NCBI RefSeq assembly: GCF_048771995.1 | Contig: NC_133041.1 | Coordinates: 4,663,324-4,727,323, forward strand | DNA: 64,000 bases | Reading direction: 5' to 3' | DNA from: Taeniopygia guttata | Taxonomy: Eukaryota | Shown: positions 1 through 64,000 of the stretch, in pieces | Layout of the letters: every line of letters begins with the position of its first letter | Position numbering within the stretch: position 1 is the first letter of the stretch | Made by a program: the position numbers and the translations under genes | Notes under the pieces: model-generated | What the model was told of the DNA's origin: nothing | Databases searched by the model: none | Seen by the model: the letters and a program-made list of their open reading frames with translations, nothing else

Positions 1-518
1 AACACACCTGGGTGGAGTCAGGGTACACCTGGATTGGGTTAGGGAACACCTGGATACACCTGGGTGGGGTCAGGGCACACCTGGGCACACTTGGAGGGGG
101 TAAAGACACACCTGGAGGGGGTTAGGGCACACCTGGGTGGGGTTGGGGCACACCCGGGTACACCAGGAGGGGGTCAGGGCACACCTGGGTGGGGTAAAGA
201 CACACCTGGGCACACCTGGGTGGGGTTGGGGCACACCTGGATACACCTGGAGGGGGTCAGGGCACACCTGTCCCTAAAATCTGTCCCTAAAATCTCAGGA
301 TTTTTGGGTTGAAATTCTGGATTTTTGGCATTTTTTTACCTGCCCAGGTGCGCCTCACCTGTTGCAGAAGTTCTCACCTGGTTTTGGGCCCTCACCTGTC
401 CCTAAAATCTCAGTATTTTTGGGTTAAAATTCCGGATTTTGGGCATTTTCTCACCTGCCCAGGTGTGCCTCACCTGTCTCACCTGTCCAGGTGTGCCTCA
501 CCTGTCTCACCTGCGCAG

Positions 519-678
519 GTTCGTGTACGCCAAGGACCGCACGGACCGGATCCGCACCTGCGCCATCCTGTGCCACATCTACCACCACGCCCTGCACAGC
601 CGCTGGTACCGCGCCCGCGACCTGATGCTGATGTCGCACCTGCAGGACAACATCCAGCACGCCGACCCACCTGTGCAG
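519..678 (+). CDS. EIF3C: EIF3C internal exon, translating (R)[53 protein letters not shown]; first EIF3C exon inside the window, upstream exons lie before position 1
   Basis: The translation is near-identical to the human eIF3c segment ...[49 protein letters not shown]. The acceptor is cgcag|g at 518/519 and the donor gtgcag|gtgagt at 678/679; the reading frame is continuous with the next exon. Confidence 0.88.
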
Positions 679-679
679 G

Positions 680-1615
680 TGAGTCTGATACACCTGGGCA
701 GGTAAATCACACACCTGGGCAGGTAAATCACACACCTGAGGGGGTTAAACACACCTGCAGGACAACATCCAGCACGCCGACCCACCTGTGCAGGTGAGTC
801 TGATACACCTGAGGGGGTTAAACACACCTGGGCAGGTGAGTCTGATACACCTGGGCAGGTAAATCTGACACACCTGAGGGGGTTAAACACACCTGCAGGA
901 CAACATCCAGCACGCCGACCCACCTGTGCAGGTGAGGGACACACCTGAGGGGGTTAAACACACACCTGAGGGGGTTAAACACACCTGCAGGACAACATCC
1001 AGCACGCCGACCCACCTGTGCAGGTAAAGCACACCTGGGCAGGTGAGTCTGACACACCTGTGCAGGTAAATCACACACCTGAGGGGGTTAAACACACCTG
1101 GGCAGGTGAGTCTGACACACCTGTGCAGGTAAATCACACACCTGAGGGGGTTAAACACACCTGGGCAGGTGAGTCTGACACACCTGGGCAGGTGAGTCTG
1201 ACACACCTGAGGGGGTTAAACACACACCTGGGGGGGTTAAACACACCTGGGCAGGTGAGTCTGACACACCTGAGGGGGTTAAACACACCTGCAGGACAAC
1301 ATCCAGCACGCCGACCCACCTGTGCAGGTGAGTCACACCTGGGCAGGTGAGTCTGACACACCTGAGGGGGTTAAACACACACCTGAGGGGGTTAAACACA
1401 CCTGGGCAGGGAAATCACACACCTGGGGGGGTTAAACACACCTGCAGGACAACATCCAGCACGCCGACCCACCTGTGCAGGTAAAGCACACCTGGGCAGG
1501 TGAGTCTGACACACCTGAGGGGGTTAAACACACCTGGGCAGGGAAATCACACACCTGAGGGGGTTAAACACACCTGCAGGACAACATCCAGCACGCCGAC
1601 CCACCTGAGCCCTAA
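680..1615 (+). repeat. Tandem array (CACCTG-core minisatellite) containing six degenerate copies of the last ~45 nt of the EIF3C exon at 519-678 ([13 protein letters not shown] plus the donor caggtgag)
   Basis: Copies lie at about 752-796, 888-936, 982-1030, 1286-1334, 1437-1487 and 1570-1606. Five keep the GT donor; the last is truncated. Confidence 0.9.
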
Positions 1616-4600
1616 AATTGCCAAAAAAATTTCCAAAAAATGCTAAAAAAAATCCCCCAAAAATGCTAAAAAAAATCCCCCAAAATTGCCAAAAAAATCC
1701 CGCAAATTTTCCAAAAAAATTGCTAAAAAAAAACCCCAAAATTACTAAAAAAATCGCCCAAAATTGCCAAAAAAACGCCCCAAAATTGCTTAAAAAAATG
1801 CCCCAAAATTCCTAAAAAAATCACCCAAGTTTTCCACAAATCACCAAAAATTGCTAAAAAATCACCCAAAAGTTTCCAAAAATCACCCAAAATTTACAAA
1901 AAATCACCCAAAATTTACAAAAATCACCCACTTGTCTCATCTGAGACTCATCTGGGCATCCTCATTTTTTACCCTAAATCCCTCCAAAAATCCCCCTCAA
2001 AACCCCCTAAAATCACCCAAAAATCACTGAAAATTGCCAAAAATCCCCAAAATCCCCAAAACCCCCAAAATCTCCTTTTTTCCCGCAGATCCTGTACAAC
2101 CGCACCATGGTGCAGCTGGGCATCTGCGCCTTCCCTCACCTGTCCCACCTGTCCCAAGAAACCCCCTAAAACCCCCTAAAATCACCCAAAATTGCCAGAA
2201 AAGTCACCAAAAACCGCCTTAAATCACCCAAAATTGCTAAAAAATTCCCCAAAATTGCTAACAAATTTTTCCAAAATTTCTAAAAAAATCCCTCAAAAAT
2301 GCTAAAAATATTCCTAAATTTGCCCCAAAATTCCCCAAAATTGCCAAAAAAAATTCCAAAAATTGCTAAAAAAAACCACCCAGAATTTTCCAAAAATCAC
2401 CCTAAATTGCCAAAAAATCCCCCAAAATTGCCCAAAAAATCCCCCAAAATTTACAAAAAATCACCGAAAATTGTTAAAAAATCAACCAAAAATCACCAAA
2501 AAAATCCCCAAAATCCTCCCAAAATCACCAAAAATCCCCCTCAAAACCCCCAAAATCCCCCAAAAATCCCAAAAATTCCCAAAAACCCCCAAAAACCCCC
2601 CAAAAATCTCCTTTTTTTCCAGATCCTGTACAACCGCACGATGGTGCAGCTGGGCATCTGCGCCTTCCCTCACCTGTCCCACCTGTCCCAAGAAACCCCC
2701 TAAAATCACCCAAAATTGCCAGAAAAATCACCAAAAACCATCTAAAATCACCCAAAATGGCCAAAAAAATCACTAAAAACCACCTAAAATCACCCAAAAT
2801 TGCTAAAAAAATCACCCAAAATTTCAAAAAAAAAAATCCCAAAATTGCCCAAAAAATCCCCCAAAATTGCTAAAAAATCACTCAAAATTGCTAAAAAAAA
2901 ATCACACAAAATTTACAAAAAATCCCCCAAAATTGCTAAAAAATCCCCTAAAATTGCCCAAAAAATCACTCAAAATTGCTATAAAAAATCCCCCAAAATT
3001 GCCCAAAAAATCCCCCAAATTTGCTCAAAAAAATCCCCCAAAATTGCCAAAAAATCACTCAAAATTGCTAAAAAAATCACATAAAATTTACAAAAAATCT
3101 CCCAAAATTGCTAAAAAAATCCCCCCAAAGTGCCATAAAATCACCCAAAATTGCCAAAGAAATCCCTTAAAATAGCTAAAAAATCTCACAAAATTGCCAA
3201 AAAAATTCCCCAAATTTTCAAAAATAATCCCCCAAATTTTCCAAAAATCACCCAGAATCTCTAACAAAATTCCCCCAAAATGCTAAAAAATCCCCAAAAA
3301 TTGCTAAAATAAATCACCCCAAAATTTTTTTTTAAATCCCCCAAAATTGCTTAAAAATCCCAGAAAATTGCTAAAAAAATTCCCCAAAATTGCTAAAAAA
3401 ATTCCCCAAAATTGCTAAAAAAATTCCCCAAAATTGCTAAAAAAAATCACCCGAAATTGCAAAAAAAACCACCCAAAATTGTTTAAAAATCACCCAAAAA
3501 TCACCAAAAAAATCCCCAAAATCCTCCCAAAATCACCAAAAATCACCAAAAAAAACCCCAAAATTCCCAAAATCCCCAAAACTCCCCAAAACCCCAAAAA
3601 TCTCCTTTTTTTTCCCCAGATCCTGTACAACCGCACGATGGTGCAGCTGGGCATCTGCGCCTTCCCTCACCTGTCCCACCTGTCCCAAGAAACCCCCTAA
3701 AGTCACCCAAAATTGCCAAAAAAATCACCAAAAACCATCTAAAATCACCCAAAATGGCCAAAAAAATCACTAAAAACCACCTAAAATCACCCAAAATTGC
3801 TAAAAAAATCACCCAAAATTTAAAAAAAAAAATCCCAAAATTGCCCAAAAAATCCCCCAAAATTGCCAAAAAAATCACCCAAAATTGCTAAAAAAATCAC
3901 CCAAAAATGCTAAAAAATCTTCCCAAAATTGCTAAAAAGAAATCCCTTCAAAATAGCTGAAAAATCCCCTAAATTTGCCCCAAAAATCCCCCAAAATTGC
4001 CAAAAAAATCACCCAAAATTGCTAACAAAATTCCCCAAAATTGCTAAAAGAATTCCCCAAAATTGCTGAAAAATCACCCAAATTTGCTCAAAAAAATCCC
4101 CCAGAATTTTGCAAAAATCACCAAAATTGCCAATAAAATCACCCAAAATTGCCAAAAATCACCTACATTTTCCAAAAATCACCCACCTGTCCCACTTGGG
4201 ACTCACCTGGGCACCTCAAATCCTCATTTTTTACCCTAAATCCCCCTAAAAATCCATCAAAAATCTCCCTCAAAACCCTCTAAAATTCCCCCAAAGCCCC
4301 TTAAAATCACTGAAAATTGCCAAAAATCACCAAAAACCCCCAAAAATCTCCCTTTTATCCCCAGATCCTGTACAACCGCACGATGGTGCAGCTGGGCATC
4401 TGCGCCTTCCCTCACCTGTCCCAAGAAACCCCCTAAAACCCCCTAAAATCACCCAAAATTGCCAGAAAAATCACCCAAAATTGCTAATAAAATTCCCCAA
4501 AATTGCTAAAAAAATCACCCAAATTTGCCAAAAAAATTCTTCAAAAATGCAAAAAAAATTCCCAAAAAATGTTTAAAAAATTCCCCAAAATTGCTAAAAA

Positions 4601-6475
4601 AATCACCCAAGATGTACAAAAAATGACTCGAAATTGCCAAAAAATACCCCAAATATTGCCAAAAAAATTGCCCAAAAATTCCCCAAAATTGCTTAAAAAT
4701 CCCTCAAAATTGCGAAAATAAATCCCCCAAAAATGCTAAAAAACCCCCCCAAAATGCTAAAAAAATCCCCTAAAATTGCAAAAAAAATCACCCAAAATTG
4801 CCAAAAAAAGCACCCAAAATTACTAAAAAATTTCCCAAAAATGCTAAAAATTCCCTTTAATTTGCCCCAAAAATCAGCCAAAATTGCCAAAGAAGTCCCT
4901 CAAAAATGCTAAAAAAATCCCCCAAAATTGCCATAAAATCCCCCAAAATTTTCCAAAAATCCCCCAAAATTGCCAAAAAAATCCCCCAAAAATCCCCAAA
5001 AACCCCCCAAAATCCCCAAAAATCCCAAAAAATCTCCTTTTTCCCAGCTCCTGTACAACCGCACGATGGTGCAGCTGGGCATCTGCGCCTTCCCTCACCT
5101 GTCCCAAGAAACCCCCTAAAATCACCCAAAATTCCCAAAAAAATCCCCCAAAATTGCTAAAAAAATCCCCCAAAATTGCCATAAAATCTCCCAAAATTGC
5201 TAAAAAATCCCGCAAAGCTGCTAAAAAAATCACCCAAAATTACCCAAAATATCCCCCAAAATTTACAAAAAACTACCCAAAAATGCTGAAAAATCCCCCA
5301 AAATTGCTAAAAAGAAATCCTCTCAAAATAGCTGAAAAATCCCCTAAATTTGCCCCAAAAATCCCCCAAAATTGCTCAAAAAATCCCCCAAAATTTCTTT
5401 AAAAATCCCTCAAAAATGCTAAAAAATGACCCAAAAATCCCCCCTAATTTACAAAAAATCACCCAAAATTGCTATAAATATTCCCTAAAATTGCTAAAAA
5501 AATCACTCAAAAGTCCCATAAAATCACCCAAAATTGCCAAAAATCACCCACATTTTCCAAAAATCACCCAAAATTGCTAAAAAAATCCCCCAAAATTGCC
5601 AAAAAAATTCCCAAAAATGCTAAAAATATCCCCCAAAATTTACAAAAAATTCCCAAAAATTGCCAAAAAATTACCAAAAAAATTCCCAAAATTCCCCAAA
5701 ATCCCAAAAAAAACCCCCAAAATCTCCAAAACTTTTTTTTTTGCAGATCCTGTACAACCGCACGATGGTGCAGCTGGGCATCTGCGCCTTCCCTCACCTG
5801 TCCCAAGAAACCCCTGAAAACCCCCTAAAATCACCCAAAATTGCCAGAAAAGTCACCAAAAACCATCTAAAATCACCTAAAATTGCCAAAAAAATTACAA
5901 AAAACCGCCTTAAATCACCCAAAATTGCTAAAAAAATCACCCAAAATTTCAAAAAAAAAATCCCAAAATTGCCAAAAAAATCCCCCAAATTTGCCCCAAA
6001 AAATCCCCCAAAATGCTAAAAAATCTCACTAAATTGCCAAAAAACTTCCTAAAATTCCTAAAAAATCCCACAAAATTGCTAAAGAAATCCCCCAAAAATG
6101 ATAAAAAAGTCACCCAGAATTTTCCAAAAATCACCCAAAATTGCCAAAAAAATCCCCCAAAATTGCTAAAAGAATCACCCAGAATGTTCCAAAAATCACC
6201 CAAAATTGCCAAAAAAAATCCCAAAAAATGCTAAAAAATATTCGAAGTTGCTAAAAAAACATCAAAATTGCCATAAAATCACCCAAAATTGCCCAAAAAC
6301 TCACCCAAAATTGCCAAAAAAATTCAACTAAATTGCCAAAAAAATCCCCCAAAATTTACAAAAAATCCCCCAAAAATCACCCAAAATTGTTAAAAAATCA
6401 CCCAAAAATCACAAAAAAACACCCCAAAATTCCCAAAACCCCCAAAAAACCCAAAAACCCCTTTTTTCTCCCCAG
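1616..6475 (+). repeat. 4.8-kb A-rich microsatellite-like array (ccaaaattgccaaaaaaatcacc variants) organised as ~0.7-kb higher-order units, each carrying a copy of the first ~50 nt of the next EIF3C exon with its acceptor (cag|ATCCTGTACAACCGCACGATGGTGCAGCTGGGCATCTGCGCCTTCC)
   Basis: Pseudo-exon copies lie at about 2089, 2623, 3619, 4364, 5048 (an atc-to-ctc variant) and 5747. The real exon starts at 6476. After gccttcc, every copy diverges to ctcacctgtccc. Confidence 0.9.
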
Positions 6476-6839
6476 ATCCTGTACAACCGCACGATGGTGC
6501 AGCTGGGCATCTGCGCCTTCCGGCAGGGGCTGATCAAGGACGCGCACAACGCGCTGCTGGACATCCAGAGCTCCGGCCGGGCCAAGGAGCTGCTGGGCCA
6601 AGGTCTTCTCCTGCGCAGCCTCCAGGAGCGCAACGCCGAGCAGGAGAAGGTGGAGAAGCGCCGCCAGGTGCCCTTCCACATGCACGTCAACCTGGAGCTC
6701 CTCGAGTGCGTCTACCTGGTGGCCGCCATGCTGCTGGAGATCCCCTACATGGCGGCGCACGAGTTCGACGCGCGCCGCCGCATGATCAGCAAGCAGTTCC
6801 ACCACCAGCTGCGCGTGGGCGAGAGGCAGCCGCTGCTGG
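6476..6839 (+). CDS. EIF3C: EIF3C exon, translating [122 protein letters not shown]
   Basis: About 95% identity to the PCI-domain region of human eIF3c. The acceptor is ccccag|atc and the donor ctgctgg|gtgagg, leaving phase 1 to join the next exon. Confidence 0.9.
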
Positions 6840-6849
6840 GTGAGGGGCA

Positions 6850-8930
6850 GATTTAGGAATTTTTATCCAAAATTGGGTTCTTGAGGTCCATAATTACCTC
6901 AGTTCGGTCTTGGTTTGGTTTTTCTATCACTTAAAATGGCAGTTGTAGATCTTCTTGAGGTTCCTCAGACCATTTGTGGCATTTTACCAGATTTGGAGGT
7001 TTTGGGATGAAATTTTGTGTTCTTGAGGTCCATAATTATCTTGATTTGGTCTTGGTTTGGTTTTTCTACCCCTTAAAATGGCGGTTCTAGATCTTCTTGA
7101 GGTTCCTCAGACCGTGCTTAGAGATTTTGACCAAAATTTTGGGATTTTGACCCAGAATTGGGTTCTTCAGGTCCATAATTACCTTAATTCAGCCTTGGTT
7201 TTGTTTTTCTATTTCTTAAAATGGCGGTTCTAGATCTTCATGAGGTTCCTCAGACTGTGCTTAGAGATTTTGACCAAAATTTCGGGATTTTGACTCAAAA
7301 TTGGGTTCTTGAGGTCCATAATTACCTTAATTTGGCTTTACTTTGGTTTTTGTATCACTTAAAATGGCCGTTCTAGATCTTCATTAGGTTCCTCAAACCA
7401 TGGTTGGTGGTTTTTGAACATAATTGGAAGTTTTAGGTTGAAATTTTGGGGTTTTGGGGTCAAAAGTTGGGTTTGGAGGTCCATAATTATCTTAATTCGG
7501 TCTTGGTTTGGTTTATCTATCTCTTAAAATGGCGATTCTAGATCTTCTTGAGGTTCCTCAGACTGTGCTTAGAGATTTTGACCAAAATTTCAGGATTTTG
7601 ACTCAAAATTGGGCTCTTGAGGTCCATAATTACCTTAATTCAGTTTTAGTTTGGTTTTTTTATCACTTAAAATGGCGGTTCTAGATCTTCTTGAGGTTTC
7701 TCAGACAAAAATTGAGTTTTTTCACCGAAGTCTAGGAATTTTGACCCAAAATTGGGTTCTTGAGGCCCATAATTACCTTTATTTGGTCTTGGTTTGGTTT
7801 TTCTATCTCTTAAAATGGCGGGTCTAGATCTTCATAAAGTTCCTCAAATCATGTCTGGTGGCTTTGACCAGAGTTTGTTGATTTTGACCCAAAATTGGGT
7901 TCATCAGGTCCATAATTACTTAATTTGGTCTTGGTTTGGTTTTTGTATCACTTAAAATGAAGATTTTAGATCTTCTTGAGGTTCTTCACACCATGGTTGG
8001 TGGTTTTTACCAAAATTTTGGGATTTTGACCCAGAATTGGGTTCTTCAGGTCCATAATTACTTAATTTGGTCTTGGTTTCGTTTTTCTATCTCTTAAAAT
8101 CGCGGTTCCAGACCTTCATGAGGTTCCTCAGACCATGGTGTGGGATTTTGACCAAAATTTTGGGATTTTGACCCAGAATTGGGTTCTTGAGGTCCATAAT
8201 TACTTTGATTTGGTCTTGGTTTGGTTTTTTTATCTCTAAAAATGAAGATTCTAGATCTTCCTGAGGTTCCTCAGACAATGGTTGGGGATTTTGACCAAAA
8301 TTTCAGGATTTTGATCCAGAATTGGGTTCTTGAGGTCCATAATTATCCTAATTCAGCTTTAGTTACCTTTTTTAGCCCTTAAAATGGCGGTTCTAGATCT
8401 TCATTATGTTCCTCAGACCATTTGTGGTATTTTACCAAATTTGGAGGTCTTAGCTTGAAATTTTGGGGTCTTGAGGTCCATAATTACCTTAATTCAGTTT
8501 TAGTTTGTTTTTTTTTATCACTTAAAATGGCGGTTCTAGATCTTCCTGAGGTTCCTCAGACCGTGATTTGAGATTTTGACAAAAATTTAGGAATTTTTAT
8601 CTAAAATTGGGTTCTTGAGGTCCATAATTATCCTAATTCAGCTTTAGTTACCTTTTTTAGCCCTTAAAATGGCGGTTCTAGATCTTCCTTAGGTTCCTCA
8701 GACCATTTGTGGTATTTTACCAGATTTGGAGGTTTTGGGATGAAATTTTGGGTTCTTGAGGTCCATAATTACTTAATTTGGTCTTGGTTTGGTTTTTTTA
8801 TCTCTTAAAATGAAGATTCTAGATCTTCCTTAGGTTCCTCAGACCATGGTTTGGGATTTTGACCAAAATTTCGGGATTTTGACCCAGAATTGGGTTCTTC
8901 AGCTCCATAATTACCTTAATTCGGCTTTAC
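6850..8930 (+). repeat. About 15 tandem copies of a ~140-bp AT-richer satellite (core ...gttcttgaggtccataattaccttaattcagtcttggtttggtttttctatcacttaaaatggcggttctagatcttcttgaggttcctcagacc...gattttgaccaaaattt.gggattttgacccagaattgg) in an EIF3C intron
   Basis: ggtccataatta recurs about every 135-150 bp from 6886 to 8905. Copies are 85-95% identical. Confidence 0.9.
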
Positions 8931-9171
8931 TTCTGTTTTTTACCCCAAAAATTCCCATTTTTTTGCCCAAAATCACCATTTTTCACCCCAAAACTGCCAA
9001 TTTTTTACTCCAACCTGTCTCAGGTGCTTTTCTGACCTCCAAAATCCAAAAAAAATCCCATTTTTTTGCCCCAAAACCACTGATTTTTTGGGATTTTTTT
9101 TTATTTCCCGTCCCCTCACCTGCCCCAGTGTCCCTCACCTGTCCCAGGTGTGTCTCACCTGTCCCCCCCAG

Positions 9172-9331
9172 GTCCCCCCGAGTCGATGCGGGAGCACGTG
9201 GTGGCCGCCTCCAAGGCCATGAAAACGGGCGACTGGCGGCGCTGCCATCGCTTCGTGGTCAATGAGAAGATGAACGGAAAGGTCTGGGACCTGTTCCCCG
9301 AGGCCGACCAGGTGCGCGCCATGCTGGTCAG
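9172..9331 (+). CDS. EIF3C: EIF3C exon, translating (G)[53 protein letters not shown]
   Basis: Matches human [53 protein letters not shown]. The acceptor is cccccag|gt and the donor gtcag|gtgagc. Confidence 0.9.
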
Positions 9332-9339
9332 GTGAGCAC

Positions 9340-10600
9340 ACCAAAATTTGGGGGGTTTTGGGAAAATTTGGGCGAAATTTGGGCGATTTTTGGCCATTTT
9401 TTGGTGATTTTATAGTGATTTTTGGGGGGTTTTTAGGGGCATTAAAGGGTTAAAAATGAGGGTTTGAGGTGCTCAGGTGAGTCTCAGGTGAGCCTCAGGT
9501 GAGTCAGGTGAGTCCCACCTGGGCCAATTAAAAATTTTGGGGGATTTTGGGAAATTTTGGGCGAATTTTGGCAATTTTGAGCAATTTTACGGTGATTTTT
9601 TAGAGATTTTCGGGGGTTTTTGGGGAGGATTTTCGGCAGGAAATGAGGATTTAAAGTGATCAGGTGTGTCTCAGGTGAGTCTCACCTGGGCAGGTGTGGC
9701 CAGGTTAAAAAAAACTGTGAATTTTGGGGGATTTTGGGCAATTTTGGGTGAATATTGCCAATTTCGGATAATTTTTGGCATTTTTAAGTGATTTTTGGGG
9801 GTTTTGGGGTGATTTTGGCCGTTTTGGGGGGATTTGGGGAGGTTCAAAGTCTGGGACCTGTTCCCCGAGGCCGACCAGGTGCGCGCCATGCTGGTCAGGT
9901 GAGCGACCCCAAATTTTGGGGGGTTTTGGGAAAATTTGGGCGAAATTTCGGCGATTTTTGGCCATTTTTGGGCGATTTTATAGCGATTTTTAGGGGTTTT
10001 TTTGGGGCGTTAAGGGTTAAAAATGAGGATTTGAGGTGCTCAGGTGAGTCTCAGGTGAGCACACCTGGACACAGGTGAAAAAATTTAGGGGGAATTTTCA
10101 GGGATTTTGGGCAATTTTGGGCAAATTTTGGCCATTTTTGGGTGATTTTAGAGGGATTTTAGAGGGATTTTTGGGGGTTTTTGGGGAGATTTACGGTTAA
10201 AAATGAGGATTTGAGGTGCTCAGGTGAGTCTCAGGTGAGTCTCAGGTGAGCACACCTGGACACAGGTGAAAAATTTTTGGGGTAAATTTGGGCAAATTTT
10301 GGCAATTTTGGGTGAATTTTCGGCAATTTTGAGCGATTTTAGGGCGGTTTTATGGGGATTTTCGGGGTTTTTTGGGAGATTTAGGGTTAAAAATGAGGAT
10401 TTGAGGTGCTCAGGTGAGTCTCAGCTGAGTCTCACCTGGGCAGGTGTGGCCAGGTAAAGAAAAACGTGAATTTCGGGGAATTTTGGGCGAATTTTGGCAA
10501 TTTTGGGTGATTTTAGGGGGATTTTAAGAGAATTTGGGGTAAAAAATGTGGATTTGAGGTGCCCAGGTGCACCCAGGTGTGCCCAGGTAAGGAAATTTAG
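9340..10600 (+). repeat. Intronic array of ~250-bp units ending in gtgctcaggtgagtctcaggtgagc; one unit (9848-9898) contains a copy of the 3' end of the EIF3C exon at 9172-9331 with its donor
   Basis: gtctgggacctgttccccgaggccgaccaggtgcgcgccatgctggtcag|gtgagcg at 9848-9898 duplicates 9281-9338. Confidence 0.85.
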
Positions 10601-11330
10601 CCAATTTTGGAATATTTTGGGATATTTTGGGACATTTTGGGGCAGGAAATGAGAATTTGGGGGGTCAGGGGCGTGCCCAGGTGTGCCCAGGTGTGCCCAG
10701 CTGCCCCCAGGTGTGCCCAGCTGCCCCCAGGTGTGCCCAGGTGTGCCCCAGGTACCCTCAGGTGTGCCCAGGTGTATCCCAGGTGTGCCCAGGTGTATCT
10801 CAGGTGTATCTCAGGTGTGCCCAGGTGTGCCCAGGTGTGCCCAGGTGCCCCAGGTGTGCCCAGGTGTGCCCAGGTGTGCCAGGTGTGCCAAGGTGGCCCC
10901 AGGTGTATCTCAGGTGTGCCCAGGTGTGCCCAGGTGTGCCCAGGTGCCCCAGGTGTGCCCAGATGTGCCCAGGTGTGCCCAGGTGTGCCCAGGTGTATCT
11001 CAGGTGGTGCCCAGGTGTGCCCAGGTGTGCCCAGGTGTGCCCAGGTGTATCTCAGGTGTGCCCAGCTGTGCCCAGGTGTGCCCCAGGTGTGCCCAGGTGT
11101 GCCCAGGTGTGCCCAGGTGTATCCCAGGTACCCCCAGGTGTGCCCAGGTGTATCTCAGGTGCCCCCAGGTGCCCCCAGGTGCCCCCAGGTGCCCCCAGGT
11201 GCCCCCAGGTGTGCCCAGGTGTATCTCAGGTGTGCCCAGGTGTGCCCAGGTGTGCCCAGGTGCCCCCAGGTGTGCCCAGGTGTATCCCAGGTGTGCCCAG
11301 GTGTGCCAGCTGTGCCCTCTGTGCCCGCAG
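10600..11330 (+). repeat. Array of about 80 copies of (CCCAGGTGTG) with a CAGGTG E-box core, ending at the acceptor of the EIF3C exon at 11331
   Basis: The period is 9-10 bp. All three forward reading frames are open (ORFs 10607-11536, 10627-11454 and 10683-11489). Confidence 0.9.
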
Positions 11331-11396
11331 GAAGATCCAGGAGGAATCTCTCCGCACGTACCTGTTCACCTACAGCAGCGTCTACGACTCCATCAG
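11331..11396 (+). CDS. EIF3C: EIF3C exon, translating (R)[21 protein letters not shown](S)
   Basis: Identical to human [22 protein letters not shown]. The acceptor is cccgcag|g and the donor catcag|gtcc. Confidence 0.88.
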
Positions 11397-11399
11397 GTC

Positions 11400-12840
11400 C
11401 GTTTTTTGGGGGGAAAAATGGGGATTTTGGGTCAAAAAAAAGAAAAAAAAATAATTTTTGGGGTGAAAAATGGGGATTTTGGAGTTTAAAAAAAAATATT
11501 AATTTTGGGGTAAAAAAAAAGCTTATTTGGGGGTAAAAAATGGGAATTTTGGGGTATAAAAAGCGGGTTTGGGGGTAAAAAAAAGTGAATTTTGGGGTAA
11601 AAAATTTGAATTCGGACGGGAAAAATTGGTGAGTTTTGGGGTTAAAAATGTAAATTTTCAGGTAAAAAATGGAGGAGTTAAAAGGGAAAAATTGGTGAAT
11701 TTTAGGGTAAAAAAATAATTTTGGGGTATAAAAAGTGGGTTTGGGGGCAAATAAAACTGAATTTTCGGGTAAAAATGTGAATTCTGAACGGAAAAATTGG
11801 TGAATTTAGAAGGGAAAAATTGGTGATTTGGGGTAAAAAATGGATTTTGGGGTGAAAAATGGGAATTTTGGGGTAAAAAAACCTGGATTTTGGGGTAAAA
11901 AATGTGAATTTTGGGGTAAAAAAGGGTGATTTGGGGTAAAAAAAAAAGCGAATTTTGGGGTAAAAAATGTGAATTTTGGGGTAAAAAAGTGTATTTGGGT
12001 ATAAAAAAAAGTTAATTTTGGGTAAAAAATAGCGGCTTTACAAGGCAAAAATTGGTGAATTTTGGGGTTAAAAAAATGTGAATTTTGGGCTAAAAAATGT
12101 GAATTTTGGGGTAAAAAGGGGTGAATTTAGAAGGGAAAAATTAGTGAATTTTGGGGTAAAAAAATGTGAATTTTGGGGTAAAAAGGGGTGAATTTAGAAG
12201 GGGAAAATTAGTGAATTTTGGGGTAAGAAACAGCTATTTTAGAAGAAAAAAACTAGTGAATTTTGGGGTAAAAAATATAAATTTTGGGGTAAATAAGAGT
12301 GGATTTAAAAGGGGAAAGTTGGTGAATTTTGGGGTAAGAAATGTGAACTTTGGGGTAAAAACTAGCGATTTTAGAAGGGAAAAATTGGTGAATTTTGGGG
12401 TAAAAAATCATAAATTTTGGGGTAAAAAAATAATTTTAGGGTACAAAAAAAGTTGATTTTGGGGTAAAAATGAATTTTTCGGGTAAAAAATAGCAGATTT
12501 AAAAGGCAAAAATTGGTGAATTTTGGGGTAAAAAAATGTGAATTTTGGCATAAAAAGGGGTGAATTTATAAGGGAAAAATTGGTGAATTTTGGGGTAAAA
12601 AGGGGTGAATTTAGAAGGGAAAAATTTGTGGATTTTGGGTAAAAAATATTAATTTTGGGGTAAAAAATGTGAATTTTTGGGTAAAAAATAGGAATTTTGG
12701 GGTAAAAAAATAATGAATTTTGGGGTAAAAAGGGGTGAATTTAGAAGGGAAAAATTAGTGAATTTTGGGGTAAAAAAACCACAAATTTTGGGGTAAGAAA
12801 TACTTTGGGTGTAAGAGGGCCGGATTTTGGGTTGAAAAAG
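11400..12840 (+). repeat. A/G-rich minisatellite (ggggtaaaaaatgtgaattttggggtaaaaagggg..)
   Basis: A simple tandem repeat, seen directly. Confidence 0.85.
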
Positions 12841-12859
12841 GGGGATTTTGGGCCGGCAG

Positions 12860-12947
12860 CATGGAGACGCTGGCGGCCATGTTCGAGCTGGACCTGCCGA
12901 CGGTGCACGGCATCATCAGCAAGATGATCATCAACGAGGAGCTGATG
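12860..12947 (+). CDS. EIF3C: EIF3C exon, translating (S)[29 protein letters not shown]
   Basis: Matches human [30 protein letters not shown]. The acceptor is ggcag|c and the donor gatg|gtgagc. Confidence 0.88.
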
Positions 12948-12949
12948 GT

Positions 12950-15300
12950 GAGCGCCTTTTGGGGCAAATTCCGGCCGGTTTGGGTCAAAAGGGAAATTTG
13001 GGGGATTTGGGGTCATTTCCGGCTCGGTTTGGGTCACCCGCGGGCAAATTCGGGGCAGTTTTGGGGCAGTTTTGGTGTTTTGGGGTCAAATTTGGGAACA
13101 GGTTGGGTGATTTTGGGTCAGATTTGGGGCAGTTTTGGGGTCAATTTTGGGGTCAGATTGGGTGATTTTGGGGCAGTTTTGGGGTCAATTTTGGTGATTT
13201 TGGGTCAAATTTGGGTTCTAATTGTGTGATTTTGGGACAGTTTTGGGGCAGTTTTGGGGTCAATTTTGGTGATTTTGGGTCAAATTTGGGTTCTAATTGT
13301 GTGATTTTGGGACAGATTTGGGATCAGGTTGGGTGATTTTGGTTCAAATTTTGGGTCAGATTGTGTCAAATCTTGGGTTTAATTTGGGGGAGTTTTGGGT
13401 CATTTGGGCTCATTTTGGGTCATTTTGGGTCACTTGGGGTCAATTTGGGTGATTTGGGGTCAAATTTGGGGCCGTTTTGGGGTCAATTTTGGTGATTTTG
13501 GGTCAAATTTGGGGCAGTTTTGGGGTTAATTTTGATGATCTTGGGTCAAATTTGGGGTCAGGTTGGGTGATTTTGGGGCAGATTTGGGGCGGGTTTTGGG
13601 TCAAATTTGGGGTCAGATTGGGTGATTTTGGGTCAGTTTTGGGGAAGTTTTGGGGTAAATTTTGGTGATTTTGGGGCAGTTTTGGAATCAATTTTGGTGG
13701 TTTTGGGTCAAATTTGGGGCAGTTTTTGGTGTAAATTTTGGTGATTTTGGGTCAATTTTGGGAACAATTTGGGTGATTTTGGGTCAGATTTGGGGCAGTT
13801 TTTGCGTCAATTTTGGTGATTTTGGGTCAGATTTGGGATGAGGTTGGGTGATTTTGGGTCAAATTTTAGGGGTTTAGATTGGGTCAAATCTTGGGTTTAA
13901 TTTTGGGGAGTTTTGGGTTATTTGGGCTCAATTTGGGGAGTTTAGGGTCACTTGGGGTGAATTTGGGTGATTTGGGGTCACATTTGGGGCAGTTTTGGGG
14001 TCAATTTTGGTGATTTTGGGTCAGATTTGGGGCAGTTTTGGGGTCAATTTTGGTGATTTTGGGACAGATTTGGGGCAGTTTTTGGGTCAATTTTGGTGAT
14101 TTTGGGTCAGATTTGGGAACAGGTTGGGTTATTTTGGGGCAGATTTGGGGCAGTTTTTGGGTCAAATTTGGGGTCAGATTGGGTGATTTTGGGTCAGATT
14201 TGGGGCAGTTTTGAGGTCAATTTTGGTGATTTTGGGTCAAATTTGGGGTGGTGTTGGGAGATTTTGGGACAGATTTGGGGTCAATTTTGGGGTCAATTTT
14301 GGTGATTTTGGGTCAAATTTGGGGCAGTTTTGGGGTTAATTTTGATGATCTTGGGTCAAATTTGGGGTCTGGTTGGGTGATTTTGGGTCAGATTTAGGGC
14401 GGTTTTGGGTCAATTTTGGGGATTTTGGGTCAAATTTGGGGCAGTTTTGGGATCAATTTTGGTGATTTTGGGTCAAATTTGGGGTCTGGTTGGGTGATTT
14501 TGGGTCAAATTTGGGGTCAGGTTGGGTGATTTTGGGGCAGTTTTGGGGTCAATTTTAGGGTCAATTTTGGTGATTTTCGGTTAAATTTGGGGCAGTTTTT
14601 GGGTCAATTTTGGTGATTTTGGGTCAGATTTGGGGTCAGATTGGGTGATTTTGGGTCAGATTTGGGGTCAGATTGGGTCAAATCTTGGGTTTAATTTCGG
14701 GGAGTTTTGGGGCATTTGGGCTCATTTTGGGGAGTTTTGGGTTACTTGGGGTGAATTTGGGTGATTTGGGGTCAATTTAGGGCGGTTTTGGGGCAAATTT
14801 GGGGCAGTTTGGGTGATTTTGGGGCAGATTTGAGGCAGTTTTGGGGTCAGTTTATGTGATTTTGGGTCAAATTTGGGGTCTGGTTGGGTGATTTTGGGTC
14901 AGATTTGGGGCCATTTTGGGGTCAATTTTGGTGATTTTGGGTCAAATTTGGGGTCAGGTTGGGTGATTTTGGGTCAAATTTGGGAACAAGTTGGGTGATT
15001 TATGTCAAATTTGGGGTCAGATTGGGTGATTTTGAGTCAAATTTGGGGCAGTTTTTGGGTCAAATCTGGGGTCAGATTGGGTCAAATCTTGGGTTAAATT
15101 TTGGGGAGTTTTGGGTCACTTGGGGTCAATTTGGGTGATTTGGGGTCACATTTGGGGCAGTTTTGGGGTCAATTTCAGTGATTTTGGGTCAAATTTGGGT
15201 CACTTGAAATTTGGGCTCAATTTGGGTCATTTTGGGGTCGGTTTGGGTGATTTTGGGGCAGATTTGGGGCAGTTTTGGTGGGATTTCAGGTGGGGTTTTG
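12950..15300 (+). repeat. G/T-rich minisatellite (ttttgggtcagatttggggcagttttggggtcaattttggtga)
   Basis: A simple tandem repeat, seen directly. Confidence 0.85.
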
Positions 15301-16413
15301 GGGGTTACCTGCAGCACAGGTGAGTCACCTGTGACCCCGTTTGGGGCCATTTTGGGGTGATTTTGGTCGGGTTTGGGGCAATTTTGGGCAGTTTTGGGGC
15401 AATCTCAGGTGGGTTTTCAGGGGTTACCTGCAGGACAGGTGAGCCTCACCTGGGCCCACTTTAGACCTCACTGGATGAGCCCAAGGTCACCACGATGATG
15501 GGGTGACCCCATTTGGGGCCATTTTGGGGTGATTTTGGGCAGGTTTGGGGTGATTTTTGGTAGTTTTGGGGTGATTTCGGGTGGGTTTTTGGGGGTTACC
15601 TGCAGGACAGGTGAGTCTCACCTGGGCCCACTTTAGACCTCACTGGATGAGCCCAAGGTCACCATGATGGTGGGGTGACCCCATTTGGGGCCATTTTGGG
15701 GTGATTTTGGGCAGTTTTGGGGCGATTTTGGGTGGGTTTTTGGGGGGGTTACCTGCAGGACAGGTGAGTCTCACCTGGGCACACCTGCAGGCCTCGCTGG
15801 ACCAGCCCACGGCCACGGTGATGATGGGGTGACCCCGTTTGTGGCCATTTTGGGGTGATTTTGGGCAGTTTTGGGGTGATTTTGGATGGGTTTTTGGGGC
15901 GGTTACCTGCAGGACAGGTGAGTCTCACCTGGGCACACCTGCAGGCCTCGCTGGACCAGCCCACAGCCACGGTGATTGTGGGTTGACCCCATTTGATGCC
16001 ATTTTGGGGTGATTTTGAGCAGGTTTGGGGCAGTTTTGGGGTGATTTCGGGTGGGTTTTTGGGGGTTACCTGCAGGACAGGTGAGCCTCACCTGGGCCCA
16101 CTTAAGACCTCACTGGATGAGCCCAAGGCCACCATGATGATGGGGTGACCCCGTTTGGGGCCATTTTGGGGTGATTTTGGGCAGTTTTGGGACGATTTTG
16201 GGTGGGTTTTTGGGGGGTTACCTGCAGGACAGGTGAGTCTCACCTGGGCACACCTGCAGGCCTCGCTGGACCAGCCCACAGCCACGGTGATGATGGGGTG
16301 ACCCCGTTTGGGGCCATTTTGGGGTTATTTTGGGCAGTTTTGGAGCGATTTCGGGTGGGTTTTTGGGGGGGTTACCTGCAGGACAGGTGAGTCTCACCTG
16401 GGCACACCTGCAG
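15300..16413 (+). repeat. About seven tandem ~120-bp units, each containing a copy of the acceptor and first ~45 nt of the EIF3C exon at 16414 (cacctgcag|GCCTCGCTGGACCAGCCCACGGCCACGGTGATGATG..)
   Basis: Close copies lie at about 15783, 15939 and 16250. Diverged copies (..ctcactggatgagcccaaggtcaccacgatgatgggg) lie at about 15461, 15630 and 16100. Confidence 0.88.
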
Positions 16414-16576
16414 GCCTCGCTGGACCAGCCCACGGCCACGGTGATGATGCACCGGACGGAGCCGACGGCCACGCAGAACCTGGCGCTGCAGCTGGCCGAG
16501 AAGTTGGGCAACCTGGTGGAGAACAACGAGCGGGTGCTGGACCAGCGGCAGGGCGCCTACGGGGGGTACTTCAGAG
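16414..16576 (+). CDS. EIF3C: EIF3C exon, translating [54 protein letters not shown](D)
   Basis: Matches human [55 protein letters not shown]. The acceptor is cacctgcag|gcc and the donor ttcagag|gtgagc. Confidence 0.88.
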
Positions 16577-16744
16577 GTGAGCACACCTGGGCACACCTGG
16601 GCACACCTGGGGGCACCTGGGAGGGAGAGAACAAAAAAAACCCGGTGGAAATGGGGTGAAAAATGGGGATTTTGGGGGGTTTTTGGGTTACCTGGGCACA
16701 CCTGAGCCCTGCCCCGTTCTCACCTGTCCCATCTTGTCCTGCAG

Positions 16745-16824
16745 ACCAGAAAGATGGCGGATACCGCAAAGGTGACGGGTACCTGCGGCGGGGCGGCTTC
16801 CGGCAGGAGCGCGGCAACTACTGA
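16745..16824 (+). CDS. EIF3C: EIF3C terminal coding exon, translating (D)QKDGYRKGDGYLRRGGFRQERGNY followed by a stop
   Basis: Matches the human eIF3c C-terminus [26 protein letters not shown]. The acceptor is tcctgcag|ac and the stop codon TGA is at 16822-16824. Confidence 0.85.
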
Positions 16825-16838
16825 CCCACACCTGCCCC

Positions 16839-17335
16839 ATGGATCCTTACCTGCCCCATAGATCCCTTACCTGCCCCATGGATCCTCACCTGTTCTACAA
16901 ATTCACTCACCTGGGCAAAAAGTCATCACCTGCCCCATGGACCCCTCACCTGCCCCATGGACCCCTCACCTGCCCCATAGATCCCTTACCTGCCCCATGG
17001 ATCCTCACCTGCCCCATAGATTCCTCACCTGCCCTATGGATTCCTCACCTGCCCCATAGATCCCTCACCTGCCCCATGGATCCCTTACCTGCCCCATAGA
17101 TCCCTCACCTGCCCCATAGATCCCTTACCTGCCCCATAGATCCCTTACCTGCCCCATAGATCCTCACCTGTTCTACAAATTCACTCACCTGGGCAAAAAG
17201 TCATCACCTGCCCCACGGACCCCTCACCTGCCCCATAGATCCCTTACCTGCCCCATAGATCCTTCACCTGCCCCATGGATTCCCTCACCTGCCCCATAGA
17301 TCCCTCACATGCCCCATAGATCCTCACCTGTTCCA
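16839..17335 (+). repeat. Minisatellite of ~21 bp (cacctgccccatagatccctt) in the EIF3C 3' flank or UTR
   Basis: It starts 15 bp after the EIF3C stop. ORF 16839-17099 there is repeat-encoded. Confidence 0.85.
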
Positions 17336-17359
17336 TCAAGGGTCCCACAGCTGGAAATG

Positions 17360-17365
17360 AATAAA
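17360..17365 (+). terminator. EIF3C: AATAAA polyadenylation signal, candidate EIF3C 3' end about 540 bp after the stop
   Basis: A canonical AATAAA sits in a short AT-rich unique segment (17340-17420) immediately after the 3'-UTR minisatellite. Assigning it to EIF3C is an inference. Confidence 0.4.
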
Positions 17366-17449
17366 TTAATTATTAAAGAGCATGGTAATGAGGAGTTAAT
17401 TAATTCATTAGGCAGGGGCTGCCCCATAGATCCTGGCCCTGCCCCATAA

Positions 17450-18690
17450 GTGGCCCCAAAGTTTCTCCCCTCACGTTTTCCCGCCTTTTTTCCTCACATT
17501 TTCCCGCCTTTTTTCCTCACGTTTTCCCGCCTTTTTTCCTCCCCTCACGTTTTCCCGCCTTTTTTCCTCACATTTTCCCGCCTTTTTTCCCCCCTCACGT
17601 TTTCCCGCCTTTTTTCCTCCCTCACATTTTCCCGCCTTTTTCCTTCCCTCACGTTTTCCCACCATTTTTTTTCCCCTCACGTTTTCCCGCCTTTTTTCTC
17701 CCCTCACGTTTTCCCTCCATTTTTCCTCCCCTCACATTTTCCCTCCTTTTTTCCCCCCTCACATTTTCCCGCCTTTTTCCCTTCCCTCACATTTTCCCGC
17801 CTTTTTTCCCCCCTCACATTTTCCCGCCATTTTTGTTCCCCTCACGTTTTCCCGCCTTTTTCCTCTGTCACATTTTCCCGCCTTTTTCCTCCCCTCACAT
17901 TTTCCCGCCTTTTTCCCTCCCTCACATTTTCCCGCCTTTTTCCTCTGTCACATTTTCCCGCCTTTTTCCTCCCCTCACATTTTCCCGCCTTTTTCCCTCC
18001 CTCACATTTTCCCGCCTTTTTCCCTCCCTCACATTTTCCCGCCTTTTTTCCCCCCTCACATTTTCCCGCCTTTTTTCCCCCCTCACATTTTCCCGCCTTT
18101 TTTCCCCCCTCACATTTTCCCGCCTTTTTTCCTCCCTCACATTTTCCCGCCTTTTTTCCCCCCTCACATTTCCCGCCTTTTTTGTTCCACTCACATTTTC
18201 CCGCCATTTTCTTCCCTCACATTTTCCCGCCATTTTCCCCCCTCACATTTTCCCGCCTTTTTCCCCCCTCACATTTTCCCGCCATTTTTCCCCCTCACGT
18301 TTTCCCGCCTTTTTTCCCCCCTCACATTTTCCCGCCTTTTTTCCCCCTCACATTTTCCCGCCTTTCCCCCCCCCTTACATTTTCCCGCCTTTTTTCATCC
18401 CCTCACATTTTCCCGCCTTTTTTCCCCCTCACATTTTCCCTCCTTTTTCCCCCTCACATTTTCCCGCCTTTTTCCTCCCCTCACATTTTCCCTCCTTTTT
18501 CCCCCTCACATTTTCCCGCCTTTTTCCTCCCCTCACATTTTCCCTCCTTTTTTCCCCTCACGTTTTCCCGCCTTTTTCCCCCTCACATTTTCCTGCCTTT
18601 TTTCTCCCCTCACGTTTTCCCGCCTTTTTTTTCACATTTTCCCGCCTTTTTTCCCCCTCACGTTTTCCCGCCATTTTGTTTGATCCACAA
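17450..18690 (+). repeat. Minisatellite of 25 bp (cctcacattttcccgccttttttcc), about 50 copies
   Basis: Seen directly. The 427-aa ORF at 17450-18733 is repeat-encoded. Confidence 0.9.
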
Positions 18691-18989
18691 ATTCCACTCC
18701 CATAACTCAATTTTAATAAAACAACAATTTTAAAACCCTTAATTAATTATCCCTCATTAATTAACAGCGCCCCCTGCGATGTGACTTTCCCCGTCCATTC
18801 CGCCCCATTGCTCCCACCCATTTTAATAAAATTAATTCATTGATTAATACAAATATGAATTAATTAAACGATTACTTATTAATTAGCGATTTATTAACGA
18901 GCAGCAAACCCCTGCCCCATAATCAACTCCCCATTTCCATAAAATTAATTAAGTGAAAGATGAAAAACACGCATCAATTACCTTAAATT

Positions 18990-19229
18990 ATTAATTAATT
19001 AATCAATCAGCCCTGGTTAATGAGCGACGAGGGGCTGCGCCCTGCCCCCAAAAACCTTCGGCCATTAATTACTCATTAAAAACCCTCGTTAATGAGTGAC
19101 CGGGGGGGGGAGGGGCGGCTGTGCCCCTCATTAATCCCTCACTAATTAACCGCGTTAATGAGTGACTCGGGGGGGGGTGGGGGATAAAATTCCCTCCCCC
19201 ACCTCCCTCAGGGCCTTCCCGGCGCCGCC
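18990..19229 (+). promoter_or_regulatory. PRODH2: Candidate PRODH2 promoter with three spaced copies of an HNF1-like half-site GTTAATGAG(T/C)GAC and attaat motifs; it ends in a perfect Kozak context gccgccATGG at 19221-19233
   Basis: The motif occurs at about 19016, 19088 and 19152 (ggttaatgagcgac, cgttaatgagtgacc, cgttaatgagtgactc), each followed by a G-run. The HNF1 consensus is GTTAATNATTAAC, and PRODH2 is liver/kidney-specific in mammals. The assignment is an inference. Confidence 0.4.
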
Positions 19230-20420
19230 ATGGGGCAGGGGGGGTCCCTGCTGAGATCTGTGGGGCAGGGGAGATCTGTGGGGCAATCTATGGGGGGATT
19301 TATGGGGGGATCTATGGGGGGATCTATGGGGCAGGGGAGGTCCTTGGGGGGATCTATGGGGCGATCTATGGGGGGATTTATGGGGGGATCTATGGGGCAG
19401 GGCAGATCTATGGGGCAGGGGAGGTCCTTGGGATTTATGGGGGGATCTATGGGGGGATTTATGGGGGGATCTATGGGGCAGGGGAGGTCCTTGGGGGGAT
19501 TTATGGGGGGGTCCCTGTGGAGATCTGTGGGGCAGGGCAGACCTATGGGGGGATTTATGGGGCAGGGGAGGTCCTTGGGATTTATAGGGAGATCTGTGGG
19601 GGGATTTATGGGGGGATCTATGGGGCAGGGGAGGTCCTTGGAGGGATTTATGGGGGGATTTATGGGGGGATCTATGGGGCAGGGCAGATCTATGGGGCAG
19701 GGGAGGTCCTTGGGATTTATGGGGGGATCTATGGGGGGATTTATGGGGAGATCTATGGGGCAGGGGAGATCTATGGGGCAGGGCAGATCTATGGGGCAGG
19801 GGAGATCTATCGGGGGATTTATGGGGGGATCTATGGGGCAGGAGAGATCTATGGGGGGATTTATGGGGGGATCTATGGGGCAGGGAGCATCCCTGAGGGG
19901 ATTTATGGGGAGATCTGTGGGGGGATTTATGGGGGGATCTATGGGGCAGAAACCATCCTTGGGGGGATCTATGGGGCAGAGGAGATCTATGGGGGGATCT
20001 ATGGGACAGGGAGGGGTTAAGGGTGGATCTATGGGTCAGGGAAGCTCTATGCCGAGATCTATGGGGCAGGGAGGCTCTATGGGCGGATCTATGGGTCAGG
20101 AGGGTTCTATGGGGGGATCTGTGGGTCAGGAGGGATCAGTGGGTCAGGAGGGCTCCATGGGGCGGCGTGTGGGGCAGGAGGGATCTATGCCGGGATCTAT
20201 GGGTCAGGAGGGATCAGTGGGTCAGGAGGGCTCCATGGGGCGGCGTGTGGGTCAGGAGGGCTCCATGGGGCAATCAGTGGGTCAGGAGGGCTCCATGGGG
20301 GAATCTGTGGGTCAGGAGGGATCAGTGGGTCAGGAGGGCTCCATGGGGCGGCGTATGGGGCAGGAGGGATCTATGGGCGGATCTGTGGGTCAGGAGGGAT
20401 CTGTGGGTCAGGAGGGCTCT
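19230..20420 (+). repeat. Array of gggggatctatggggcagggg(aggtccttg) units and related variants, reading in frame from the Kozak ATG at 19230 into the PRODH2 exon
   Basis: The 454-aa ORF at 19230-20594 is Gly/Met/Ser/Gln-rich and periodic. Confidence 0.85.
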
Positions 20421-20561
20421 ATGGGGCGGCGTGTGGGGCAGGTGCAGGCGCAGCTGGGGCAGGGCCGGGCGCTGGCGGTGCTGACTTGGGGGGAGCTGCT
20501 CCGGGCCCTGCTGGTGCTCGGCCTGTGCGCCCACCCCCGGCTGCAGCGCGACCCCCAGGCG
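20421..20561 (+). CDS. PRODH2: PRODH2 (hydroxyproline dehydrogenase) first recognisable coding exon, translating MGRRVGQVQAQLGQGRALAVLTWGELLRALLVLGLCAHPRLQRDPQA; the true start is uncertain (see the finding on the in-frame ATG at 19230)
   Basis: GELLRALLVLGLCAHP aligns to human PRODH2 GELTRALLVLRLCAWP. The N-terminus is Arg-rich and looks like a mitochondrial targeting sequence. The donor is caggcg|gtgaga at 20561/20562. Confidence 0.6.
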
Positions 20562-20569
20562 GTGAGACC

Positions 20570-22380
20570 CACAAGTGGGGGGCGGGACCCATAGAGACAG
20601 CCCTGACCCATAGACAGACCCATAGACAGACCCACAAGTGGGGGGCAGGACCCATAGAGACAGCCCTGCCCCATAGAGAGCCCTGCCCCATAGACAGAGC
20701 CCTGACCCATAGATGGAGCCTGACCCATAGACAGACCCATAGACAGACCCACAAGTGGGGGGCGGGCCCCATAGAGAGCCTGACCCATAGACAGACCCAT
20801 AGAGAGAGCTGTGACCCATAGACAGACCCAGAGACAGACCCATAGATGGAGCCCTGACCCATAGACAGACCCATAGATGGAGCCCTGCCCAATAGACAGA
20901 GCCCTGCCCCAGAGACAGACCCAGAGACAGACCCACAAGTGGGGGGCAGCACCCCATAGACAGAGCCCTGACCCATAGAGAAACTCCATTTCCCCCCATT
21001 TCCCCCAATTTCTCCCCATTTTATTCCCCCCATTTCCCCCAAAATTTCTCCCCATTTCCCCCATTTTTTTTACGTTTTCCCCAATTTTTTCCCAAATTTT
21101 CCCCAATTTTTCCCTATTTCCTCCCCTTTTTTTTCAAATTTCCCCCAATTTTCCCCATTTTCCCCCATTTTCCCCCATTTCCCCCCCATTTCCCACCCAT
21201 TTTCCCCCATTTTTTTTACTTTTTTCCCAATTTTTCCCCATTTCCCCCAATTCTTTTCAATTTTTTCCCAATTTTTCCCAATTTTACCCAATTTTCCCCA
21301 TTTTCCCCCATTCCCCCCATTTTCCTGCCCATTCCCCCCCATTTTCCCCCCATTTCCCCCCATTTTATCCCCATTTTCCCCCCTTTTTTTTCAATTTTTC
21401 CCAATATTTTCCCAATTTCCCCCCATTTCTCCCCATTTCCCCCCATTTTCTCCTTTTCCCCCCATTTCTCCCCATTTCTCCCCATTTTACTCAATTTTTT
21501 CTCATTTTTCCCCATTTTTCCCCATTTTCCCCATTTTTCCCCATTTTTCCCCATTTTTCCCCCATTCCCCCAATTTCCCCCCATTTCCCCCCATTTTTTC
21601 CTATTTTTTCCCAATTTTTCCCCCATTTCCCCCAATTTCCCCCCATTTCCCCCCATTTTCTCCCCAATTTCCCCCCATTTCCCCCAACTTTATCCCCATT
21701 TTTCCACATTTTCCCCCATTTTCTCCATTTTTCCCCCTTTTTTTTTCCATTTTTCCCTATTTTCCCCCATTTCCCCCCATTTTTCCCCATATCTTCCCAT
21801 TTTATCCCAATTTTGCCCCATTTTTTCCCAATTTTCCCCCATTTCCCCTATTTTTTTTCTATTTTTTTTCAATTTTTTTTCAATTTTTTCCCAATTATCC
21901 CCAATTTTTTCCCATTTCCCCCATTTTTTCCCCATTTTTCCCTATTTCCCCCCTTTTTTTTCAATTTTTCCCAATATTTTCCCAATTTCCCCCCATTCCC
22001 CCCATTTTTTTCCCAATTCCCCCCATTTTCTCCCCATTTCCCCCCATTTTCCCCTTTTTATCTCCATTTTCCCCCATTTCCCCCATTTTCCTCCATTTTT
22101 TCCTAATTTTTTCCCAATTTCCCCCCAATTTTCACCATTTCCCCCCATTTTATCCCCATTCTTCCTCATTTTTTCCCCATTTCCCCCATTTTTCCCAATT
22201 TTCCCCCTTTTTCCCCCATTTCCCCCCATTTCTCCCCATTTTCTCCCCAATTTCCCCCAATTTTTTTCGTTTTTTTTTCCCGATTTTCCCGATTTTCCCC
22301 CATTTTATCCCCATTTTACCCATTTTCCCCATTTTTTTTCAATTTTTTCTCATTTTTCCCCATTTCCCCCAATTTCCCCC
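20570..22380 (+). repeat. Two adjoining intronic arrays: gacccatagacagacc units (20570-20990), then ccccatttcccccaatttt units (20990-22380)
   Basis: Seen directly. Confidence 0.85.
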
Positions 22381-22392
22381 CTCTCCCCGCAG

Positions 22393-22583
22393 TTCCTGCT
22401 GCTGTCCCGCCGGGCTCTGGGCCGCCGCCTCTGGCGGCTGCTGCTCTCGGTGTCGCTGTGGGGTCACTTCGCTGTGGGGCTCAGCCCCACGGCCGTGGCG
22501 GTTTTGGGCCGGCGGCTCCGGGCCCGGGGGCTGCGGCCGCTGCTGGCGCTGCCCCTGGAGGGGGACGCGCCCCACGGACAGGG
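22393..22583 (+). CDS. PRODH2: PRODH2 exon, translating FLLLSRRALGRRLWRLLLSVSLWGHFAVGLSPTAVAVLGRRLRARGLRPLLALPLEGDAPHGQ(G)
   Basis: Aligns to human PRODH2 SRRLLGSRLSGAFLRASVYGQFVAGE...LRPLLAVPTEEEPDSA. The acceptor is ccccgcag|ttc and the donor cagggg|gtcagc, leaving phase 2. Confidence 0.72.
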
Positions 22584-22589
22584 GTCAGC

Positions 22590-23740
22590 ACTTGGGGGGC
22601 ACTTGGGGGGCGGCTGTGGGGTGGTTGTGGGGGTTTGGGGTCACTGATGGAGCAGTTGTGGGGCAGTTATGGGGTCACTTATGGGGCAGTTATGGGGTTT
22701 GGGGTCACTTATGGGGCACTTATGGGGCAGTTATGGGGTTTGGGGTCACTTATGGGGCACTTATGGGGCAGTTATGGGGCAATTATGGGGTTTTGGGGTC
22801 AATTGTGGGGCGGTTATGGGGTCAATTATGGGGCAGTTATGGGGGCACTTGGGGGGTGCAGGGGGCACTGGGGGAGTGTGGGGGGCACTAATGGGGCAGT
22901 TATGGGGCAGTTATGGGTCACTAATGGGGTGTGGGGGTCACTTATGGGGCAGTTATGGGGTTTTGGGGTCACTTATAGGTCACTAATGGGGCAGTTATGG
23001 GGCAGTTATGGGGGTTTGGGGTCACTTATGGGGCAGTTATGGGGTTTTGGGGGCACTTGTGGGGCAGTTTCGGGGTCACTAATGGGGTTTTGGGGTCACT
23101 AATGGGTCACTTGTGGGTCATTTGTGGGTCACTGATGGGGTTTGGGGTCACTTATGGGTCACTGATGGAGTTTGGGATCACTTGTGGGGCAGTTTCGGGG
23201 TCCCTTATGGTGCTCGGGGGTCACTTGTGGGGCAGGGAGGAGTTTGGGGTCACTTATGGGTCACTCGTGGGTCACTGATGGGGTTTTGGGGTCACTTATG
23301 GGTCACTTACAGGTCACTCATGGGGTGTAGGGGTCACTTGTGGGTCACTAATGGGGTTTTGGGGTCACTTATGGGGTGTAGGAGTCACTGATGGGGCAGT
23401 TATGGGGTCACTTGTGGGTCGTTTTAGGGTCACTTGTGGGGCAATTATGGGTCACTGATGGGGTTTTAGGGTCACTTGTGGGTCATTGATGGGGTTTTGG
23501 GGTCACTTACGGGGCAGTTCTGGGGTCACTTGTGGGGCAGTTCTGGGGTCACTTGTGGGGTTTGGGGTCACTTGTGGGGCAGGGAGGCGCAGCTGCAGCA
23601 GAACTGTGGGGCAGCGCTCCGATGTGTGGGGCAGTTCTGGGTCACTTGTGGGGCAGGGAGGCTCTCAGTGTCACTTGTGGGGCAGTTATGGGGCAGTTCT
23701 GGGTCACTTGTGGGGCAGTTATGGGTCACTTGTGGGGCAG
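22590..23740 (+). repeat. Array of ggggtcacttatggggcagttatgg units; its last units (about 23575-23640) carry a copy of the 5' half of the PRODH2 exon at 23741
   Basis: gcagggaggcgcagctgcagcagaactgtggggcagcgctccgatgtgtggggcag at 23577-23632 copies 23738-23793. Confidence 0.85.
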
Positions 23741-23861
23741 GGAGGCGCGGCTGCAGCAGAACTGTGGGGCGGCGCTCCGATGTGTGGGGCTGGCGGCGGC
23801 CGCGGGCCCCGAACCCGCGATGCAGCTGAAGCTGACGGCGCTGCTGGACCCACGGCTCTGC
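23741..23861 (+). CDS. PRODH2: PRODH2 exon, translating (G)EARLQQNCGAALRCVGLAAAAGPEPAMQLKLTALLDPRLC
   Basis: Aligns to human GEAWYEGNLGAMLRCVDLSRGLLEPPSLAEASLMQLKVTALTSTRLC. The acceptor is tggggcag|g and the donor ctctgc|gtgagt. Confidence 0.78.
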
Positions 23862-23869
23862 GTGAGTGG

Positions 23870-24900
23870 GGCGGGTGTGGGGCAGAGGGGATCTGTGGGG
23901 CAGGGATCTGTGGGGCAGGGGGATCTATGGGGTGGGATCTGTGGGGCAGGGTGTGGGGCAGGGGTATGGGGTCTATGGGGCTGAAGCTGACGGCGCTGCT
24001 GGACCCACGGCTCTGCGTGAGTGGGGCGGGGGGATCTGTGGGGCGGGATGTGGGGCAGGGTGTGGGGTCTATGGGGTGGGGATCTGTGGGGCGGGATCTA
24101 TGGGGCAGGGTGTGGGGCAGGGATGTGGGGCAGGGTGTGGGGTCCATGGGGCAGGGGGATGTGTGGGGCAGGGGGATCTGTGGGGTGGGATCTGTGGGGC
24201 AGGGTGTGGGGTGGGGATGTGGGGTCTATGGGGTCTATGGGGCAGGGGATGTGTGGGGAAGGCAGATGTGGGGTGGGATCTGTGCGGTGGGATCTGTGGG
24301 GCAGGGGTATGTGTGGGGCAGGGGGATCTATGGGGCAGGGACCTATGGGGCAGGGGTGTGGTGGGATCTGTGGGGCAGGAGATCTGTGGGGCAGATTTGG
24401 GATCTATGGGGCAGATTTGGGATCTATGGGGCAGGGCTGTGATCTATGGGGCAGATTTAGGATCTATGGGGCAGGATTGGAATCTATGGGGCAGATTTGG
24501 ATCTATGGGGCAGATTTGGGATCTATGGGGCAGATTTGGGATCTATGGGGCAGATTCGGGATCTATGGGGCAGATTTGGGATCTATGGGGCAGGATTGGG
24601 ATCTATGGGGCAGATTTGGGATCTATGGGGCAGATCAATGGGGCAGGATCGGGATCTATGGGGCAGGATTAAATCTATGGGTCAGGATTAAATCTCTGGG
24701 GCACATTCGGATCTATGGGGCAGATTTGGATCTATGGGGCAGGATTGGGATCTATCGGGCAGGATTGGGATCTATGGGGCAGATTTGGATCTATGGGGCA
24801 GATTTGGGATATATGGGGCAGATTTGGATCTATGGGGCAGATCTATGGGGCAGGATCGGGATCTATGGGGCAGGATTAAATCTATGGGGCAGGATTAAAT
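23870..24900 (+). repeat. Array of gggatctatggggcag(atttgg) units, with a second copy of the 3' half of the PRODH2 exon at 23741-23861 embedded at 23975-24022 (ggctgaagctgacggcgctgctggacccacggctctgc|gtgagtgggg)
   Basis: Seen directly. Confidence 0.85.
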
Positions 24901-24938
24901 CTATGGGGCAGCTCACCCCTCCCTGGCCACGCCCCCAG

Positions 24939-25019
24939 GAGAAAATCGCGCTCCGATTGGCTGAGCCGGAAGGGGCGGGGCTGAGCCCGGAAGAGGTGGC
25001 GGCCATGTTGGACGGGCAG
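24939..25019 (+). CDS. PRODH2: PRODH2 exon, translating EKIALRLAEPEGAGLSPEEVAAMLDGQ
   Basis: Aligns to human PRODH2 ...SLELSPERLAEAMDSGQ. The acceptor is cccccag|gag and the donor gggcag|gtaacc; the exon is 81 nt and in phase 0. Confidence 0.7.
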
Positions 25020-25139
25020 GTAACCACGCCCCCTTTAACAAACCCCGCCCCCTTTGGGACAGGCCACGCCCATTTTACATAACCCCGCCCCCTTCCCAGT
25101 GACCACGCCCCCTTTGATGAAGCCCCGCCCCCTTTTCAG

Positions 25140-25220
25140 GCGCCGGCGCTCGATTGGCTGAGCCCGGACGAGAACGAGGCTCTGGGGCGGGGCCTGGGGC
25201 GGCTGCAGCGCGTGGTGCAG
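25140..25220 (+). CDS. PRODH2: PRODH2 exon, translating APALDWLSPDENEALGRGLGRLQRVVQ
   Basis: Aligns to human PRODH2 ...AEQNQHLRASLSRLHRVAQ. The acceptor is ttttcag|gcg and the donor gtgcag|gtgagg. Confidence 0.7.
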
Positions 25221-25224
25221 GTGA

Positions 25225-25976
25225 GGGGGCGGGGCCGGAGCACCTGGGCACACCCAAAACACACCTGGGCACACCTGGGCACACCTGGGGGCACCTGGGG
25301 CACACCTGGGCACACCTGGGGTTACCTGGGCACACCTGAGATACACCTGGGCACACCTGGGGCACACCTGGGCACACCTGGGCACACCTGGGACACGCCC
25401 CCGACCCCCCAAATTCTCATTTCCTGCCCCAAAATGACCCAAAATGTCCCAAAATTGTCCCAATTCCCCTACCTGGGCACACCTGAGCACACCTGAGATA
25501 CACCTGGGCACACCCAAAACACACCTGGGCACACCTGGGGGCACCTGGGCACACCTGGGCACCCCTGGCACACCTGGGCACACCTGGGCATGGCCCCGAC
25601 CCCCAAATTCTCATTTCCTGCCTCCAAAATAACCCAAAATCTCCCAAAATTGTCCCAATTTCCTTACCTGGGCACACCTGGGCACCCCTGGGCACACCTG
25701 GGATACACCTGGGGGTTCCTGAGATACACCTGGGCACACCTGGGGGATTTTTTGGGCACACCTGGGCACACCTGGGCACACCTGGGGGTACCTGGGCACA
25801 CCTGGGCACACCTGGGCACACCTGGGCACACCTGGGGGGTATTTTGGGCACCCCTGGGCACACCTGGCACACCTGGGGGATATTTTGGGCACACCTGGCA
25901 CACCTGGGCACACCTGGGCACACCTGGGCACACCTGGGGGGTATTTTGGGCACCCCTGACACCCCTGTGCCCGCAG
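25225..25976 (+). repeat. CACCTGGGCACACCTGG minisatellite with interspersed ccaaaattgtcccaatt.ccctacctgg units
   Basis: Seen directly. Confidence 0.85.
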
Positions 25977-26129
25977 GCGGCGGTGGCCGGGGGCGTGCAG
26001 GTGCTGGTGGACGCGGAGCTGTCCCACCTGAACCCGGCCCTCACCTGCCTCACCTGCGGCCTCATCTGGCGCCACAACCGGGCGGGGCCCCGGCCCTGGG
26101 TCTGGTACACCTGGCAGGCCTACCTGAGG
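25977..26129 (+). CDS. PRODH2: PRODH2 exon, translating AAVAGGVQVLVDAELSHLNPALTCLTCGLIWRHNRAGPRPWVWYTWQAYLR
   Basis: Strong match to human PRODH2 YARAQHVRLLVDAEYTSLNPALSLLVAALAVRWNSPGEGGPWVWNTYQACLK. The acceptor is cccgcag|gcg and the donor ctgagg|gtgagc. Confidence 0.85.
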
Positions 26130-27117
26130 GTGAGCGCACCTGGGCACCTGGGGGCACCTGGGCGCACCTGGGGGCACCTGGGGGCACCTGGGAGGGGCGG
26201 GGCAAAAAAAACCCGGTGGAAATGGGGTGGAAAATGGGGATTTTGGGGGGTTTTGGGGGTACCTGGGAACACCTGGGGGGGTAAAAACACACCTGGGCAC
26301 AGCTGGGCACAGCTGGGGCACATTTTGGGGTACTTGGAGCACACCTGGGCACATTTTGGGCACATTTTGGGCACACTTTGGGCACACCTGGGCACACCTG
26401 GGGTATATTTTGGGCACATTTTGGGCACATTTTGGGCACACCTGTCCCCCCCAGGACACCAAGGCCCGGCTTGGGGCACACCTGGGCACACCTGGGGCAC
26501 ATTTTGGGGTACCTTGGGCAAACCGGGGGCACACCTGGGTACACCTGGGGCACATTTTGCGGTACCTGGGGCACACCTGGGCCCACTTAAATACACCTGG
26601 GCACACCTGGGCACACCTGGGGCACATTTTGGGTATATTTTGGGCACACCTGTCCCCCCAAGACACGGAGTCCCGGCTCGGGGCTCACCTGGGCACACCT
26701 GGGGGGTACCTGTGACACACCTGGGCACACCTGGGGGATATTTTGGGCACATTTTGGGCACATTTTGGGCACACCTGGGGGTACCTGTGTCACACCTGTC
26801 CCCCCAGGACACGGAGTCGCGGCTCGGGGCTCACCTGGCGCAGGTGGGGCACACCTGGGGGATATTTTGGGTATATTTTGGGTATATTTTGGGTATATTT
26901 TGGGCACACCTGTCCCCCCAGGACACGGAGTCCCTCCTCGGGGCTCACCTGGGCACACCTGGGTGATATTTTGGGCACATTTTGGGTATATTTTGGGCAC
27001 ACCTGTCCCCCCAGGACACCAAGTCCCGGCTCGGGGCTCACCTGGCGCAGGTGGGGCACACCTGGATGATATTTTGGGTATATTTTGGGTATATTTTGGG
27101 CACACCTGTCCCCCCAG
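26130..27117 (+). repeat. CACCTGGGCACA / cattttgggcacattttggg array carrying five copies of the acceptor and first ~40 nt of the PRODH2 exon at 27118 (cccccag|GACAC[CG][AG]AG[GT]CCCGGCT[CT]GGGGC.CACCTGG)
   Basis: Copies lie at about 26445, 26652 (caag, acceptor lost), 26800, 26908 and 27008. Several extend to tcacctggcgcaggtg before diverging. Confidence 0.88.
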
Positions 27118-27284
27118 GACACGGAGTCCCTGCTCGGGGCTCACCTGGCGCAGGTGCGGGGGGCGGGGCTGCGCTGTGGGGTGAAGTTGGTGCGCGGGGC
27201 TTACCTGGCCCAGGAGCAGGGGCGGGCCCGGGAGCGCGGCCGCCCCGCCCCCACCTGGGACACACCTGAGCAGACCTCGGCCAG
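27118..27284 (+). CDS. PRODH2: PRODH2 exon, translating DTESLLGAHLAQVRGAGLRCGVKLVRGAYLAQEQGRARERGRPAPTWDTPEQTSA(S)
   Basis: Matches human DTFERLGRDAEAAHRAGLAFGVKLVRGAYLDKERAVAQLHGMEDPTQPDYEATSQS, including the conserved GVKLVRGAYL motif. The acceptor is cccccag|gac and the donor ggccag|gtacgg. Confidence 0.85.
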
Positions 27285-27289
27285 GTACG

Positions 27290-29040
27290 GGAATTTGGGG
27301 GGATTTGGGGGGATTTTGGGGTAATATTTGGGAAATTTTGGTGGAATTTTTGTGGGGATTTTGGTGGAATTTTTTGGAAATTTTGGGGAAATTTGGAATA
27401 GTTTTTGGGAAAATTTGGTGGAATTTCAGTGAAATTTTGGGGGAAATTTTGGGGGAATTTTGGGGGATTTTGGGGGAATTTTGTGGGAATTTTGTGGGAA
27501 TTTTGTGGGAATTTTGTGGGAAATTTGAAATGATTTTGGGGGAATTTGGGGAAAATTTGGGGAAATTTTGGGGGAATTTTGGAGAATTTTGGGGGAATTA
27601 TGTGAGAATTTTAAGGGAATGTAGAGGGAATTTGGGGGGAATTTTGGGGAAATTTGGAATAACTTTGGGGAAATTTTGAGAGAATTTTTGGGAAAATTTG
27701 GTGGAATTTTTGGGAAATTTGGGGTAAATTTTGGGAAAATTTGGGGGAAGTATGGGAGAATTTAAGGGAATGTAGAGGGAATTTGGGGGGAATTTTGGGG
27801 AAATTTGGAATAGCTTTTGGGAAAATTTGGTGGAGCTTTGGGAAATTTTGGAGGGAATTTTGGAGTAATTTTGGAGGGAATTTTGGGGGAATTTTGGGGG
27901 AATTTTGGGTGAATTCGCACCGATTTTTGGGGTGATTTTTGGGTGAATTTTGGCTGATTTTGGGGTGATTTCTGATCCAATTTTTGGGTGAATTTGGGGT
28001 GATTTTTGTGTGAGTTTGGGCCAATTTTGGGGTGATTTGGGGGTGATTTCTGATCCAATACTTGGGTGATTTTGGGGTGATTTTGGGGTGAATTTTGGGT
28101 GAATTTTGGGTTATTTTGGGGTGATTTCTGATCCGATTTTTGGGTGAATTTTGGGCGATTTTGGGGTGATTTCTGATCCGATTTTTGGGGTGATTGTGGG
28201 CCGATTTTTGGGTGATTTTGGGGTGATTTCTGTGTGAATTTTGGGTGAATTTGGGCCGATTTCTGGGTGAATTTTGGGTGAATTTTGGGGTGATGTTGGG
28301 GTGAATTTTGGGTGAAATTTGGGTGAATTTTGGCCAATTTTGGGGTGATTTTGGGGTGATTTATGAGCCAATTTTTGGGTGATTTATGAGCCGATTTTTG
28401 GGTGATTTTTGAGCCGATTTTTGGGTGAATTTTGGGTGAACTCGCACCGATTTTTGGGGTGATTTTTGGGTGATTTCTGATCCAATTTTTGGGTGATTTT
28501 TGGGTGAATTTTGGGTGATTTATGAGCCGATTTTTGGGTGATTTTTGAGGCGATTTTGGGGTGAATTTTGGGTGAACTTGCACCGATTTTTAGGTGATTT
28601 CTGAGCCAATTTTTGGGGTGATTTTGGGATGAATTTTGGCCGATTTTGGGGGTGATTTCGGGGTGAATTCCGGGTGAATTTTGTGTGATTTTGGGGGTGA
28701 ATTTTGGGTGAATTTTGGGTGATTTTTGGGCTGATTTTGGGGTGAATTTTGGCGGATTTTTGGGTGATTTTTGGGGTGAATTTTGGGTGAATTTCTGGGT
28801 GATTTTGGGGTTACTTTTGGCCGATTTCTGGGTGAATTTCGGGTGACTTTTGGGCCGATTTTGGGGTGAATTTTGGGTGATTTCTGGGTGAATTTTGGCT
28901 GATTTCTGGTTGAATTTTGGGTGAATTTGGGCCGATTTTTGGGGTGATTTCTGGGTGATTTCTGGGTGAATTTTGGGTGAATTTTGGCTGAATTTTTGGG
29001 TGACTTTTGGGTGAATTTAGGCCGATTTTGTGTCTCTCTC
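27290..29040 (+). repeat. G/T-rich minisatellites (gggaattttgggg..., then ttttgggtgaattttgggtgatttctgagccgatttttgg); the second family recurs at 33960-34560
   Basis: Seen directly. The minus-strand ORFs at 27611-28583 are repeat-encoded. Confidence 0.85.
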
Positions 29041-29046
29041 CCCCAG

Positions 29047-29157
29047 CTACGAGCGCTGCCTGGCGCTGGTTTTGGCCGCTCTGGCCCGGCCCGACCCGGG
29101 TCTGGCGCTGATGGTGGCGACGCACAACGAGGAGTCGGCCATGGCCGCGCTCCGAGG
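29047..29157 (+). CDS. PRODH2: PRODH2 exon, translating (S)YERCLALVLAALARPDPGLALMVATHNEESAMAALR(G)
   Basis: Matches human YSRCLELMLTHVARHGPMCHLMVASHNEESVRQATKR. The acceptor is ccccag|c and the donor cgagg|gtcagc. Confidence 0.85.
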
Positions 29158-29159
29158 GT

Positions 29160-31020
29160 CAGCGGGAACGGGAAAAATGGGAGATTTTGGGATTTATTGG
29201 GGATTTATTGGGATTTATTGGGGATTTATTGGGATTTATTGGGGATTTATTGGGATTTATTGGGATTTATTGGGGTTTATTGGGATTTATTGGGATTTAT
29301 TGGGATTTATTGGGATTTATAGGGGATTTATTGGGGATTTATTGGGATTTATTGGGATTTATTGGGATTTATTGGGATTTATTGGGGATTTATTGGGATT
29401 TATTGGGATTTATTGGGATTTATTGGGGATTTATTGGGATTTATTGGGATTTATTGGGATTTATTGGGATTTATTGGGATTTATTGGGATTTATTGGGGA
29501 TTTATTGGGATTTATTGGGGATTTATTGGGGTTTATTGGGATTTATTGGGATTTATTGGGATTTATTGGAGATTTATTGGGATTTATTGGGATTTATTGG
29601 GATTTATTGGGATTTATTGGGATTTATTGGGATTTATTGGGATTTATTGGGATTTATTGGGGAATTTTTGGGGTTTATTGGGATTTATTGGGGTTTATTG
29701 GGAATTATTGGGATTTATTGGGATTTATTGGGATTTATTGGGATTTATTGGGGTTTATTGGGATTTATTGGGATTTATTGGGGATTTATTGGGATTTATT
29801 GGGGATTTATTGGGATTTATTGGGATTTATTGGGATTTATTGGGGATTTATTGGGATTTATTGGGGATTTATTGGGAATTATTGGGATTTATTGGGATTT
29901 ATTGGGGATTTATTGGGATTTATTGGGATTTATTGGGGATTTATTGGGATTTATTGGGATTTATTGGGATTTATTGGGGATTTATTGGGATTTATTGGGA
30001 TTTATTGGGATTTATTGGGATTTATTGGGGTTTATTGGGATTTATTGGGATTTATTGGGATTTATTGGGGATTTATTGGGATTTATTGGGATTTATTGGG
30101 GATTTATTGGGATTTATTGGGATTTATTGGGGTTTATTGGGATTTATTGGGAATTTATTTGGGTTTATTGGGATTTATCGGGGATTTATTGGGATTTATT
30201 GGGGATTTATTGGGGTTTATTGGGATTTATTGGGATTTATTGGGGTTTATTGGGATTTATTGGGATTTATTGGGGTTTATTGGGGATTTATTGGGATTTA
30301 TTGGGATTTATTGGGATTTATTGGGAATTTATTGGGGTTTATTGGGATTTATTGGGATTTATTGGGATTTATTGGGATTTATTGGGATTTATTGGGATTT
30401 ATTGGGATTTATTGGGGATTTATTGGGGATTTATTGGGATTTATTGGGATTTATTGGGATTTATTGGGATTTATTGGGGTTTATTGGGGATTTATTGGGA
30501 TTTATTGGGATTTATTGGGGATTTATTGGGGATTTATTGGGGTTTATTGGGATTTATTGGGATTTATTGGGAATTTATTGGGGATTTATTGGGATTTATG
30601 GGGATTTATTGGGGATTTATTGGGATTTATCGGGGATTTATTGGGGTTTATTGGGATTTATTGGGGTTTATTGGGATTTATTGGGATTTATTGGGATTTA
30701 TTGGGGATTTATTGGGATTTATTGGAGTTTATTGGGGTTTATTGGGATTTATTGGGAATTTATTGGGAACTTGTTGGGAATTTTGGGGAATTTTTTGGGA
30801 ATTATTGGGAATTTTTGGGGAATTTTTTCTGGGAATTTTGGGGGAAATTTTTGGGATTTTTCTGGGAATTTTTGGGGATTTTTTTGGGGAATTTTGGGGG
30901 GATTTTTTGGGATTTTTCTCTGAATTTTTTTGCGGAATTTTTTTTGGGATTTTTGTTAATTTTTATTCAATTTTGGGTTCATTTTTTAAATTTTTTTTTT
31001 ATTTTGGGCATATTTTGCCC
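29160..31020 (+). repeat. 1.86-kb array of the 12-mer GGGATTTATTGG(G) with all three forward frames open
   Basis: ORFs 29030-31120 (696 aa), 29187-30923 and 29362-31140 are all repeat-encoded. Confidence 0.9.
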
Positions 31021-31055
31021 AAAAAGCCCCGATTTGACCCCAAAATCCCCCCCAG

Positions 31056-31132
31056 GATGTCGCGGGTCCCGCCCGGCTCCGTTTGCTTCGGGCAACTGCG
31101 GGGGATGGGCGACAGCCTGAGCCTGGCGCTGG
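31056..31132 (+). CDS. PRODH2: PRODH2 exon, translating (G)MSRVPPGSVCFGQLRGMGDSLSLAL(A)
   Basis: Matches human ...GTVCFGQLLGMCDHVSLALGQ. The acceptor is cccccag|g and the donor ctgg|gtgagtgacc. The donor sequence is also the first unit of the downstream satellite. Confidence 0.82.
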
Positions 31133-32430
31133 GTGAGTGACCCTGAGTGACCCCTGTGACCCCTGAGTGACCCCTGTGTGACCCTGAGTGACCCCTGTGA
31201 CCCCTGTGACCCTGAGTGACCCTGAGTGACCCTGAGTGACCCTGAGTGACCAATGAGTGACCCTGAGTGACCCTGAGTGACCCTGAGTGACCCTGAGTGA
31301 CCCTGAGTGACCCCGAGTGACCCCAATCTGACCCCTGAGTGACCCCTGAATGACCCCTGAGTGACCCCTGAGTGACCCCTGTGACCCCTGAGTGACCCTG
31401 AGTGACCCCTGAGTGACCCTGTGACCCCTGAATGACCCCTGAGTGACCCTGAGTGACCCTGAGTGACCCTGAGTGACCCCTGAGTGACCCCTGTGACCCT
31501 GAGTGACCCCTGAGTGACCCCTGTGACCCCTGAGTGACCCCTGTGACCCTGAGTGACCAATGAGTGACCCTGAGTGACCCTGAGTGACCCTGAGTGACCC
31601 CTGAGTGACCCCTGAGTGACCCCTGAGTGACCAGTGACCAATGAGTGACCCCTGAGTGACCCTGAGTGACCCCTGAGTGACCCTGAGTGACCCCTGTGAC
31701 CCCTGAGTGACCCCTGAGTGACCCCTGAGTGACCCTGAGTGACCCTGAGTGACCCTGAGTGACCAATGAGTGACCCCTGAGTGACCCCTGTGACCCCTGA
31801 GTGACCCCTGAATGACCCAGAGTGACCCTGAGTGATCCCAAATCCCCCAAATCCCCCAAAATCCCCCCAAAATCCCCCCAAAAATCCCCAAAAATCCCCT
31901 TAAATGACTCCAAACTGACCCCAAGTGACCGAGTGACCCTGAGTGACCCTGAGTGACCCCAAATCCCCCAAAATGCCTCAAAAATCCCTAAAAAAAACCC
32001 TAAAATTACCCCAAACTGACCCTGAGTGACCCCAAATGACCCCGAATGACCCTGAGTGACCCCTGAGTGACCCCTGAGTGACCAATGAGTGACCAATGAG
32101 TGACCCCTGAGTGACCCAAAATCCCCCAAAAGGCCTCAAAAATCCCCCAAAAAACCCCTAAAATTACCCCAAACTGACCCCAAATGACCCCAAATGACCC
32201 TGAGTGACCCCTAAGTGACCCCTGAGTAAGCCCTGAGTGACCACTGACCACTGAGTGACCCCTGAGTGACCCCAAATCCCCCAAAATCCCCCAAAAATCC
32301 CCCAAAAATCCCTAAAAAATCCCCCAAAATCCCCTTAAACGACCCCAAATGACCCCAAATGACCCCGAGTGACCCCCGAGTGACCCCCGAGTGACCCCCG
32401 AGTGACCCCGAGTGACCCCGAGTGACCCCC
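31133..32430 (+). repeat. GTGACCC(C)TGAGTGACC minisatellite beginning exactly at the PRODH2 donor gtgagtgacc
   Basis: The repeat unit reproduces the splice-donor consensus GTGAGT about 75 times. Confidence 0.9.
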
Positions 32431-32444
32431 GCGCTGTCCGGCAG

Positions 32445-32614
32445 CCTCTGGGGGGTTCCGGGTGTACAAGTCGGTGCCGGTGGGACCCCCCGAAGTGACC
32501 GTCCCGTACCTGGCGCGGCGAGCGGCCGAAAACCGCGAGGCCCTGGGCGGGGCCCGGCGCGAGCGGGAGCAGCTGTGGGCGGAGCTCCGCCGCAGGCTCC
32601 GCCCCTGGGCGTGA
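32445..32614 (+). CDS. PRODH2: PRODH2 terminal exon, translating (A)SGGFRVYKSVPVGPPEVTVPYLARRAAENREALGGARREREQLWAELRRRLRPWA followed by a stop
   Basis: Matches human PRODH2 AGYVVYKSIPYGSLEEVIPYLIRRAQENRSVLQGARREQELLSQELWRRL. YKSxP and GARRE favour PRODH2 over PRODH. The stop codon TGA is at 32612-32614. Confidence 0.85.
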
Positions 32615-32619
32615 ATCCC

Positions 32620-33110
32620 AAAATTTCCCAAAATTTCCCAAAAATTTCCATCAAAATCCCGAGATTTGTACGCGAAAAATAAAAAAAATTGCGTTAAAAA
32701 CAGCCAAAATAGGCCCAAATATGGGAGTGGGCGGGGCTGTGGGCGTGGCTAAGCACAGGCTCCGCCCCCAGGCATAATTTCCAAAATTTCCCAAAATTCT
32801 CCCAAAGTTTCCCCAAAATTTCCATCAAAATCCTGAGATTTCCATCCGAAAAATAAAAAAAATTGCATTAAAAACGGCCAAAATCTGCCCAAATATGGGA
32901 GTGGGCGTGGCTAAGCACAGGCTCCGCCCCCCAGGTGCGAATTCCAAAATTTCCCAAAATTTTCCCAAAGTTTCCCCAAAATTAATCAAAATTCTCAAAA
33001 TTTCCAACAAAAAATAAAAAAAATTGCATTTAAAACACCCAAAATATGCCCAAATATGGGAGTGGGCGTGGCTGTGGGCGGGGCTTAGGTGGAGGCTCCA
33101 CCCACATCTT
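32620..33110 (+). repeat. Three tandem ~165-bp copies of the PRODH2 3'-end unit (..ccaaaatttccatcaaaatcc.gagatttg...gaaaaataaaaaaaattgc.ttaaaaac.gccaaaat..gcccaaatatgggagtgggcg.ggct...gcacaggctccgcccccagg)
   Basis: Unit starts lie at about 32640, 32805 and 32970. Each contains AATAAA and a GC box. Confidence 0.85.
32678..32683 (+). terminator. PRODH2: AATAAA polyadenylation signal about 65 bp after the PRODH2 stop; two more copies follow because the ~165-bp 3'-end unit is triplicated up to about 33110
   Basis: AATAAA lies within gcgaaaaataaaaaaaattgcgttaaaaacagcc; the same motif recurs near 32850 and 33020. Confidence 0.5.
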
Positions 33111-34559
33111 AAAAATTCAAAAATATCCCCCCAAAATCCTGGATTTTTAGGCCAAAATTTACAAAATTCCCATTTAAAAAGCTCAAAATTGGGCTGAGGA
33201 CCCAAAACTTTCAGAAATCCCCAAAATTCTCCCAAATTTTCCACCCAAGTTGGAATTTTTGGGGAAAAATGCGGAAAAAAGACGGATTTGGGGTAAAAAC
33301 AAAAACTAAAAGTGAATTTTTTTGTTATATTGGGAAAAAGAAAATTTTTTGGGGAAAATGGGGATTTTGGGGGGAAAAAGTAAAATTTTGGGGACAAAAT
33401 GCAGAAGTTTTGGGGGGAGAAAAAGGCGGATTTTTGGGGGAAAAAAGTGGATTTTTTCTGGAAAAATGTGGATTTTAAAAGGATTTTTTATTTTTTAACG
33501 GAAAAGGGGACATTTTGGGAGAAAAATAAAATTTTTTAGATAATTCAAAGCGGGGAAAACGTGGATTTATGGGAGTAAAAAGGTGAATTTTTGGGTGAAA
33601 AATGTGAATTTTGGGGAATGAAATGCAGATTTTGGGCAAAAAAAGGTGAATTTTTGGGGAGGGAAGGGGGATTTGAGGGGAAAAAATGACAATTTGGGCG
33701 CAAAAATAAAGATTTTGGGGGAAGAAAATCAGATTTCGAGGGGTAAAAGTAGAATTTGGGTCAAAAAAAAGTGGATTTTGGGATTAAAATTGTGGATTTT
33801 GAGGTAAAAATGTGGATTTTGGGGTGAAAAATGTGGATTTTGTGGTTAAAAAAAAGCGATTTTGGTGGGAAAAAGCCGATTTTTCCCTCACGAAAGTGGA
33901 ATTTTTGGGATCAAAACCCTTTTTGGGGGATCCCGTTGGGATTTGTGGGATTTGGGTGAATTTTCGGGGAATTTTGGGTGAATTTTGGCCAATTTTGAGG
34001 TGATTTTTGGGTGAATTTACACCGATTTTTGGGGTGATTTTGGAGTGATTTTGGGGTGATTTTTGGGTGATTTTTGAGCCGATTTTGGGTGATTGTTGGG
34101 TGATTTTGGGGTGAATTTTGGCCGGTTTTGGGGTGATTTTTGGGGCGATTTTGGGATGACTTTTGGGTGAATTTTGGACGATTCTTGGGGTGATTTTGGG
34201 GTGATTTTTGGGTGATTTCTGATCCGATTTTTGGGTGATTTTTGGGTGATTTTTTTTGTGATTTCTGGGTGAATTTGGGGTGAATTTGGGCCGATTTCGG
34301 GTGAATTTGGGCCGATTTTGGGGTGATTTTTTGGTGAATTTTGGGTGATTTTTTGATGAATTTTGGGTGAATTTTGGCCGATTTTTGGGTGATTTTTGGG
34401 TGAATTCGCACCGATTTTTGGGTGATTTCTGAGAGGATTTTTGGGGTGATTTTTGGCTGAATTTGGGCCTATTTGGGGGTGATTTTGGGGTGATTTCTGA
34501 TCCGATTTTTGGGTGATTTTGGGGTGAATTTTGGGTGAATTTTGGGCGATTTTGGCGCC

Positions 34560-35281
34560 TTTAGGGAGGGGCTTGGGGGGGGGCTCAAAATGGCGGCGGC
34601 TCCTGAGGGGCGCGAAAATGGCGGGAAAACGGCGGGGTGGGTGTGGCTTATCGCGCGCGGGGGGGGCGGAGTCACCGGCAGGGCGTGGCCGCAATTAATA
34701 ATTATTAATTAACAACCAATTAATCGATCAGGGCGTGGCTTTATCGATTAGCGGGGGCGCGGCTTTCGCGCTGCGCGGCCAATCAGCGCCGCGCCCGCGC
34801 GGTTGCCATGACAACGCTCTGCCATCATGGCGCCGCGGCCGCGCCGGCTGCTGATTGGTTCTCCCTCCTCTTGGCGGGCGTGTCCCGACCAATCAGCGCT
34901 CCGCTTTTCCGTGAGGGGGATCCGCGCCATTTTGCGGCAGGGCGGGAAAACCGCGGTGGGCGTGGCTTCGCTTAGAAAAAAAAGGAGAAAGGGGCGTGGC
35001 TTTTGCTGCGCCCAATCAGCGCCCACCGCGGGCGCGCCGCGCCCAATCAGCGCCCGCCTTTTGGCCACGCCTACCTATATTGAAGCCACGCCCACCTCCC
35101 CCCTCACTCCGCGCCCCCCTTTCCCCTCAGCGCCCCCCGCCCCTCCCCCACCGCAGCCCCCTCCCCTCCCCCACCCCTCCCCCACCCCTCCCCCACCCCT
35201 CCCCCACCCCTCCCCCACCCCTCCTCCTCCTCCTCCTCCCGGCCGCGGCTCCGGTCGCGATTCTGTCGCGACAGTGGCGAG
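34560..35281 (+). promoter_or_regulatory. MAZ: MAZ CpG-island promoter with at least four CCAAT boxes (ccaatcag/ctgattgg at about 34790, 34851, 34881 and 35012-35045), a TATA-like tatattgaag at about 35080, and tandem CCCCTCCCCCA (G3AG3 complement, an ME1a1/MAZ-type motif) repeats at 35100-35250
   Basis: CpG density is high and ccaatcagcg is repeated. The C-rich array lies immediately 5' of the putative MAZ ATG at 35282. Confidence 0.6.
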
Positions 35282-35317
35282 ATGGACCCCGCGAACTGGA
35301 GCAGCTTCATCTTCCAG
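35282..35317 (+). CDS. MAZ: MAZ putative first coding exon, translating MDPANWSSFIFQ
   Basis: The ATG follows a CpG island with four CCAAT boxes and a TATA-like tatattgaa. FQ joins in frame to AAPPPP of the next exon, mirroring human ...SPFQAAPAPPP. The donor is ttccag|gtgggg. The exon is short and diverged, hence the moderate confidence. Confidence 0.45.
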
Positions 35318-35319
35318 GT

Positions 35320-38257
35320 GGGGGAGGGGCGGGGGGGGAGGGGGGGATGGGGGGAGGGGGAGGGGCTGGAGGGTGGGGGAGGGGGAGGGAGGCTCGGACT
35401 GGGAGCACTGGGAGGGACTGGGAGGGACTGGGAGGGACTGGGGGGTGGGGGCGGGGGAGGGGGGGTGAACTGGGAGCGCTGGGGGGTGGTACTGGTGTCA
35501 CTGGGAGCTGTTACTGGTGATACTGGGAGCACGGGGAGCTGTTACTGGTGGTACTGGGAACATTGGGGGGCTTCGTACTGGTCTTACTGGTGATACTGGG
35601 AGCACTGGGAGCATTGGGAGCTGTTACTGGTGTTACTGGGAGCTGTTACTGGTGGTACTGGGAGCACTGGGAGCGATGGGGACACCGGTGTGGCTCTGTA
35701 CTGGGAGCACTGGGAGCTGTTACTGGGAGCACTGGTAATACTGGGAGCTGTTACTGGTGTTACTGGTGGCACTGGGAGCACTGGGAGCTGTACTGGGAGC
35801 ACTGGGAGCTGTTAATGGGAGCACTGGGAGCAGTTACTGGTGTTACTGGTGGCACTGGGAGTGATGGGGACACCGGCGTGGCTTTATACTGGGAGCACTG
35901 GGAGCTGTTACTGGTGATACTGGTGATACTGGGAGCACTGGGAGATGTTAATGGGAGCACTGGGAGCACTGGGGGATGGTACTGGTGTTACTGGGAGCAC
36001 TGGGAGTGATGGGGACACCGGTGCGGCTTTATACTGGGAGCACTGGGAGCTGTTACTGGTGTTACTGGTGTCACTGGGAGCTGTACTGGGAGCACTGGGG
36101 GGTGGTACTGGTGGCACTGGGAGCGATGGGGACACCGGTGTAGCTCTGTACTGGGAGCACTGGGAGCTGTTACTGGGAGTACTGGGAGCTGTTACTGGTG
36201 TTACTGGTGATACTGGTGGCACTGGGAGCTGTTACTGGTGATACTGGGAGCACTGGGAGCAATGGGGACACCGGCATGGCTTTATACTGGGAGCACTGGG
36301 AACTGTTACTGGGAGCACTGGGGGATGGTACTGGTGATACTGGGAGCACTGGTGTCATTGGGAGCGATGGGGACACCGGTGTCGCTCTGTACTGGGAGCA
36401 CTGGGAGCTGTTACTGGTGATACTGGGAGCACTGGGAGCGATGGGGGTGATGGGGACACCGGCGTGGCTTTATACTGGGAGCACTGGGAGCTGTTACTGG
36501 TGTTACTGGTGATACTGGGAGCGATGGGGACACCAGTGTGGCTCTGTACTGGGAGCACTGGGAGCCGTTACTGGTGAAACTGGGAGCACTGGGGGGCTTC
36601 GTACTGGTCTTACTGGTGATACTGGGAGCACTGGGGGCACTGGGAGCACTGGGAGCACTGGGAGCTGTTACTGGTGTTACTGGGAGCACTGGGAGCGATG
36701 GGGACACCGGTGTGGCTTTATACTGGGAGCACTGGGAGCTGTTACTGGTGTTACTGGGAGCTGTTACTGGGAGCACTGGGAGCTGTTACTGGTGTCATTG
36801 GGAGCTGTTACTGGGAGCACTGGGAGCTGTACTGGGAGCACTGGGAGCTCTTACTGGGAGCACTGGGAGCTGTTACTGGTGTTACTGGGAGCACTGGGAG
36901 TGATGGGGACACCGATGTCACCCTGTACTGGGAGCACTGGGAGCTGTTACTGGTGATACTGGTGGTACTGGGAGCTGTACTGGGAGCACTGGGGGGTGGT
37001 ACTGGGAGCACTGGGAGCACTGGGGAAACTGGCGTGGCTTTATACTGGGAGCACTGGGAGCTCTTACTGGTGACACTGGGAGCTGTACTGGGAGCACTGG
37101 GAGCACTGGGAGCGATGGGGACATCGATGTCGCTCTGTACTGGGAGCACTGGGAGCCGTTACTGGTGTTACTGGGAGCTGTTACTGGTGTTACTGGTGTT
37201 ACTGGGAGCACTGGTGTCACTGGGAGCTGTTACTGGTGTTACTGGTGGCACTGGGGACACCGGCTTGGCTCCCGTTACTGGTTTATACTGGTCCATACTG
37301 GTTTTACTGGTCCGTACGGCTCCTTACTGGTCTAAACTGGTCCCTACTGGTTTATACTGGTCCGTAGTGACCCACACGAGTAGTAAACCAGTCCAAACCA
37401 GTCTATACTGGTTTATACTGGTCTGTAGTGACCCACACCAGTCTAAACCAGTCCACACCAGTTCATACTGGTTTATACTGGTCCATACTGGTTTTTAGTG
37501 ACTCACACCAGTAGTAAACCAGTCCACACCAGTTTATACTGGTTTATACTGTTTTATACTGGTCCATACTGGTTTTTAGTGACTCACACCAGTACTAAAC
37601 CAGTCCAAACCAGTCCACACTGGTTTATACTGGTTTATACTGGTCCGTAGTGACCCACACCAGTACTAAACCAGTCCAAACCAGTCTATACTGGTTTATA
37701 CTGGTCCGTAATGACCCACACCAGTCCAAACCAGTCTAGACCCGTTTATACTGGTCCATACTGGTCCATATTGACCCACACCAGTCCAAACCAGTTCATA
37801 CTGGTTTATACTGGTCCACACCAGTTCATAGTGGTTTATACTGGTCCAAACCACTTTATATTGGTTTATACTGGTCCAGACTAGTTTATACTGGTTTATA
37901 CTGGTCCATACTGGTCCGTAGTGACCCACACCAGTCTAAACCAGTCCAAACCAGTTTATACTGGTTTATACTGGTCCATACTGGTCTGTAGTGACTCACA
38001 CCAGTCCAGACCAGTTCATACTGGTTTATACTGGTCCAAACCAGTTCATACTGGTTTATACTGCTCCAAACCAGTTCATACTGGTTTATACTGGTTCATA
38101 CTGGTTTATACTGGTCCAAACTGGTTCATACTGGTTTTTACTGGTCCATAATGACCCAAACCAGTCCAAACCAGTCCACACCAGTTCATACTGGTTTATA
38201 CTGGTTCATACTGGTTTATACTGGTCCAAACTGGTTCATACTGGTTTTTACCCCCAG
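35320..38257 (+). repeat. MAZ intron 1 satellites: tactgggagcactgggagctgttactggtg family (35320-37290), then tactggtttatactggtccaaaccagt family (37290-38257)
   Basis: Seen directly; several frames are open on both strands. Confidence 0.88.
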
Positions 38258-38895
38258 GCCGCCCCTCCCCCTCCCCCCTCCCCCTCCCCCCTCCCCGTCG
38301 ACCTCCTGCCCCTCCCCCCTCCCCCTCCCACCCCCGACCCTCCCCCCACCCCCACCCCCGCCCCTCCCCCTCCCACCATCGACCCCTCCCCCCTCAAACC
38401 CCCACTCCCGGAAGCCACGCCCACCGCCGTGACGTCACCGATGACATCATCAATGACGTCACCGCGCAAGAAGGGCGCGCCGCACGTCTGCGGCCTGTGC
38501 GCCAAGGAGTTCAAGAACGGCTACAACCTGCGGCGCCACCAGGCCACGCACGGTGACACCAACACCGCGACGGCGACAACACCCAAACGCGGCCACCACC
38601 CCCGCCCCTCCCCCACCCCGCCCATCCCCCACCCAAACCCGATGGAAGGAGGGGAAAACAAGGAATCGGCGCCGAAACGGAAGAGCCACGCGTGTGACAC
38701 GTGTGGGAAGGCGTTCCGCGACGTGTACCACCTGAAGCGGCACCGGCTGTCGCACACGGACGAGCGGCCGTTCCAGTGCCCCGTGTGCCAGCAGCGCTTC
38801 AAGCGCAAGGACAGGATGGCGGCGCACGTGCGCTCCCACCAGGGACACGTGCACAAGCCCTACGCGTGTGGCCACTGCGGGAAGAGCTTCTCCAG
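38258..38895 (+). CDS. MAZ: MAZ large exon with a Pro-rich region and zinc fingers 1-3, translating AAPPPPPSPSPLPVDLLPL...PHVCGLCAKEFKNGYNLRRHQATH...HACDTCGKAFRDVYHLKRHRLSHTDERPFQCPVCQQRFKRKDRMAAHVRSHQGHVHKPYACGHCGKSFS(R)
   Basis: Near-identity to human MAZ fingers PYICALCAKEFKNGYNLRRHEAIH and HACEMCGKAFRDVYHLNRHKLSHSDEKPYQCPVCQQRFKRKDRMSYHVRSHDGAVHKPYNCSHCGKSFSR. The acceptor is cccccag|gcc and the donor tccag|gtgggg. Confidence 0.88.
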
Positions 38896-38899
38896 GTGG

Positions 38900-40690
38900 G
38901 GTTTGGGCGTGGGGTGGTGGTGGGGGTTTGGGTCATTGGGTCATCATGGGGTCATGGTGGATCTTGGTCATGGTTGGATCATTGGGTCATCATTGGGTCA
39001 CGGTTGGGTCATGATTGGGTCATGGTGGGTCTTGGTCATGGTGGGTTTTGGTCATGGTTGGGTTTGGTGTCATGGTTGGGTCATGGTCATTGGGTCATGG
39101 TCGGACTTGGGGTCATCATTGGGTCATGGTTGGGTCATTGTTGGGTCTTGGTGGGTCTTGGTCATGGTTGGGTCACAGTTGGGTCATGGTTGGGTCGTGA
39201 TGGTTGTTGGATCATGGTTGGGTCTTGGTTGGGTCATGGTTGGGTCATTGTTGGGTCATGGTGGGGTTTGGAGTCATTGGGTCATTGTTGGGTCATGGTT
39301 GTCGTTGGGTCATCGTTGGGTCATGGTGGGTCTTGGTCATGGTGGGGTTTGGGGTCATCATTGGGTCATGGTCATAGTTGGGTTTGGGGTCATGGGTCGT
39401 CATTGGGTCATGGTGGGTCTTGGTCACGGTGGGGTTTGGGGTCATTGTTCGGTCATGGTGGGTCATGGTCATTGAGTCATGGTCGTTGGGTCATGGTTAG
39501 GTCTTGGTGGGATTTGGGTTCATGGTTGGGTCTTGGTCATGGTGGGTCTTGGTCATGGTGGGGTTTGGGGTCATCGTTGAGTCATGGTTGGGTCATAGTT
39601 GTTGTTGGGTCATGGTGGGCCTTGGTGGGGTTTGGGGTCATTGGGTCATGGTTGGGTCATGGTCGTTGGGTCATTGTTGGGTCTTCGTGGGGTTTGGGGT
39701 CAAGGTTGGGTCATGGTCATTGGGCAATGGTGGGTCATCGTCATGGTTGGGTTTGGGAACATTGGGTCATCATTGGGTCATTACTGGGTCATCGTTGCGT
39801 CATTGTTGGGTCATTGTTGGGTCATGGTCGTTGGGTCACGGTTGGTCTTCATGGGTTTTGGGGTCATTGTTGGGTCATGGTGGGTCTTGGTGGGGTTTGT
39901 GGTCATGGTTGGGTCATGGTTGGGTCATTGGGTCATGGTGGGTCTTGGTCATGGTGGGTCTTGGTGGGATTTGGGGTCAACGTTGGGTCATGGTGGGTCA
40001 TGGTCATGGTGGGGTTTGGGGTCATGGTTGGGTCATGGTGGTTGAGTCATGGTGGTTGTTGGGTCATGGTGGGTCTTGGTCATGGTGGGGTTTGGGGTCA
40101 TCGTTAGGTCATTGTTGGGTCATGGTTGGGTCATGGTGGTCGTTGGGTCATGGTGGGTCTTGGTGGGATTTGGGGTCAGCGTTGGGTCATGGTCATTGGG
40201 TCATCGTTGGGTCATGGTGGGTCTTGGTGGGTCTTGGTCATGGTGGGATTTGGGGACATGGTTGGGTCATGGTGGTCGTTGGCTCATGCTTGGGTCATTG
40301 TTGGGTCATGGTGGGTCTTGATCATAGTGGTTGTTGGGTCATGGTTTGGTCTTGGTGGGGCTTGGGGTCATTGGGTCATGGTTGGGTCATGTTGGTCGTT
40401 GGGTCATGGTGGGTCTTGGTGATGGTGGGGTTTGGGGTCATTGTTGGGTCATCGTTGGGTCATGGCGGTCATCGGGGTCATTGGGGTCATGGTGGGACTT
40501 GGGGACATTGTCTTGGTCAGTGGTGGCACTGGTCACTCTCTGGTCAGTCACTGGTCACTCACTGGTCAGTCACTGGTCACTCACTGGTCAGTCACTCGTC
40601 ACTCACTGGTCACTCACTGGTCAGTCATTGGCCAGTTTTGGTCACTGGTCACTCACCGGTCACTCAGTGGTCACCTCTGGTCACTCCCCA
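38900..40690 (+). repeat. gggtcatggttgggtcattg minisatellite (MAZ intron)
   Basis: Seen directly. Confidence 0.88.
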
Positions 40691-40691
40691 G

Positions 40692-40755
40692 GCCGGACCA
40701 CCTCAACAGCCACGTCCGGCAGGTTCACTCCACCGAGCGGCCGTTCAAGTGCCAG
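40692..40755 (+). CDS. MAZ: MAZ exon, translating (R)PDHLNSHVRQVHSTERPFKCQ
   Basis: Identical to human RPDHLNSHVRQVHSTERPFKCE. The acceptor is ccccag|g and the donor gccag|gtgaga. Confidence 0.88.
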
Positions 40756-40759
40756 GTGA

Positions 40760-43140
40760 GACACCCCTGACCCCTGACCTCTGACCCCTGACCTCTGACC
40801 TCTGACCCCTGACCACTGACCACTGACCCCTGACCACTGACTGCTGACCTCCTGACCCTCCAAATGACCCCTGAGTGACCCCGAACCACCCCTGAGTGAC
40901 CTTTTGACCTCCCAAACCGCCCCTAGGTGACTTTTTGACCCTCTGACCGACCCCTGACTGACCCCTTGACCCCTGACTGACCCCTTGACCACCAGAATGA
41001 CCCCTTGTCCACCTGAGTGTCCCCTTGACCACCCGAGTGACCCCTTGACTGACCCCTTGGCCCCTTGAGTGACCTTTTGACCTCCCAAACCACCCCTAAA
41101 TGACCTTTTAACCCCCTCAATGACCCCTGACTGACCCCTTGACCACCTGAGTGACCCCTCGACTGACCCCTTGAGTGACCTCTTGACCCTCCCAATGACC
41201 CCTGAGTGACCTTTTGACTGCCCAAACCACCCCTAAATGACCTTTTAACCCCCTAAATTACTTTTTAACCCCCTGACTGACCCCTTGATGACCCAAGTGA
41301 CCCCTTGTCCATCTGAGTGACCCCTCGACTGACCTCTTGACCCCTTGACTCACCTCTTGACCCTCCAAATGACCCCTTGAGTGACCTCTTGACCCTCCAA
41401 ATGACCCCTAAGTGACCCCGAACCACCCCTGAATGACCTTTTGACCTCCCAAACTGCCCCTAAATAACCTTTTAACCCCCTAAATGACTTTTTAACCCCC
41501 CGCCTGACCCCTGACTGACCCCGTGACCCTTGTGTGACCCTTGACTGACCCCTGACTGACCCCTGACTGACCCCTTGACCCCTTGACTGACCTCTTGACC
41601 CTCCCAATGACCCCTGAGTGACCTTTTGACTGCCCAAACCACCTTTAAATGACCTTTTAACCCCCCAAATGACGTTTTAACCCCCTCAATGACTTTTTAA
41701 CCCCCCAAGTGACCCCTGACTGACCCCTTGACCACCTTACTGAACCCTTGACCCCTTGAGTGACCTTTTGACCTCCCAAACCGCCCTTAAATGACCTTTT
41801 AACCCCCTCAATGACTTTTTAACCCACCAAATGACCCCTGAAGGACTTGTTAACCCCCTAAATGACCCCTGCCTGACCCCGTGACCCCTGACTGACCCTT
41901 GACTGACCCCTGACTGACCCCTGACTGACTCCTTGACCACCCGAGTGACCCCTTGACTGACCTCTTGACCCTCCAAATGATCCCTAAGTGACCCCGAACG
42001 ACCCCTGAATGACCTTTTGACCCCCCAAACTATCCCTAAACGACCTTTTAACCCCCTGACTGACCCCGTGACCCCTGAATGACCCCTTGACCACCTGAGT
42101 GACCCCAAACCACCCCTGAATGACCTCTTGACCCTCCAAATGACCCCTGAATGACCTTTTGACCACCCAAACCGGCCTTAAATGACTTTTTAACCTCCTA
42201 AGTGACTTTTTAACTCCCTTAATGACTTTTTAACCCCCCAAATGACCCCTGACTGACCCCTTGTCCACCTGACTGACCCCTAACCCCTTGAGTGACCTTT
42301 TGACCACCCAAACCATTTTTAAATGGCCATTTAACCCCCAAAATGACTTTTTAACCCACCAAATGACCCCTGAAGGACTTGTTAACCCCCCGCCTGACCC
42401 CTGCCTGACCCTGTGACCCCTGACTGACCCCTGTGTGACCCCTGCCTGACCCCTGACTGGCCCCTTGACCACCTGAGTGACCCCTTGACTGACCTCTTGA
42501 CTCTACAAATGACCCCTGAATGACCCCGAACCACCCCCTAATGACCTTTTGACCACCCAAACTGTCCCTAAACGACCTTTTAACCCCCTGACTGACCCCT
42601 GACTGACCCCTTGACCACCCGAGTAACCCCTTGACCACCCCTTGACCCTCTGAGTGACCCCTCGACTGACCCCTTGACCCCTTGAGTGACCTTTTGACTG
42701 CCCAAACCACCTTTAAATGACCTTTTAACCCTTTATGTGACTTTTTAAACCTCCTAAATGACCTTTTAATGCCCCAAATGACTTTCTAACCCCCTGACTG
42801 ACCCCTGCCTGACCCCGTGACCCCTGTGTGACCCCTGTGACCCCCTCAGCGGTGCGAGGCGGCGTTCGCCACGCGGGACCGGCTGCGGGCGCATTCGGCG
42901 CGGCACCAGGAGAAATCACTGACTGACCCCTGACTGACCCCTGACTGACCCCTGCCTGACCCCCTGACCCCTGTGTGACCCCTGTGACCCCTGTCAGCGG
43001 TGCGAGGCGGCGTTCGCCACGCGGGACCGGCTGCGGGCGCATTCGGCGCGGCACCAGGAGAAATCACTGACTGACCCCTGACTGACCCCTGACTGACCCC
43101 TGCCTGACCCCCTGACCCCTGTGTGACCCCTGTGACCCCT
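40760..43140 (+). repeat. tgacccctgactgacccc / tgacc.tttaacccc arrays with two truncated copies of the MAZ exon-4 head (42848-42915 and 43006-43072)
   Basis: ccctcag|CGGTGCGAGGCGGCGTTCGCCACGCGGGACCGGCTGCGGGCGCATTCGGCGCGGCACCAGGAGAAATC is present three times. Only the third copy continues into the rest of the exon. Confidence 0.88.
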
Positions 43141-43145
43141 GTCAG

Positions 43146-43296
43146 CGGTGCGAGGCGGCGTTCGCCACGCGGGACCGGCTGCGGGCGCATTCGGCGCGGC
43201 ACCAGGAGAAATCCCCGTGTCCCGTCTGCGGGAAACTGCTCAGCCCCGCCCACCTCGGGGAGCACCTGCGCGGCCACGGACACGCCCCCAGGACAG
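43146..43296 (+). CDS. MAZ: MAZ exon, translating RCEAAFATRDRLRAHSARHQEKSPCPVCGKLLSPAHLGEHLRGHGHAPRT(G)
   Basis: Matches human KCEAAFATKDRLRAHTVRHEEKVPCHVCGKMLSSAYISDHMKVHSQGP. The acceptor is gtcag|cgg and the donor acag|gtcagc. Two truncated copies of the 5' part lie just upstream at 42848-42915 and 43006-43072. Confidence 0.85.
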
Positions 43297-43299
43297 GTC

Positions 43300-44400
43300 A
43301 GCCGGGGGTCACGCGGGGGTCAGCCGGGGGTCACGCAGGGGTCACTCATTGGTCACTCATTGGTCACTCAGGGGTCACTCACGGGTGGAAATGGGGAAGG
43401 GTTGGGGGTCAGGAGGGAGCAGAGGGGGCGTGGCCTTTGGGAATGGGGGCGTGGCCTAAGTGGGTGTGGTCAGTGGTCACTCATTGGTCACTCAGGGGTC
43501 ACTCAGGGGCGGAATTGGGGAAGGGTTTGAGGTCAAAAGGGAACAGGAGAGGGCGGAGGGGGCGTGGCCAAAGTGGGTGTGGTCAGTGGGCGTGGTCAAG
43601 GGTCAGTGGTCACTCATTGGTCACTCATTGTTCACTCATTGTTCACTCAGTGGTCACTCATGGGTCACTCATTGGTCACTCATTGGTCACTCAGGGGTCA
43701 CTCAGGGGTGGAAATGGGGAAGGGTTTGAGGTCAAAAGGGGAGGAGGGGGCGTGGCCTTTGGGGATGGGGGCGTGGCTAAAGTGGGCGTGGTCAGTGGTC
43801 ACTCATTGGTCACTCAGTGGTCACTCATTGGTCACTCAGGGGTCACTCAGGGGTCACTCAGGGTCACTCAGGGGTCACTCATTGGTCACTCAGGGGTCAC
43901 TCATTGGTCACTCAGGGTCACTCAGGGGTCACTCATTGGTCACTCAGGGGTCACTCATTGGTCACTCAGGGGTCACTCTGGGTCACTCAGTGGTCACTCG
44001 GGGTCACTCAGAGGTCACTCAGGGGTCACTCATTGGTCACTCAGGGTCACTCATTGGTCACTCATTGGTCACTCAGGGTCACTCATTGGTCACTCAGGGT
44101 CACTCATTGGTCACTCTGGGTCACTCAGGGTCACTCATTGGTCACTCAGGGTCACTCATTGGTCACTCAGGGTCACTCAGGGTCACTCAGGGTCACTCAG
44201 GGGTCACTCAGGGGTCACTCAGTGGTCACTCATTGGTCACTCATTGGTCACTCAGGGGTCACTCATTGGTCACTCAGGGGTCACTCATTGGTCACTCATT
44301 GGTCACTCAGGGTCACTCAGGGTCACTCATTGGTCACTCAGGGGTCACTCAGGGTCACTCAGGGTCACTCAGGGTCACTCAGGGTCACTCATTGGTCATT
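43300..44400 (+). repeat. ggtcactcattggtcactcagg minisatellite (MAZ last intron); the related family gtcactcagtggtcactcca is at 46580-47980 and gggtcactcggggtcactca at 48110-48700
   Basis: Seen directly. Confidence 0.88.
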
Positions 44401-44430
44401 TTGTTTCTCTCTCCCCTCCCCCCCCCGCAG

Positions 44431-44519
44431 GTTCCGGCTGCCCCTCCCCCTCCCCCGGCCCCGCCCCCGCCCCTCCCCCACCCCTGGACGGGGCCCCCGG
44501 GGGCAGCCAGGGCTGGTGA
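44431..44519 (+). CDS. MAZ: MAZ terminal coding exon, translating (G)SGCPSPSPGPAPAPPPPLDGAPGGSQGW followed by a stop
   Basis: The acceptor is ccccccgcag|gt. It ends ...SQGW followed by a stop, like human MAZ ...PLPSQPW followed by a stop. The TGA at 44517-19 overlaps a possible alternative donor tgg|tgagg. The human HVCELCNKG finger and poly-Ala tail are not seen here. Confidence 0.6.
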
Positions 44520-44622
44520 GGCCACGCCCCCTCCACAGGCCACGCCCCCTTTGCAAACCCCGCCCCCTCCCTAAGCCACGCCCCCTCCTTTCACAAGCCC
44601 CGCCCCCAATGGAGAGGGGACC

Positions 44623-44628
44623 AATAAA
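44623..44628 (+). terminator. MAZ: AATAAA polyadenylation signal about 105 bp after the MAZ stop
   Basis: The motif lies within gaccaataaaaatccg. Confidence 0.5.
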
Positions 44629-44639
44629 AATCCGATCTA

Positions 44640-44745
44640 CAAAAAGGCTCCGCCCACTTTTTAAAGAGGCGCGGGATTGGCTGGGGAGGAGTGGGCGGGG
44701 CCGAGCGGCGATGACGTCATGACCACGCCCAGGTAAAAATAAAAT
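44640..44745 (+). promoter_or_regulatory. Orphan promoter-like module: GC box, CCAAT box (gattggctg), a perfect palindromic CRE gatgacgtcatg, then a splice-donor-like caggtaaaaa
   Basis: The sequence ggctccgcccacttttta...gcgcgggattggctgggg...ggcgatgacgtcatgaccacgcccag|gtaaaa lies between the MAZ 3' end and the CLN3 3' end, and no downstream exon can be identified. Confidence 0.3.
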
Positions 44746-44749
44746 TTCA

Positions 44750-46580
44750 GGAATTTCGGGTCAAAATTGGGAATTTTGGGCAAAAAAAAAGAAATTCAGG
44801 TTTTTTGACTCTCAAATTTTTGATTTTTCGCATCAAAGTTTTCGGTTCTTAACCCTGAAATTGAAATTTTGGACAAAAAATTGAGATTTTTGACTCCCAT
44901 TTTTCTCGGTTTTTTTTTACCCAAAATTCTGAAATTTTGGACCCAAAATTCCAATTTTAGACAAAAATTGAGATTTTTGACTCTCGGGATTTTCGGGGGG
45001 TTTTTTTTACACAAAATTGTGAAATTTTGGACACAAAATTCCAATTTTGGACGAAAAATTGAGATTTTTGACTCTTGGGTTTTTCGTTGTTTTTTTTTTT
45101 ACCCAAAATTGTGTAATTTTGGACACAAAATTCCAATTTGGACGAAAAATTGAGATTTTGGACTCTCCGGTTTTTAATTTTTTTTTTTTACCCAAAATTG
45201 TGAAATTTTGGACTCAAAGTTCCAATTTTAGACCCAAAATTCACAATTTTTCACCCGAAATTGAATGTTTTGACACAAAGTTTTCATTTTTTAACACAAA
45301 ATTAACATTTGGACCGAAAATTGACATTTTCTCCCCAAAAATTTGGGAATTTTAACAAAAAATGAAGAAAGTCGGGCCCAAAATTGAGATTTTTGACTCT
45401 CGGGTTGTTTGGGGGTTTTTTAACCCAAAATTGTGAAATTTTGGACCCAAAATTCCAATTTTGGACCCAAAATTCAGAATTTTTCACCCAGAATTGAAAT
45501 TTTTGACCCAAAGTTTTCATTTTGTAACACAAAACTGACATTTTGGACTGAAAATTGACATTTTCTCCCCAAAAATTTGGGAATTTTGGCAACACATGAA
45601 GAAAGTCGGGCCCAAAATTGAGATTTTTGACCCCAAACTGTGAGTTTTAAACCCAAATTTAAATTTTTTTTACCGAGAATTGAATTTTTCAAGGCAAAAT
45701 TTAAATTTTTTACCAAAAATGGAGAATTTCAGACACCAAATTGAGAATTTTCAGGCCAAAATTCAGAATTTTTTCTTCAAATCCCGAATTTTTGCCTGAA
45801 ATTCAAAACTTTTAACCCAAAATTAAATTATATTAAATTAAATTAATTTTTTCACCCCCAATTTGAATCTTTTTGGTCCAACTTTGGAATTTTCCACCCC
45901 AAATTCAAGAATTTTCTCAAAAAATCAATTTTTTTCCCAAAATTGACCTTTTTTTCCCCCAAAATTCCCATTTTTTGCTCCCAAACCTCTTTTTTTTCCC
46001 TAAAACCCACAAATTTTCCACCAAAACCCCCAAATTTTCCAAAAATATTTTTATTTCCAGCTTAAAATCAATTTTTTCCTTAAAAATCCCTTTTTTTGCC
46101 TTCCAAAATTCTATTTTTGCCACCAAAAATATTCAACTTTTTAATAAAAAAAAATTTCCATTTTTACCTTCTGAAATTCGAATTTTCTGCCTTAAAATTT
46201 TGGATTTTTTTTCCACCAAAATTCCATTTTTTCCTTAAAAAAAAAATTAAATTTTTTCCTTCTGAAATTCGAATTTTCTCCCTTAAAATTTTGGATTTTT
46301 TTCCCCCAAAATTCCATTTTTTCTCTAAAAAGAATTTCCATTTTTCCTCCCAAAATTGCATTTTTCTTGCAAAAATTCTTTTTTTGTTCATCCAAAATTC
46401 CATTTTTCCCCCCCCCTCCAAATTTTGGATGTTTGCCCAAAATTTCTTTTTTTTTCCCCCCCAAAATTCAAAATTTTTTCCTCAAAATTTTGGATTTTTT
46501 TTTTCCTGAAATTCTGAGTTTTTCTAAAAAATTCAGTTTTTCTTTTCTCTCCCAAAATTCTGTTTTTATTCCAAAATTTG
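44750..46580 (+). repeat. AT-rich satellite (aaattttggacccaaaattgagatttttgactc...)
   Basis: Seen directly, in the intergenic interval between MAZ and CLN3. Confidence 0.85.
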
Positions 46581-47979
46581 GTCAGTGACCGGTCCAGGGG
46601 TCACTCAGTGGTCACTCAGTGGTCACTCCGTGGTCACTCAGTGGTCACTCAGTGGTCACTCAGTGGTCACTCATTGGTCACTCAGTGGTCACTCAGTGGT
46701 CACTCATCGATCACTCCAGGGTCACTCTGAGGTCACTCCAGTGGTCACTCAGTGGTCACTCTATCGCCAATCCAGAGGTCACCCACTGGTCAGTTCAAGG
46801 TCAATTCCAGGGTCACTCAGTGGTCACTCAAAGGCCATTCCAGTGGTCACTCAGTGGTCACTCAGTGGTCAGTTCAGGGTCACTTTGTGACCGATCCATG
46901 TGGTCACTCAACGGTCACTCAGTGACCAGTCCATGGGTCAATCCAGTGGTCACTCAGTGGTCACTTGTGACTTCATTTCCAGTGGTCACTCAGTTACCAT
47001 TCCAGTGGTCACTCAGTGGTCACTCCAAGACCAATCCAGTGGTCACTCAGTGGTCAGTTTGTGGTCACTTCCAGGGGCCAATCCAGTGGTCACTCTGTGG
47101 TCACTCTGTGGTCACTCCGTGGTCACTCCAAGGCCATTCCAGTGGTCACTCAATGGTCACTCAGTGGTCACTCTTTGGTCACTCAAAGGCCATTCCAGTG
47201 GTCACTCAGTGGTCAGTTCAGGGTCACTTCCATGGTCACTCTGTGGTCACTCAGTGACCAGTCCATGGGTCAATCCAGTGGTCACTCAGTGGTCACTTGT
47301 AGCTTCGTTTCCAGTGGTCATTCCAAGGCCAACTCAGTGGTCACTCACTGGTCACTTCAAGGTCACTTCCAGGGTCACTCTGAGGTCACTCTGTGGTCAC
47401 TTCCAGGGTCATTCCAAGTCCATTCCAGTGGTCACTCAGTGGTCACTCCATGTGGTCACTCTGGTCACTTGTGACTTCATTTCCAGTGGTCACTCAGTGG
47501 TCACTCCAAGGCCAACTCAGTGGTCACTCCATGGTCACTCAGTGGTCACTCAGGGGTCACTTCCAGGGTCACTCTGTGACCAGTCCATGGGTCAATCCAG
47601 TGGTCACTCAGTGGTCACTCAATGGTCAGTTTAGGGTCACTTTGTGACCGATCCATGGGGTCACTCAGTGGTCACTCATTGGTCACTCTGAGGTCACTCC
47701 AGGGGTCACTCAGTGGTCACTTCCAGGGTCACTCCAAGGCCATTCCAGCGGTCACTCAGTGGTCACTCAGGGGTCACTCAGTGGTCACTCCAAGGCCAAC
47801 TCAGGGGTCACTCAGTGGTCACTCAATGGTCACTTCAGGGTCACTTTGTGACCGATCCATGTGGTCACTCAGCGGTCACTCCAAGGCCAATCCAGTGGTC
47901 ACACAGAGGTCACTCACTGGTCACTCAATGGTCACTCAGTGGTCACTCAGGGGTCACACAGAGGTCACTCACTGGTCAC

Positions 47980-48081
47980 TCAGTGGCCGCAGAAGACGGC
48001 GTGAGCGGCCAGGGCGACCCCTCCGGCCGCGGCGATGGCGACTTCGGCCATGAGAGTGACCACAGCGACGGCCAACGGCTG
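47980..48081 (-). CDS. CLN3: CLN3 terminal exon, translating QPLAVAVVTLMAEVAIAAAGGVALAAHAVFCGH followed by a stop
   Basis: The reverse-complement translation aligns with the human CLN3 C-terminus [32 protein letters not shown]. The acceptor cccccag| is at 48082/48083 and the stop codon is the complement of 47980-47982. Confidence 0.72.
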   Translation of the reverse strand, partial: QPLAVAVVTLMAEVAIAAAGGVALAAHAVFCGH

Positions 48082-48707
48082 CTGGGGGAGGGGCAGCTGC
48101 GGACAGCGGGCAGCGGTCACTCGGGGTCACTCGGGGTCACTCGGGGTCACTCGGGGTCACTCGGGGTCACTCAGGGGTCACTCAGGGGTCACTCATTGGT
48201 CACTCAGTGGTCACTCAGGGGTCACTCATTGGTCACTCATTGGTCACTCGGGGTCACTCAGGGTCACTCATTGGTCACTCGGGGTCACTCAGGGTCACTC
48301 AGGGGTCACTCATTGGTCACTTGGGGTCACTCGGGGTCACTCGGGGTCACTCAGGGTCACTCAGGGGTCACTCGGGGTCACTCATTGGTCACTCAGGGGT
48401 CAGGGGTCACTCAGAGTCACTCAGGGTCACTCGGGGTCACTCGGGTCACTCAGGGTCACTCAGGGTCACTCGGGGTCACTCGGGGTCACTCGGGGTCACT
48501 CAGGGTCACTCAGGGGTCACTCATTGGTCACTCAGGGGTCACTCAGGGTCACTCAGGGGTCACTCATTGGTCACTCAGGGGTCACTCAGGGGTCACTCAG
48601 GGTCACTCAGGGTCACTCAGGGTCACTCAGGGTCACTCAGGGTCACTCAGGGGTCACTCGGGGTCACTCAGGGGTCAGAGGTCACTCCGGGGTCAGAGGT
48701 CACTCAC

Positions 48708-48851
48708 CTCTCCGGCCAGGTTGGCGAATCCGTTCCCGTAGGCCCCTCCCCCCACCAGCCCCTCCCCCACCATCAGCGCCGCGGCCACGCCCAGCCCCGG
48801 CAGCAGCTGATTGGTCGCCACCGCAGCCAATAGGAACGCGGCGAGCAGCGC
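48708..48851 (-). CDS. CLN3: CLN3 exon, translating ALLAAFLLAAVATNQLLPGLGVAAALMVGEGLVGGGAYGNGFANLAGE
   Basis: Aligns to human [51 protein letters not shown]. The acceptor ccccag|gcg and donor gagag|gtgagtgacc are read on the minus strand. Confidence 0.82.
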
Positions 48852-48899
48852 CTGGGGGCGGGGCCAGCAGAGGGGCGGGGCCAGCACAGGGGGCGGGGC

Positions 48900-50590
48900 C
48901 AGAGGAAATGGGGGAAAAAAGAGAGAAACGGGAAAAATTAGTTAGAAATGGGGAAAAATGAGTTTAAAATGGGGTAAACGGGGGAAAAATGGGGGAAAAA
49001 TGGGGGAAATTGGGAACATTGGGGGAAAATGGAGGAAATGGGGAAAAATGGAGGAAATGGGGAAAAATTTGGGAAAATGGGGAGAAAATGGGGGAAATTG
49101 GGGAAAAAATTGGGGGAAATAGGGAAAAAATGGGGAAATTGGGGGGAAATGGGGAAATGGAAGAAATAGGGGGAAATGGGAAAAAAGGGAAAAATAGGGG
49201 GAAAAATTGGGGGAAAAATTGGGGGAAAAATTGGGGGAAAAATTGGGGGGAAAAATTGGGGGAAAAATGTGGAAATTGGGGAATAGATGGGGGAAATTGC
49301 AGAAAATGGGGGAAATGGGGAAAAAAGGGGGAAATTTGGGATAAAATGGGGGAAATAGGGAAAATTGATAAAAACGGGGGAAATCGGGAAAAAATGGGAA
49401 ATTTTGGATTAGAGTTGGGGGAAATTGGGGAAAAATGGGGGGAAATGGGAAAAAAATGAGGTAAACATGGGGAAAATTGGGGAAAATGAGTTAAAAATGG
49501 GGAAAATGGGGGAAAATGGGGAAAATGGGGGGAAATGGGGGAAATGGGGCAAAAAATGGGGGAAATTAGTTTAAAATGGGGAAAATTAGTCAGAAATGGG
49601 GAAAGTTAGTTAAAAATGGGGAAAGTTAGTTAAAAATTAGGGAAATGGGGAAAAACGGGCAAAATGGGAAAAAAATTGGGAAAAATGGGGGGAAATCAGG
49701 AGAAAATAGGGGAAATGGGGGGAAAAAGAGAGAAATGGGAAAAACGAGTTAAAATGTTGGAAATAAGGGAAAAAATTGGGGAAATGGGGAAAAAATGGGG
49801 GAAATGGGGAAAAATGGGGGAAATGAGTTTAAAATGGTGAAAATGAATTGAAAATGGGGAAAATGAGTTAAAATGGGGAAAATGGGGAAAAGACGGGGAA
49901 AACAGGGAAAAAATGGGGAAAATGAGTTAAAAATGGGCAAAATTGAGGGAATAGGGGAAATTCGGGGGGAATTGGGGAAATTTGGGGGGAAATGGGGAAA
50001 TTTGGATTGAAATTGGGGCAGGATTGGGATCTGTGGGGCAGGGCGGGGATCTATGGGGCAGACAGGATCTATAGGGCAGGATTTCAGGATCTATAGGTCA
50101 GACAGGATCTATAGGTCAGGAATGATCTATGGGTCAGGATCTGTGGGTCAGATCTATGGGGCAGACCTGTGCCAGCGCCAGCCCCCAGAGGGATCCATGG
50201 GGCAGGATTGGGATCTATGGGTCAGGATTTCAGGATCTATGGGTCAGATCTATGGGTCAGACAGGATCTATGGGTCAGGATTTCAGGATCTATGGGTCAG
50301 GATTTCAGGATCTATGGGTCAGGATTTCAGGATCTATGGGTCAGACAGGATCTATAGGGCAGGAATGATCTATGGGTCGGATCTATGGGTCAGACAGGAT
50401 CTATGGGGCAGATCTATGGGGCAGACCTTGGCCAGCGCCAGCCCCCAGAGGGATCCATGGGGCAGGATTGGGATCTATGGGTCAGGATTGGGATCTATGG
50501 GTCAGACAGGATCTATGGGTCAGGATTTCAGGATCTATGGGTCAGGATGGATCTATGGGTCAGATCTATGGGTCAGATCTATGGGGCAGA
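48900..50590 (+). repeat. ggggaaaatggggaaat array (48900-50000), then ggatctatgggtcaggatttca array (50000-50590) with two embedded copies of the CLN3 exon edge cagcgccagcccccagagg (about 50169 and 50428)
   Basis: The real exon edge is at 50592-50612. Confidence 0.8.
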
Positions 50591-50591
50591 C

Positions 50592-50685
50592 CTGAGCCAG
50601 CGCCAGCCCCCAGAGGCGCCGCAGGCGGACCCAGCGCAGCGACGAGCGGGAGGCGAAGACGCCGGCCTGGTACAGCAGCTGCAGC
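50592..50685 (-). CDS. CLN3: CLN3 exon, translating (T)[31 protein letters not shown]
   Basis: Aligns to human [32 protein letters not shown]. The acceptor is gcccag|gctg and the donor ctcag|gtctgc. Confidence 0.85.
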
Positions 50686-51650
50686 CTGGGCGGGAAGGGG
50701 TTAAAATATCACATTTTTGGGGTAAAAAACGGCGATTTCGGGGCTGAAAATTTGGGGGAAAAATTGGGATTTTTTGGGGTTAAAAATGGGATTTTTGGGA
50801 GATAAAATTTGGGATTTTTGGGGGGAAATTTGGGATTTTTTGGGGTTAAAAATGGGATTTTTGGGCATAAAATTGGGGAATTTTGGGGTTAAAATTTGGG
50901 ATTTTTTGGGGTTAAAAATGGATTTTTTTGGGGGTTAAAAATGGGATTTTTGGGGGAAAAATGTGGCAATTTTGGGGTTAACGTTCAGGAGTTTTGGGGT
51001 TAAAAATGGGATTTTTTTGGGGGTAAAATTTGGGAATTTTGGAGTTAAAATTTGGGAACTTTCGGGACAGGATTTGGAATTTCGGGGATAAATTTTGGGA
51101 ATTTTAGAGATAAAAGTTGGGAACTTAAGGGGATAAAATTTGGGGATTTTAGAGATAAAATTTGGGAATTTTCAGGACAGAATTTGGAATTTTGGGGATA
51201 AAATTGGGGGATTTTGGGGGGATAACATTTGGGAATTTTGGGGTTAAAGTTTGGGATTTTTTGGGGGGAAAATGGGATTTTTGGGGGATAAAATTGGGGA
51301 ATTTTAGAAATAAAAATGGGGAGTTTTTGGGGATAAAATTGGGGAATTTTAGAGATAAAATTTGGGAATTTTCAGGACAGAATTTGGAATTTTGGGGATA
51401 AAATTTAGAGATTTTGGGGAGGTAAAATTTGGACATTTTGAGGGATAAAAATTGAGAACTTTTGGTTGAAAATCGGGAATTTTGGGTATGAAAACCTGGG
51501 AATTTTCGAGGATAAAATTGGGAATTTTTGGGGATAAATTTTGGAAAATTTCAGGGGGATAAAACCGGGAATTCGGGCGACAAACCTGTGGAATTTTGGG
51601 GTAAAAAAGGGGAATTTTTGGGGTAAAAAAGGGGATTTTGGGTCACTCAC

Positions 51651-51706
51651 GTGCGGTACTGGGCGCTGTGGGGGAGGGGCGAGGAGGGGAAGTAGAGCAG
51701 CTCCAT
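51651..51706 (-). CDS. CLN3: CLN3 exon, translating MELLYFPSSPLPHSAQYR(T)
   Basis: Aligns to human FELLFFWNTSLSHAQQYR. The acceptor is ccacag|atg and the donor cgcac|gtgagtgacc. Confidence 0.78.
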
Positions 51707-52269
51707 CTGTGGGGGAGGGGCGGGGCGGGGCTTAAAAACACAAGCCCCGCCCACTACTCAAATATGCAAATCGCGCCCCTCCCCCACCCCAAATCTGCCA
51801 TATTTTCCCCTCCCCCACCCCAAACCCGCCATTTTAGCCCCTCCCCCACCCAATTTCCCCCATTTTAGCCCCTCCCAAACTCATTAGGCCCCTCCCCCAC
51901 CCCAAATCCACCATCTTGGACCCCTCCCCCACCCCAAATCCGCCATATTTTCCCCTCCCCCACCCCAAATCTGCCATTTTAGCCCCTCCCCACCCTAAAT
52001 CTGCCATATTGGACCCCTCCCCCCTCCCCAAATCCGCCATTTTATCCCCTCCCTCACCCATATCCGCCATTTTGGATTCTTCCCCCACCCCAAATTTGCC
52101 ATTTTAGCCCCTCCCCCATAAAAAATCCACCATCTTTCCCCTCCCCCACCCCAATTTAGCCCCTTCCAAACTCTTTAGGCCCCTCCCCCGGCCCTTTAGG
52201 CCCCTCCCCCACCCCCTCAAGCCCCTCCCCCACCCCAGGCCCCTCCCCCTCAGGCCCCGCCCCTCTCAC

Positions 52270-52338
52270 CAGCCCCATGTTAACGAAGTACTCGGCGAAG
52301 TAAACGACGCTCAGTGGCGCCCCCTGCCGGAGCGCGGC
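52270..52338 (-). CDS. CLN3: CLN3 exon, translating AALRQGAPLSVVYFAEYFVNMGL
   Basis: Contains VVYFAEYFxNxGL, diagnostic of CLN3 (human PLVVVYFAEYFINQGL). The acceptor is cccccag|gcc and the donor ggctg|gtgagag. Confidence 0.85.
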
Positions 52339-54068
52339 CTGGGGGGGCGGAGCTTGTTTAGGCCACGCCCCCTTTTAATCACAAAGCCCCTCCCACCGCC
52401 CCAAGCCCCGCCCACTCCCTTCAGCCCCTCCCCTCCGCAAATTTCTGAATTTTAACCACAAAAATTCCCATTTTTTACCCCGAAATCTTTGAATTTAAAC
52501 CCCCAAAACCCCCAAAATTTTAATCGCCAAAATTCTCAATTTTTGACTGCAAAATTTCTGGTTTTTTACCCAAAAAATCCTAAATTTTATCCCCCAAATT
52601 CCCAAATTTTATCCCAAAAATTCCAAAATTTTAACTCAGAAACACTTAAAATTTGATCCAAAATTTCCCCAATTTTTTAACCCCAAAAATTCCCATTTTT
52701 TACCCCAAAATTTCCGAATTTAAAGCCCAAAATCTCAAAAATTCCAAAATTTTATCTCAGAAACACTTAAAATTTGATCGAAAAATTACCCAATTTTTTA
52801 ACCCCAAAAATTCCCATTTTTTTATCGAAAAATTCCCAAATTTAAAGCCCAAAATCTCAAAAATTCCAAAATTTTAACTCAGAAACACCCAAAATTTGAT
52901 CCAAAAATTCCCCAATTTTTTAACCCCAAAAATTTCCATTTTTTACCCCAAAATTTCCAAATGTAAAGCCCAAAATTCCAAAATTTTCTCCCCTAAAATT
53001 CCCATTTTTTAACCCCAAAACTCCCAAATTTTCTCCCCAAAATTATCAAACTTTATCCCCAAAATTCCCAAATTTTAACCCCCAAATTTTGTGGTTTTTT
53101 TTAAACCAAAAATCCCAAGTTTTAACTCTAAAACACCCAAAATTTGATCCAAAAACACCCCAATTTTTTAACCCACAAAATTTTCAATTTTTAACCCCAA
53201 AACTCCCAAATTTTTACCTCAAAATTCCAGATTTTAACTCCAAAAATTCCCACTTTTTCCCCAAAAAAATTCCCAAGTTTAATCCAAAAAACTCCCAATT
53301 TTTAACTCCAAATTTCCGGTTTTCAACCCTTAAAATTTCCATTTATTTACGCAAAAATCCCAAATTTTATCCCAAAATTTCTAGTTTTTTTAACCCATAA
53401 ACCACAAAATTTAAGCTCAAAATTCCTGAATTTTATCCCCAAAAATTCTCAAATTTTAACTCCCAAACTCTCAATTTTTTACCCCAAAATTTCCAGTATT
53501 TTTACCCAAAAATACCAAATTTCATCCCCAAAATTCCCAAATTTTAACAACAATACTCCCAATTTTTATCCCCAAATTCCCAATTTTTAACCACAAAACT
53601 CCCAAATTTTAACTTCAAAATTCCAAGTTTTAACTCCAAAAATTCCAATATTTTACCCCAGAAATTCCCAGTTTTTAACTCCAAATTTCCAGTTTTCAAC
53701 CCTAAAATTTCAGGTTTTTTACCCAAAATTCCCAAATTTTATCCCAAAATGTCTAGGTTGTTTTAACCAATAAACCACAAAATTTAACCTAAAAATTCCC
53801 AATTTTTTAACCGCAGAAATCCCAAATTTTAACCCCCAAACTCTCAAATTTTAACCCCAAAATTTTCAGGATTTTTTACGGAAAAATACTAAATTTCATC
53901 CCCAAAATTCCCAAATTTTAACAACCATATACTCCCAATTTTTATCCCCAAAATTCCTAATTTTTATCCCCAGAATTCCCAATTTTTTACCCCAAAATTC
54001 CCAATTTTGGACCCAATTTCCCCTTTAAGCCCCGCCCCTTTCTCACCGTGGCCCCGCCCCCTTCTCAC

Positions 54069-54175
54069 CTTGGCCACGCCCCATTTCTCGGCCCAGGCCC
54101 CGCCCCCTTGGTCCGGGGGGGGGAGGGGCGGCTCCGGCGGGGGGGGAGGGGCGGGGCCCAGCAGGAAGAAAAAAC
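54069..54175 (-). CDS. CLN3: CLN3 candidate exon, translating ..FFLLGPALPPPPEPPLPPPDQGGGAWAEKWGVAK; its 5' boundary and junction phase are unresolved
   Basis: The 3' part ...AWAEKWGVAK|gtgaga aligns to human ...LSLRERWTVFK and joins the next exon in phase 0. The 5' part FFLLGPALPP resembles YFLLLTSPEA. Phase at the upstream junction does not close with the candidate acceptor cctcag| at 54176. Long poly-C runs (9 C) in the exon could hide an indel. Confidence 0.45.
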
Positions 54176-55393
54176 TGAGGGAAAAAAAGGAAAAATTGGG
54201 AAAAAATTAAAAATATTCATTAAAAACGGGAGGGGGAGGGGCCAAGGGAGGCCACGCCCAATCCGGGAGGGTTTTGGCGGGAAAATGGGGAAATTTGGCG
54301 GGAAAATGGGGAGGTTTTGGGACAAAAATTGGGATTTTTGGAGATAAAAAATTTGGGAAATTTTGGGGATAAAATCTGGGAGTTTTGCGGTTAAAATTTG
54401 GGAATTTTAAGGGTAAATTTTGTGACTTTCTGCGGATAAAAATTGGGAATTTTGGGGTTAAAACTTGGGAATTCTTGGGGTTAAAAATTCACAATTTTGT
54501 GGATAAAATTGAGAGTTTTGGGGATAAAATTTGGGAATTTCTGGGGTTAAAATTTGGTAATTTTGGGGACAAAATTGGGGAATTTTGGGTTAAAAATTGG
54601 GAAATTTTGGGATAAAACTTAAGAATTTTGGGATAAAATTTGGAATTTTTGGGTGAAAATTTGGAACTTTCGGGGAAAAAACGTTTGGGAACTTGGGGTT
54701 AAAAGAATTGGGAAATTTGAGAATTTTTGGGATGAAATTCAGGGATTTTGGGGTTAAAAACAGAATTTTTGGGTTAAAATTTGTCATAATTGGACATTAA
54801 AAATTGGACAACTTTGGGCTTAAAATTGGGAATTTTTAGGTTAAAAATTGGGATTTCGGGGATAAAATTTGGGAATTTTGATGTTAAATTTTTGTATTTT
54901 GGGGTAAAAAACCTGGAAATTTTGGGGTTAAAAATTTGGAGTTTCGGGGTTCAAAGTTTGAGAATTTTTGGGCATAAAATTTGTGAATTTTGAGCTTAAA
55001 TTTTGTGGTTTATGGGTTAAAAACCTAGAAATTTTAGGATAAAATTTGGCAATTTTGGGTAAAAAACTGGAAATTTGGAGTTTAAAATTGGGAATTTTTT
55101 GGATAAAAATTGGAATTTTTTTGGGTAAAGAATGGGGATTTTTGGAGTTAAAATTTGGAATTTTGAGGTTAAAATTTGGGAGTTTTGTGGTTAAAATTTG
55201 GGGTTTTGGGGTTAAAAATTGAGAATTTTCGGGTTAAAATTTGGCGTTATTGGAGGTTAAAAATTCAGGAATTTGGGGTTAAAATTCGGGAATTTTTTGG
55301 GGTTTAAACTGGGAAGTTTCAGGTTAAAAATTTGAGATTTTTTGGGGTTAAAATAAAGAATTTTGGGTGAAAAAAAGGAAATTTTGGTCTCAC

Positions 55394-55534
55394 CTGAGCA
55401 GCATGAGGGGGGGCAGGGCCAGGAAGGGCAGCAGCGAGTGGGGGAGGGGCAGCCACGCCCGCAGCCCCCAAAACGCCAAAGCCCCGCCCAGCCCGGCCCC
55501 GCCCGTCCCCGACGACCAATGGGAGAGCCCGGAG
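55394..55534 (-). CDS. CLN3: CLN3 exon, translating (S)[46 protein letters not shown]
   Basis: Aligns to human [48 protein letters not shown]. The acceptor is ccgcag|ctcc and the donor gctcag|gtgagacc. Confidence 0.78.
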
Positions 55535-56266
55535 CTGCGGGGGGCGGAGCCCGGTCAGAATGGCCACGCCCACTTCGAATTTTACTCAATTTCTGCGATT
55601 TTTGACCCAATTTTGGGATTTTGACCCAATTTTTGGGATTTTGGACCAAATTTTTGGGATTTTGGTCCCAATTTTTGGGATTTTTGGACCCCATTTTGGG
55701 AGATTTAAACCAATTTTAAAGCCTCAGCCCCAATTTGCATAGCCACGCCCACCTGACCCCGCCCAAATCCAATTTTTTGTAAATTTAAACGAATTTTCGC
55801 AAATTTTGACCCAATTTGGGTGATTTTGACCCAATTTTGCTGATTTTGACCCCATTTTTGGATAATTTAAAGTCATTTTAGAGCCCCAACCCCATTTTTG
55901 CATAACCACACCCACCCACAAAAAGCTCCGCCCAGTTGGCCCCACCCCAAATCCTTTTTTTTTTGTAATTTTGGATAAAATTCGTCCAATTTTGACCCAA
56001 TTTTGGGTGACTTCGACCTGATTTTGTAAGATTTAAACAAAATTTAAAGCCCCACACCCACTTTTGCATAACCACGCCCCCCACAAGAAGCCACGCCCAC
56101 AAGGCAAAAAAAATTTAACAATTTTGGTGATTTTTGACCAAATTTGAGAAATTTTGCCCCAAATTTTTGGGTTTTTTTTGGCCCCTCCCCCTTCTGAGGT
56201 GTGGCCCCAGGTGGGCGTGGCCCTGAGGTGAGGCCACGCCCCCCGAGCGAGGCCACGCCCCCTTAC

Positions 56267-56339
56267 CTGGGGTAGGAGGAGGCCAAGGTCAAGAAGGTCA
56301 CCTCGCCAAGCCCCGCCCCCGCACTGCCCAGCGCCACAC
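56267..56339 (-). CDS. CLN3: CLN3 exon, translating (G)[23 protein letters not shown](S/R)
   Basis: Aligns to human [25 protein letters not shown]. The acceptor is cactcag|gt and the donor ccccag|gtaagg. Confidence 0.85.
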
Positions 56340-57195
56340 CTGAGTGACCAATGGGGGAGCGTGAGTGACCGGTGAGTGACCTCTGACCCCGAGTGACACT
56401 GAGTGACCCATGAGTGACCCCAGAGTGACCCCTGAGTGACCAATGAGTGACCAGTGAGTGACCCCGAGTGACCCTGAGTGACCCTGAGTGACCACTGAGT
56501 GACCCCTGAGTGACCAATGAGTGACCCTGAGTGACCCCTGAGTGACCAATGAGTGACCAATGAGTGACCAATGAGTGACCAATGAGTGACCACTGAGTGA
56601 CCCCTGAGTGACCCCGAGTGACCCCTGAGTGACCAATGAGTGACCCCGAGTGACCAATGAGTGACCAATGAGTGACCAATGAGTGACCCCGAGTGACCAA
56701 TGAGTGACCAATGAGTGACCCCTGAGTGACCCCTGAGTGACCCCTGAGTGACCCTGAGTGACCAATGAGTGACCAATGAGTGACCCTGAGTGACCCTGAG
56801 TGACCAATGAGTGACCAATGAGTGACCCTGAGTGACCAATGAGTGACCAATGAGTGACCAATGAGTGACCCTGAGTGACCCTGAGTGACCAATGAGTGAC
56901 CCTGAGTGACCCCTGAGTGACCACTGAGTGACCCCTGAGTGACCCCGAGTGACCCTGAGTGACCCTGAGTGACCCTGAGTGACCACTGAGTGACCCCTGA
57001 GTGACCCCGAGTGACCCTGAGTGACCCTGAGTGACCCTGAGTGACCCTGAGTGACCACTGAGTGACCCTGAGTGACCAATGAGTGACCCCGAATGACCCC
57101 TGAGTGACCCCTGAGTGACCCTGAGTGACCCCTGAGTGACCCTGAGTGACCCCGAGTGACCCCTGAGTGACCCCGAGTGACCCCGAGTGACCGCT
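56340..57195 (+). repeat. gtgaccaatgagtgaccc / gtgaccctgagtgaccc array between two CLN3 exons, the reverse complement of the GTGAGTCAC-type donor satellite
   Basis: On the minus strand it reads ggtcactcagg units. It abuts the acceptor of exon 56267-56339 and the donor of exon 57199-57284. Confidence 0.88.
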
Positions 57196-57198
57196 CAC

Positions 57199-57284
57199 CC
57201 CCCAGGCCGCTCAGGGTCCCTCTGGCCGCGGCCACGGCGCTGAGGCTGCCCCAGAGGCAGAGAGCCACGGCCACCGCGCGGCAC
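57199..57284 (-). CDS. CLN3: CLN3 exon, translating (R)CRAVAVALCLWGSLSAVAAARGTLSGLG(G)
   Basis: Aligns to human [28 protein letters not shown]. The acceptor is ccgtag|g and the donor gggg|gtgagcgg. Confidence 0.8.
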
Positions 57285-57299
57285 CTACGGGACAAAAAT

Positions 57300-58800
57300 C
57301 CCCTTTTTTACCCCCAAAATTCACTTTTTTAACCCCAAATTCCCTTTTTTAAATAAAAACAATTCTTTTCCCAAAAAAAATCCGTTTGTACCTCTCCAAA
57401 ATTCCATTTTTTCCCCCCTTAAATCCCGTTTTCTCTCTAAAACTTGCATTTCCTGCCGTAAAAATTCCCATTTTTTACCTCAAAATTCCCTTTTCACTCT
57501 AAATTCCCTTTTTCTGCCTAAAAATCCTTTTTCCCCAAAAAAATTCTTTTTTTATTCCCCAAAGTTCCACTTTTTCCCCATAAAAATTTCCTTTTTTCAT
57601 TGCATATTCACTTTCTCCCCCAAAATTCCATTTTCCCCTATAAAAATCCCCCTTTTTCTCCCCAAAATTCCCTTTTCACCCAAATATCCCTTTTTAGCCT
57701 AAAAATCCTTTTTCCCCCAAAAAATTCTTTTTTTATTCCCCAAAGTTCCACTTTTCCCCCATAAAAATTTCCTTTTTTCACCCCCCAAAATTCCCTTTGC
57801 ACCCCAAAAATCCATTTTTTACACTAAAGTTGATTTCTGCCCCCAAAAATCCTTTTTTCTCTTTAAAAATTCCTTTCTCCCCTGAAAACTCCCTTTTAAT
57901 CTTTTAATTCCCAAATTTACAATTTTTCGCCCCAATATTCCCCTTTTTTCCCAAAAATCACACTTTTTTACCCTCAAATCCCCCTTCTCACCCCCAAATC
58001 CCATTTTCCATCCCAAAATTTCCCTTTTTTCCCCAAAAATCCCATTTTTTCCCTCTAAATTCCCCTTTTTTTTCTCAAAAATCCCATTTTTTCCCTCCAA
58101 ATTCCCCTTTTTTCCTGCATATTCACTTTCTCCCCAAAATTTCCATTTTCCCCTCTAAAATTTGCATTTTTCCCCATAAAAATTCTATTTTTTCACCCCA
58201 AAAATCCCTTTTTTACCCCAAAGTTGATTTTTTACCCCCAAAATCCCATTTTTTTCCCTAAAAATTCCTTTCTCCCCCTGAAAACTCCCTTTTAACCCCC
58301 AAATTTACAATTTTTGACCCCAAAATTCCCTTTTTTTCCCAAAAATCACACTTTTTCACCCTCAAATTCCCCTTTTCACCCCCAAATCCCATTTTCCATC
58401 CCAAAATTCCCCTTTTTTCCCCAAAAATCCCATTTTTTCCCTCTAAATACCCTTTTTTTCTCAAAAATCCCATTTTTTCCCTCCAAACTCCCTTTTTTCC
58501 TGCATATTCACTTTCTCCCCAAAAATTCCATTTTCCCTCTAAAATTTGCATTTTTCCCCATAAAAATCCACTTTTTTCACCCCAAAATTCCCTTTTCACC
58601 CTAAGTTCCCTTTTTCTGCCTAAAAATCCTTTTTCCCAAAAAAATTTCTTATTTTATTCCCCAAAACTCCACTTTTCCCCCATAAAAATTTCCTTTTTTC
58701 ACCTTCCAAAATTCCCTTTTTTTACCCCAAATCCCCTTTACCCCCCAAAATTCCCCTTTACACCCTCAACCTTTCTCATTTCCTCCCCAAAATTTGCATT
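57300..58800 (+). repeat. ccccaaaattccctttttt minisatellite with ~290-bp higher-order periodicity
   Basis: Seen directly (compare 57560-57780 with 58130-58330). Confidence 0.85.
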
Positions 58801-58909
58801 TTCCTCCCCAAAATCCCCTCCTTGCTCTCGCCCCGCCCAATTTAAGCCACGCCCCTTTATGCCACGCCCACTTTAATCCCCGCCCCTTTAAGCCCCGCCC
58901 CTTTCTCAC

Positions 58910-58989
58910 CTGTCGGGCAGGTACGGCCCCAGCAGGGGCAGCAGCAGCTTCACCACCAGGGCGGGGACGACGTCGGCCAATAGCACGGC
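58910..58989 (-). CDS. CLN3: CLN3 exon, translating AVLLADVVPALVVKLLLPLLGPYLPD(R)
   Basis: Aligns to human [30 protein letters not shown]. The acceptor is attcag|gcc and the donor gacag|gtgagaaag. Confidence 0.85.
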
Positions 58990-59029
58990 CTGAATGGCCA
59001 CGCCCACACGGCCACGCCCAGTTAAGCCC

Positions 59030-60400
59030 CACCCACTTTTAAATTTAACCCCTCTCTTAAAACCCCGCCCCTTTTAGCCACACCCAATCAAACCCTGCCT
59101 ATTTAAATCCCACCCCTTCAAGCCCCTCCTATTTAATCTCCATAATTTAAGCCCCGCCCATTTAGGCTCCGCCCTTTTAAGACCCTCCCACTTAAGCCCC
59201 ATCCCTTAAAGCATTTCCAATTTAAGCCCCACCCACAAAGCCCAACCCCTTTAAGCTCCTCCCACTTGAGCCGCACCCATTTAAGCCCCACCCCTTAAAG
59301 CTTTTCCCATTTAAACCCCACCCATTTAAGCTCCACCCCTTTAAGCTCCTCCTATTTAATCTCCATAATTTAAGCCCCACCCATTTAAGCTCCTCCCACT
59401 TAAGCCACACCCATTTAAACCCCACCCCATAAATTTTTTATGATTTAAACCCTGCCCATTTTAAGCCCCACCCCTTTAAGCTCCTCCCACTTGAGCCCCA
59501 CCCCTTTAAGCCCCACCCCTTAAAGCTCCTCCCATTTAAACCCCGCCCTTTTAAGCCCCACCCCTTTAAGCCCCTCCCTTTAAAGCCCCACCCATTTAAG
59601 CCCCGCCCCTCAAAGATTTTCCTATTTAAACCCCGCCCCTTTAAGCCACACCCCTTTAAGCTCCTCCCACTTGAGCCCCACCCCTTTAAGCCCCACCCCT
59701 CAAAGCTTTTCCTATTTAAACTCCGCCCATTTTAAGCCCCACCCCTTTAAGATCCTCCTATTTAATCTCCATAATTTAAGCCCCACCCATTTAAACTCCT
59801 CCCACTTAAGCCACACCCATTTAAACCCCGCCCCATAATTTTTTATTATTTAAACCCCGCCCATTTTAAGCCACACCCATTTAAGCTCCTCCCACTTAAG
59901 CCCCACCCATTTAAGCCCCACCCCAAAGCTTTTCCTAATTAAACCCCGCCCATTTTAAGCCCCACCCCTTTAAACTCCTCCTATTTAATCTCCATAATTT
60001 AAGCCCCACCCCTTTAAGCTCCTCCCACTTAACCCCCACCCATTTAAGCCCCACCTCCAAAGATTTTACTATTTAAACTCTGCCCCTTTAAGCCCCACCC
60101 CTTTAAGCTCCTCCCACTTGAGCCCCACCCCTTAAAGCCCCTCCATTTAAACCCCGCCCCTTTAAGCCCCACCCATTTAAGCTCCTCCCACTTGAGCCAC
60201 ACCCATTTAGGCCACACCCCTCAAAGCTTTTACCATTTAAATATTGCCCCTTTAAGCCACACCCCTTTAAGCCCCTCCTGTTAATGCCCCACCCACTTAA
60301 TCCCCACCCCTTTATCACCCTGTCACTTTAAGCCACACCCACAAAGCCACACCCTTTATGCCCCGCCCCTTAAGCCACGCCCCCTTAAGCCCCACCCACC
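59030..60400 (+). repeat. About 35 copies of a ~40-bp unit aagccccacccatttaagctcctcccacttaagccacaccc, dense in CCACGCCC / CCCCGCCC / CCACACCC (SP/KLF-type) boxes
   Basis: Seen directly. It lies in the CLN3 intron where the human gene encodes its first lumenal loop. Confidence 0.85.
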
Positions 60401-60573
60401 CCTGTCCCCACAGGGTCGCAGTCGTGCCGGCTCCGATTCCGCGGCTCCTCCCCCTAAAAAAACCCGGGAAAACCCCAAAAATCCAGTCAGGAAAGGGGCG
60501 TGGCCACCCAAAAAAGGGGCGTGACCATCTAAAAAGGGGTGTGGTCCCCAAAAAAGGGGGCGTGGCCACTCAC

Positions 60574-60649
60574 GGGGCGTGGCTCCAGCAGGTCGCGGGC
60601 GGCGCTGAGCATCACCACGTACGGGAGGTTGTTGCACAGCCCCAAAATC
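60574..60649 (-). CDS. CLN3: CLN3 exon, translating (W)[25 protein letters not shown]
   Basis: Aligns to human [26 protein letters not shown]. The acceptor is ctacag|g and the donor cgcccc|gtgagtgg. Confidence 0.85.
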
Positions 60650-61167
60650 CTGTAGGGGCGGGGCTTAGGTGGGCGTGGCCACACTTGTGGGCGTGGTCAC
60701 AGATGGGTGTGGCTCGTCTGGAAGGGGCGTGGTTATGGGGGAAAGGGGAGGGGCCAAAATGGGGCAGTTTTGGCGGGAAATTTTTATGGGGTTGGAGTGG
60801 GGTTTAAATGGGTGTGGCAAAAGGGGCGGGGCTTAAATGGGTGGGGTGTCCACAAAATGGCTCCATTTTGGCGGGAAATTTTGGGGGAGAGTCTGTGTGG
60901 GCGTGGCCACAGGTTGGAGGGTCCGAAATGGGCGGTGCTTAAATGGGTGGAGTGCCCCTAAAATGTCTCAAGTTTGGCGGGAATTTCTTAAATGGGGGAG
61001 GGGCTTAAATGGGTGTGGCCACTCAGGTGGGTGTGGTCCAAAATGGGCGGGGTTTAAATGGGTGGGGGTGTCTCCAAAAGTGCTGAGTTTTGGGGGGAAA
61101 TTTGGCGGTTTTAGGGGTGTGGGAGGGGCTTAGGGGGCGTGGCCTCTTGTGGGGGCGGGGCACTTAC

Positions 61168-61231
61168 CAAAAAGCGGCTCCGATTCGCCAGGAAGGGGTC
61201 GGAGGGGGCGGGGCAGGGGCGGAGTCTTCAT
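61168..61231 (-). CDS. CLN3: CLN3 exon 2, translating (D)EDSAPAPPPPTPSWRIGAAF(W)
   Basis: Aligns to human [28 protein letters not shown]. The acceptor is ccaccag|at and the donor tttttg|gtaagtgcc. Confidence 0.75.
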
Positions 61232-61447
61232 CTGGTGGGGAGGGAGGGAAAGAGAAAAATTTCCAAAGGGATTTTGGGGCAATTTTAGGAGATTTTGGGG
61301 TTGTTTTTTCCCATCCCGCTCCCCACTCCCGGTTCCATTTCCTGCCTCCATTCATGTCCGTTTATCCCCGTTTTAATTCCAGGTTTTTTACCCCGAATTC
61401 CCAATTTTTAACCCTATTTTTAAATCCATATTTTTTTCCCCTCTCAC

Positions 61448-61478
61448 CCTGCTGCAGCAGCGGTTCCTCGTCCGCCAT
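61448..61478 (-). CDS. CLN3: CLN3 exon 1 coding part, translating MADEEPLLQQ(D)
   Basis: The ATG is the complement of 61476-61478 and the donor cagcagg|gtgagag is on the minus strand. It joins exon 2 in frame. The N-terminus is acidic like human MGGCAGSRRRFSDSEGEE. Immediately upstream, on the minus strand, are the TCACGTGA and TCATGTGA boxes. Confidence 0.65.
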
Positions 61479-61855
61479 GTTGAACACCGGTCATGTGACA
61501 CCGCCATCACGTGATTACCCCAAACTTAATCCCCATTGGGCGCTGCGTGGGCGTGGCTTTGAGACAGAAAAATGCATATTAATAACTTAGGGCGTGGCTT
61601 TGTAATAAGTTCATTCATATAATCACTATTGTGAGCGTGGTTTAAGAGCTCATAAATAATGATGTTACACAGGAGCGGGTTGGCGCCATATAAGGTAAAA
61701 AAGGCGTGATTTTGACCATATATGGTGCTAAGTGGGCGTGGCTTGTGGCTCCCCCTTTCCCTCCCGCTTCTCCCCTCAGGAGGCGCCGCCATTTTCTCCC
61801 CCCGCCGCCATTTTCTGCCCCCCCCCCCCCCTCCGCCATCCCCGTTTTTCCCCTC
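61479..61855. promoter_or_regulatory. Bidirectional CLN3 (-) / SGF29 (+) promoter interval, about 380 bp between the ATGs, with a palindromic E-box/CLEAR-type site aTCACGTGAt at 61506-61515 and an M-box-like TCATGTGA at 61491-61498, plus GC boxes (gggcgtggc)
   Basis: The motifs are seen directly in the sequence. CLEAR elements (GTCACGTGAC, bound by TFEB/TFE3) are characteristic of lysosomal gene promoters including CLN3; that part is established knowledge. Confidence 0.55.
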
Positions 61856-61930
61856 ATGGCGCTCGTCTCGGCCGATTCGCGCATCGCGGAGTTGCTGGGG
61901 GAGCTGCACCAGCTCATCAAACAGACGCAG
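61856..61930 (+). CDS. SGF29: SGF29 (CCDC101) exon 1, translating MALVSADSRIAELLGELHQLIKQTQ
   Basis: Matches the human SGF29 N-terminus MALVSADSRIAELLTELHQLIKQTQ as I recall it. The donor is acgcag|gtaccc. The ATG lies about 380 bp from the CLN3 ATG on the opposite strand. Confidence 0.82.
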
Positions 61931-62099
61931 GTACCCCCATTTATTTTAGGTTTTTCCCCTTTTTTATTTATTTTTTTTTTTAAGGATTTTTGGGGGTTTT
62001 TTTCCCTCAGGGTTTCCCCGTTTTGCAGCCCCGGGTCCCGTTTGGCCCTGAGGGATCCTCAAGGGTTTCGGTCTTTTCAAACTGTTTCCGCTGAGGGAG

Positions 62100-63180
62100 C
62101 CCAAAATCAATAATTTCACCCCAAAATAAGCCTTTTGCCCATCAGGGATCCCAAAAAATCACATACTTAACCCAAGAATCACCCATTTCACCCCAAAATA
62201 TGTTTTTTTCCCCCTCAGGGATCTCAAAAATCACACATTTAACCCAAGAATCACCCATTTCACCCCAAAATATTTTTTTTCCCCTCAGGGATCTCAAAAA
62301 TCACCTATTTCACCCCAAAATCACCCATTTCACTCCAAAATCAATTTTATTTCCCCATAGGATTCCAAAAATCACCCATTTAACCCCAAAATAACATTTT
62401 TTCCCCTCACTGATTACAAAAATCACCCATTTCACCCAAAAATCACCCATTTCACCCCCAATTCACCCATTTTACCCCAAAATCACCCATTTCACCCCAA
62501 AAATCACCAATTTCAGCACAAAATATCTTTTTTCCCCCTCACTGAGCCAAAAAAATCACCATTTCACATCCAAAATCAACTTTTTATTCCCTCAGGAATC
62601 TCAAAAATCACCCATTTTACCCCAAATCAGCAATTTCACCCAAAATAAACTTTTTTTTTCCCTTCACAAACCCCAAAAATCACCCATTTCACCCCAAAAT
62701 CACCCATTTCACCCCAAAAATCAACATTTTTTGCACCTTTCAACTTATTTTCTTCATTTCCCCAGTTTTTCCTAATTTCCCTCCTTTTTTCGTCATTTCC
62801 CCCTTCTCCTTTTTTCATTTCCCCATTTTTTCCTAATTCCCCCCCTTTTCCCCTCCACTTTCTTAATTTTCCCCCCATTTCCCCCTATTTTCCATTCTTT
62901 TTTCCTAATTTTCCCCCATTTCCCCCCCTTTTCCCTTCAGTTTTTCCCCATTTTCCCCCTCTTTACTAATTTCACCCCTTTTTTCCTTCCTTTACTTTTC
63001 ATTTACCCCTTTTTTTCCTAATTTCCTCCCCTTTCACCTCCTTTTTTTCCTCCTTTCCCCCTCTTTTCACCTCCTTTTTTCCCCATTTCCCCTCCTTTTT
63101 TCTTCATTTTCCCCAATTTCCCCCCCTTTTTCCCTCTTTTCCCCCAATTTTTCCCAAATTCCCCAATTTTTCTCCCCTCA
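62100..63180 (+). repeat. caccccaaaatcacccatttcac minisatellite in SGF29 intron 1; ctcacaattccctcctttttcct array from 63410
   Basis: Seen directly. Confidence 0.85.
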
Positions 63181-63181
63181 G

Positions 63182-63257
63182 GAGGAGCGTTCCCGCAGCG
63201 AGCACAACCTGGTGAACATCCAGAAGACGCACGAGCGGATGCAGACGGAGAACAAAA
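63182..63257 (+). CDS. SGF29: SGF29 exon 2, translating EERSRSEHNLVNIQKTHERMQTENK(I)
   Basis: Identical to human EERSRSEHNLVNIQKTHERMQTENKI. The acceptor is ccctcag|gag and the donor aaaa|gtaaaa. Confidence 0.85.
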
Positions 63258-63331
63258 GTAAAAAAATTCCGAGGTTTAAAGGGAATTTTGGGGCTTTTTG
63301 GCACATTTTGACTCTCAAAATTCCATTTTAG

Positions 63332-63404
63332 TTTCCCCCTATTACCGCACCAAGCTCCGAGGGCTCTACACCACAGCCAAGGCTGATGCCGAAGCCGAGT
63401 GCAA
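63332..63404 (+). CDS. SGF29: SGF29 exon 3, translating (I)SPYYRTKLRGLYTTAKADAEAEC(N)
   Basis: Identical to human SPYYRTKLRGLYTTAKADAEAECN. The acceptor is tttag|tt and the donor tgcaa|gtgagt. The gene continues beyond the window. Confidence 0.85.
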
Positions 63405-64000
63405 GTGAGTCCAAAATCCACAATTTTAAACCCAAAACCCCTCAAATTCTCATTTTATCCCCTCAAATTCCCATATTTCCCCTTCAAATTCCCATTTTAT
63501 CCCTTCAAATTCCCATTTTTCCCCCGTAAATTCCGATTTCCTCCCCCAGATTTCCACTTTTTGCACTCACATTTTCTTTTTTCCCCTCAGATTTCTGCTT
63601 TTTAACCTCAAATTCCCACTTTATCCCTTCAAATTCCCATTTTTCCCCTTCAAATTCCCATTTCTTCTGCAGTTCCCCCCTTTTTCCTCACAGTTCTCTT
63701 ATTTTTCCTCTCAATTCCCGTTTTTTCCCCACAATTCTCTCCTTTTCCCCCACAATTCCCTCCTTTTTCTTTACAATTCCCTCCTTTTTTCTCACAATTC
63801 CTTCCTTTTTCCTCATATTCCCTTATCTCCCCTCACAATTACCTTTTTTTCTCAAATTCTCTCCTTTTTCTTTAAAATTCCCTCATTTTTCCTGAAAATT
63901 CCCCCCTTTTTCCTCACAATTCCTTTTCCCCCACAATTGCTCCCTTTTTCTTTAAAATTCCCCCCTTTTTCTTTTTAAATTCCATTTTCTTTACAATTCC

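Follow-up and report, generated by a model that had tools for sequence, protein, structure and literature searches.

How do fragments of exon edges, complete with their splice sites, come to be repeated in the introns beside them? A first-pass annotation of a 64,000-nt stretch of the zebra finch (Taeniopygia guttata) genome (hereafter the window, to which all coordinates refer) described such copies in PRODH2 and proposed that exon edges, donors included, seed satellites throughout the locus. The window contains the 3' part of EIF3C, PRODH2, MAZ, CLN3 (minus strand) and SGF29. We assign it to zebra finch dot-chromosome euchromatin, with the chromosome inferred from synteny: the neighbours EIF3C and MAZ sit on chicken dot chromosome 38, and dot-chromosome euchromatin is the setting of exon stuttering. 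A T. guttata protein 100% identical to our PRODH2 model sits on a 5.74-Mb record, and the published size of zebra finch dot chromosomes is 5.99 ± 1.57 Mb (bioRxiv 10.1101/2025.10.14.682431; 10.1101/2025.10.17.683159).

Tandem repeats dominated the window. TRF masked 82% of it, and TRF coverage had a median of 0.93 in introns (n = 29 introns) and of 0 in exons, which is the heavy tandem-repeat load that characterises stuttered loci. The arrays reached to about 6 nt (median) from donors and to about 13 nt from acceptors. The source exons themselves were intact. The PRODH2 model comprised 10 exons with an uninterrupted 423-aa ORF and, wherever exons are shared, was 100% identical to the hydroxyproline dehydrogenase isoforms of T. 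guttata, and the exons of EIF3C, MAZ and CLN3 aligned to human proteins.

Exon-derived sequence was searched for by aligning 34 exons (blastn-short) to the window with its exons masked, and the reversed window and five block shuffles served as controls. The control maxima were 34.2 bits for the reversed window and 38.2 bits for the block shuffles, the latter being used as the threshold. Results showed that the real window contained 29 matches above 38.2 bits, with a top score of 135 bits. Twenty-six of them lay in the adjacent intron and on the same strand as their source, and all of these came from the exon edge facing that intron: upstream copies were derived from exon heads (16/16) and downstream copies from exon tails (10/10), with the source starting no more than 1 nt from the exon border in 22 of the 26. 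The scores of 24 adjacent matches ranged from 54 to 135 bits, and the remaining two, both in CLN3, reached 42.1 bits, which equals the cut-off of Hron et al. Nine edges distributed over four genes (EIF3C 4, PRODH2 3, MAZ 1, CLN3 1) were copied, affecting 8 of 29 introns (28%), in agreement with the earlier view that the pattern is not gene-specific. The CAG was kept in 20 of 21 acceptor copies and the GT in 10 of 11 donor copies. Origin by retrocopying or transposition was ruled out, because the copies include intronic splice-site flanks, share the strand of their source and lie in the adjacent intron.

PRODH2 intron 6 (26130–27117, plus strand) is a GCACACCTGG / GGGCACATTTTG minisatellite (TRF coverage 0.92) with five embedded copies of the acceptor and head of exon 7. 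The intact source exon (DTESLLGAHLAQVRGAGLRCGVKLVRGAYL..., 27118–27284, plus strand) is entered in phase 0 and agrees with the RefSeq protein of T. guttata at 100% identity. The copied heads begin at 26455, 26662, 26808, 26922 and 27015, with cacctgtcccccc(c)ag upstream of them, and TRF reported a 103-bp period over 26791–27156 (3.5 copies, 82% matches). Copy 1 (26441–26485; acceptor and 31-nt head) was the most distal and most diverged; it carries ACC-AAG-GCC-CGG and is nearest to the Passer exon, matching 27 of 31 positions versus 25 of 31 for the zebra finch exon. In copy 2 (26648–26692; 31-nt head) the acceptor AG is changed to AA. Thus all five copies reported by the first-pass annotation were found, but the acceptor it considered uniformly preserved reads CAA rather than CAG at 26662. 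Copy 4 (26908–26952; acceptor and 31-nt head) is joined to the satellite at CACCTGG. A single copy at 26800–26850 had been said to extend 50 nt into the exon; the longest extension was about 42 nt and occurred twice, in copy 3 (26794–26849; head from 26808) and copy 5 (27001–27056; head from 27015), each with its acceptor. In copy 3, positions 26808–26843 make up a complete pseudo-exon of 36 nt, in frame, and a GTGGGG donor with a PWM score of at least 8 follows at 26844; in copy 5, positions 27015–27050 form a second in-frame 36-nt pseudo-exon, also with a GTGGGG donor. The peptide insert encoded by these pseudo-exons would be DTESRLGAHLAQ.

PRODH2 exon 3 (…MQLKLTALLDPRLC, 23741–23861, plus strand) was the source of both head and tail copies, as claimed earlier for the two halves of the MQLKLTAL exon. 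The head copy in intron 2 (23583–23632) comprises the first 50 nt with a ggggcag acceptor at 96% identity, and its junction lies at TGTGGGGC, a motif common to the satellite unit. The tail copy in intron 3 (23980–24028) comprises the last 37 nt, 100% identical over 23980–24016, and the donor gtgagtggggcg. MAZ and CLN3, to which the pattern had been extended, also showed it. In MAZ intron 2, two 148-bp units (42850–43065, plus strand) each carry the acceptor and 68 nt of the head of the zinc-finger exon (CQRCEAAFATRDRLRAHSARHQEK…, 43146–43296, plus strand), and both head copies (42850–42917 and 42998–43065) were 100% identical to the exon. The CLN3 source exon (50592–50685, minus strand, real donor at 50592) had its last ~25 nt and the donor gtctgcccc copied twice (50167–50451, minus strand) inside a GACCCATAGATCCTG satellite; these copies, at about 50427–50451 and 50167–50191, were the weakest among the accepted matches.

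The four copied EIF3C edges, all on the plus strand, were missing from the earlier list. Six tail copies (752–1607) contain the last 37–42 nt of the exon at 519–678, all begin at the CACCTG of that exon, and the GT donor is kept in five. Six head copies (2089–5792), with the acceptor and first 46 nt of the exon at 6476–6839, have one breakpoint in common and are spread across 3.7 kb of a 21–22-nt satellite. One tail copy (9849–9898) holds the last 50 nt of the exon at 9172–9331 and its donor. Three head copies (15791–16295) hold the acceptor and first 32–36 nt of the exon at 16414–16576 within a 154-bp repeat, and head copies of this exon were found in Lonchura too. Separately, the EIF3C exon-1 tail (CCTGCAGGACA…AGGTGAGTCT) is similar to a portion of the repeat unit in intron 5, a match too short to tell from chance in sequence so rich in CACCTG/CAGGTG.

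The array that follows PRODH2 exon 9 (…GDSLSLALG, 31056–31132, plus strand) had been described as about 75 reiterated near-consensus 5' splice sites seeded by the exon's own donor, GTGAGTGACC, which is conserved in four passerines. The array itself is real: a (C)TGAGTGACC(C) minisatellite occupies 31134–32420 (plus strand), starts at intron position +2 and is interrupted by CCCCAAAATCCCC patches. TRF delimited about 69 units at 31134–31839, and the 1312-nt intron contains 72 occurrences of GAGTGACC. Its units, CTGAGTGACC, are nevertheless devoid of GTRAGT. Hexamer counts in this intron were 58 for CTGAGT, 6 for ATGAGT and 1 for GTRAGT, the last being the true donor; therefore the repeat starts at +2, without the invariant +1 G. 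The only GT in the unit, in GTGACC preceded by GA, is mismatched at +5 and +6 and does not make a consensus donor. Counting GTRAGT per intron, as the first-pass annotation had proposed, revealed no excess (27 sense versus 13 antisense in 42.6 kb of introns); the intronic occurrences were concentrated in the EIF3C exon-tail copies, and the PRODH2 introns hold 2. PWM-scored donors in introns were fewer in sense (48) than in antisense (86). Judged by its units, the GTGAGTGACC array is no run of donors that would be usable. Nor can it be attributed to one donor, as the GAGTGAC family, running with or against transcription, fills several PRODH2, MAZ and CLN3 introns or flanks.

We compared the orthologous loci of five passerines (Lonchura, Passer, Agelaius, Catharus and Myiozetetes) and one pigeon, and exons in distant species were located with zebra finch exon peptides. 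Across four passerine species from three families, the satellite family of each PRODH2 intron was specific to its position: the 8-mer cosine of orthologous introns had a median of 0.43 versus 0.005 (Lonchura, Passer and Agelaius), and the lengths of orthologous introns varied up to 10-fold between species. Copies of PRODH2 edges were present in Lonchura (exon 2 tail ×8, exon 3 head ×7, exon 7 head ×1), Passer (exon 3 head ×2–3, exon 5 tail ×7, exon 8 tail ×10, exon 9 tail ×3) and Agelaius (exon 7 head ×5), and further PRODH2 edges were copied in Catharus and Myiozetetes. Unrelated repeats in sister species, named by the first-pass annotation as counting against its view, were not what we observed: the same families recurred at the same positions, with edge copies present. 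The exon-7 junction, GCTCACCTGG joined to gcacacctgg, was identical in zebra finch, Lonchura and Agelaius. Breakpoints recurred across families at the exon 7 head (Estrildidae and Icteridae) and the exon 3 head (Estrildidae and Passeridae). The copies clustered with the exon of their own species, and some zebra finch copies retained ancestral codons. The shared breakpoints may reflect an ancient origin with concerted evolution, or recurrent independent origin at the same homology. The Lonchura RefSeq PRODH2 model apparently includes sequence located on exon-2 tail copies.

The proposal that splice sites seed the satellites, so that exon edges and above all donors found arrays and introns start with tens of reiterated 5' splice sites, draws on the exon-9 donor GTGAGTGAC, which in zebra finch, Lonchura, Passer and Agelaius alike runs straight into an array of the GAGTGAC family, and on the median array start of 6 nt past donors; moreover, units that contain exon sequence must derive from the exon and have been copied into the intron. 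Against it stand the array units that read CTGAGT or ATGAGT and never GTRAGT, the unenriched sense GTRAGT count, and the spread of the GAGTGAC family over three genes, where it forms at least six blocks that run either with or against transcription. Two CLN3 exons also have GTGAGTGACC as their donor, a recurrence equally consistent with seeding and with a satellite that abuts or overwrites intron ends. We regard seeding as possible but doubtful. An assembly artefact, in which near-identical tandem repeats caused mis-joins or over-expansions, might be suspected in a region that is 82% tandem repeat, where some units are 98–100% identical (MAZ) and whose kind is known to be hard to sequence. Yet the same architecture appears in the independently assembled Lonchura, Passer, Agelaius, Catharus and Myiozetetes, at two edges with the same breakpoints; the copies bear substitutions of their own, including ancestral codons; and the chicken cases were confirmed by raw nanopore reads (PMC12954441). 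An artefact is hardly credible on this evidence.

The copies could also have been kept for a function, either as decoys in splicing regulation (intron detention) or as alternative in-frame mini-exons. Splice dinucleotides are kept in 30 of 32 copies, the donors of the two intron-6 pseudo-exons score at least as well as half of the real donors, and the Lonchura model mentioned above takes in copied sequence. However, only 2 of the 32 copies combine an acceptor, a donor and an open frame as a cassette exon does, the other 30 being one-sided fragments with a single splice site. The set of copied edges differs among close relatives, the breakpoints lie at satellite homology instead of functional boundaries, one acceptor has decayed to AA, and the zebra finch RefSeq PRODH2 isoforms X2–X4 differ by exon skipping only, without use of the copies. 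Even functionless copies would be expected to stay highly identical to the exon if they were duplicated recently or underwent gene conversion. Retention for function therefore seems very unlikely to us.

Most probably, the locus is explained by exon stuttering. This is the part of sequence stuttering, the phenomenon that fills avian dot-chromosome introns, in which the repeats touch an exon. The mechanism outlined here is inferred from sequence anatomy alone. A founding tandem duplication would have one breakpoint within the exon and a second in the satellite of the intron; slippage during replication, a template switch or an exchange out of register are plausible origins. The exon breakpoint fell in a 6–8-nt match to the satellite in PRODH2 exon 7 (CACCTGG), the EIF3C exon-1 tail (CACCTG) and the PRODH2 exon-3 head (TGTGGGGC), and the junction homologies of 7 nt (CACCTGG) and 8 nt (TGTGGGGC) compare with a mean of about 1 nt at random exon positions. 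The heads of PRODH2 exons 7 and 3 gave informative results in this randomisation. Further diverged copies, which were not excluded, inflated the high values at the exon-6 head and the exon-1 tail of EIF3C, and in three families the flank did not occur independently; we therefore give microhomology as a feature of 3 of about 10 breakpoint classes and draw no general rule from it. Since six or seven of the ten classes had homology of 3 nt or less, short homology is no general requirement.

Once founded, the unit would multiply as the arrays flanking it exchange unequally, which would explain the single breakpoint per copy family. Ongoing exchange or turnover would hold copies near the exon of their own species, while older distal copies would decay and keep ancestral codons. 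Selection would purge exon-disrupting events and, together with plain geometry, give rise to an apparent edge specificity. Such specificity does not imply that edges are targeted, because any tandem duplication straddling a boundary leaves an intact exon and truncated edge copies in the intron. The copies would be tolerated because nearly all have one splice site and hence could not be defined as exons. Arrays of short units, for example the (C)TGAGTGACC array that follows exon 9, would be old satellites, each specific to its intron and bordering on the splice site in a register without GTRAGT units. It is conceivable, though rather improbable, that the copies are long-lived partners of the exon under tens of millions of years of gene conversion instead of short-lived debris; the breakpoints shared between families, the likeness of copies to the exon of their own species and the ancestral codons would be compatible with this. 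If conversion from copy to exon also occurs, stuttering would be a built-in mutator of the first and last codons of dot-chromosome exons, and this would offer a concrete route to the rapid protein evolution and the attrition of avian 'hidden' genes.

Classical minisatellites evolve by replication slippage, unequal sister-chromatid or meiotic exchange, and gene conversion, which leads to concerted evolution. The arrays described here resemble them in their head-to-tail arrangement, species-variable copy number, homogenisation within species and short-homology junctions, but differ in replacing nearly the whole intron, in having occupied the same intron throughout the history of Passeroidea, and in repeatedly recruiting coding sequence and splice signals. 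Decoy exons or pseudo-exons, which modulate intron retention, likewise place authentic-looking splice sites in the intron beside a real exon. In contrast to them, the copies at this locus are nearly all one-sided, and which edges are copied changes from species to species. As putative decoy splice sites, they should be allowed for in dot-chromosome annotation and RNA-seq mapping, and they have apparently already entered at least one RefSeq gene model (Lonchura PRODH2).

A match in both species and chromosome class is provided by the minisatellites of the T2T zebra finch genome and of Smeds et al. (bioRxiv 10.1101/2025.10.14.682431; 10.1101/2025.10.17.683159). According to these preprints, more than 70% of intron sequence on zebra finch dot chromosomes is tandem repeat, with units in multiples of 10–11 bp and a richness in direct repeats, A-phased repeats and G4 motifs, and the authors explicitly link the intronic minisatellites to chicken sequence stuttering. 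The passages searched contain no mention of exon-edge or splice-site copies in the arrays; 'splice' occurs nowhere in them, and 'exon' solely for coverage figures.

Sequence and exon stuttering were described for chicken dot chromosomes by Hron et al. (Genome Biol Evol 2026, PMC12954441; bioRxiv 10.1101/2025.09.16.676548), where more than 90% of exon-stuttering sources lie no more than 1 nt from the border, with a median of 36 bp and 4 copies, and where EIF3C and MAZ (chr38) are among the stuttered genes. As in that work, imperfect tandem repeats of local origin pack the introns here; in a subset of introns the lateral portion of the neighbouring coding exon is tandemly repeated, splice site included, while the exon stays intact, and the sources lie no more than about 1 nt from the border, with lengths of tens of bp and few to tens of copies. 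This feature-by-feature agreement makes the locus a further case of a known phenomenon: its anatomy is that of published exon stuttering, here in a songbird, and not a new one. Intraspecific intron-length polymorphism is a defining feature in chicken (PMC12954441), and the present data represent one zebra finch haplotype.

Several points differ from or extend the chicken description. The species is the zebra finch, and PRODH2 and CLN3 are absent from the text and supplements of Hron et al. (PMC12954441). The 8 of 29 introns (28%) affected here contrast with 3.4% of chicken dot-chromosome introns, a gap that may reflect the locus, the species or our smaller search space. Hron et al. found that orthologous introns of related species differ in repeat structure and sequence, implying independent expansion (PMC12954441), whereas each PRODH2 intron held on to one satellite family in all three passerine families, and the exon breakpoint was shared at two edges. 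Their study contains no analysis of junction homology or of the splice competence of repeat units; the idea of short-unit arrays as runs of usable splice donors is corrected by the present data. Positional conservation of satellites, recurrent breakpoints at short homologies, and concerted evolution with retained ancestral states are added to the published description. Exon stuttering, documented so far only in chicken, is thereby seen to be pervasive in songbirds: at the loci screened, it involves about one quarter of the introns of this zebra finch stretch and, in five passerines, several edges of PRODH2 exons.

In a screen of the published type, 34 exons were compared by blastn-short with the exon-masked window. 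Two kinds of control were used: the window reversed, so that its composition and repeat structure are preserved, and block shuffles, of which there were five. Control maxima were 34.2 bits (reversed) and 38.2 bits (shuffles), and the real window gave 29 matches above them, the top one at 135 bits. Twenty-six of the 29 lay on the same strand in the intron adjoining the source exon. All 16 copies in upstream introns came from the exon 5' edge, all 10 in downstream introns came from the exon 3' edge, and 22 of the 26 started within 1 nt of the exon border. CAG was kept in 20 of 21 acceptor copies and GT in 10 of 11 donor copies, with the donor score unchanged, and 8 of 29 introns were affected. 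Exon-edge copying is thus real and statistically solid. The first-pass annotation had called the pattern general rather than gene-specific, and we found it in EIF3C, PRODH2, MAZ and CLN3, more widely than had been stated.

These genes lie in DNA of which tandem repeats make up 82% (TRF, about 563-650 rows), and the islands that TRF left unmasked in the window correspond approximately to exons. Arrays approach donors to a median of 6 nt and acceptors to 13 nt, so the splice signals are almost all the unique sequence left in the introns. PRODH2 was assembled on the plus strand from ten exons with canonical AG/GT borders (20442-32614), which splice into an unbroken 423-codon frame plus stop. Over shared exons the model is 100% identical to hydroxyproline dehydrogenase isoforms of Taeniopygia guttata at NCBI, in which the Pfam domain is PF01619, and its next-best matches are other estrildid and passeroid finches (72-78%). 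Peptide matches placed the 3' part of EIF3C (519-16824, plus), MAZ (38258-43296, plus), CLN3 (60649 down to 48708 and beyond, minus) and SGF29 (from 61856, plus). The T. guttata PRODH2 protein is on a 5.74-Mb record, a size as for zebra finch dot chromosomes, and chicken dot chromosome 38 carries EIF3C and MAZ; the locus is therefore songbird dot-chromosome euchromatin.

Several other features of the locus were recorded. The EIF3C-PRODH2 intergenic space equals the introns in repeat filling and contains a 27-bp array, TTTCTCCCCTCACATTTTCCCGCCTTT (17462-18677, about 46 copies, 87% matches). EIF3C intron 2 (6851-8924) holds a longer-unit repeat of 143/285 bp (about 14 copies, 76-82% matches), which is richer in AT than the window's other satellites, with their 10-22-nt units, and does not resemble them. 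CLN3 (minus) and SGF29 (plus) stand head to head with about 1.2 kb between them (60649-61856), and this gap is among the few stretches without TRF masking (60570-62099). In the RefSeq models of zebra finch PRODH2, residues 1-53 (MPGSMGQEGSVGQEGSMG…; region 20062-20442) come from translation through a 186-bp tandem repeat, which sits upstream of conserved PRODH2 sequence, and the start in other finches is much nearer the conserved part. A mitochondrial enzyme would more plausibly begin at the ATG at 20421 (MGRRVGQVQAQL…); either the repeat has grown into annotated coding sequence or the model is over-extended. PRODH2 exons 4 (24939-25019) and 5 (25140-25220), of 81 nt each with a 120-nt intron between them, have the 14-mer CGATTGGCTGAGCC in common, which may be an old partial exchange of neighbouring exons.

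Five acceptor-plus-exon-head copies had been proposed ahead of PRODH2 exon 7, and all were found in intron 6, which is exactly 26130-27117. This intron is a GCACACCTGG / GGGCACATTTTG minisatellite with five embedded copies of the form cacctgtcccccc(c)ag|GACAC…GGGGCTCACCTGG, whose exon heads start at 26455, 26662, 26808, 26922 and 27015 (plus), before the true exon 7 from 27118; TRF gave a period of 103 bp over 26791-27156. The cccccag acceptor ascribed to the five copies held in general, but the copy at 26662 has CAA, not CAG, and the one longer copy of 50 nt proved to be two of about 42 nt. Both of these terminate at GCGCAG|GTGGGG, and 26808-26843 and 27015-27050 form complete 36-nt pseudo-exons, in frame because intron 6 is phase 0, whose donor score is on a par with the median true donor of the locus. 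Copying of both halves of exon 3 was likewise confirmed on the plus strand, with the first 50 nt at 23583-23632 (96% identity) and the last 37 nt plus donor at 23980-24016 (100% identity). The reported MAZ copies are a 68-nt exon head present twice, 100% identical, at 42850 and 42998 (plus) in 148-bp units, and those of CLN3 are the last approximately 25 nt plus donor of the exon ending at 50592, at about 50427 and about 50167 (minus).

EIF3C, absent from the first-pass annotation, is the most extreme case, with an exon tail copied six times (752-1607), the acceptor and first 46 nt of the following exon also copied six times (over 2089-5792), a single tail copy at 9849 and three head copies (15791-16295), all on the plus strand. 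A single EIF3C intron (679-6475) presents five intact decoy donors (793-1480) and then six intact decoy acceptors (2089-5747), and would serve as a stringent natural test of splice-site choice. Only one splice site is present in 30 of the 32 exon-edge copies, which would keep these 30 from exon recognition. Zebra finch RefSeq isoforms X2-X4, which are RefSeq models, skip exons 7, 8 or 6 and do not use the copies. In Lonchura, the RefSeq protein (P0005) contains an insert of 44 residues in which the motif GRRLRARG is duplicated. The insert apparently overlies eight exon-2 tail plus donor copies at 12261-13832 of the Lonchura PRODH2 locus (L001); apparently, either a decoy copy has entered the gene model or this is a real isoform.

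The array after PRODH2 exon 9 had been read as about 75 near-consensus 5' splice sites seeded by the exon donor. A tandem array does exist there (TRF 31134-31839, about 69 units, with further patches to about 32420), but it is not such a series. Intron 9 (1312 nt) contains only one GTRAGT, the true donor at 31133, together with 58 CTGAGT, 6 ATGAGT and 63 TGAGTGACC, and from these unit and GTRAGT counts the repeat starts at intron position +2. Every unit has C or A at the donor-G position, and the sole GT within the unit (GA|GTGACC) departs from the consensus at +5 and +6. The count that the first-pass annotation proposed showed no enrichment either: the 42.6 kb of intron have 27 GTRAGT on the sense strand, most of them within the EIF3C exon-tail copies, and all PRODH2 introns together have 2 beyond true donors. 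Blocks of the GAGTGAC family occur at 31-33, 40-42, 43-44.4, 46-48.7 and 56-57 kb, some oriented with transcription and others against it, and GTGAGTGACC, the 10-nt donor of PRODH2 exon 9, is also the donor of two CLN3 exons, so the exon-9 array is not creditable to one donor. The donor-array part of the first-pass account is wrong, and its reading of exon edges as seeds of satellites is supported in part only. The short-unit array beside the exon-9 donor lies in a register that lacks GT, which would be one way in which the gene copes.

Among the donor sites compared (31133, and 51650, 48707 and 60573 on the minus strand), a third CLN3 exon has GTGAGTGGCC, and GAGTGAC-family arrays directly follow two of these PRODH2/CLN3 donors. 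This suggests that satellites homogenise intron starts across genes, or that similar donors give rise to them time after time. Read the other way, the satellite is GGTCACTCAG (56340-57198, 40600-40691) and gives acceptor context to a CLN3 exon (ggtcactcag|GTGTGG at 56339) and a MAZ exon (ggtcactccccag|G at 40692). A single repeat family thus stands at splice sites in either orientation.

A tandem duplication reaching from the upstream intron into an exon would leave a truncated head with its acceptor, the intron segment again and then the intact exon, and the mirror duplication would place tail plus donor copies downstream. Duplications with both breakpoints in the exon, or with the whole exon inside, would alter the mRNA and selection would act against them, and those wholly inside an intron are ordinary intron stuttering. 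Edge specificity would then need no targeting, and the perfect head-upstream, tail-downstream rule would be accounted for. All copies within a family have one breakpoint in common (46 nt in 6/6 copies of the EIF3C exon-2 head, CACCTG as the start of every EIF3C exon-1 tail copy, 68 nt for the MAZ head, about 25 nt for the CLN3 tail), which suggests one founding event per family followed by amplification of a larger unit. For PRODH2 exon 7 the breakpoints fall into two classes, one at 31 nt and the other at about 39-42 nt, and therefore reflect at least two events. In three families the exon breakpoint lies inside a match to the local satellite unit: PRODH2 exon 7 (CACCTGG, 7 nt, shared with GCACACCTGG), the EIF3C exon-1 tail (CACCTG) and the PRODH2 exon-3 head (TGTGGGGC, 8 nt). 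Randomised exon positions had a mean homology of about 1 nt and at most 2% attained the observed length, two rows contaminated by unlisted copies being disregarded. Junction homology in the other families is 3 nt or less; short homology is therefore helpful, not required.

PRODH2 loci from six species were screened with the species' own exons or with zebra finch exon peptides. Copies were present in Lonchura striata (Estrildidae; exon 2 tail x8, exon 3 head x7, exon 7 head x1), Passer domesticus (exon 3 head x2-3, exon 5 tail x7, exon 8 tail x10, exon 9 tail x3), Agelaius phoeniceus (Icteridae; exon 7 head x5), Catharus ustulatus (Turdidae; exon 7 head x1, exon 8 tail x1, exon 10 head x5) and Myiozetetes cayanensis (Tyrannidae; exon 6 tail x4), and the pigeon Patagioenas fasciata had no exon-edge copies at the peptide level. 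With copies at all five passerine loci, the process is a general one among passerines, with turnover in which edges are copied. The ten exon-8 tail copies of Passer (locus L002, 14891-16413) alternate between a 32-nt internal type (exon positions 55-86) and one of 56-58 nt reaching the donor, which points to a higher-order unit of two copies. EIF3C exon-6 head copies are common to zebra finch and Lonchura only. The same breakpoint recurs between species at two PRODH2 edges: zebra finch, Lonchura and Agelaius all have the exon-7 head cut at nt 31, and their junction there, GCTCACCTGG|gcacacctgg, is identical; zebra finch, Lonchura and Passer have the exon-3 head cut at nt 49-50.

Copies are much closer to their own species' exon than to another species' copies, and the Agelaius exon-7 copies match the Agelaius exon at 28-31/31 positions and the zebra finch exon at 23-25/31. 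Such likeness points to concerted evolution or else to recent origins, independent of each other, at the same homology. Some zebra finch copies hold states lost from the zebra finch and Lonchura exons and kept in Passer. They have CGG (Arg) against CTG in estrildid exons, and ACC-AAG, one CpG transition from the ACC-GAG of Passer and Agelaius, against ACG-GAG in estrildid exons. The most distal copy (26455), with GCC, has diverged from its own exon 7 (25/31 matches) and agrees better with the Passer exon (27/31). From these few sites, some copies would predate the estrildid substitutions, and those closer to the exon would be younger or have undergone conversion.

The surrounding satellites were compared by 8-mer spectra of the nine PRODH2 introns in zebra finch, Lonchura, Passer and Agelaius. 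Median cosine was 0.43 for orthologous and 0.005 for non-orthologous introns (Mann-Whitney p about 4e-27), and the orthologous intron was the best match for 8/9 zebra finch introns, except intron 4 in Agelaius, where introns 4-5 are undelimited. Zebra finch intron 5 best matches intron 6, the CACCTG family being common to both. In 4/4 species intron 9 opens with GTGAGTGAC and continues into an array of the GAGTGAC family, its true donor is the only GTRAGT in 3/4, and intron 6 has 29-76 CACCTG and at most 2 CAGGTG in 4/4. The first-pass account therefore withstands the comparison with sister species, whose orthologous introns carry related, not unrelated, repeats.

The phenomenon is already published for chicken, and newness is limited to its songbird extent. 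Hron et al. (Genome Biol Evol 2026, PMC12954441; preprint September 2025) reported dot-chromosome gene introns filled by imperfect local repeat expansions ("sequence stuttering"). They use "exon stuttering" for tandem repetition, within the neighbouring intron, of the lateral part of an exon with its splice site while the exon itself is left whole; over 90% of the sources are no further than 1 nt from the border of the exon, with a median length of 36 bp and a median copy number of 4. Their catalogue includes EIF3C and MAZ on chr38 and makes no mention of PRODH2 or CLN3, and a full-text search gave no other papers using either term. The parts consulted of the T2T zebra finch genome paper (bioRxiv 10.1101/2025.10.14.682431) and of Smeds et al. 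(bioRxiv 10.1101/2025.10.17.683159) cite stuttering and describe dot-chromosome introns as more than 70% minisatellite with units in multiples of 10-11 bp; exon-edge copies are not described in those parts. The zebra finch locus shares with chicken exon stuttering all the defining features examined here, and therefore belongs to it. To this the present locus adds positional satellite conservation, recurrent breakpoints at short homologies and homogenised copies that keep some ancestral states. Hron et al. stated that orthologous introns of related species carry repeats differing in structure and sequence (PMC12954441); the passerine PRODH2 repeats, conserved by position, qualify that statement.

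What the first reader, a model, noticed from the sequence alone, without database searches (positions are those of the whole stretch)
35095..35260. The MAZ promoter carries a tandem array of the MAZ-type motif (CCCCTCCCCCA repeated about 10 times) between the CCAAT/TATA region and the ATG
MAZ binds G3AG3/C3TC3 (ME1a1) elements. Here cccctcccccacccctcccccaccc... is reiterated immediately 5' of the putative start (35282). This could be an autoregulatory binding platform, or a G4/i-motif-forming tract.
Basis: partly seen in the sequence, partly recalled or inferred. Interest (0 to 1): 0.5.

Follow-up and report, generated by a model that had tools for sequence, protein, structure and literature searches.

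The report
C-rich repeat upstream of finch MAZ
Just upstream of the first coding exon of the zebra finch MAZ gene lies a real, very C-rich 11-base tandem repeat that could bind MAZ-type zinc-finger proteins or fold into four-stranded DNA, but it is a species-specific reshaping of an older C-rich tract and fits a pattern already described for genes on bird dot chromosomes, so it is fairly ordinary.

Summary
The repeat is real. TRF finds an 11-bp array at 35134-35236 (9.2 copies, 87% matches). Only six copies of CCCCTCCCCCA are exact, five of them contiguous (35163-35217), not about ten.

The gene is zebra finch MAZ. MDPANWSSFIFQ (35282-35317) is the ancestral first coding exon, conserved from sharks to birds and matching the upstream (SAF-3-type) exon found in a rodent locus.

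The C-rich tract is conserved in position and composition in crane and five passerines, with 5-7 CCCTCCC cores each. Its repeat period differs by lineage: 11-mer, 6-mer or 9-mer. Alligator and quail lack it.

The G3AG3 core is barely above what the tract's composition predicts. G-quadruplex potential on the template strand is extreme (G4Hunter -3.3).

A G-rich tract follows the exon-1 splice donor. This strand arrangement matches a published genome-wide rule for zebra finch dot chromosomes.

Best reading: a slippage-remodelled cluster of sites for G-run-binding zinc fingers (Sp/KLF, MAZ) in a CpG-island promoter or 5' leader. MAZ feedback is plausible by analogy with human but untested. The transcription start site is unknown. 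It is a new member of a known kind, of low to moderate interest.

The parts
34560..35094 (+). Conserved CpG-rich promoter block upstream of the C-tract. It holds AAAATGGCGGCGGC (34587-34600, YY1-like), GTTGCCATGACAAC (34802-34815, X-box-like) and CCAATCAGCGC at 34779, 34889, 35012 and 35043. It also holds the inverted GCGCCATTTTGCGGC (34924-34938) and the GAAGCCACGCCCACC box (35082-35096). A TATATT at 35076-35081 is zebra-finch-only.
   Evidence: Sequence; motif positions; 80% mean column identity across four oscines, with these motifs invariant. The factor names are my own reading of the motifs and were not tested.
35095..35241 (+). C-rich polypyrimidine tract (about 66% C, 80% pyrimidine over anchor-to-ATG) between the last GC/CACCC box and the TCGCGA elements. 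G-rich on the template strand.
   Evidence: composition, 7 CCCTCCC, 18 C-runs of 4 or more. The homologous tract is present in Cinclus, Catharus, Zonotrichia, Myiozetetes and Grus.
35134..35236 (+). 11-bp tandem array, consensus CCCCCACCCCT (= CCCCTCCCCCA in another register), 9.2 copies at 87% matches. It ends in a (CCT)6 run.
   Evidence: TRF; the repeat finder family D1 with 11-bp spacing; mean G4Hunter -2.85.
35163..35217 (+). Five perfect head-to-tail copies of CCCCTCCCCCA. On the template strand this reads TGGGGGAGGGG, alternating a G5AG4 MAZ-type core with a G4TG5 GT/CACCC-type core.
   Evidence: Exact matches; G4Hunter -3.27; G4-aware folding places consecutive quadruplexes along the G strand.
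35255..35271 (+). Two TCGCGA palindromes (35255-35260 and 35266-35271) just 5' of the ATG. A third is degenerate in zebra finch. They form part of an 11-bp TCGGTCGCGAT repeat in other oscines.
   Evidence: Sequence; alignment; TRF on L001, L002 and L005.
35282..35317 (+). MAZ first coding exon, MDPANWSSFIFQ, phase 0, with GT donor at 35318-35319.
   Evidence: orthologous N-termini; the same exon is found upstream in Cinclus, Zonotrichia, Grus, alligator and Peromyscus loci.
35320..35389 (+). G-rich tract at the start of intron 1 (G5AG4, G8AG7, G6AG5AG4 and similar on the coding strand). It is imperfectly complementary to the upstream C-tract.
   Evidence: TRF; G4Hunter +3.09; inverted repeat 35127-35208 / 35317-35398, 82 nt at 72%; RNA fold z -4.75; conserved in six Neoaves.
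38258..38895 (+). MAZ exon 2: Pro-rich N-terminal region, C-rich on the sense strand, then zinc fingers 1-4 (finger 4 continues into exon 3). It has the highest CCCTCCC density in the window (12 per 150 bp, at 38235).
   Evidence: tblastn; translation; motif density.
40692..40755 (+). MAZ exon 3 (PDHLNSHVRQVHSTERPFKCQ).
43146..43296 (+). MAZ exon 4, using the third copy of a triplicated acceptor unit.
44431..44518 (+). MAZ last coding exon, ending ...GGSQGW plus stop. An AATAAA lies near 44623.
   Evidence: the C-terminus is identical to P0001.

Best explanation
The array is the zebra-finch version of a conserved C-rich tract (G-rich on the template strand). The tract sits between the CCAAT/GC-box part of the ancestral (SAF-3-type) MAZ promoter and the first coding exon.

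Shown:
- The tract is present at the same place, with the same composition and 5-7 CCCTCCC cores, in crane and five passerines.
- Its internal repeat structure differs by lineage.
- In zebra finch one conserved unit (CACCCCTCCCCCA) now stands as five perfect 11-bp copies.

Inferred:
- The perfect copies arose by replication slippage or unequal exchange, the same process that fills this chromosome with minisatellites.
- The tract works as a homotypic cluster of duplex binding sites for zinc-finger factors that read G-runs: Sp/KLF on the G4TG5 cores, and MAZ and relatives on the G5AG4 cores.
- It keeps a TATA-less CpG-island promoter or 5' leader open.
- It gives MAZ a route to feed back on its own gene, as reported for the human MAZ promoter.
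- The exact 11-bp periodicity and copy number are probably not selected for themselves.
- G-quadruplex or i-motif folding is sequence-possible and may modulate the same region.
For: - Gene and exon identity.
- Positional conservation of the promoter and tract: four oscines, 80% column identity; suboscine and crane.
- Motif counts of 5-7 CCCTCCC per species despite sequence turnover.
- CCCCTCCCC is above composition in zebra finch (0 of 1000 shuffles reach the observed count) and Grus (2 of 1000).
- The exon-1 flanks rank in the top 0.5-3.5% of 150-bp windows for G3AG3 density in Neoaves loci. In Peromyscus the locus maximum lies just downstream of the homologous exon.
- Lineage-specific repeat periods.
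- Literature: G3AG3 is the canonical MAZ core, many promoters carry multiple MAZ motifs, MAZ binds duplex better than quadruplex, and arrays of MAZ sites pause Pol II (PMC7896315).
- Literature: Sp1 and MAZ repress the human MAZ promoter through elements at -599 to +1 (PMC6340948 citing Song et al.).
- The recognition helices of MAZ fingers 1, 2, 4 and 5 are conserved between finch and mammal at the specificity positions (sequences).
Against: - The short core CCCTCCC is not significantly above what the tract's own dinucleotide composition gives.
- Alligator and quail have zero cores upstream of the homologous exon, so the cluster is not an invariant MAZ feature.
- The same 15-mer is a building block of an unrelated satellite at 51776-52222.
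- Template-strand G4 motifs in 5'UTR/CDS and coding-strand G4 motifs in introns are a general property of zebra finch dot-chromosome genes, so nothing singles out MAZ.
- The transcription start site is unknown, so the array may lie in the promoter or in the 5'UTR.
- Passerine MAZ finger 3 differs from mammal at helix positions +5 and +6 (RMAA or RMAS against RMSY), so its specificity may have shifted.
- No binding data exist.
Confidence: 0.5

Rival explanations
1. Neutral by-product. The array is one more slippage-generated mini- or microsatellite in a GC-rich, recombination-prone dot chromosome. C-richness on the sense strand reflects regional mutational or compositional bias, and neither the motif nor the repeat has a specific function.
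For: - The window is saturated with tandem repeats: 122 TRF rows in 5 kb.
- Intron 1 is 2.9 kb of minisatellites, against about 220 bp in Grus.
- The repeat period changes between species: 11-mer, 6-mer, 9-mer.
- The CCCTCCC count is explained by composition.
- Exon 2 coding sequence carries even more of the motif.
- The same 15-mer occurs in another satellite.
- The published strand rule and minisatellite 'stuttering' on dot chromosomes fit this reading.
Against: - The tract's position, length class (160-238 bp from anchor to ATG) and composition persist from crane to passerines, while flanking non-coding DNA is replaced by unrelated satellites.
- Its 5' third and one internal unit are invariant in oscines.
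- It and the intronic G-tract are the two longest extreme G4Hunter tracts in 64 kb.
- A rodent has a cluster at the homologous place.
Confidence: 0.3
2. Non-B DNA switch of the c-MYC NHE III1 / CT-element kind. Under negative supercoiling the template strand folds into tandem parallel G-quadruplexes and the sense strand into i-motifs. Structure-specific proteins (hnRNP K or PCBP on the C strand; CNBP, nucleolin or MAZ on the G strand) set the transcription rate.
For: - G4Hunter is -3.27 over the perfect copies, far above usual thresholds.
- A canonical quadruplex-forming pattern spans 35114-35221.
- G4-aware folding predicts consecutive quadruplexes with 1-nt loops.
- The unit CCCTCCCCCA is nearly the c-MYC CT unit CCCTCCCCA (my own knowledge).
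- MAZ binds or unfolds promoter quadruplexes in HRAS, MYB and CCND1 (abstracts).
- Zebra finch promoter and 5'UTR G4 motifs are mostly unmethylated, which the authors take as a sign of folding.
Against: - This is prediction only, and 44% of the window exceeds |G4Hunter| 1.5.
- MAZ binds duplex more strongly than quadruplex (PMC7896315).
- Nothing shows folding in chromatin.
- This rival is not exclusive of the best explanation.
Confidence: 0.2
3. RNA-level element. The start site lies upstream of the array (about 60-100 bp 3' of the proximal CCAAT boxes), so the array is a C-rich 5'UTR. It would bind poly(C)-binding proteins, and in the pre-mRNA it would pair with the G-rich start of intron 1. 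That pairing loops out the 36-nt exon and its splice donor and so affects splicing or translation.
For: - The proximal CCAAT boxes at 35012 and 35043 would place a typical NF-Y-type start near 35080-35140 (inference).
- RNA 35130-35395 folds at -188 kcal/mol, z -4.75, with the C-tract paired to the intronic G-tract.
- The same long-range pairing (48-71 pairs, z -2.7 to -5.5) appears in all six Neoaves and not in alligator or Peromyscus.
- Template-strand bias of 5'UTR G4 motifs implies C-rich leaders are common on dot chromosomes.
Against: - The pairing is an automatic consequence of a C-run tract lying near a G-run tract, and covariation cannot be assessed in low-complexity sequence.
- The switch in GC skew at exon 1 and the TCGCGA elements would equally fit a start site just 5' of the ATG, which leaves the array untranscribed.
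- No transcript data are available here.
Confidence: 0.1

Closest known systems
Human MAZ (SAF-1/SAF-3) promoter with Sp1/MAZ autorepression elements
   Same: It is the same gene. The same upstream first exon is found here in the rodent Peromyscus as MDPSNWGSFIFQ, 572 bp 5' of the canonical MFPVFP start. I equate this exon with the human SAF-3 exon by inference, since the SAF-3 peptide was not retrieved. The promoter is GC-rich and TATA-less with a CCAAT box and clustered CCCTCCC motifs around that exon. Sp1 and MAZ are reported to repress the human promoter through shared elements (PMC6340948).
   Different: In the rodent the motifs are dispersed, not tandem, and the intron after the exon is also C-rich rather than G-rich. 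Birds appear to lack the canonical MFPVFP exon, since tblastn found no match. No functional data exist for any bird.
c-MYC NHE III1 / CT element (tandem CCCTCCCCA repeats)
   Same: Both are promoter-proximal tandem C-rich repeats with 1-nt interruptions. The unit is nearly identical. Both have strong parallel-G4 and i-motif potential, and both are targets of Sp1, MAZ-type factors and single-strand binders (my own knowledge; G4 prediction).
   Different: Here the unit is 11 bp with five perfect copies. The G-rich strand is the template strand and the distance to the start site is unknown. No nuclease hypersensitivity or folding data exist.
MAZ4 / G5AG5 Pol II pause elements (complement C2 gene and synthetic arrays)
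   Same: Both are arrays of 4 or more G5AG5-like cores that can slow Pol II, with or without MAZ bound (PMC7896315). The intronic tract at 35320-35389 carries such cores on the coding strand, directly after the exon-1 donor.
   Different: The upstream array has the G-rich strand as template, the opposite orientation to the classical pause element. Its position is at the 5' end of the gene, not near a poly(A) site.
Dot-chromosome G4-rich promoters, 5'UTRs and intronic minisatellites of zebra finch
   Same: The preprint reports template-strand G4 motifs in 5'UTR and CDS, coding-strand G4 motifs in introns, and minisatellite-filled introns (bioRxiv 10.1101/2025.10.17.683159). This is exactly the arrangement seen at MAZ.
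   Different: That is a genome-wide statistical description. This locus adds positional conservation of the tract across Neoaves and the coincidence that the motif matches the gene's own product.

Membership tests
Homotypic MAZ-site cluster (G3AG3 / ME1a1 type) | Several G3AG3 (CCCTCCC) cores within a short stretch | tested here: met
   There are 7 CCCTCCC and 7 CCCCTCCCC in 35095-35241. This puts it in the top 0.5% of 150-bp windows in the 64-kb window.
Homotypic MAZ-site cluster (G3AG3 / ME1a1 type) | Core motif enriched beyond local base composition | tested here: inconclusive
   CCCTCCC is 7 against 3.9 +/- 1.8 in dinucleotide shuffles of the tract (85 of 1000 reach 7). CCCCTCCCC is 7 against 1.8 (0 of 1000). 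Other species range from 2 to 124 of 1000 for the long core.
Homotypic MAZ-site cluster (G3AG3 / ME1a1 type) | Occupancy by MAZ protein (EMSA, footprint, ChIP) | not testable with these tools
   No binding data for zebra finch are available. The PDB holds no MAZ-DNA complex.
MAZ negative autoregulation as in the human MAZ promoter | MAZ/Sp1-type elements at the homologous promoter position | tested here: inconclusive
   The cluster flanks the homologous exon in Neoaves and Peromyscus but is absent in alligator and quail. The human elements are reported at -599 to +1 of the SAF-1 start. The human sequence itself was not available for alignment.
MAZ negative autoregulation as in the human MAZ promoter | Promoter activity falls when MAZ is over-expressed | not testable with these tools
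   This is an experimental test.
Promoter G-quadruplex / i-motif element (c-MYC NHE III1 type) | At least four G-runs of 3 or more with short loops on one strand | tested here: met
   A quadruplex-forming pattern spans 35114-35221. G4Hunter is -3.27 over 35163-35217. G4-aware MFE folding gives consecutive quadruplexes.
Promoter G-quadruplex / i-motif element (c-MYC NHE III1 type) | Demonstrated folding (CD, DMS, polymerase stop, BG4) and nuclease hypersensitivity | not testable with these tools
   Only indirect genome-wide methylation evidence exists, from the preprint read.
Promoter G-quadruplex / i-motif element (c-MYC NHE III1 type) | [quoted passage not shown] | tested here: inconclusive
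   The start site is unknown. CCAAT spacing suggests the array is transcribed. The GC-skew switch and the TCGCGA elements suggest a start just 5' of the ATG.
Dot-chromosome minisatellite ('stuttering') repeat | Head-to-tail copies with lineage-specific period and copy number | tested here: met
   Zebra finch has an 11-mer at 9.2 copies and Catharus an 11-mer at 7.2 copies (81% matches). Cinclus and Zonotrichia have a 6-mer, and Grus has 9-mers.
Dot-chromosome minisatellite ('stuttering') repeat | No positional or compositional conservation between species | tested here: not met
   The tract is anchored between the same GCCACGCCCAC box and the same TCGCGA/ATG in all oscines. It has 63-66% C in the four oscines and Grus, where Grus keeps the GC box and the ATG but not the TCGCGA repeat.

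The most novel reading that the evidence does not exclude
In Neoaves the ancestral first coding exon of MAZ is bracketed by two ~80-nt tracts that are mirror images in strand composition, with C-runs upstream and G-runs just after the splice donor. This bracket could be a MAZ-sensing device. Quadruplexes on opposite strands on either side of the exon, or a pre-mRNA stem that loops out the 36-nt exon and its donor, would couple MAZ protein level to promoter-proximal pausing or to first-exon splicing of its own transcript. That would be feedback at a step other than initiation.
Probability: 0.07. Interest if true: 0.6.

Novelty: new member of a known kind. Interest (0 to 1): 0.25.

Why it matters
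If MAZ really binds this array, the zebra finch would offer a natural allelic series: a perfect, probably copy-number-variable repeat of the factor's own site in its own promoter. That could be used to study dosage feedback of a broadly acting G-run-binding factor.

More practically, the locus shows three things:
- Current zebra finch MAZ gene models miss the conserved first exon and the Pro-rich N-terminus.
- The upstream (SAF-3-type) promoter, not the mammalian canonical one, is the ancestral MAZ promoter.
- The published dot-chromosome rule (template-strand G4 motifs before and in exons, coding-strand G4 motifs in introns) can be seen at single-gene resolution and is conserved across Neoaves at this gene.

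None of this overturns existing knowledge.

Tried and rejected
- Exact-protein look-ups failed for zebra finch P0001, Grus X2, alligator X2 and wallaby X3. I recovered the loci through the longest isoforms found with the listing of cluster members. Intraspecific length polymorphism therefore could not be tested.
I rejected the idea that the true start lies in intron 1.
- I considered that the CCAAT block might be the promoter of a divergent upstream gene. This was rejected because the upstream neighbours (EIF3C, a proline-dehydrogenase gene) are on the same strand in Grus, Cinclus and Catharus and EIF3C exons lie on the + strand in the window.
- Rfam found no known RNA family in 33500-38500.
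- The PDB search gave only generic C2H2 proteins and no MAZ-DNA complex to read specificity from.
- The quail contig (L004) is error-laden. Its lack of a C-tract is reported with that caveat.
- Covariation analysis of the C-tract/G-tract pairing was not attempted, because low-complexity sequence cannot give meaningful covariation.

Full report
**What is in the sequence**

Positions 35095-35241 are a C-rich polypyrimidine tract. Tandem Repeats Finder reports an 11-bp array at 35134-35236 with consensus CCCCCACCCCT, 9.2 copies and 87% matches.

One copy is at 35140 and five are perfect contiguous copies at 35163-35217. These are followed by a (CCT)6 run and two TCGCGA palindromes just before the ATG at 35282.

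A two-unit pattern with up to two mismatches matches six times in the window, against 0.01 expected from dinucleotide shuffles. The repeat is therefore real. 'About 10 copies' holds only if degenerate units are counted.

The 11-mer is not unique to this place. Ten further exact copies sit in a ~31-bp satellite at 51776-52222.

**Which gene, and is this its first exon**

tblastn with human MAZ locates zinc-finger exons at 38.3-43.3 kb on the + strand. I built this model: exon 1 CDS 35282-35317, exon 2 38258-38895, exon 3 40692-40755, exon 4 43146-43296 and exon 5 44431-44518. All junctions are GT-AG and in frame, giving 325 aa.

A database search returns NCBI 'myc-associated zinc finger protein [Taeniopygia guttata]' at 100% identity. 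That 252-aa model starts at an internal Met of exon 2.

The 12-residue peptide MDPANWSSFIFQ is identical in Grus americana isoform X2. It is conserved in alligator (MDPGNWSSFIFQ), turtle (MDPSNWSSFIFQ), frogs (MDANWSSFIFQ) and a shark (MDGTWSNFIFQ). In a rodent locus the same exon (MDPSNWGSFIFQ) lies 572 bp upstream of the canonical MFPVFP start. That position matches the upstream SAF-3 start site described for human MAZ (PMC6340948).

Synteny (EIF3C, a proline dehydrogenase gene, MAZ, then INO80E/SLX1/BOLA2) confirms orthology.

**The promoter around it**

I aligned the 840 bp ending in intron 1 with the orthologous regions of Cinclus, Catharus and Zonotrichia. Mean column identity is 80%. 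Invariant blocks include:
- AAAATGGCGGCGGC
- a GGCGGGAAAA element
- an AT-rich palindrome
- GTTGCCATGACAAC
- three to four CCAATCAGCGC boxes
- GCCACGCCCAC boxes
- the TCGCGA repeats before the ATG

The zebra finch TATATT (35076-35081) is not conserved, so this is a TATA-less CpG-island promoter.

The transcription start site cannot be determined here. CCAAT spacing would put it near 35080-35140, which would make the array 5'UTR. The GC-skew switch at exon 1 and the TCGCGA elements would equally fit a start just 5' of the ATG, which would make the array core promoter. Both are inferences.

**Conservation of the tract**

From the last GCCACGCCCA box to the ATG the tract measures 160-238 bp, with 63-66% C and about 80% pyrimidine. 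It contains 5-7 CCCTCCC cores in zebra finch, Cinclus, Catharus, Zonotrichia and Grus. The suboscine Myiozetetes has a longer version, about 390 bp.

The 5' third and one internal CCACCCCTCCCCCA unit are invariant in oscines. The middle is variable.

The repeat period differs by lineage:

| Species | Period | Detail |
|---|---|---|
| Zebra finch | 11-mer | 9.2 copies, 87% matches |
| Catharus | 11-mer | 7.2 copies, 81% matches |
| Cinclus | 6-mer | CTCCCC |
| Zonotrichia | 6-mer | CCCCCT |
| Grus | 9-mers | CCCTCCCCC and CCCCCACCC |

Alligator has a GC-box-type (CCGCCC) leader with no CCCTCCC. The error-laden quail contig has none. Peromyscus has dispersed CCCTCCC motifs, and its locus-wide maximum lies just after the homologous exon.

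The tract is therefore old, at least as old as Neoaves, with a mammalian counterpart. The perfect 11-mer run is recent and zebra-finch-specific.

**Is it a MAZ motif array?**

The canonical MAZ core is G3AG3 (PMC7896315). On the template strand each unit reads TGGGGGAGGGG. The array thus alternates a G5AG4 core with a G4TG5 GT/CACCC-type core, which Sp/KLF factors also read (my own knowledge).

Against dinucleotide shuffles of the tract itself, CCCTCCC is not significantly enriched: 7 observed against 3.9 +/- 1.8, with 85 of 1000 shuffles reaching 7. The longer CCCCTCCCC is enriched in zebra finch (0 of 1000) and Grus (2 of 1000), and marginally in the others. Much of the 'MAZ motif' signal is therefore composition.

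Relative to their loci, the exon-1 flanks are in the top 0.5-3.5% of windows for core density in Neoaves. In the zebra finch window the highest density is in the Pro-rich coding part of exon 2.

MAZ recognition helices of fingers 1, 2, 4 and 5 are conserved between finch and mammal at the specificity positions. Finger 3 differs at positions +5 and +6 in passerines. No MAZ-DNA structure is available.

**Non-B DNA potential**

G4Hunter gives -3.27 over the five perfect copies and -2.85 over the array. A canonical quadruplex pattern spans 35114-35221. G4-aware folding lays consecutive quadruplexes along the G strand.

The first 70 nt of intron 1 (35320-35389) are the mirror image, with G5AG4, G8AG7 and G6AG5AG4 on the coding strand and G4Hunter +3.09.

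All seven tracts of at least 40 bp with |G4Hunter| of 2.5 or more in the 64-kb window lie in MAZ: the promoter tract, intron 1 start, exon 2 and exon 5. The background is high, however. 44% of the window exceeds 1.5.

The C- and G-tracts form an 82-nt, 72%-complementary inverted repeat around exon 1. As RNA they pair at -188 kcal/mol, z -4.75. The same long-range pairing appears in all six Neoaves and not in alligator or Peromyscus. This follows from composition and is not evidence of a selected structure.

**Context that lowers the surprise**

A preprint on the zebra finch T2T genome makes several relevant points (bioRxiv 10.1101/2025.10.17.683159):
- In 5'UTRs and CDS they lie preferentially on the template strand, and in introns on the coding strand.
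- Dot-chromosome introns are filled with minisatellites.

The MAZ locus shows exactly this. Its intron 1 is 2.9 kb of 9- and 10-bp repeat families, against about 220 bp in Grus.

Clusters of MAZ motifs at promoters, pausing of Pol II by arrays of MAZ sites, and MAZ binding to promoter quadruplexes are all described. Repression of the human MAZ promoter by Sp1 and MAZ is also reported.

**Verdict**

The most likely nature of the element is a conserved C-run tract of the ancestral MAZ promoter or leader. It offers many sites for G-run-reading zinc fingers, including MAZ, and in zebra finch it has been homogenised by slippage into a perfect 11-bp repeat.

Autoregulation is plausible by analogy with human but untested. 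A neutral-repeat reading remains a serious rival. G4/i-motif and RNA-level roles cannot be excluded.

It is a new member of a known kind. Interest is low to moderate.

Noticed in passing
window 42847-43217: A 148-bp unit is present three times in tandem, with acceptors at about 42847, 42995 and 43146. It contains the exon-4 splice acceptor and the first 72 nt of the exon (CQRCEAAFATRDRLRAHSARHQEK). Only the third copy continues into the rest of the exon. The first two could act as decoy or alternative acceptors.
   Followed up: partly
window 35282-35317 and 38258-38480: The NCBI zebra finch MAZ models (252 aa and an older 255 aa, 95% identical to each other with indels) start at an internal Met of exon 2. 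They omit the conserved first exon and the Pro-rich N-terminus. A 325-aa model fits the orthologs better.
   Followed up: partly
window 35390-38257: Intron 1 is about 2.9 kb made almost entirely of minisatellites (ACTGGGAGC/TGTTACTGG 9-mers, then ATACTGGTCC 10-mers). The same intron is about 220 bp in Grus americana (L006 10038-10259).
   Followed up: partly
window 35127-35208 and 35317-35398: An imperfect inverted repeat (82 nt, 72% complementary) of the upstream C-tract and the intronic G-tract brackets the 36-nt exon 1. The arrangement is conserved in six Neoaves and absent from alligator and Peromyscus.
   Followed up: yes
window 51776-52222: A ~31-bp satellite with unit CCCCTCCCCCACCCCAAATCYGCCATTTTAG (about 15 copies) combines the same C-rich 15-mer with a GCCATTTT (YY1-like) element. 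What it belongs to was not examined.
   Followed up: no
window 33951-34553: A 54-copy 11-bp satellite (TTTGGGTGATT) ends directly at the 5' edge of the conserved MAZ promoter block.
   Followed up: no
window 34587-34600, 34693-34728, 34802-34815, 34924-34938: Several promoter elements are conserved across oscines: AAAATGGCGGCGGC and an inverted GCGCCATTTTGCGGC (YY1-like), an AT-rich palindrome (ATTAATAATTATTAATTAA...) and GTTGCCATGACAAC (RFX X-box-like) next to CCAAT boxes. The factor assignments come from memory and were not tested.
   Followed up: partly
window 35140-35231, 35313-35389, 35429-35474, 38250-38380, 38592-38636, 44438-44489: All seven tracts of at least 40 bp with |G4Hunter| of 2.5 or more in the 64-kb window lie inside the MAZ gene. 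They are C-rich on the sense strand in the leader and exons and G-rich in intron 1.
   Followed up: partly
L002 8194-8232; L003 10793-10826; L004 6137-6165: Exon 1 carries an extra C in the Catharus assembly and a short deletion in Myiozetetes. Both cause frameshifts and are probably assembly errors in GC-rich sequence. This may explain why annotations skip the exon. In quail, and judging from chicken protein P0029 (MEQLHLP...), the annotated start appears to read the same nucleotides in another frame.
   Followed up: no
window 44640-44740: Directly after the MAZ poly(A) signal (AATAAA near 44623) lies another promoter-like CpG segment. It has GATTGG, GGGCGGGG and TGACGTCA elements and a CAG|GTAAAA donor, presumably the first exon of the next gene.
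   Followed up: no
window 6332-13226: EIF3C coding exons lie on the + strand (for example [51 protein letters not shown]). This agrees with the EIF3C - proline dehydrogenase - MAZ order seen in Grus.
   Followed up: partly

Follow-up and report, generated by a model that had tools for sequence, protein, structure and literature searches.

An annotated 54-nt exon beside a dot-chromosome-type intronic minisatellite in the zebra finch CLN3 gene

A 2026 study of chicken genes introduced the term 'sequence stuttering' for an expansion that starts at exon borders and copies exon ends and splice sites (PMC12954441). Related species usually carry different repeats in their orthologous introns, from which recent, independent expansions were inferred (PMC12954441). 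The zebra finch has its own account of such sequence. Its dot chromosomes measure 5.99 ± 1.57 Mb, minisatellites make up about half of dot-chromosome euchromatin, and tandem repeats occupy >70% of dot-chromosome introns (bioRxiv 10.1101/2025.10.14.682431; 10.1101/2025.10.17.683159). The same work finds an excess of G4 motifs on the intronic coding strand, for which it suggests a link with splicing, and ties the minisatellites to sequencing drop-outs and to sequence missing from earlier assemblies (bioRxiv 10.1101/2025.10.14.682431; 10.1101/2025.10.17.683159). For the CLN3 gene itself, the reference is human. Human exon 3 ends at c.222, which puts c.222+2 in intron 3; T80 and R89 lie in exon 4, L101-Y124 in exon 5, and the next boundary is at c.375 (PMC6900386). 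N71 and N85, both in the first lumenal domain, are glycosylated (PMC6900386).

We have analysed CLN3, the gene for battenin (the Batten-disease protein), on the minus strand of a 64,000-nt stretch of the zebra finch genome, hereafter the window. An earlier reading of this DNA, the original prediction, had joined two CLN3 exons directly across 58990-60573, treated this interval as one intron filled with GC-box 40-mers, and reported that the intervening part of the first lumenal loop had no detectable coding counterpart. The interval instead consists of intron 3 (120 nt), exon 4 (54 nt) and intron 4 (1410 nt), and the 'missing' piece of CLN3 is an ordinary, already annotated 54-nt exon just upstream of the array. 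We give a probability of about 0.9 to the joint reading of the interval as intron 3, a constitutive exon 4 and an intron 4 minisatellite of the 'stuttered' dot-chromosome type that is near neutral. The overall verdict is an annotated micro-exon beside an intronic minisatellite typical of dot chromosomes, the smallest chromosomes of birds, both ordinary and already known; new, in a small way, is only that four passerine families have their orthologous introns filled with one and the same 15-mer.

The gene model was built from exact-peptide mapping of exons to zebra finch battenin X1, after which every AG/GT pairing of borders near the mapped blocks was tried. A single combination gives the 14-exon model, and its translation is identical to XP_041575470.2 at every residue (Table 1). 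When the joined exon translations were searched against proteins, the top match was Taeniopygia guttata battenin, with other passerines next. The Pfam family PF02487 (CLN3) is precomputed for P0001 and is present in all of the best battenin matches, from zebra finch and other birds, so the domain and the exact translation together identify the gene as the CLN3/battenin orthologue. SGF29 adjoins CLN3 in the Motacilla, Molothrus, Catharus and Guaruba loci. A sequence search of the PDB for a solved relative of CLN3 gave no match. Both exons on which the original prediction was built, exons 3 and 5 here, are real minus-strand exons, and a direct join between them would be in phase 0 (borders gtgagt and ttcag). 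Residue 216 (exon 9, window region 54135-54140) reads PPPPPE in the window and in XP_041575470.2 and PPPPPD in the older XP_041575470.1, so that zebra finch assemblies or individuals differ here in one residue.

Table 1. Features of the zebra finch CLN3 locus, in window coordinates.
Feature	Position	Strand	Description
Whole CLN3 coding region	47980..61478	-	14 coding exons, 396 aa; single GT-AG model = P0121 (XP_041575470.2)
Intron 2, dispersed opposite-orientation copies of the intron 4 15-mer unit	60656..61067	+	C-rich in pre-mRNA; 5 plus-strand core matches
CLN3 coding exon 3	60574..60649	-	76 nt, …W|ILGLCNNLPYVVMLSAARDLLEPRP, donor gtgagt; exact peptide match to P0001/P0121
Intron 3	60454..60573	-	120 nt; short 21-mer repeat (GGCCACGCCCCTTTTTT-like), T-rich tract before acceptor tttttag
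CLN3 coding exon 4	60400..60453	-	54 nt, phase 0/0, encodes GEEPRNRSRHDCDPVGTG (aa 58-75)
Intron 4	58990..60399	-	1410 nt; degenerate 15-bp minisatellite, sense TGGGTGGGGCTTAAA, ~90 units
CLN3 coding exon 5	58910..58989	-	80 nt, AVLLADVVPALVVKLLLPLLGPYLPD- (AVLLADVV…), acceptor ttcag; exact peptide match
Intron 5, first 80 nt	58830..58904	-	five further units of the intron 4 15-mer family, right after the exon 5 donor

Exon 4 lies in the 174-nt gap that separates exon 3 from the array, as an open frame bounded by tttttAG and GTgggt that restores the frame between exons 3 and 5. It was located by eye and then confirmed with the finch protein, whose residues 58-75 map exactly onto it; the protein reads …LLEPRP-GEEPRNRSRHDCDPVGTG-AVLLADVV…, and the segment is part of all three annotated zebra finch battenin isoforms (NCBI X1-X3). 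The peptide holds the core of lumenal loop 1 (NRS-RHDC-DPVGTG, that is, a sequon, R-x-D-C and S/G-T-G/A), with the sequon at N62-R-S and the invariant residues R66, D68, C69 and T74. These four are unchanged in a 15-species tetrapod alignment. The exon is present in 115 of the 123 homologs retrieved, and an N-x-S/T sequon stands <=6 residues upstream of R-x-D-C in every homolog in which the motif was found (109/109). A tblastn search with human CLN3 (low-complexity filter off) matched the neighbouring exons but not this 18-aa exon; its loop-like matches were due to chance only, one at 59340-59429 on the plus strand (the wrong strand) and one at 60755-60732 in intron 2 (the wrong order).

The DNA of other passerines points the same way. 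In the CLN3 loci of Motacilla alba, Molothrus aeneus and Catharus ustulatus, exon 4 is again 54 nt long, with identical tttttAG and GTGGGTGGGGCT borders. When the four species are aligned as DNA, most differences within the exon affect the third base of a codon (ACA/ACC/ACT, CCT/CCC, GAC/GAT, GAG/GAA), a coding-type substitution pattern that marks a conserved exon in all three loci. Both the exon and its splice sites being kept in these relatives, the comparison speaks against loss of the loop segment. Short transcript-like contigs from other birds also include it. Since the XP_ records XP_041575470-72 are computational models, we infer from annotation and conservation that exon 4 is constitutive in zebra finch. 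The original prediction had also allowed for a small exon hidden or lost in the array. A small exon does exist, but it is neither lost nor inside the array; it sits between exon 3 and the array. Zebra finch CLN3 thus keeps the conserved core of lumenal loop 1, and the apparent gap arose from a micro-exon overlooked in G-rich, repeat-dense sequence.

A shorter loop had been suggested as well, and here the length was right and the lineage was not. Counted from SAAxD to AVLLAD, passerines have 24 residues, other neognaths 25-28, ostrich 34, alligator 36, turtle 40, Xenopus 30 and a primate 37. All birds compared have one sequon in the loop, and the other species have two (as in primate) or three. 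Because every bird compared has a short loop with a single sequon, both the reduced length and the missing N71-type sequon are bird-wide and not specific to the finch lineage. Finch exon 3 is 21 nt shorter than human exon 3, and the N71 sequon is therefore absent from the finch protein. Human exon 4, which we take to be the c.223-c.294 region in phase 0/0, with the 3' boundary at c.294/295 by our own reckoning, has ~72 nt on that reckoning as against 54 nt in finch. In both species, exon 4 stands at the same place, between an exon ending in the …SAAxD-loop and an exon starting with AVLLAD, and encodes a sequon and an R-x-D-C-x-x-x-S/G-T motif. Finch exons 5, 6 and 7 are 80, 86 and 73 nt long, the same lengths that the human c. 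numbering implies. Given the placement of the human exons (PMC6900386) and the conserved motif, finch exon 4 is the orthologue of human exon 4 and keeps the N85-equivalent sequon.

Turning to intron 4, the tandem array of roughly 1.4 kb that had been seen between the flanking exons is real. Tandem Repeats Finder (TRF) places it at 59063-60399, with either a period of 15 (89.6 copies, 63% matches) or a period of 45 (29 copies, 70% matches, score 1016), and its coverage of the intron is 95%. The reported unit, a 40-mer in ~35 copies, does not describe it: the true unit is 15 nt long, degenerate and present in ~90 copies, and the quoted 41-mer (~2.7 units) occurs once exactly and seven times with <=3 mismatches. 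Variants of the unit include GGGGCGGGG, GGGAGGAGC, AGGAAAAGC and ATTATGGAGA, and when the sense strand is cut at each TTAA, most pieces are 14-16 nt long or a multiple of that. The autocorrelation has its main peaks at 15, 30, 45 and 90, with weaker ones at 134 and 223, and the higher orders of the array are 45/90/222/404. Internal duplications appear in a blastn self-comparison as a block offset by 404 nt with 89% identity and as an offset of 222 nt with 82% identity over 815 nt.

The composition of the array is strongly skewed. The sense strand of intron 4 has 43% G and 7% C, with 8.6 G-runs per 100 nt from the donor on and 11 G4-type motifs. Exact GGGGCGGGG sites number six among the ~90 units, as against 15 of GGGGTGGGG, and most units are GGGGTGGGG, GGGAGGAGC or A-rich variants; with a GC content of 50% and 17 CpG in 1410 nt, the label 'GC-box array' therefore overstates the case. 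An Rfam scan of the whole window gave no match.

The array opens with the 5' splice site, GTGGGTGGGGCTTAA, as its first unit and stops ~30 nt short of the acceptor. Matches to the 13-mer core GGGYGGGGCTTAA (<=1 mismatch) number 57 in the window, where 0.66 are expected, and 53 of them fall in CLN3 introns 2, 4 and 5. This concentration and the identity of the first unit with the splice site point to a local origin. At the start of intron 5, TRF finds a period of 15 in 4.9 copies, with three 15-mer core matches at 58842-58900. The last of the opposite-orientation copies in intron 2 forms the pyrimidine tract of the exon 3 acceptor. The separate 21-mer repeat of intron 3 is recognised by TRF at 60492-60569 with a period of 21. 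Among the 13 CLN3 donors, only two depart from GT[AG]AG, those of exon 12 (GTCTGC, 50592) and exon 4 (GTGGGT, 60399); each of the two starts an array that has the donor sequence inside its repeat unit.

The same 15-mer is found in intron 4 of the three other passerines, in ~55 copies over 1094 nt in Motacilla, ~47 over 718 nt in Molothrus and ~47 over 721 nt in Catharus, so that intron length among the four ranges from 718 to 1410 nt. The donor and the first two array units are invariant in all four, as conserved as exon 4. Further into the array, identity is 82-89% between finch blocks and 72-76% to the other species in any register, and the finch variants TGGGAGGAGC (eight copies) and ATTATGGAGA (four copies) are absent from the other three passerines. 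With the unit common to four families, the array would be old, not recent; we read it as probably predating the split of these families, with later turnover by block amplification. Amplification of 0.2-0.4-kb blocks is the best explanation for what looks like a rough doubling of copy number in the finch.

Outside the passerines, the unit differs. Crane intron 4 has a 14-mer, GAGGGGCGTGGGGG, beside the donor and a 19-mer, and parrot intron 4 has 100 copies of a different 19-mer and a short GGGGCGGGGCCTGAAG repeat at the donor. In Guaruba guarouba (L005 8389-10420), the ~100 copies of this 19-mer, CCCATTGCTCCCTATGGAT, show a 93% match. This is far more homogeneous than the passerine array and suggests that the parrot array is a recent expansion.

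Such arrays are the local norm. TRF covers 82% of the window, with ~50 arrays of >=300 nt, and the repeat units measure 10, 11, 21, 22, 27, 31, 41, 45 bp or more, often with a strong G or C skew of one strand. Tandem repeat makes up >90% of 10 of the 13 CLN3 introns, with a different unit in each; TRF-recognised repeats thus fill most introns of the gene, as in 'sequence stuttering', and the intron 4 array is not a special element. The sense strand is G-rich in introns 4, 5, 9 and 10 and C-rich in introns 2, 8, 11 and 12; CLN3 thus follows no single strand rule. Finch battenin is recorded on a 5.74-Mb contig, which is within the dot-chromosome size range. Judging only by that size and by the character of the sequence, the gene probably lies on a dot chromosome. 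As for how the array arose, G-rich sequence next to the donor would have been expanded by local slippage, unequal exchange or gene conversion in a GC-rich, highly recombining region, and the product would be spliced out with intron 4 and be near neutral.

Four other explanations have to be weighed against this one. The original reading, a single intron at 58990-60573 with the loop segment lost in this lineage or buried in the array, draws on the fact that exons 3 and 5 join in frame, in phase 0. Precedents for this join exist: it is the annotated form of Ammospiza maritima battenin (P0014, 341 aa; …EPRP|AVLLADVV), and two mammalian models, P0115 (Chinchilla) and P0118 (Rhinolophus), have it too (…GNQSH|AVLLADIL). 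We nevertheless find a single intron extremely improbable, given the 54-nt frame with AG/GT borders that encodes the conserved R-x-D-C core, its place in all three finch isoforms and its coding-type conservation in three other passerines. Within the array itself, the sense strand has 27-36 stops per frame and nothing like the loop peptide, and a hidden exon there was rejected. By its own standard, an extra exon within 58990-60573, the single-intron model is refuted as an account of the main product. Being in frame and having these precedents, the exon 3 to 5 join is plausible as a recurrent annotation miss of the micro-exon or as a minor skipping isoform, not as the main product, and some skipping of exon 4 may occur, since its GTGGGT donor is one of the two exceptions in the gene and a protein lacking the exon is annotated in Ammospiza. 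The miss seems to recur in at least one public passerine annotation (Ammospiza), and micro-exons of dot-chromosome genes therefore deserve a targeted check. Equally hard to credit is an assembly artefact, with low-complexity sequence mis-assembled or over-expanded. Dot-chromosome minisatellites did cause drop-outs and gaps in earlier assemblies (bioRxiv 10.1101/2025.10.14.682431; 10.1101/2025.10.17.683159), but four species, each with an independent assembly, have the same unit in the orthologous intron, and on both sides the array borders conserved exons that splice correctly. The precise number of copies could still be inexact or vary among individuals.

The other two give the array a function. 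That it might be a cluster of Sp1/KLF sites (GC and GT boxes) serving as an intronic enhancer or alternative promoter has in its favour the six GGGGCGGGG and 15 GGGGTGGGG sites in 1.4 kb and the retention of the unit in four passerine families. We hold this to be very unlikely, as most units are degenerate, CpG is sparse and GC content no more than 50%, crane and parrot have other units in intron 4, and neighbouring introns contain equally long arrays of unrelated units, so that the intron 4 array needs no special explanation. The G-rich array, or its donor-proximal units, might alternatively be an intronic splicing enhancer in which G-runs recruit U1 or hnRNP H/F for exon 4. Intronic enhancers made of G triplets are established in vertebrates. 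The array resembles them in its dense GGG/GGGG runs just downstream of a weak donor and a very short exon, although it is far longer than any described and the likeness is one of resemblance only. The density of G-runs on the sense strand from the donor on, the invariance of the donor and the first two units in four passerines, and the weakness of the GTGGGT donor, one of the two exceptions in CLN3, would all fit. So would the crane GAGGGGCGTGGGGG and parrot GGGGCGGGGCCTGAAG repeats, which differ and yet are G-rich and directly follow the same donor. The G4 enrichment on the coding strand of dot-chromosome introns, for which a link to splicing has been suggested, is in keeping with it (bioRxiv 10.1101/2025.10.14.682431; 10.1101/2025.10.17.683159). 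Even so, we think an enhancer unlikely. A few G-runs would suffice, which leaves the ~90 units unexplained; copy number and length vary twofold among species; and the sense strand of five other CLN3 introns is rich in C and nearly free of G-runs, yet their exons are in the same model. The last two points count against a role for the array as a whole; its first units may contribute to splicing as G-run enhancers.

A more speculative form of this idea, to which we give even less credence, is that exon 4, with its weak GTGGGT donor, needs the donor-proximal part of the array or the whole of it for splicing, and that passerines have retained it for this reason. Such a need could act through G-run enhancers or RNA G-quadruplexes, perhaps with pairing to the inverted copies in intron 2. 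If true, copy-number variation in a 'stuttered' intron would tune the inclusion of a conserved CLN3 lumenal-loop segment. The opposed 15-mer copies of introns 2 and 4 flank exons 3-4, an arrangement common to all four passerines. Inverted pairs between intron 2 (60656-61067, +) and intron 4 (58990-60399, -) reach 54 nt at 74% and 28 nt at 93% identity, and the copies could pair in the pre-mRNA. The predicted energy of an RNA duplex between the whole of intron 2 and the whole of intron 4 is -590 kcal/mol, against -454 ± 9 for shuffles, but other C-rich introns pair with the array as massively; composition dominates the measure, which therefore says little.

The intron 4 array fits the described systems, with one exception. 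Among these, the zebra finch dot-chromosome minisatellites come from the same species and have the same architecture, as the repeat share of the window illustrates (bioRxiv 10.1101/2025.10.14.682431; 10.1101/2025.10.17.683159). Their commonest units are multiples of 10-11 bp, unlike the 15 bp of intron 4; other CLN3 introns do have 10-, 11-, 21- and 22-bp units. With the stuttering described in chicken (PMC12954441), the finch gene shares introns filled by imperfect tandem expansion of a short local sequence, an array that begins at the exon-intron border, and intron lengths that differ among species. It also shows 'exon stuttering', in that the end of exon 12 and its donor are copied into the intron. 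The last ~24 nt of exon 12 (…LWGLALAQ; the true exon end is at 50592-50615 on the minus strand) recur, together with the unusual donor GTCTGCCCCATAGATC, twice in intron 12, at 50430-50453 and 50167-50190; exact-peptide matching finds six such copies in Motacilla and none in Molothrus or Catharus. The locus departs from the chicken pattern in one respect, that the CLN3 intron 4 15-mer is common to four passerine families. In an orthologous intronic minisatellite, the unit can thus persist across several passerine families even as copy number and higher-order blocks undergo turnover.

Follow-up and report, generated by a model that had tools for sequence, protein, structure and literature searches.

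Several described systems come close to the locus considered here. At human CLN3, TFEB sites are located at −24 (AGCACGTGAT) and +6 (GTCACGTGAT) relative to the start site of transcription (TSS), and TFEB ChIP-seq has borne out both (review PMC6900386, which cites Sardiello 2009 and Palmieri 2011). Bound by TFEB, they increase transcription of CLN3 along with that of further lysosomal genes. Bidirectional promoters of the mammalian type are those with TSSs on opposite strands less than 1 kb apart, and divergent pairs at such distances often have regulatory elements in common (PMC2077898, PMC3082894). The TISU element is a combined YY1 site and translation start that is specific for very short 5'UTRs, and it is placed at about +5 to +30 of the TSS (PMC2518114; definition also PMC3177215). 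Avian dot chromosomes, in turn, are characterized by gene loss and by 'sequence stuttering' in introns (PMC12954441), and chicken EIF3C and MAZ have been assigned to dot chromosome 38 (supplement of PMC12954441). In the window, by which we mean the whole 64-kb stretch of zebra finch DNA that was analysed, EIF3C and MAZ are neighbours of CLN3, and the window agrees with what has been described for avian dot chromosomes, in keeping with a location of the finch locus on a repeat-laden 'dot' microchromosome. Set against these systems, the locus is a lineage-specific case of known kinds: the CLEAR module at CLN3 is already known, and the pairing of CLN3 with SGF29 is a real, bird-derived rearrangement. 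The 377 bp between the two start codons probably form a compact divergent promoter region in which the avian CLN3 CLEAR module and a separate SGF29 core promoter stand back to back, a reading that the motif content of the interval favours.

Head-to-head arrangement of CLN3 and SGF29 in birds

Read directly from the sequence, the start codon of CLN3 occupies positions 61478-61476 on the minus strand and that of SGF29 positions 61856-61858 on the plus strand. CLN3 and SGF29 are thus head-to-head in zebra finch, and the gap between the start codons (61479-61855) amounts to 377 bp, in agreement with the original prediction of about 380 bp. The identity of both genes was established by tblastn and by protein identity. 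With human CLN3 and SGF29 as queries, tblastn located the exons of CLN3 between 61478 and 47983 on the minus strand; SGF29 exons 1-3 came out on the plus strand, at 61856, 63179, and 63304. The CLN3 product, for which 14 exons were joined under the guidance of bird proteins, comprises 396 aa and, along its entire length, is 100% identical to 'battenin isoform X1 [Taeniopygia guttata]'. It carries the Pfam domain PF02487 (CLN3), as expected of a lysosomal/autophagy gene of the CLEAR network. The coding ends that face the interval are the following (a slash marks an exon-intron border here and below).

61448-61478, minus strand: coding part of CLN3 exon 1, ATG GCG GAC GAG GAA CCG CTG CTG CAG CAG G, encoding MADEEPLLQQ plus 1 nt
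61447-61446, minus strand: GT donor of CLN3 exon 1, exon end …CAG G/GTGAGA
61168-61231, minus strand: CLN3 exon 2 (DEDSAPAPPPPTPSWRIGAAFW), with AG acceptor and GTAAGT donor; 100% tblastn match to residues 11-32 of protein P0001
61856-61930, plus strand: first coding exon of SGF29 (MALVSADSRIAELLGELHQLIKQTQ), with a GT donor at 61931

MADEEPLLQQ, which had been put forward as the start of CLN3, is the N-terminus of both battenin X1 and battenin X2 in the NCBI annotation of zebra finch. The position and phase of the intron (…G/GT) after the short first coding exon are common to turtle (MEPEGWRRLSDSEG/GT), alligator, and squirrel monkey, and this common intron position supports CLN3 exon 1 as the true first coding exon. 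Crane, Catharus, and turtle have the first coding exon of SGF29 in 100% identical sequence. In an Rfam scan of 60,500-62,500, nothing credible turned up; plant MIR2118 gave the only hits (E 0.3-0.6, far under the gathering score).

The locus was compared with orthologous loci from nine other amniote and amphibian genomes. Together with zebra finch, SGF29 was found head-to-head with CLN3 in Catharus, parrot, pigeon, and crane, which makes five independent bird assemblies. The distance from ATG to ATG is 377 bp in finch, 297 bp in Catharus, 228 bp in parrot, 274 bp in pigeon, and about 5.5 kb in crane. In turtle and squirrel monkey, the gene head-to-head with CLN3 is APOBR, and in turtle NUPR1 (Pfam Phospho_p8) is head-to-head with SGF29; the APOBR…NUPR1 block of turtle and primate is absent between CLN3 and SGF29 in these birds. 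Since APOBR adjoins CLN3 in turtle and primate and NUPR1 adjoins SGF29 in turtle, the adjacency of CLN3 and SGF29 in birds is a derived state. The original prediction had it that APOBR, IL27, and NUPR1 separate the two genes in human; this was borne out in part, for APOBR beside CLN3 in primate and turtle and for NUPR1 beside SGF29 in turtle. The upstream neighbours of CLN3 in alligator differ (INO80E and an unnamed gene), and in kiwi no SGF29 exon was present in the ~8 kb upstream of CLN3, where the contig ends. A literature search found no paper on the CLN3-SGF29 pairing, nor on losses of NUPR1, IL27, or APOBR in birds.

The crane gap of 5.5 kb consists largely of tandem repeats and a duplicated promoter segment, and no gene was called in it. 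The segment, ~150-170 bp long and running from CTGATTGG via GCGCATGCGC to GCCGCCATTTTGT, occurs twice in the gap, with one copy beside the CLN3 E-boxes and the other beside the SGF29 ATG. Therefore, the compact layout is ancestral at least for Neoaves, and the expansion in crane is secondary. When three orthologous loci were compared with the window by blastn, the output was dominated by satellite matches.

The E-box pair and the leader of CLN3

A palindromic CLEAR-type site and an M-box had been predicted directly upstream of the CLN3 ATG, and both were read there with close matches to the consensus; the start codon itself lies in a TISU/YY1-like context.

61490-61499: proximal M-box-type E-box GTCATGTGAC (GTCACATGAC in the CLN3 direction), 9/10 against the CLEAR consensus GTCACGTGAC
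61506-61515: distal palindromic E-box ATCACGTGAT (core TCACGTGA), 8/10 against GTCACGTGAC with the core intact
61471-61482, minus strand: TISU/YY1-like start context CAACATGGCGGA, 11/12 against SAASATGGCGGC

The hexamers of the proximal and distal boxes are located 13 and 29 nt, respectively, from the CLN3 ATG. The two boxes are 16 bp apart from centre to centre, with a spacer of 10 bp between the hexamers (61498-61507). The octamer TCATGTGA at 61491-61498, 12 nt from the ATG, has T/A flanks on both half-sites and thus the TCATGTG of an M-box, a CATGTG core with a 5' T flank, and finch CLN3 has at least one GTCACGTGAC-type 10-mer with the core TCACGTGA, as is typical of CLEAR network members. 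The motif TCAYGTGA occurs at only two places in the 64-kb window, namely gTCATGTGAc at 61490-61499 and aTCACGTGAt at 61506-61515. Counted by strand, three matches were observed against 1.7 expected in 64 kb, a total that is not unusual. Nevertheless, chance is not a good explanation for the pair, which lies within 25 bp, stands beside a start codon, and is kept in nine amniote genomes. Two further candidates were rejected. A second E-box promoter at 38,698-38,851, with three CACGTG motifs, is part of a coding exon for MAZ-like zinc fingers, in which the motif results from His-Val codons. Tandem E-boxes bound by CLOCK:BMAL1 have a spacer of 6-7 bp, and the 10-bp spacer in finch does not correspond to a circadian E1-E2 element.

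A cluster of T-flanked E-boxes at the 5' end of CLN3 was found in nine amniotes, comprising six birds, alligator, turtle, and squirrel monkey. The boxes are listed below, with distances given from hexamer to ATG.

Zebra finch: ATCACGTGAT and GTCACATGAC, 29 and 13 nt
Catharus: TTCACGTGGG, ATCACGTGAT, and GTCACGTGAC, 46, 29, and 13 nt
Crane: three boxes, the proximal one GTCACATGAC, 45, 30, and 14 nt
Kiwi: three boxes, the proximal one GCCACGTGAC, 13 nt for the proximal box
Pigeon: two boxes, 109 and 38 nt
Parrot: one box, 11 nt
Alligator: GTCACGTGAC and GTCATGTGAC, 16 bp apart, plus a third box GTCACGTGAC
Turtle: GTCACGTGGC and GTCATGTGAC
Squirrel monkey: AGCACGTGAT and GTCACGTGAC, 29 bp apart

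The distal box ATCACGTGAT is identical in finch and Catharus, and the spacing of 16 bp is the same in alligator. In pigeon and parrot, only one side of the boxes carries the T flank (GTCACGTGG). Sauropsids have in common the flank …TGACC(C)GG that follows the proximal box. The proximal box itself alternates between CACGTG, CATGTG, and CACATG among species, as would be expected if an ancestral CACGTG had undergone CpG decay on one strand or the other while the site was retained. The spacing of the pair is 16-19 bp in sauropsids as against 29-30 bp in mammals, and the intervening DNA cannot be aligned; therefore, the correspondence between the sauropsid and the mammalian boxes is positional and not base-for-base. 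The squirrel monkey pair matches the 10-mers reported at −24 and +6 in human, and its equivalents are present in sauropsids, so that the position of the module is conserved with the validated sites of the orthologue. Consequently, the finch E-boxes are the counterpart of the already known CLN3 CLEAR module and not a new element. The proposal that they are lysosomal control elements of the TFEB/TFE3/MITF type is thereby supported, but such control is already known at human CLN3 (−24 and +6; PMC6900386), and for birds we infer MiT/TFE binding.

The same boxes may alternatively be constitutive housekeeping elements, serving mainly ubiquitous bHLH-ZIP factors (USF1/USF2, or MYC/MAX and MLX-family members) instead of MiT/TFE, although we consider such a main role unlikely. 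The sequence GTCACGTGAC is also a high-affinity USF site. The CATGTG variant is bound well by MITF/TFE factors, whereas CACGTG is the preferred site of USF and MYC, the latter of which disfavours a 5' T flank. The proximal site is a T-flanked CATGTG/CACATG in finch, crane, alligator, and turtle, and judged by these binding preferences its retention favours MiT/TFE. In human, USF2 is among the factors with at least three predicted sites near the CLN3 TSS, and CLN3 is broadly expressed; however, TFEB ChIP-seq occupancy has been reported at the human sites (PMC6900386). Use of the same boxes by the USF/MYC family is compatible with the two back-to-back core promoters preferred here, and the two are not mutually exclusive.

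The distance between the E-boxes and the start codon is a further feature of the bird locus. The E-box nearest to the CLN3 ATG lies at 11-38 nt in six birds, and the corresponding box lies at 193-354 nt in turtle, alligator, and monkey. Alligator and monkey have a short non-coding exon that ends with TTAAAG/GT just after the E-boxes. Exon 1 of kiwi (…GGTTGGCGGCGCCTG…, WRRL; …GGWRRL…) is homologous to the ATG exon of turtle, which indicates that the ATG exon of birds is the old one, brought next to the E-boxes. The sequence ATGGCGG at the CLN3 start codon is invariant in six birds. Finch CLN3 matches the TISU consensus SAASATGGCGGC in 11/12 positions with its own ATG as the start, thrush and pigeon likewise in 11/12, parrot within 10-11/12, and crane and kiwi in 8-9/12. 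The TISU score discriminates weakly, since alligator reaches 8/12 and turtle 9/12. The distal box holds an out-of-frame ATG in strong context (GTGATGG), as read directly from the sequence, which argues against a major CLN3 TSS upstream of this box. The collapsed leader, the TISU-like ATG, and the location of the human TSS between the CLEAR sites together suggest that the finch CLN3 TSS falls inside the E-box pair or immediately after it.

The SGF29 side and the extent of promoter sharing

The rest of the interval contains the following elements.

61535-61539, minus strand: CCAAT box of NF-Y type (ATTGG on the plus strand), a motif reading
61549-61746, plus strand: four GGGCGTGGCTT(T/G) GT boxes of KLF/SP type in AT-rich surroundings, starting at 61549, 61590, 61702 (degenerate), and 61734
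61686-61695 and 61716-61725: CArG-like boxes CCATATAAGG and CCATATATGG, respectively, a motif reading
61784-61821, plus strand: tandem 19-bp doublet CGCCGCCATTTTCT(C/G)CCCC of YY1 type (AAAATGGCGGC on the other strand), 35-72 bp upstream of the SGF29 ATG

The finch interval has a GC content of 52% and a CpG observed/expected ratio of 0.76, and its centre is AT-rich (36-38% GC around 61550-61700). It holds three extended YY1-type matches among five CCGCCAT cores, in addition to the CCAAT and GT boxes. No NRF1, GABP/ETS, or GGGCGG site was found in the finch interval; crane and turtle do have NRF1 sites. Positions 61763-61783, just before the YY1 doublet, contain a pyrimidine tract and then CAG. 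Several of these elements recur in other birds: CCAAT boxes are also found in the intergenic regions of pigeon, parrot, and crane, the GT boxes have counterparts in Catharus (GGCGTGG and GGGCGGGG), the CArG-like TTGACCATATATGG is identical in Catharus, and GCCGCCATTTTG is located near the SGF29 ATG in all five neognath birds, with two copies in Catharus. Between finch and thrush, the E-box module has an identity of 0.83 and the YY1 block one of 0.71, compared with 0.44-0.47 for the two segments separating the E-box module from the CArG region. In turtle, the ATG exon of SGF29 is preceded by a splice acceptor, the first exon is non-coding, and three NRF1-type GCGCATGCG sites lie upstream of the ATG exon; no E-box was found in the 470 bp read upstream of the turtle SGF29 ATG. 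In the birds compared, the YY1-type GCCGCCATTTT is always at the SGF29 end and the E-boxes are always at the CLN3 end. These motif positions, along with the SGF29 promoter of turtle, indicate a partition in which the E-boxes belong to the CLN3 end and the YY1/NRF1 elements to the SGF29 end.

Two back-to-back core promoters are favoured because the motifs are split by end in every bird and because the two ends are 5.5 kb apart in crane. The arrangement probably arose through two deletions in the bird lineage. The loss of the APOBR…NUPR1 block would have brought the SGF29 promoter within 230-380 bp of CLN3, and the loss of the non-coding CLN3 leader, which measures about 200-350 bp in turtle, alligator, and monkey, would have left an E-box 11-38 nt from the ATG in a TISU/YY1-like context. 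Such a collapse of the leader predicts a very short CLN3 5'UTR, with the TSS inside or just after the E-box pair. MiT/TFE factors, whose binding is known in human and presumed in birds, would act mainly on CLN3 through the CLEAR/M-box pair. SGF29 would be driven by its own GCCGCCATTTT YY1-type doublet, with the CCAAT and GT/GC boxes in the middle, and any effect of MiT/TFE on SGF29 would be secondary. Several points count against this model: parrot has one box, the T flanks are one-sided in pigeon and parrot, GTCACGTGAC is an optimal USF site as well, the sauropsid and mammalian pairs are spaced differently, and the TISU score discriminates weakly. Moreover, given the pyrimidine tract with CAG before the YY1 doublet and the non-coding first exon of turtle SGF29, any placement of the SGF29 TSS is tentative.

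The alternative is a truly shared bidirectional promoter, in which the CLEAR pair drives both genes and SGF29 would be induced together with CLN3 upon activation of TFEB/TFE3 in birds. The two genes lie head-to-head on opposite strands in finch and in four other birds. With the finch start codons 377 bp apart, the TSSs should be less than 1 kb apart unless there is a distal non-coding exon; in crane, the start codons are 5.5 kb apart. As the two ends are separated by less than 400 bp, some sharing is plausible (PMC2077898, PMC3082894), and the short distance in four neognath birds (228-377 bp), the presence of CCAAT, YY1, and GC/GT boxes, which are motifs of bidirectional promoters, and the copy of the SGF29 promoter segment beside the CLN3 E-boxes of crane, which makes the compact arrangement old, all speak for it. 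However, the E-boxes are at the far CLN3 end of the interval, some 270-340 bp away from the SGF29 ATG, and SGF29 has a conserved YY1-type element of its own. Moreover, the working SGF29 start of crane is 5.5 kb from the E-boxes, so SGF29 needs no nearby E-boxes, and the SGF29 promoter of turtle uses the NRF1-type GCGCATGCG with no E-box in the 470 bp mentioned above. We therefore regard a fully shared promoter as doubtful. Co-regulation of SGF29 through the CLN3 E-boxes, which had been anticipated in the original prediction, would be the less likely option on the sequence evidence.

A stronger variant would be that gene loss fused the CLN3 CLEAR module to the SGF29 promoter, so that TFEB/TFE3 drive SGF29 in birds only. 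In the SAGA/ATAC acetyltransferase module, which contains GCN5, SGF29 is the subunit that reads H3K4me3. GCN5, in turn, acetylates and inhibits TFEB (PMC6945067). If this were so, lysosome biogenesis would have come under a lineage-specific negative feedback through the fusion, but we consider this scenario highly unlikely. Finally, an artefact, either assembly collapse of a repeat-rich microchromosome or chance E-boxes, might be suspected since minisatellites crowd the region, dot chromosomes of birds are difficult to assemble (PMC12954441), and the total count of TCAYGTGA in the window is not significant, but it can be practically dismissed, as five independent bird assemblies show SGF29 and CLN3 head-to-head, the E-box module is kept in nine amniotes, and the crane gap, with no gene called, is mostly tandem repeats and duplicated promoter segment.

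Significance and comparison with known systems

The CLN3 CLEAR module is an ancient feature of amniotes that has survived a drastic compaction of the locus in birds. The locus also provides a natural example of how promoters are re-paired when genes are lost from avian dot chromosomes: SGF29 replaces APOBR as the divergent partner of CLN3. This raises a testable question, namely whether a transcription factor module keeps its gene specificity once a new divergent neighbour has come within 300 bp, and the compact (finch, pigeon, parrot) and expanded (crane) layouts constitute a natural experiment. As regards the biology of Batten disease, nothing is added beyond the confirmed conservation of the TFEB sites.

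The locus resembles other regions affected by the stuttering and gene loss of dot chromosomes (PMC12954441) in that the finch introns are full of local tandem repeats, amniote genes are missing from the interval, and the crane promoter is duplicated and split by repeats. It differs in that CLN3, SGF29, NUPR1, IL27, and APOBR are not mentioned in PMC12954441; the link between stuttering and this promoter is one that we infer. With the TISU element, finch CLN3 shares the match of CAACATGGCGGA in 11 of 12 positions, the ATG as the start codon, and the Met-Ala start typical of TISU genes, although the last base of the consensus differs and YY1 binding there is putative. The likeness to bidirectional promoters (PMC2077898, PMC3082894) consists in a head-to-head protein-coding pair with 377 bp between the start codons, conserved in several birds, and in the CCAAT, YY1-type, and GC/GT boxes of the finch interval. 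The difference is that the finch centre is AT-rich instead of forming a uniform CpG island and that GABP/ETS and NRF1 sites are absent in finch. The closest system remains the human CLN3 CLEAR promoter, which concerns the same gene and has the same tandem T-flanked CACGTG-type pair at the CLN3 5' end. In finch, however, the spacing is 16 bp compared with 29-30 bp in primates, and one of the boxes is a CATGTG (M-box). Furthermore, the boxes of birds lie 11-38 nt from the ATG, as against about 320-350 nt, and the divergent partner in birds is SGF29, whereas its counterpart there is APOBR.

Gene order around CLN3

CLN3, on the minus strand, is preceded in the zebra finch window by the following genes, all on the plus strand:

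~500-16,860, plus strand: 3' half of EIF3C
~20.4-29.1 kb, plus strand: PRODH-like gene
~38.0-40.8 kb, plus strand: MAZ-like zinc-finger gene

The locus comparison showed that in Catharus, crane, pigeon, alligator and turtle CLN3 is followed by EIF3C, with both genes running in the same direction. This arrangement, shared by five other species, points to an apparent inversion of the EIF3C-PRODH-MAZ block in the zebra finch, barring an assembly error. In the Alligator mississippiensis locus (L003 1-10,000), the genes found upstream of CLN3 are a PAGR1-like gene, an unnamed gene of 347 aa, INO80E and an unnamed gene of 199 aa, and neither APOBR nor SGF29 is among them. The absence of both from this interval argues that the crocodilian CLN3 locus has been rearranged independently. 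Alligator CLN3 is very compact, spanning 2.9 kb.

Tandem repeats in introns and in the crane promoter

Nearly all introns in the window (1-64,000) are occupied by strongly strand-skewed minisatellites, with GC skew reaching ±0.9. Examples are found at:

2,000-6,000: minisatellite
12,000-15,000: minisatellite
28,000-31,000: minisatellite
62,000-64,000: minisatellite

These intron minisatellites match the "sequence stuttering", a local tandem-repeat filling, described for avian dot chromosomes (PMC12954441). The mechanical ORF lists for the window consist mostly of repeat-derived ORFs. In the crane Grus americana, the region between SGF29 and CLN3 (L001 4,584-10,140) extends over 5.5 kb and is made up of tandem repeats, and both of its ends carry a duplicated promoter segment of roughly 150-170 bp, which contains a CCAAT box, a GC box, an NRF1 motif (GCGCATGCGC) and a YY1 motif (GCCGCCATTTTGT). 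A 43-bp unit, in which a CCAAT box lies together with a GC box, recurs there in 4.1 repeats with 99% identity (L001 9818-9993). Stuttering in the crane affects a promoter too, and is not confined to introns.

The CLN3 N-terminus and isoforms

The longest CLN3 product annotated in crane measures 437 aa and that in kiwi 500 aa, and both are N-terminally extended. The extensions translate across the promoter E-boxes, the CLEAR/M-box-type sites adjoining the CLN3 ATG (…DHVSCGHVCAGSHD…; …RRHVTP…; L001 10,001-10,139 in crane and L004 6,940-8,370 in kiwi), and in kiwi tandem repeats are translated as well. In both cases the extension is probably an artefact of annotation; the crane protein has its conserved start at MAEQEPLL, and the kiwi protein at MAAESGGGGWRRL. 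The finch N-terminus, MADEEPLL (61,461-61,478, minus strand), fits the acidic dileucine sorting motif [DE]XXXL[LI] and may be regarded as a candidate lysosomal targeting signal. There, EEPLL or QEPLL is retained in the passerines, gull, cormorant, buzzard, crane and pigeon, EEALL in parrot, and PEPRLPLL in human.

The NCBI zebra finch battenin isoforms X1 and X2 are distinguished by one exon:

55,396-55,536, minus strand: 47-aa CLN3 exon (SSGLSHWSSGTGGAGLGG…PPLMLL), included in X1 and skipped in annotated X2

At one residue, too, X2 departs from the window, having D where the window has E in PPPPPEPP, which suggests a polymorphism or another assembly underlying the X2 record.

Candidate elements upstream of SGF29

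The following features were recognized between the two start codons:

61,686-61,725: two CArG-like boxes, CCATATAAGG and CCATATATGG
61,692-61,700: donor-like site AAG|GTAAAA, about 90 bp upstream of the next feature
61,763-61,783: pyrimidine tract, then CAG, directly upstream of the YY1 doublet (tandem 19-bp YY1-type repeat)

The second CArG-like box, CCATATATGG, and its TTGA flank are unchanged in Catharus amid diverged neighbouring DNA, and this box could be an SRF-type or a YY1-overlapping site. The pyrimidine tract and CAG preceding the YY1 doublet are common to finch, Catharus and parrot. Judged from the sequence, the donor-like site and the pyrimidine tract with CAG could delimit a putative tiny intron in the SGF29 5'UTR, an arrangement that may be likened to that of turtle SGF29, whose first exon is non-coding.
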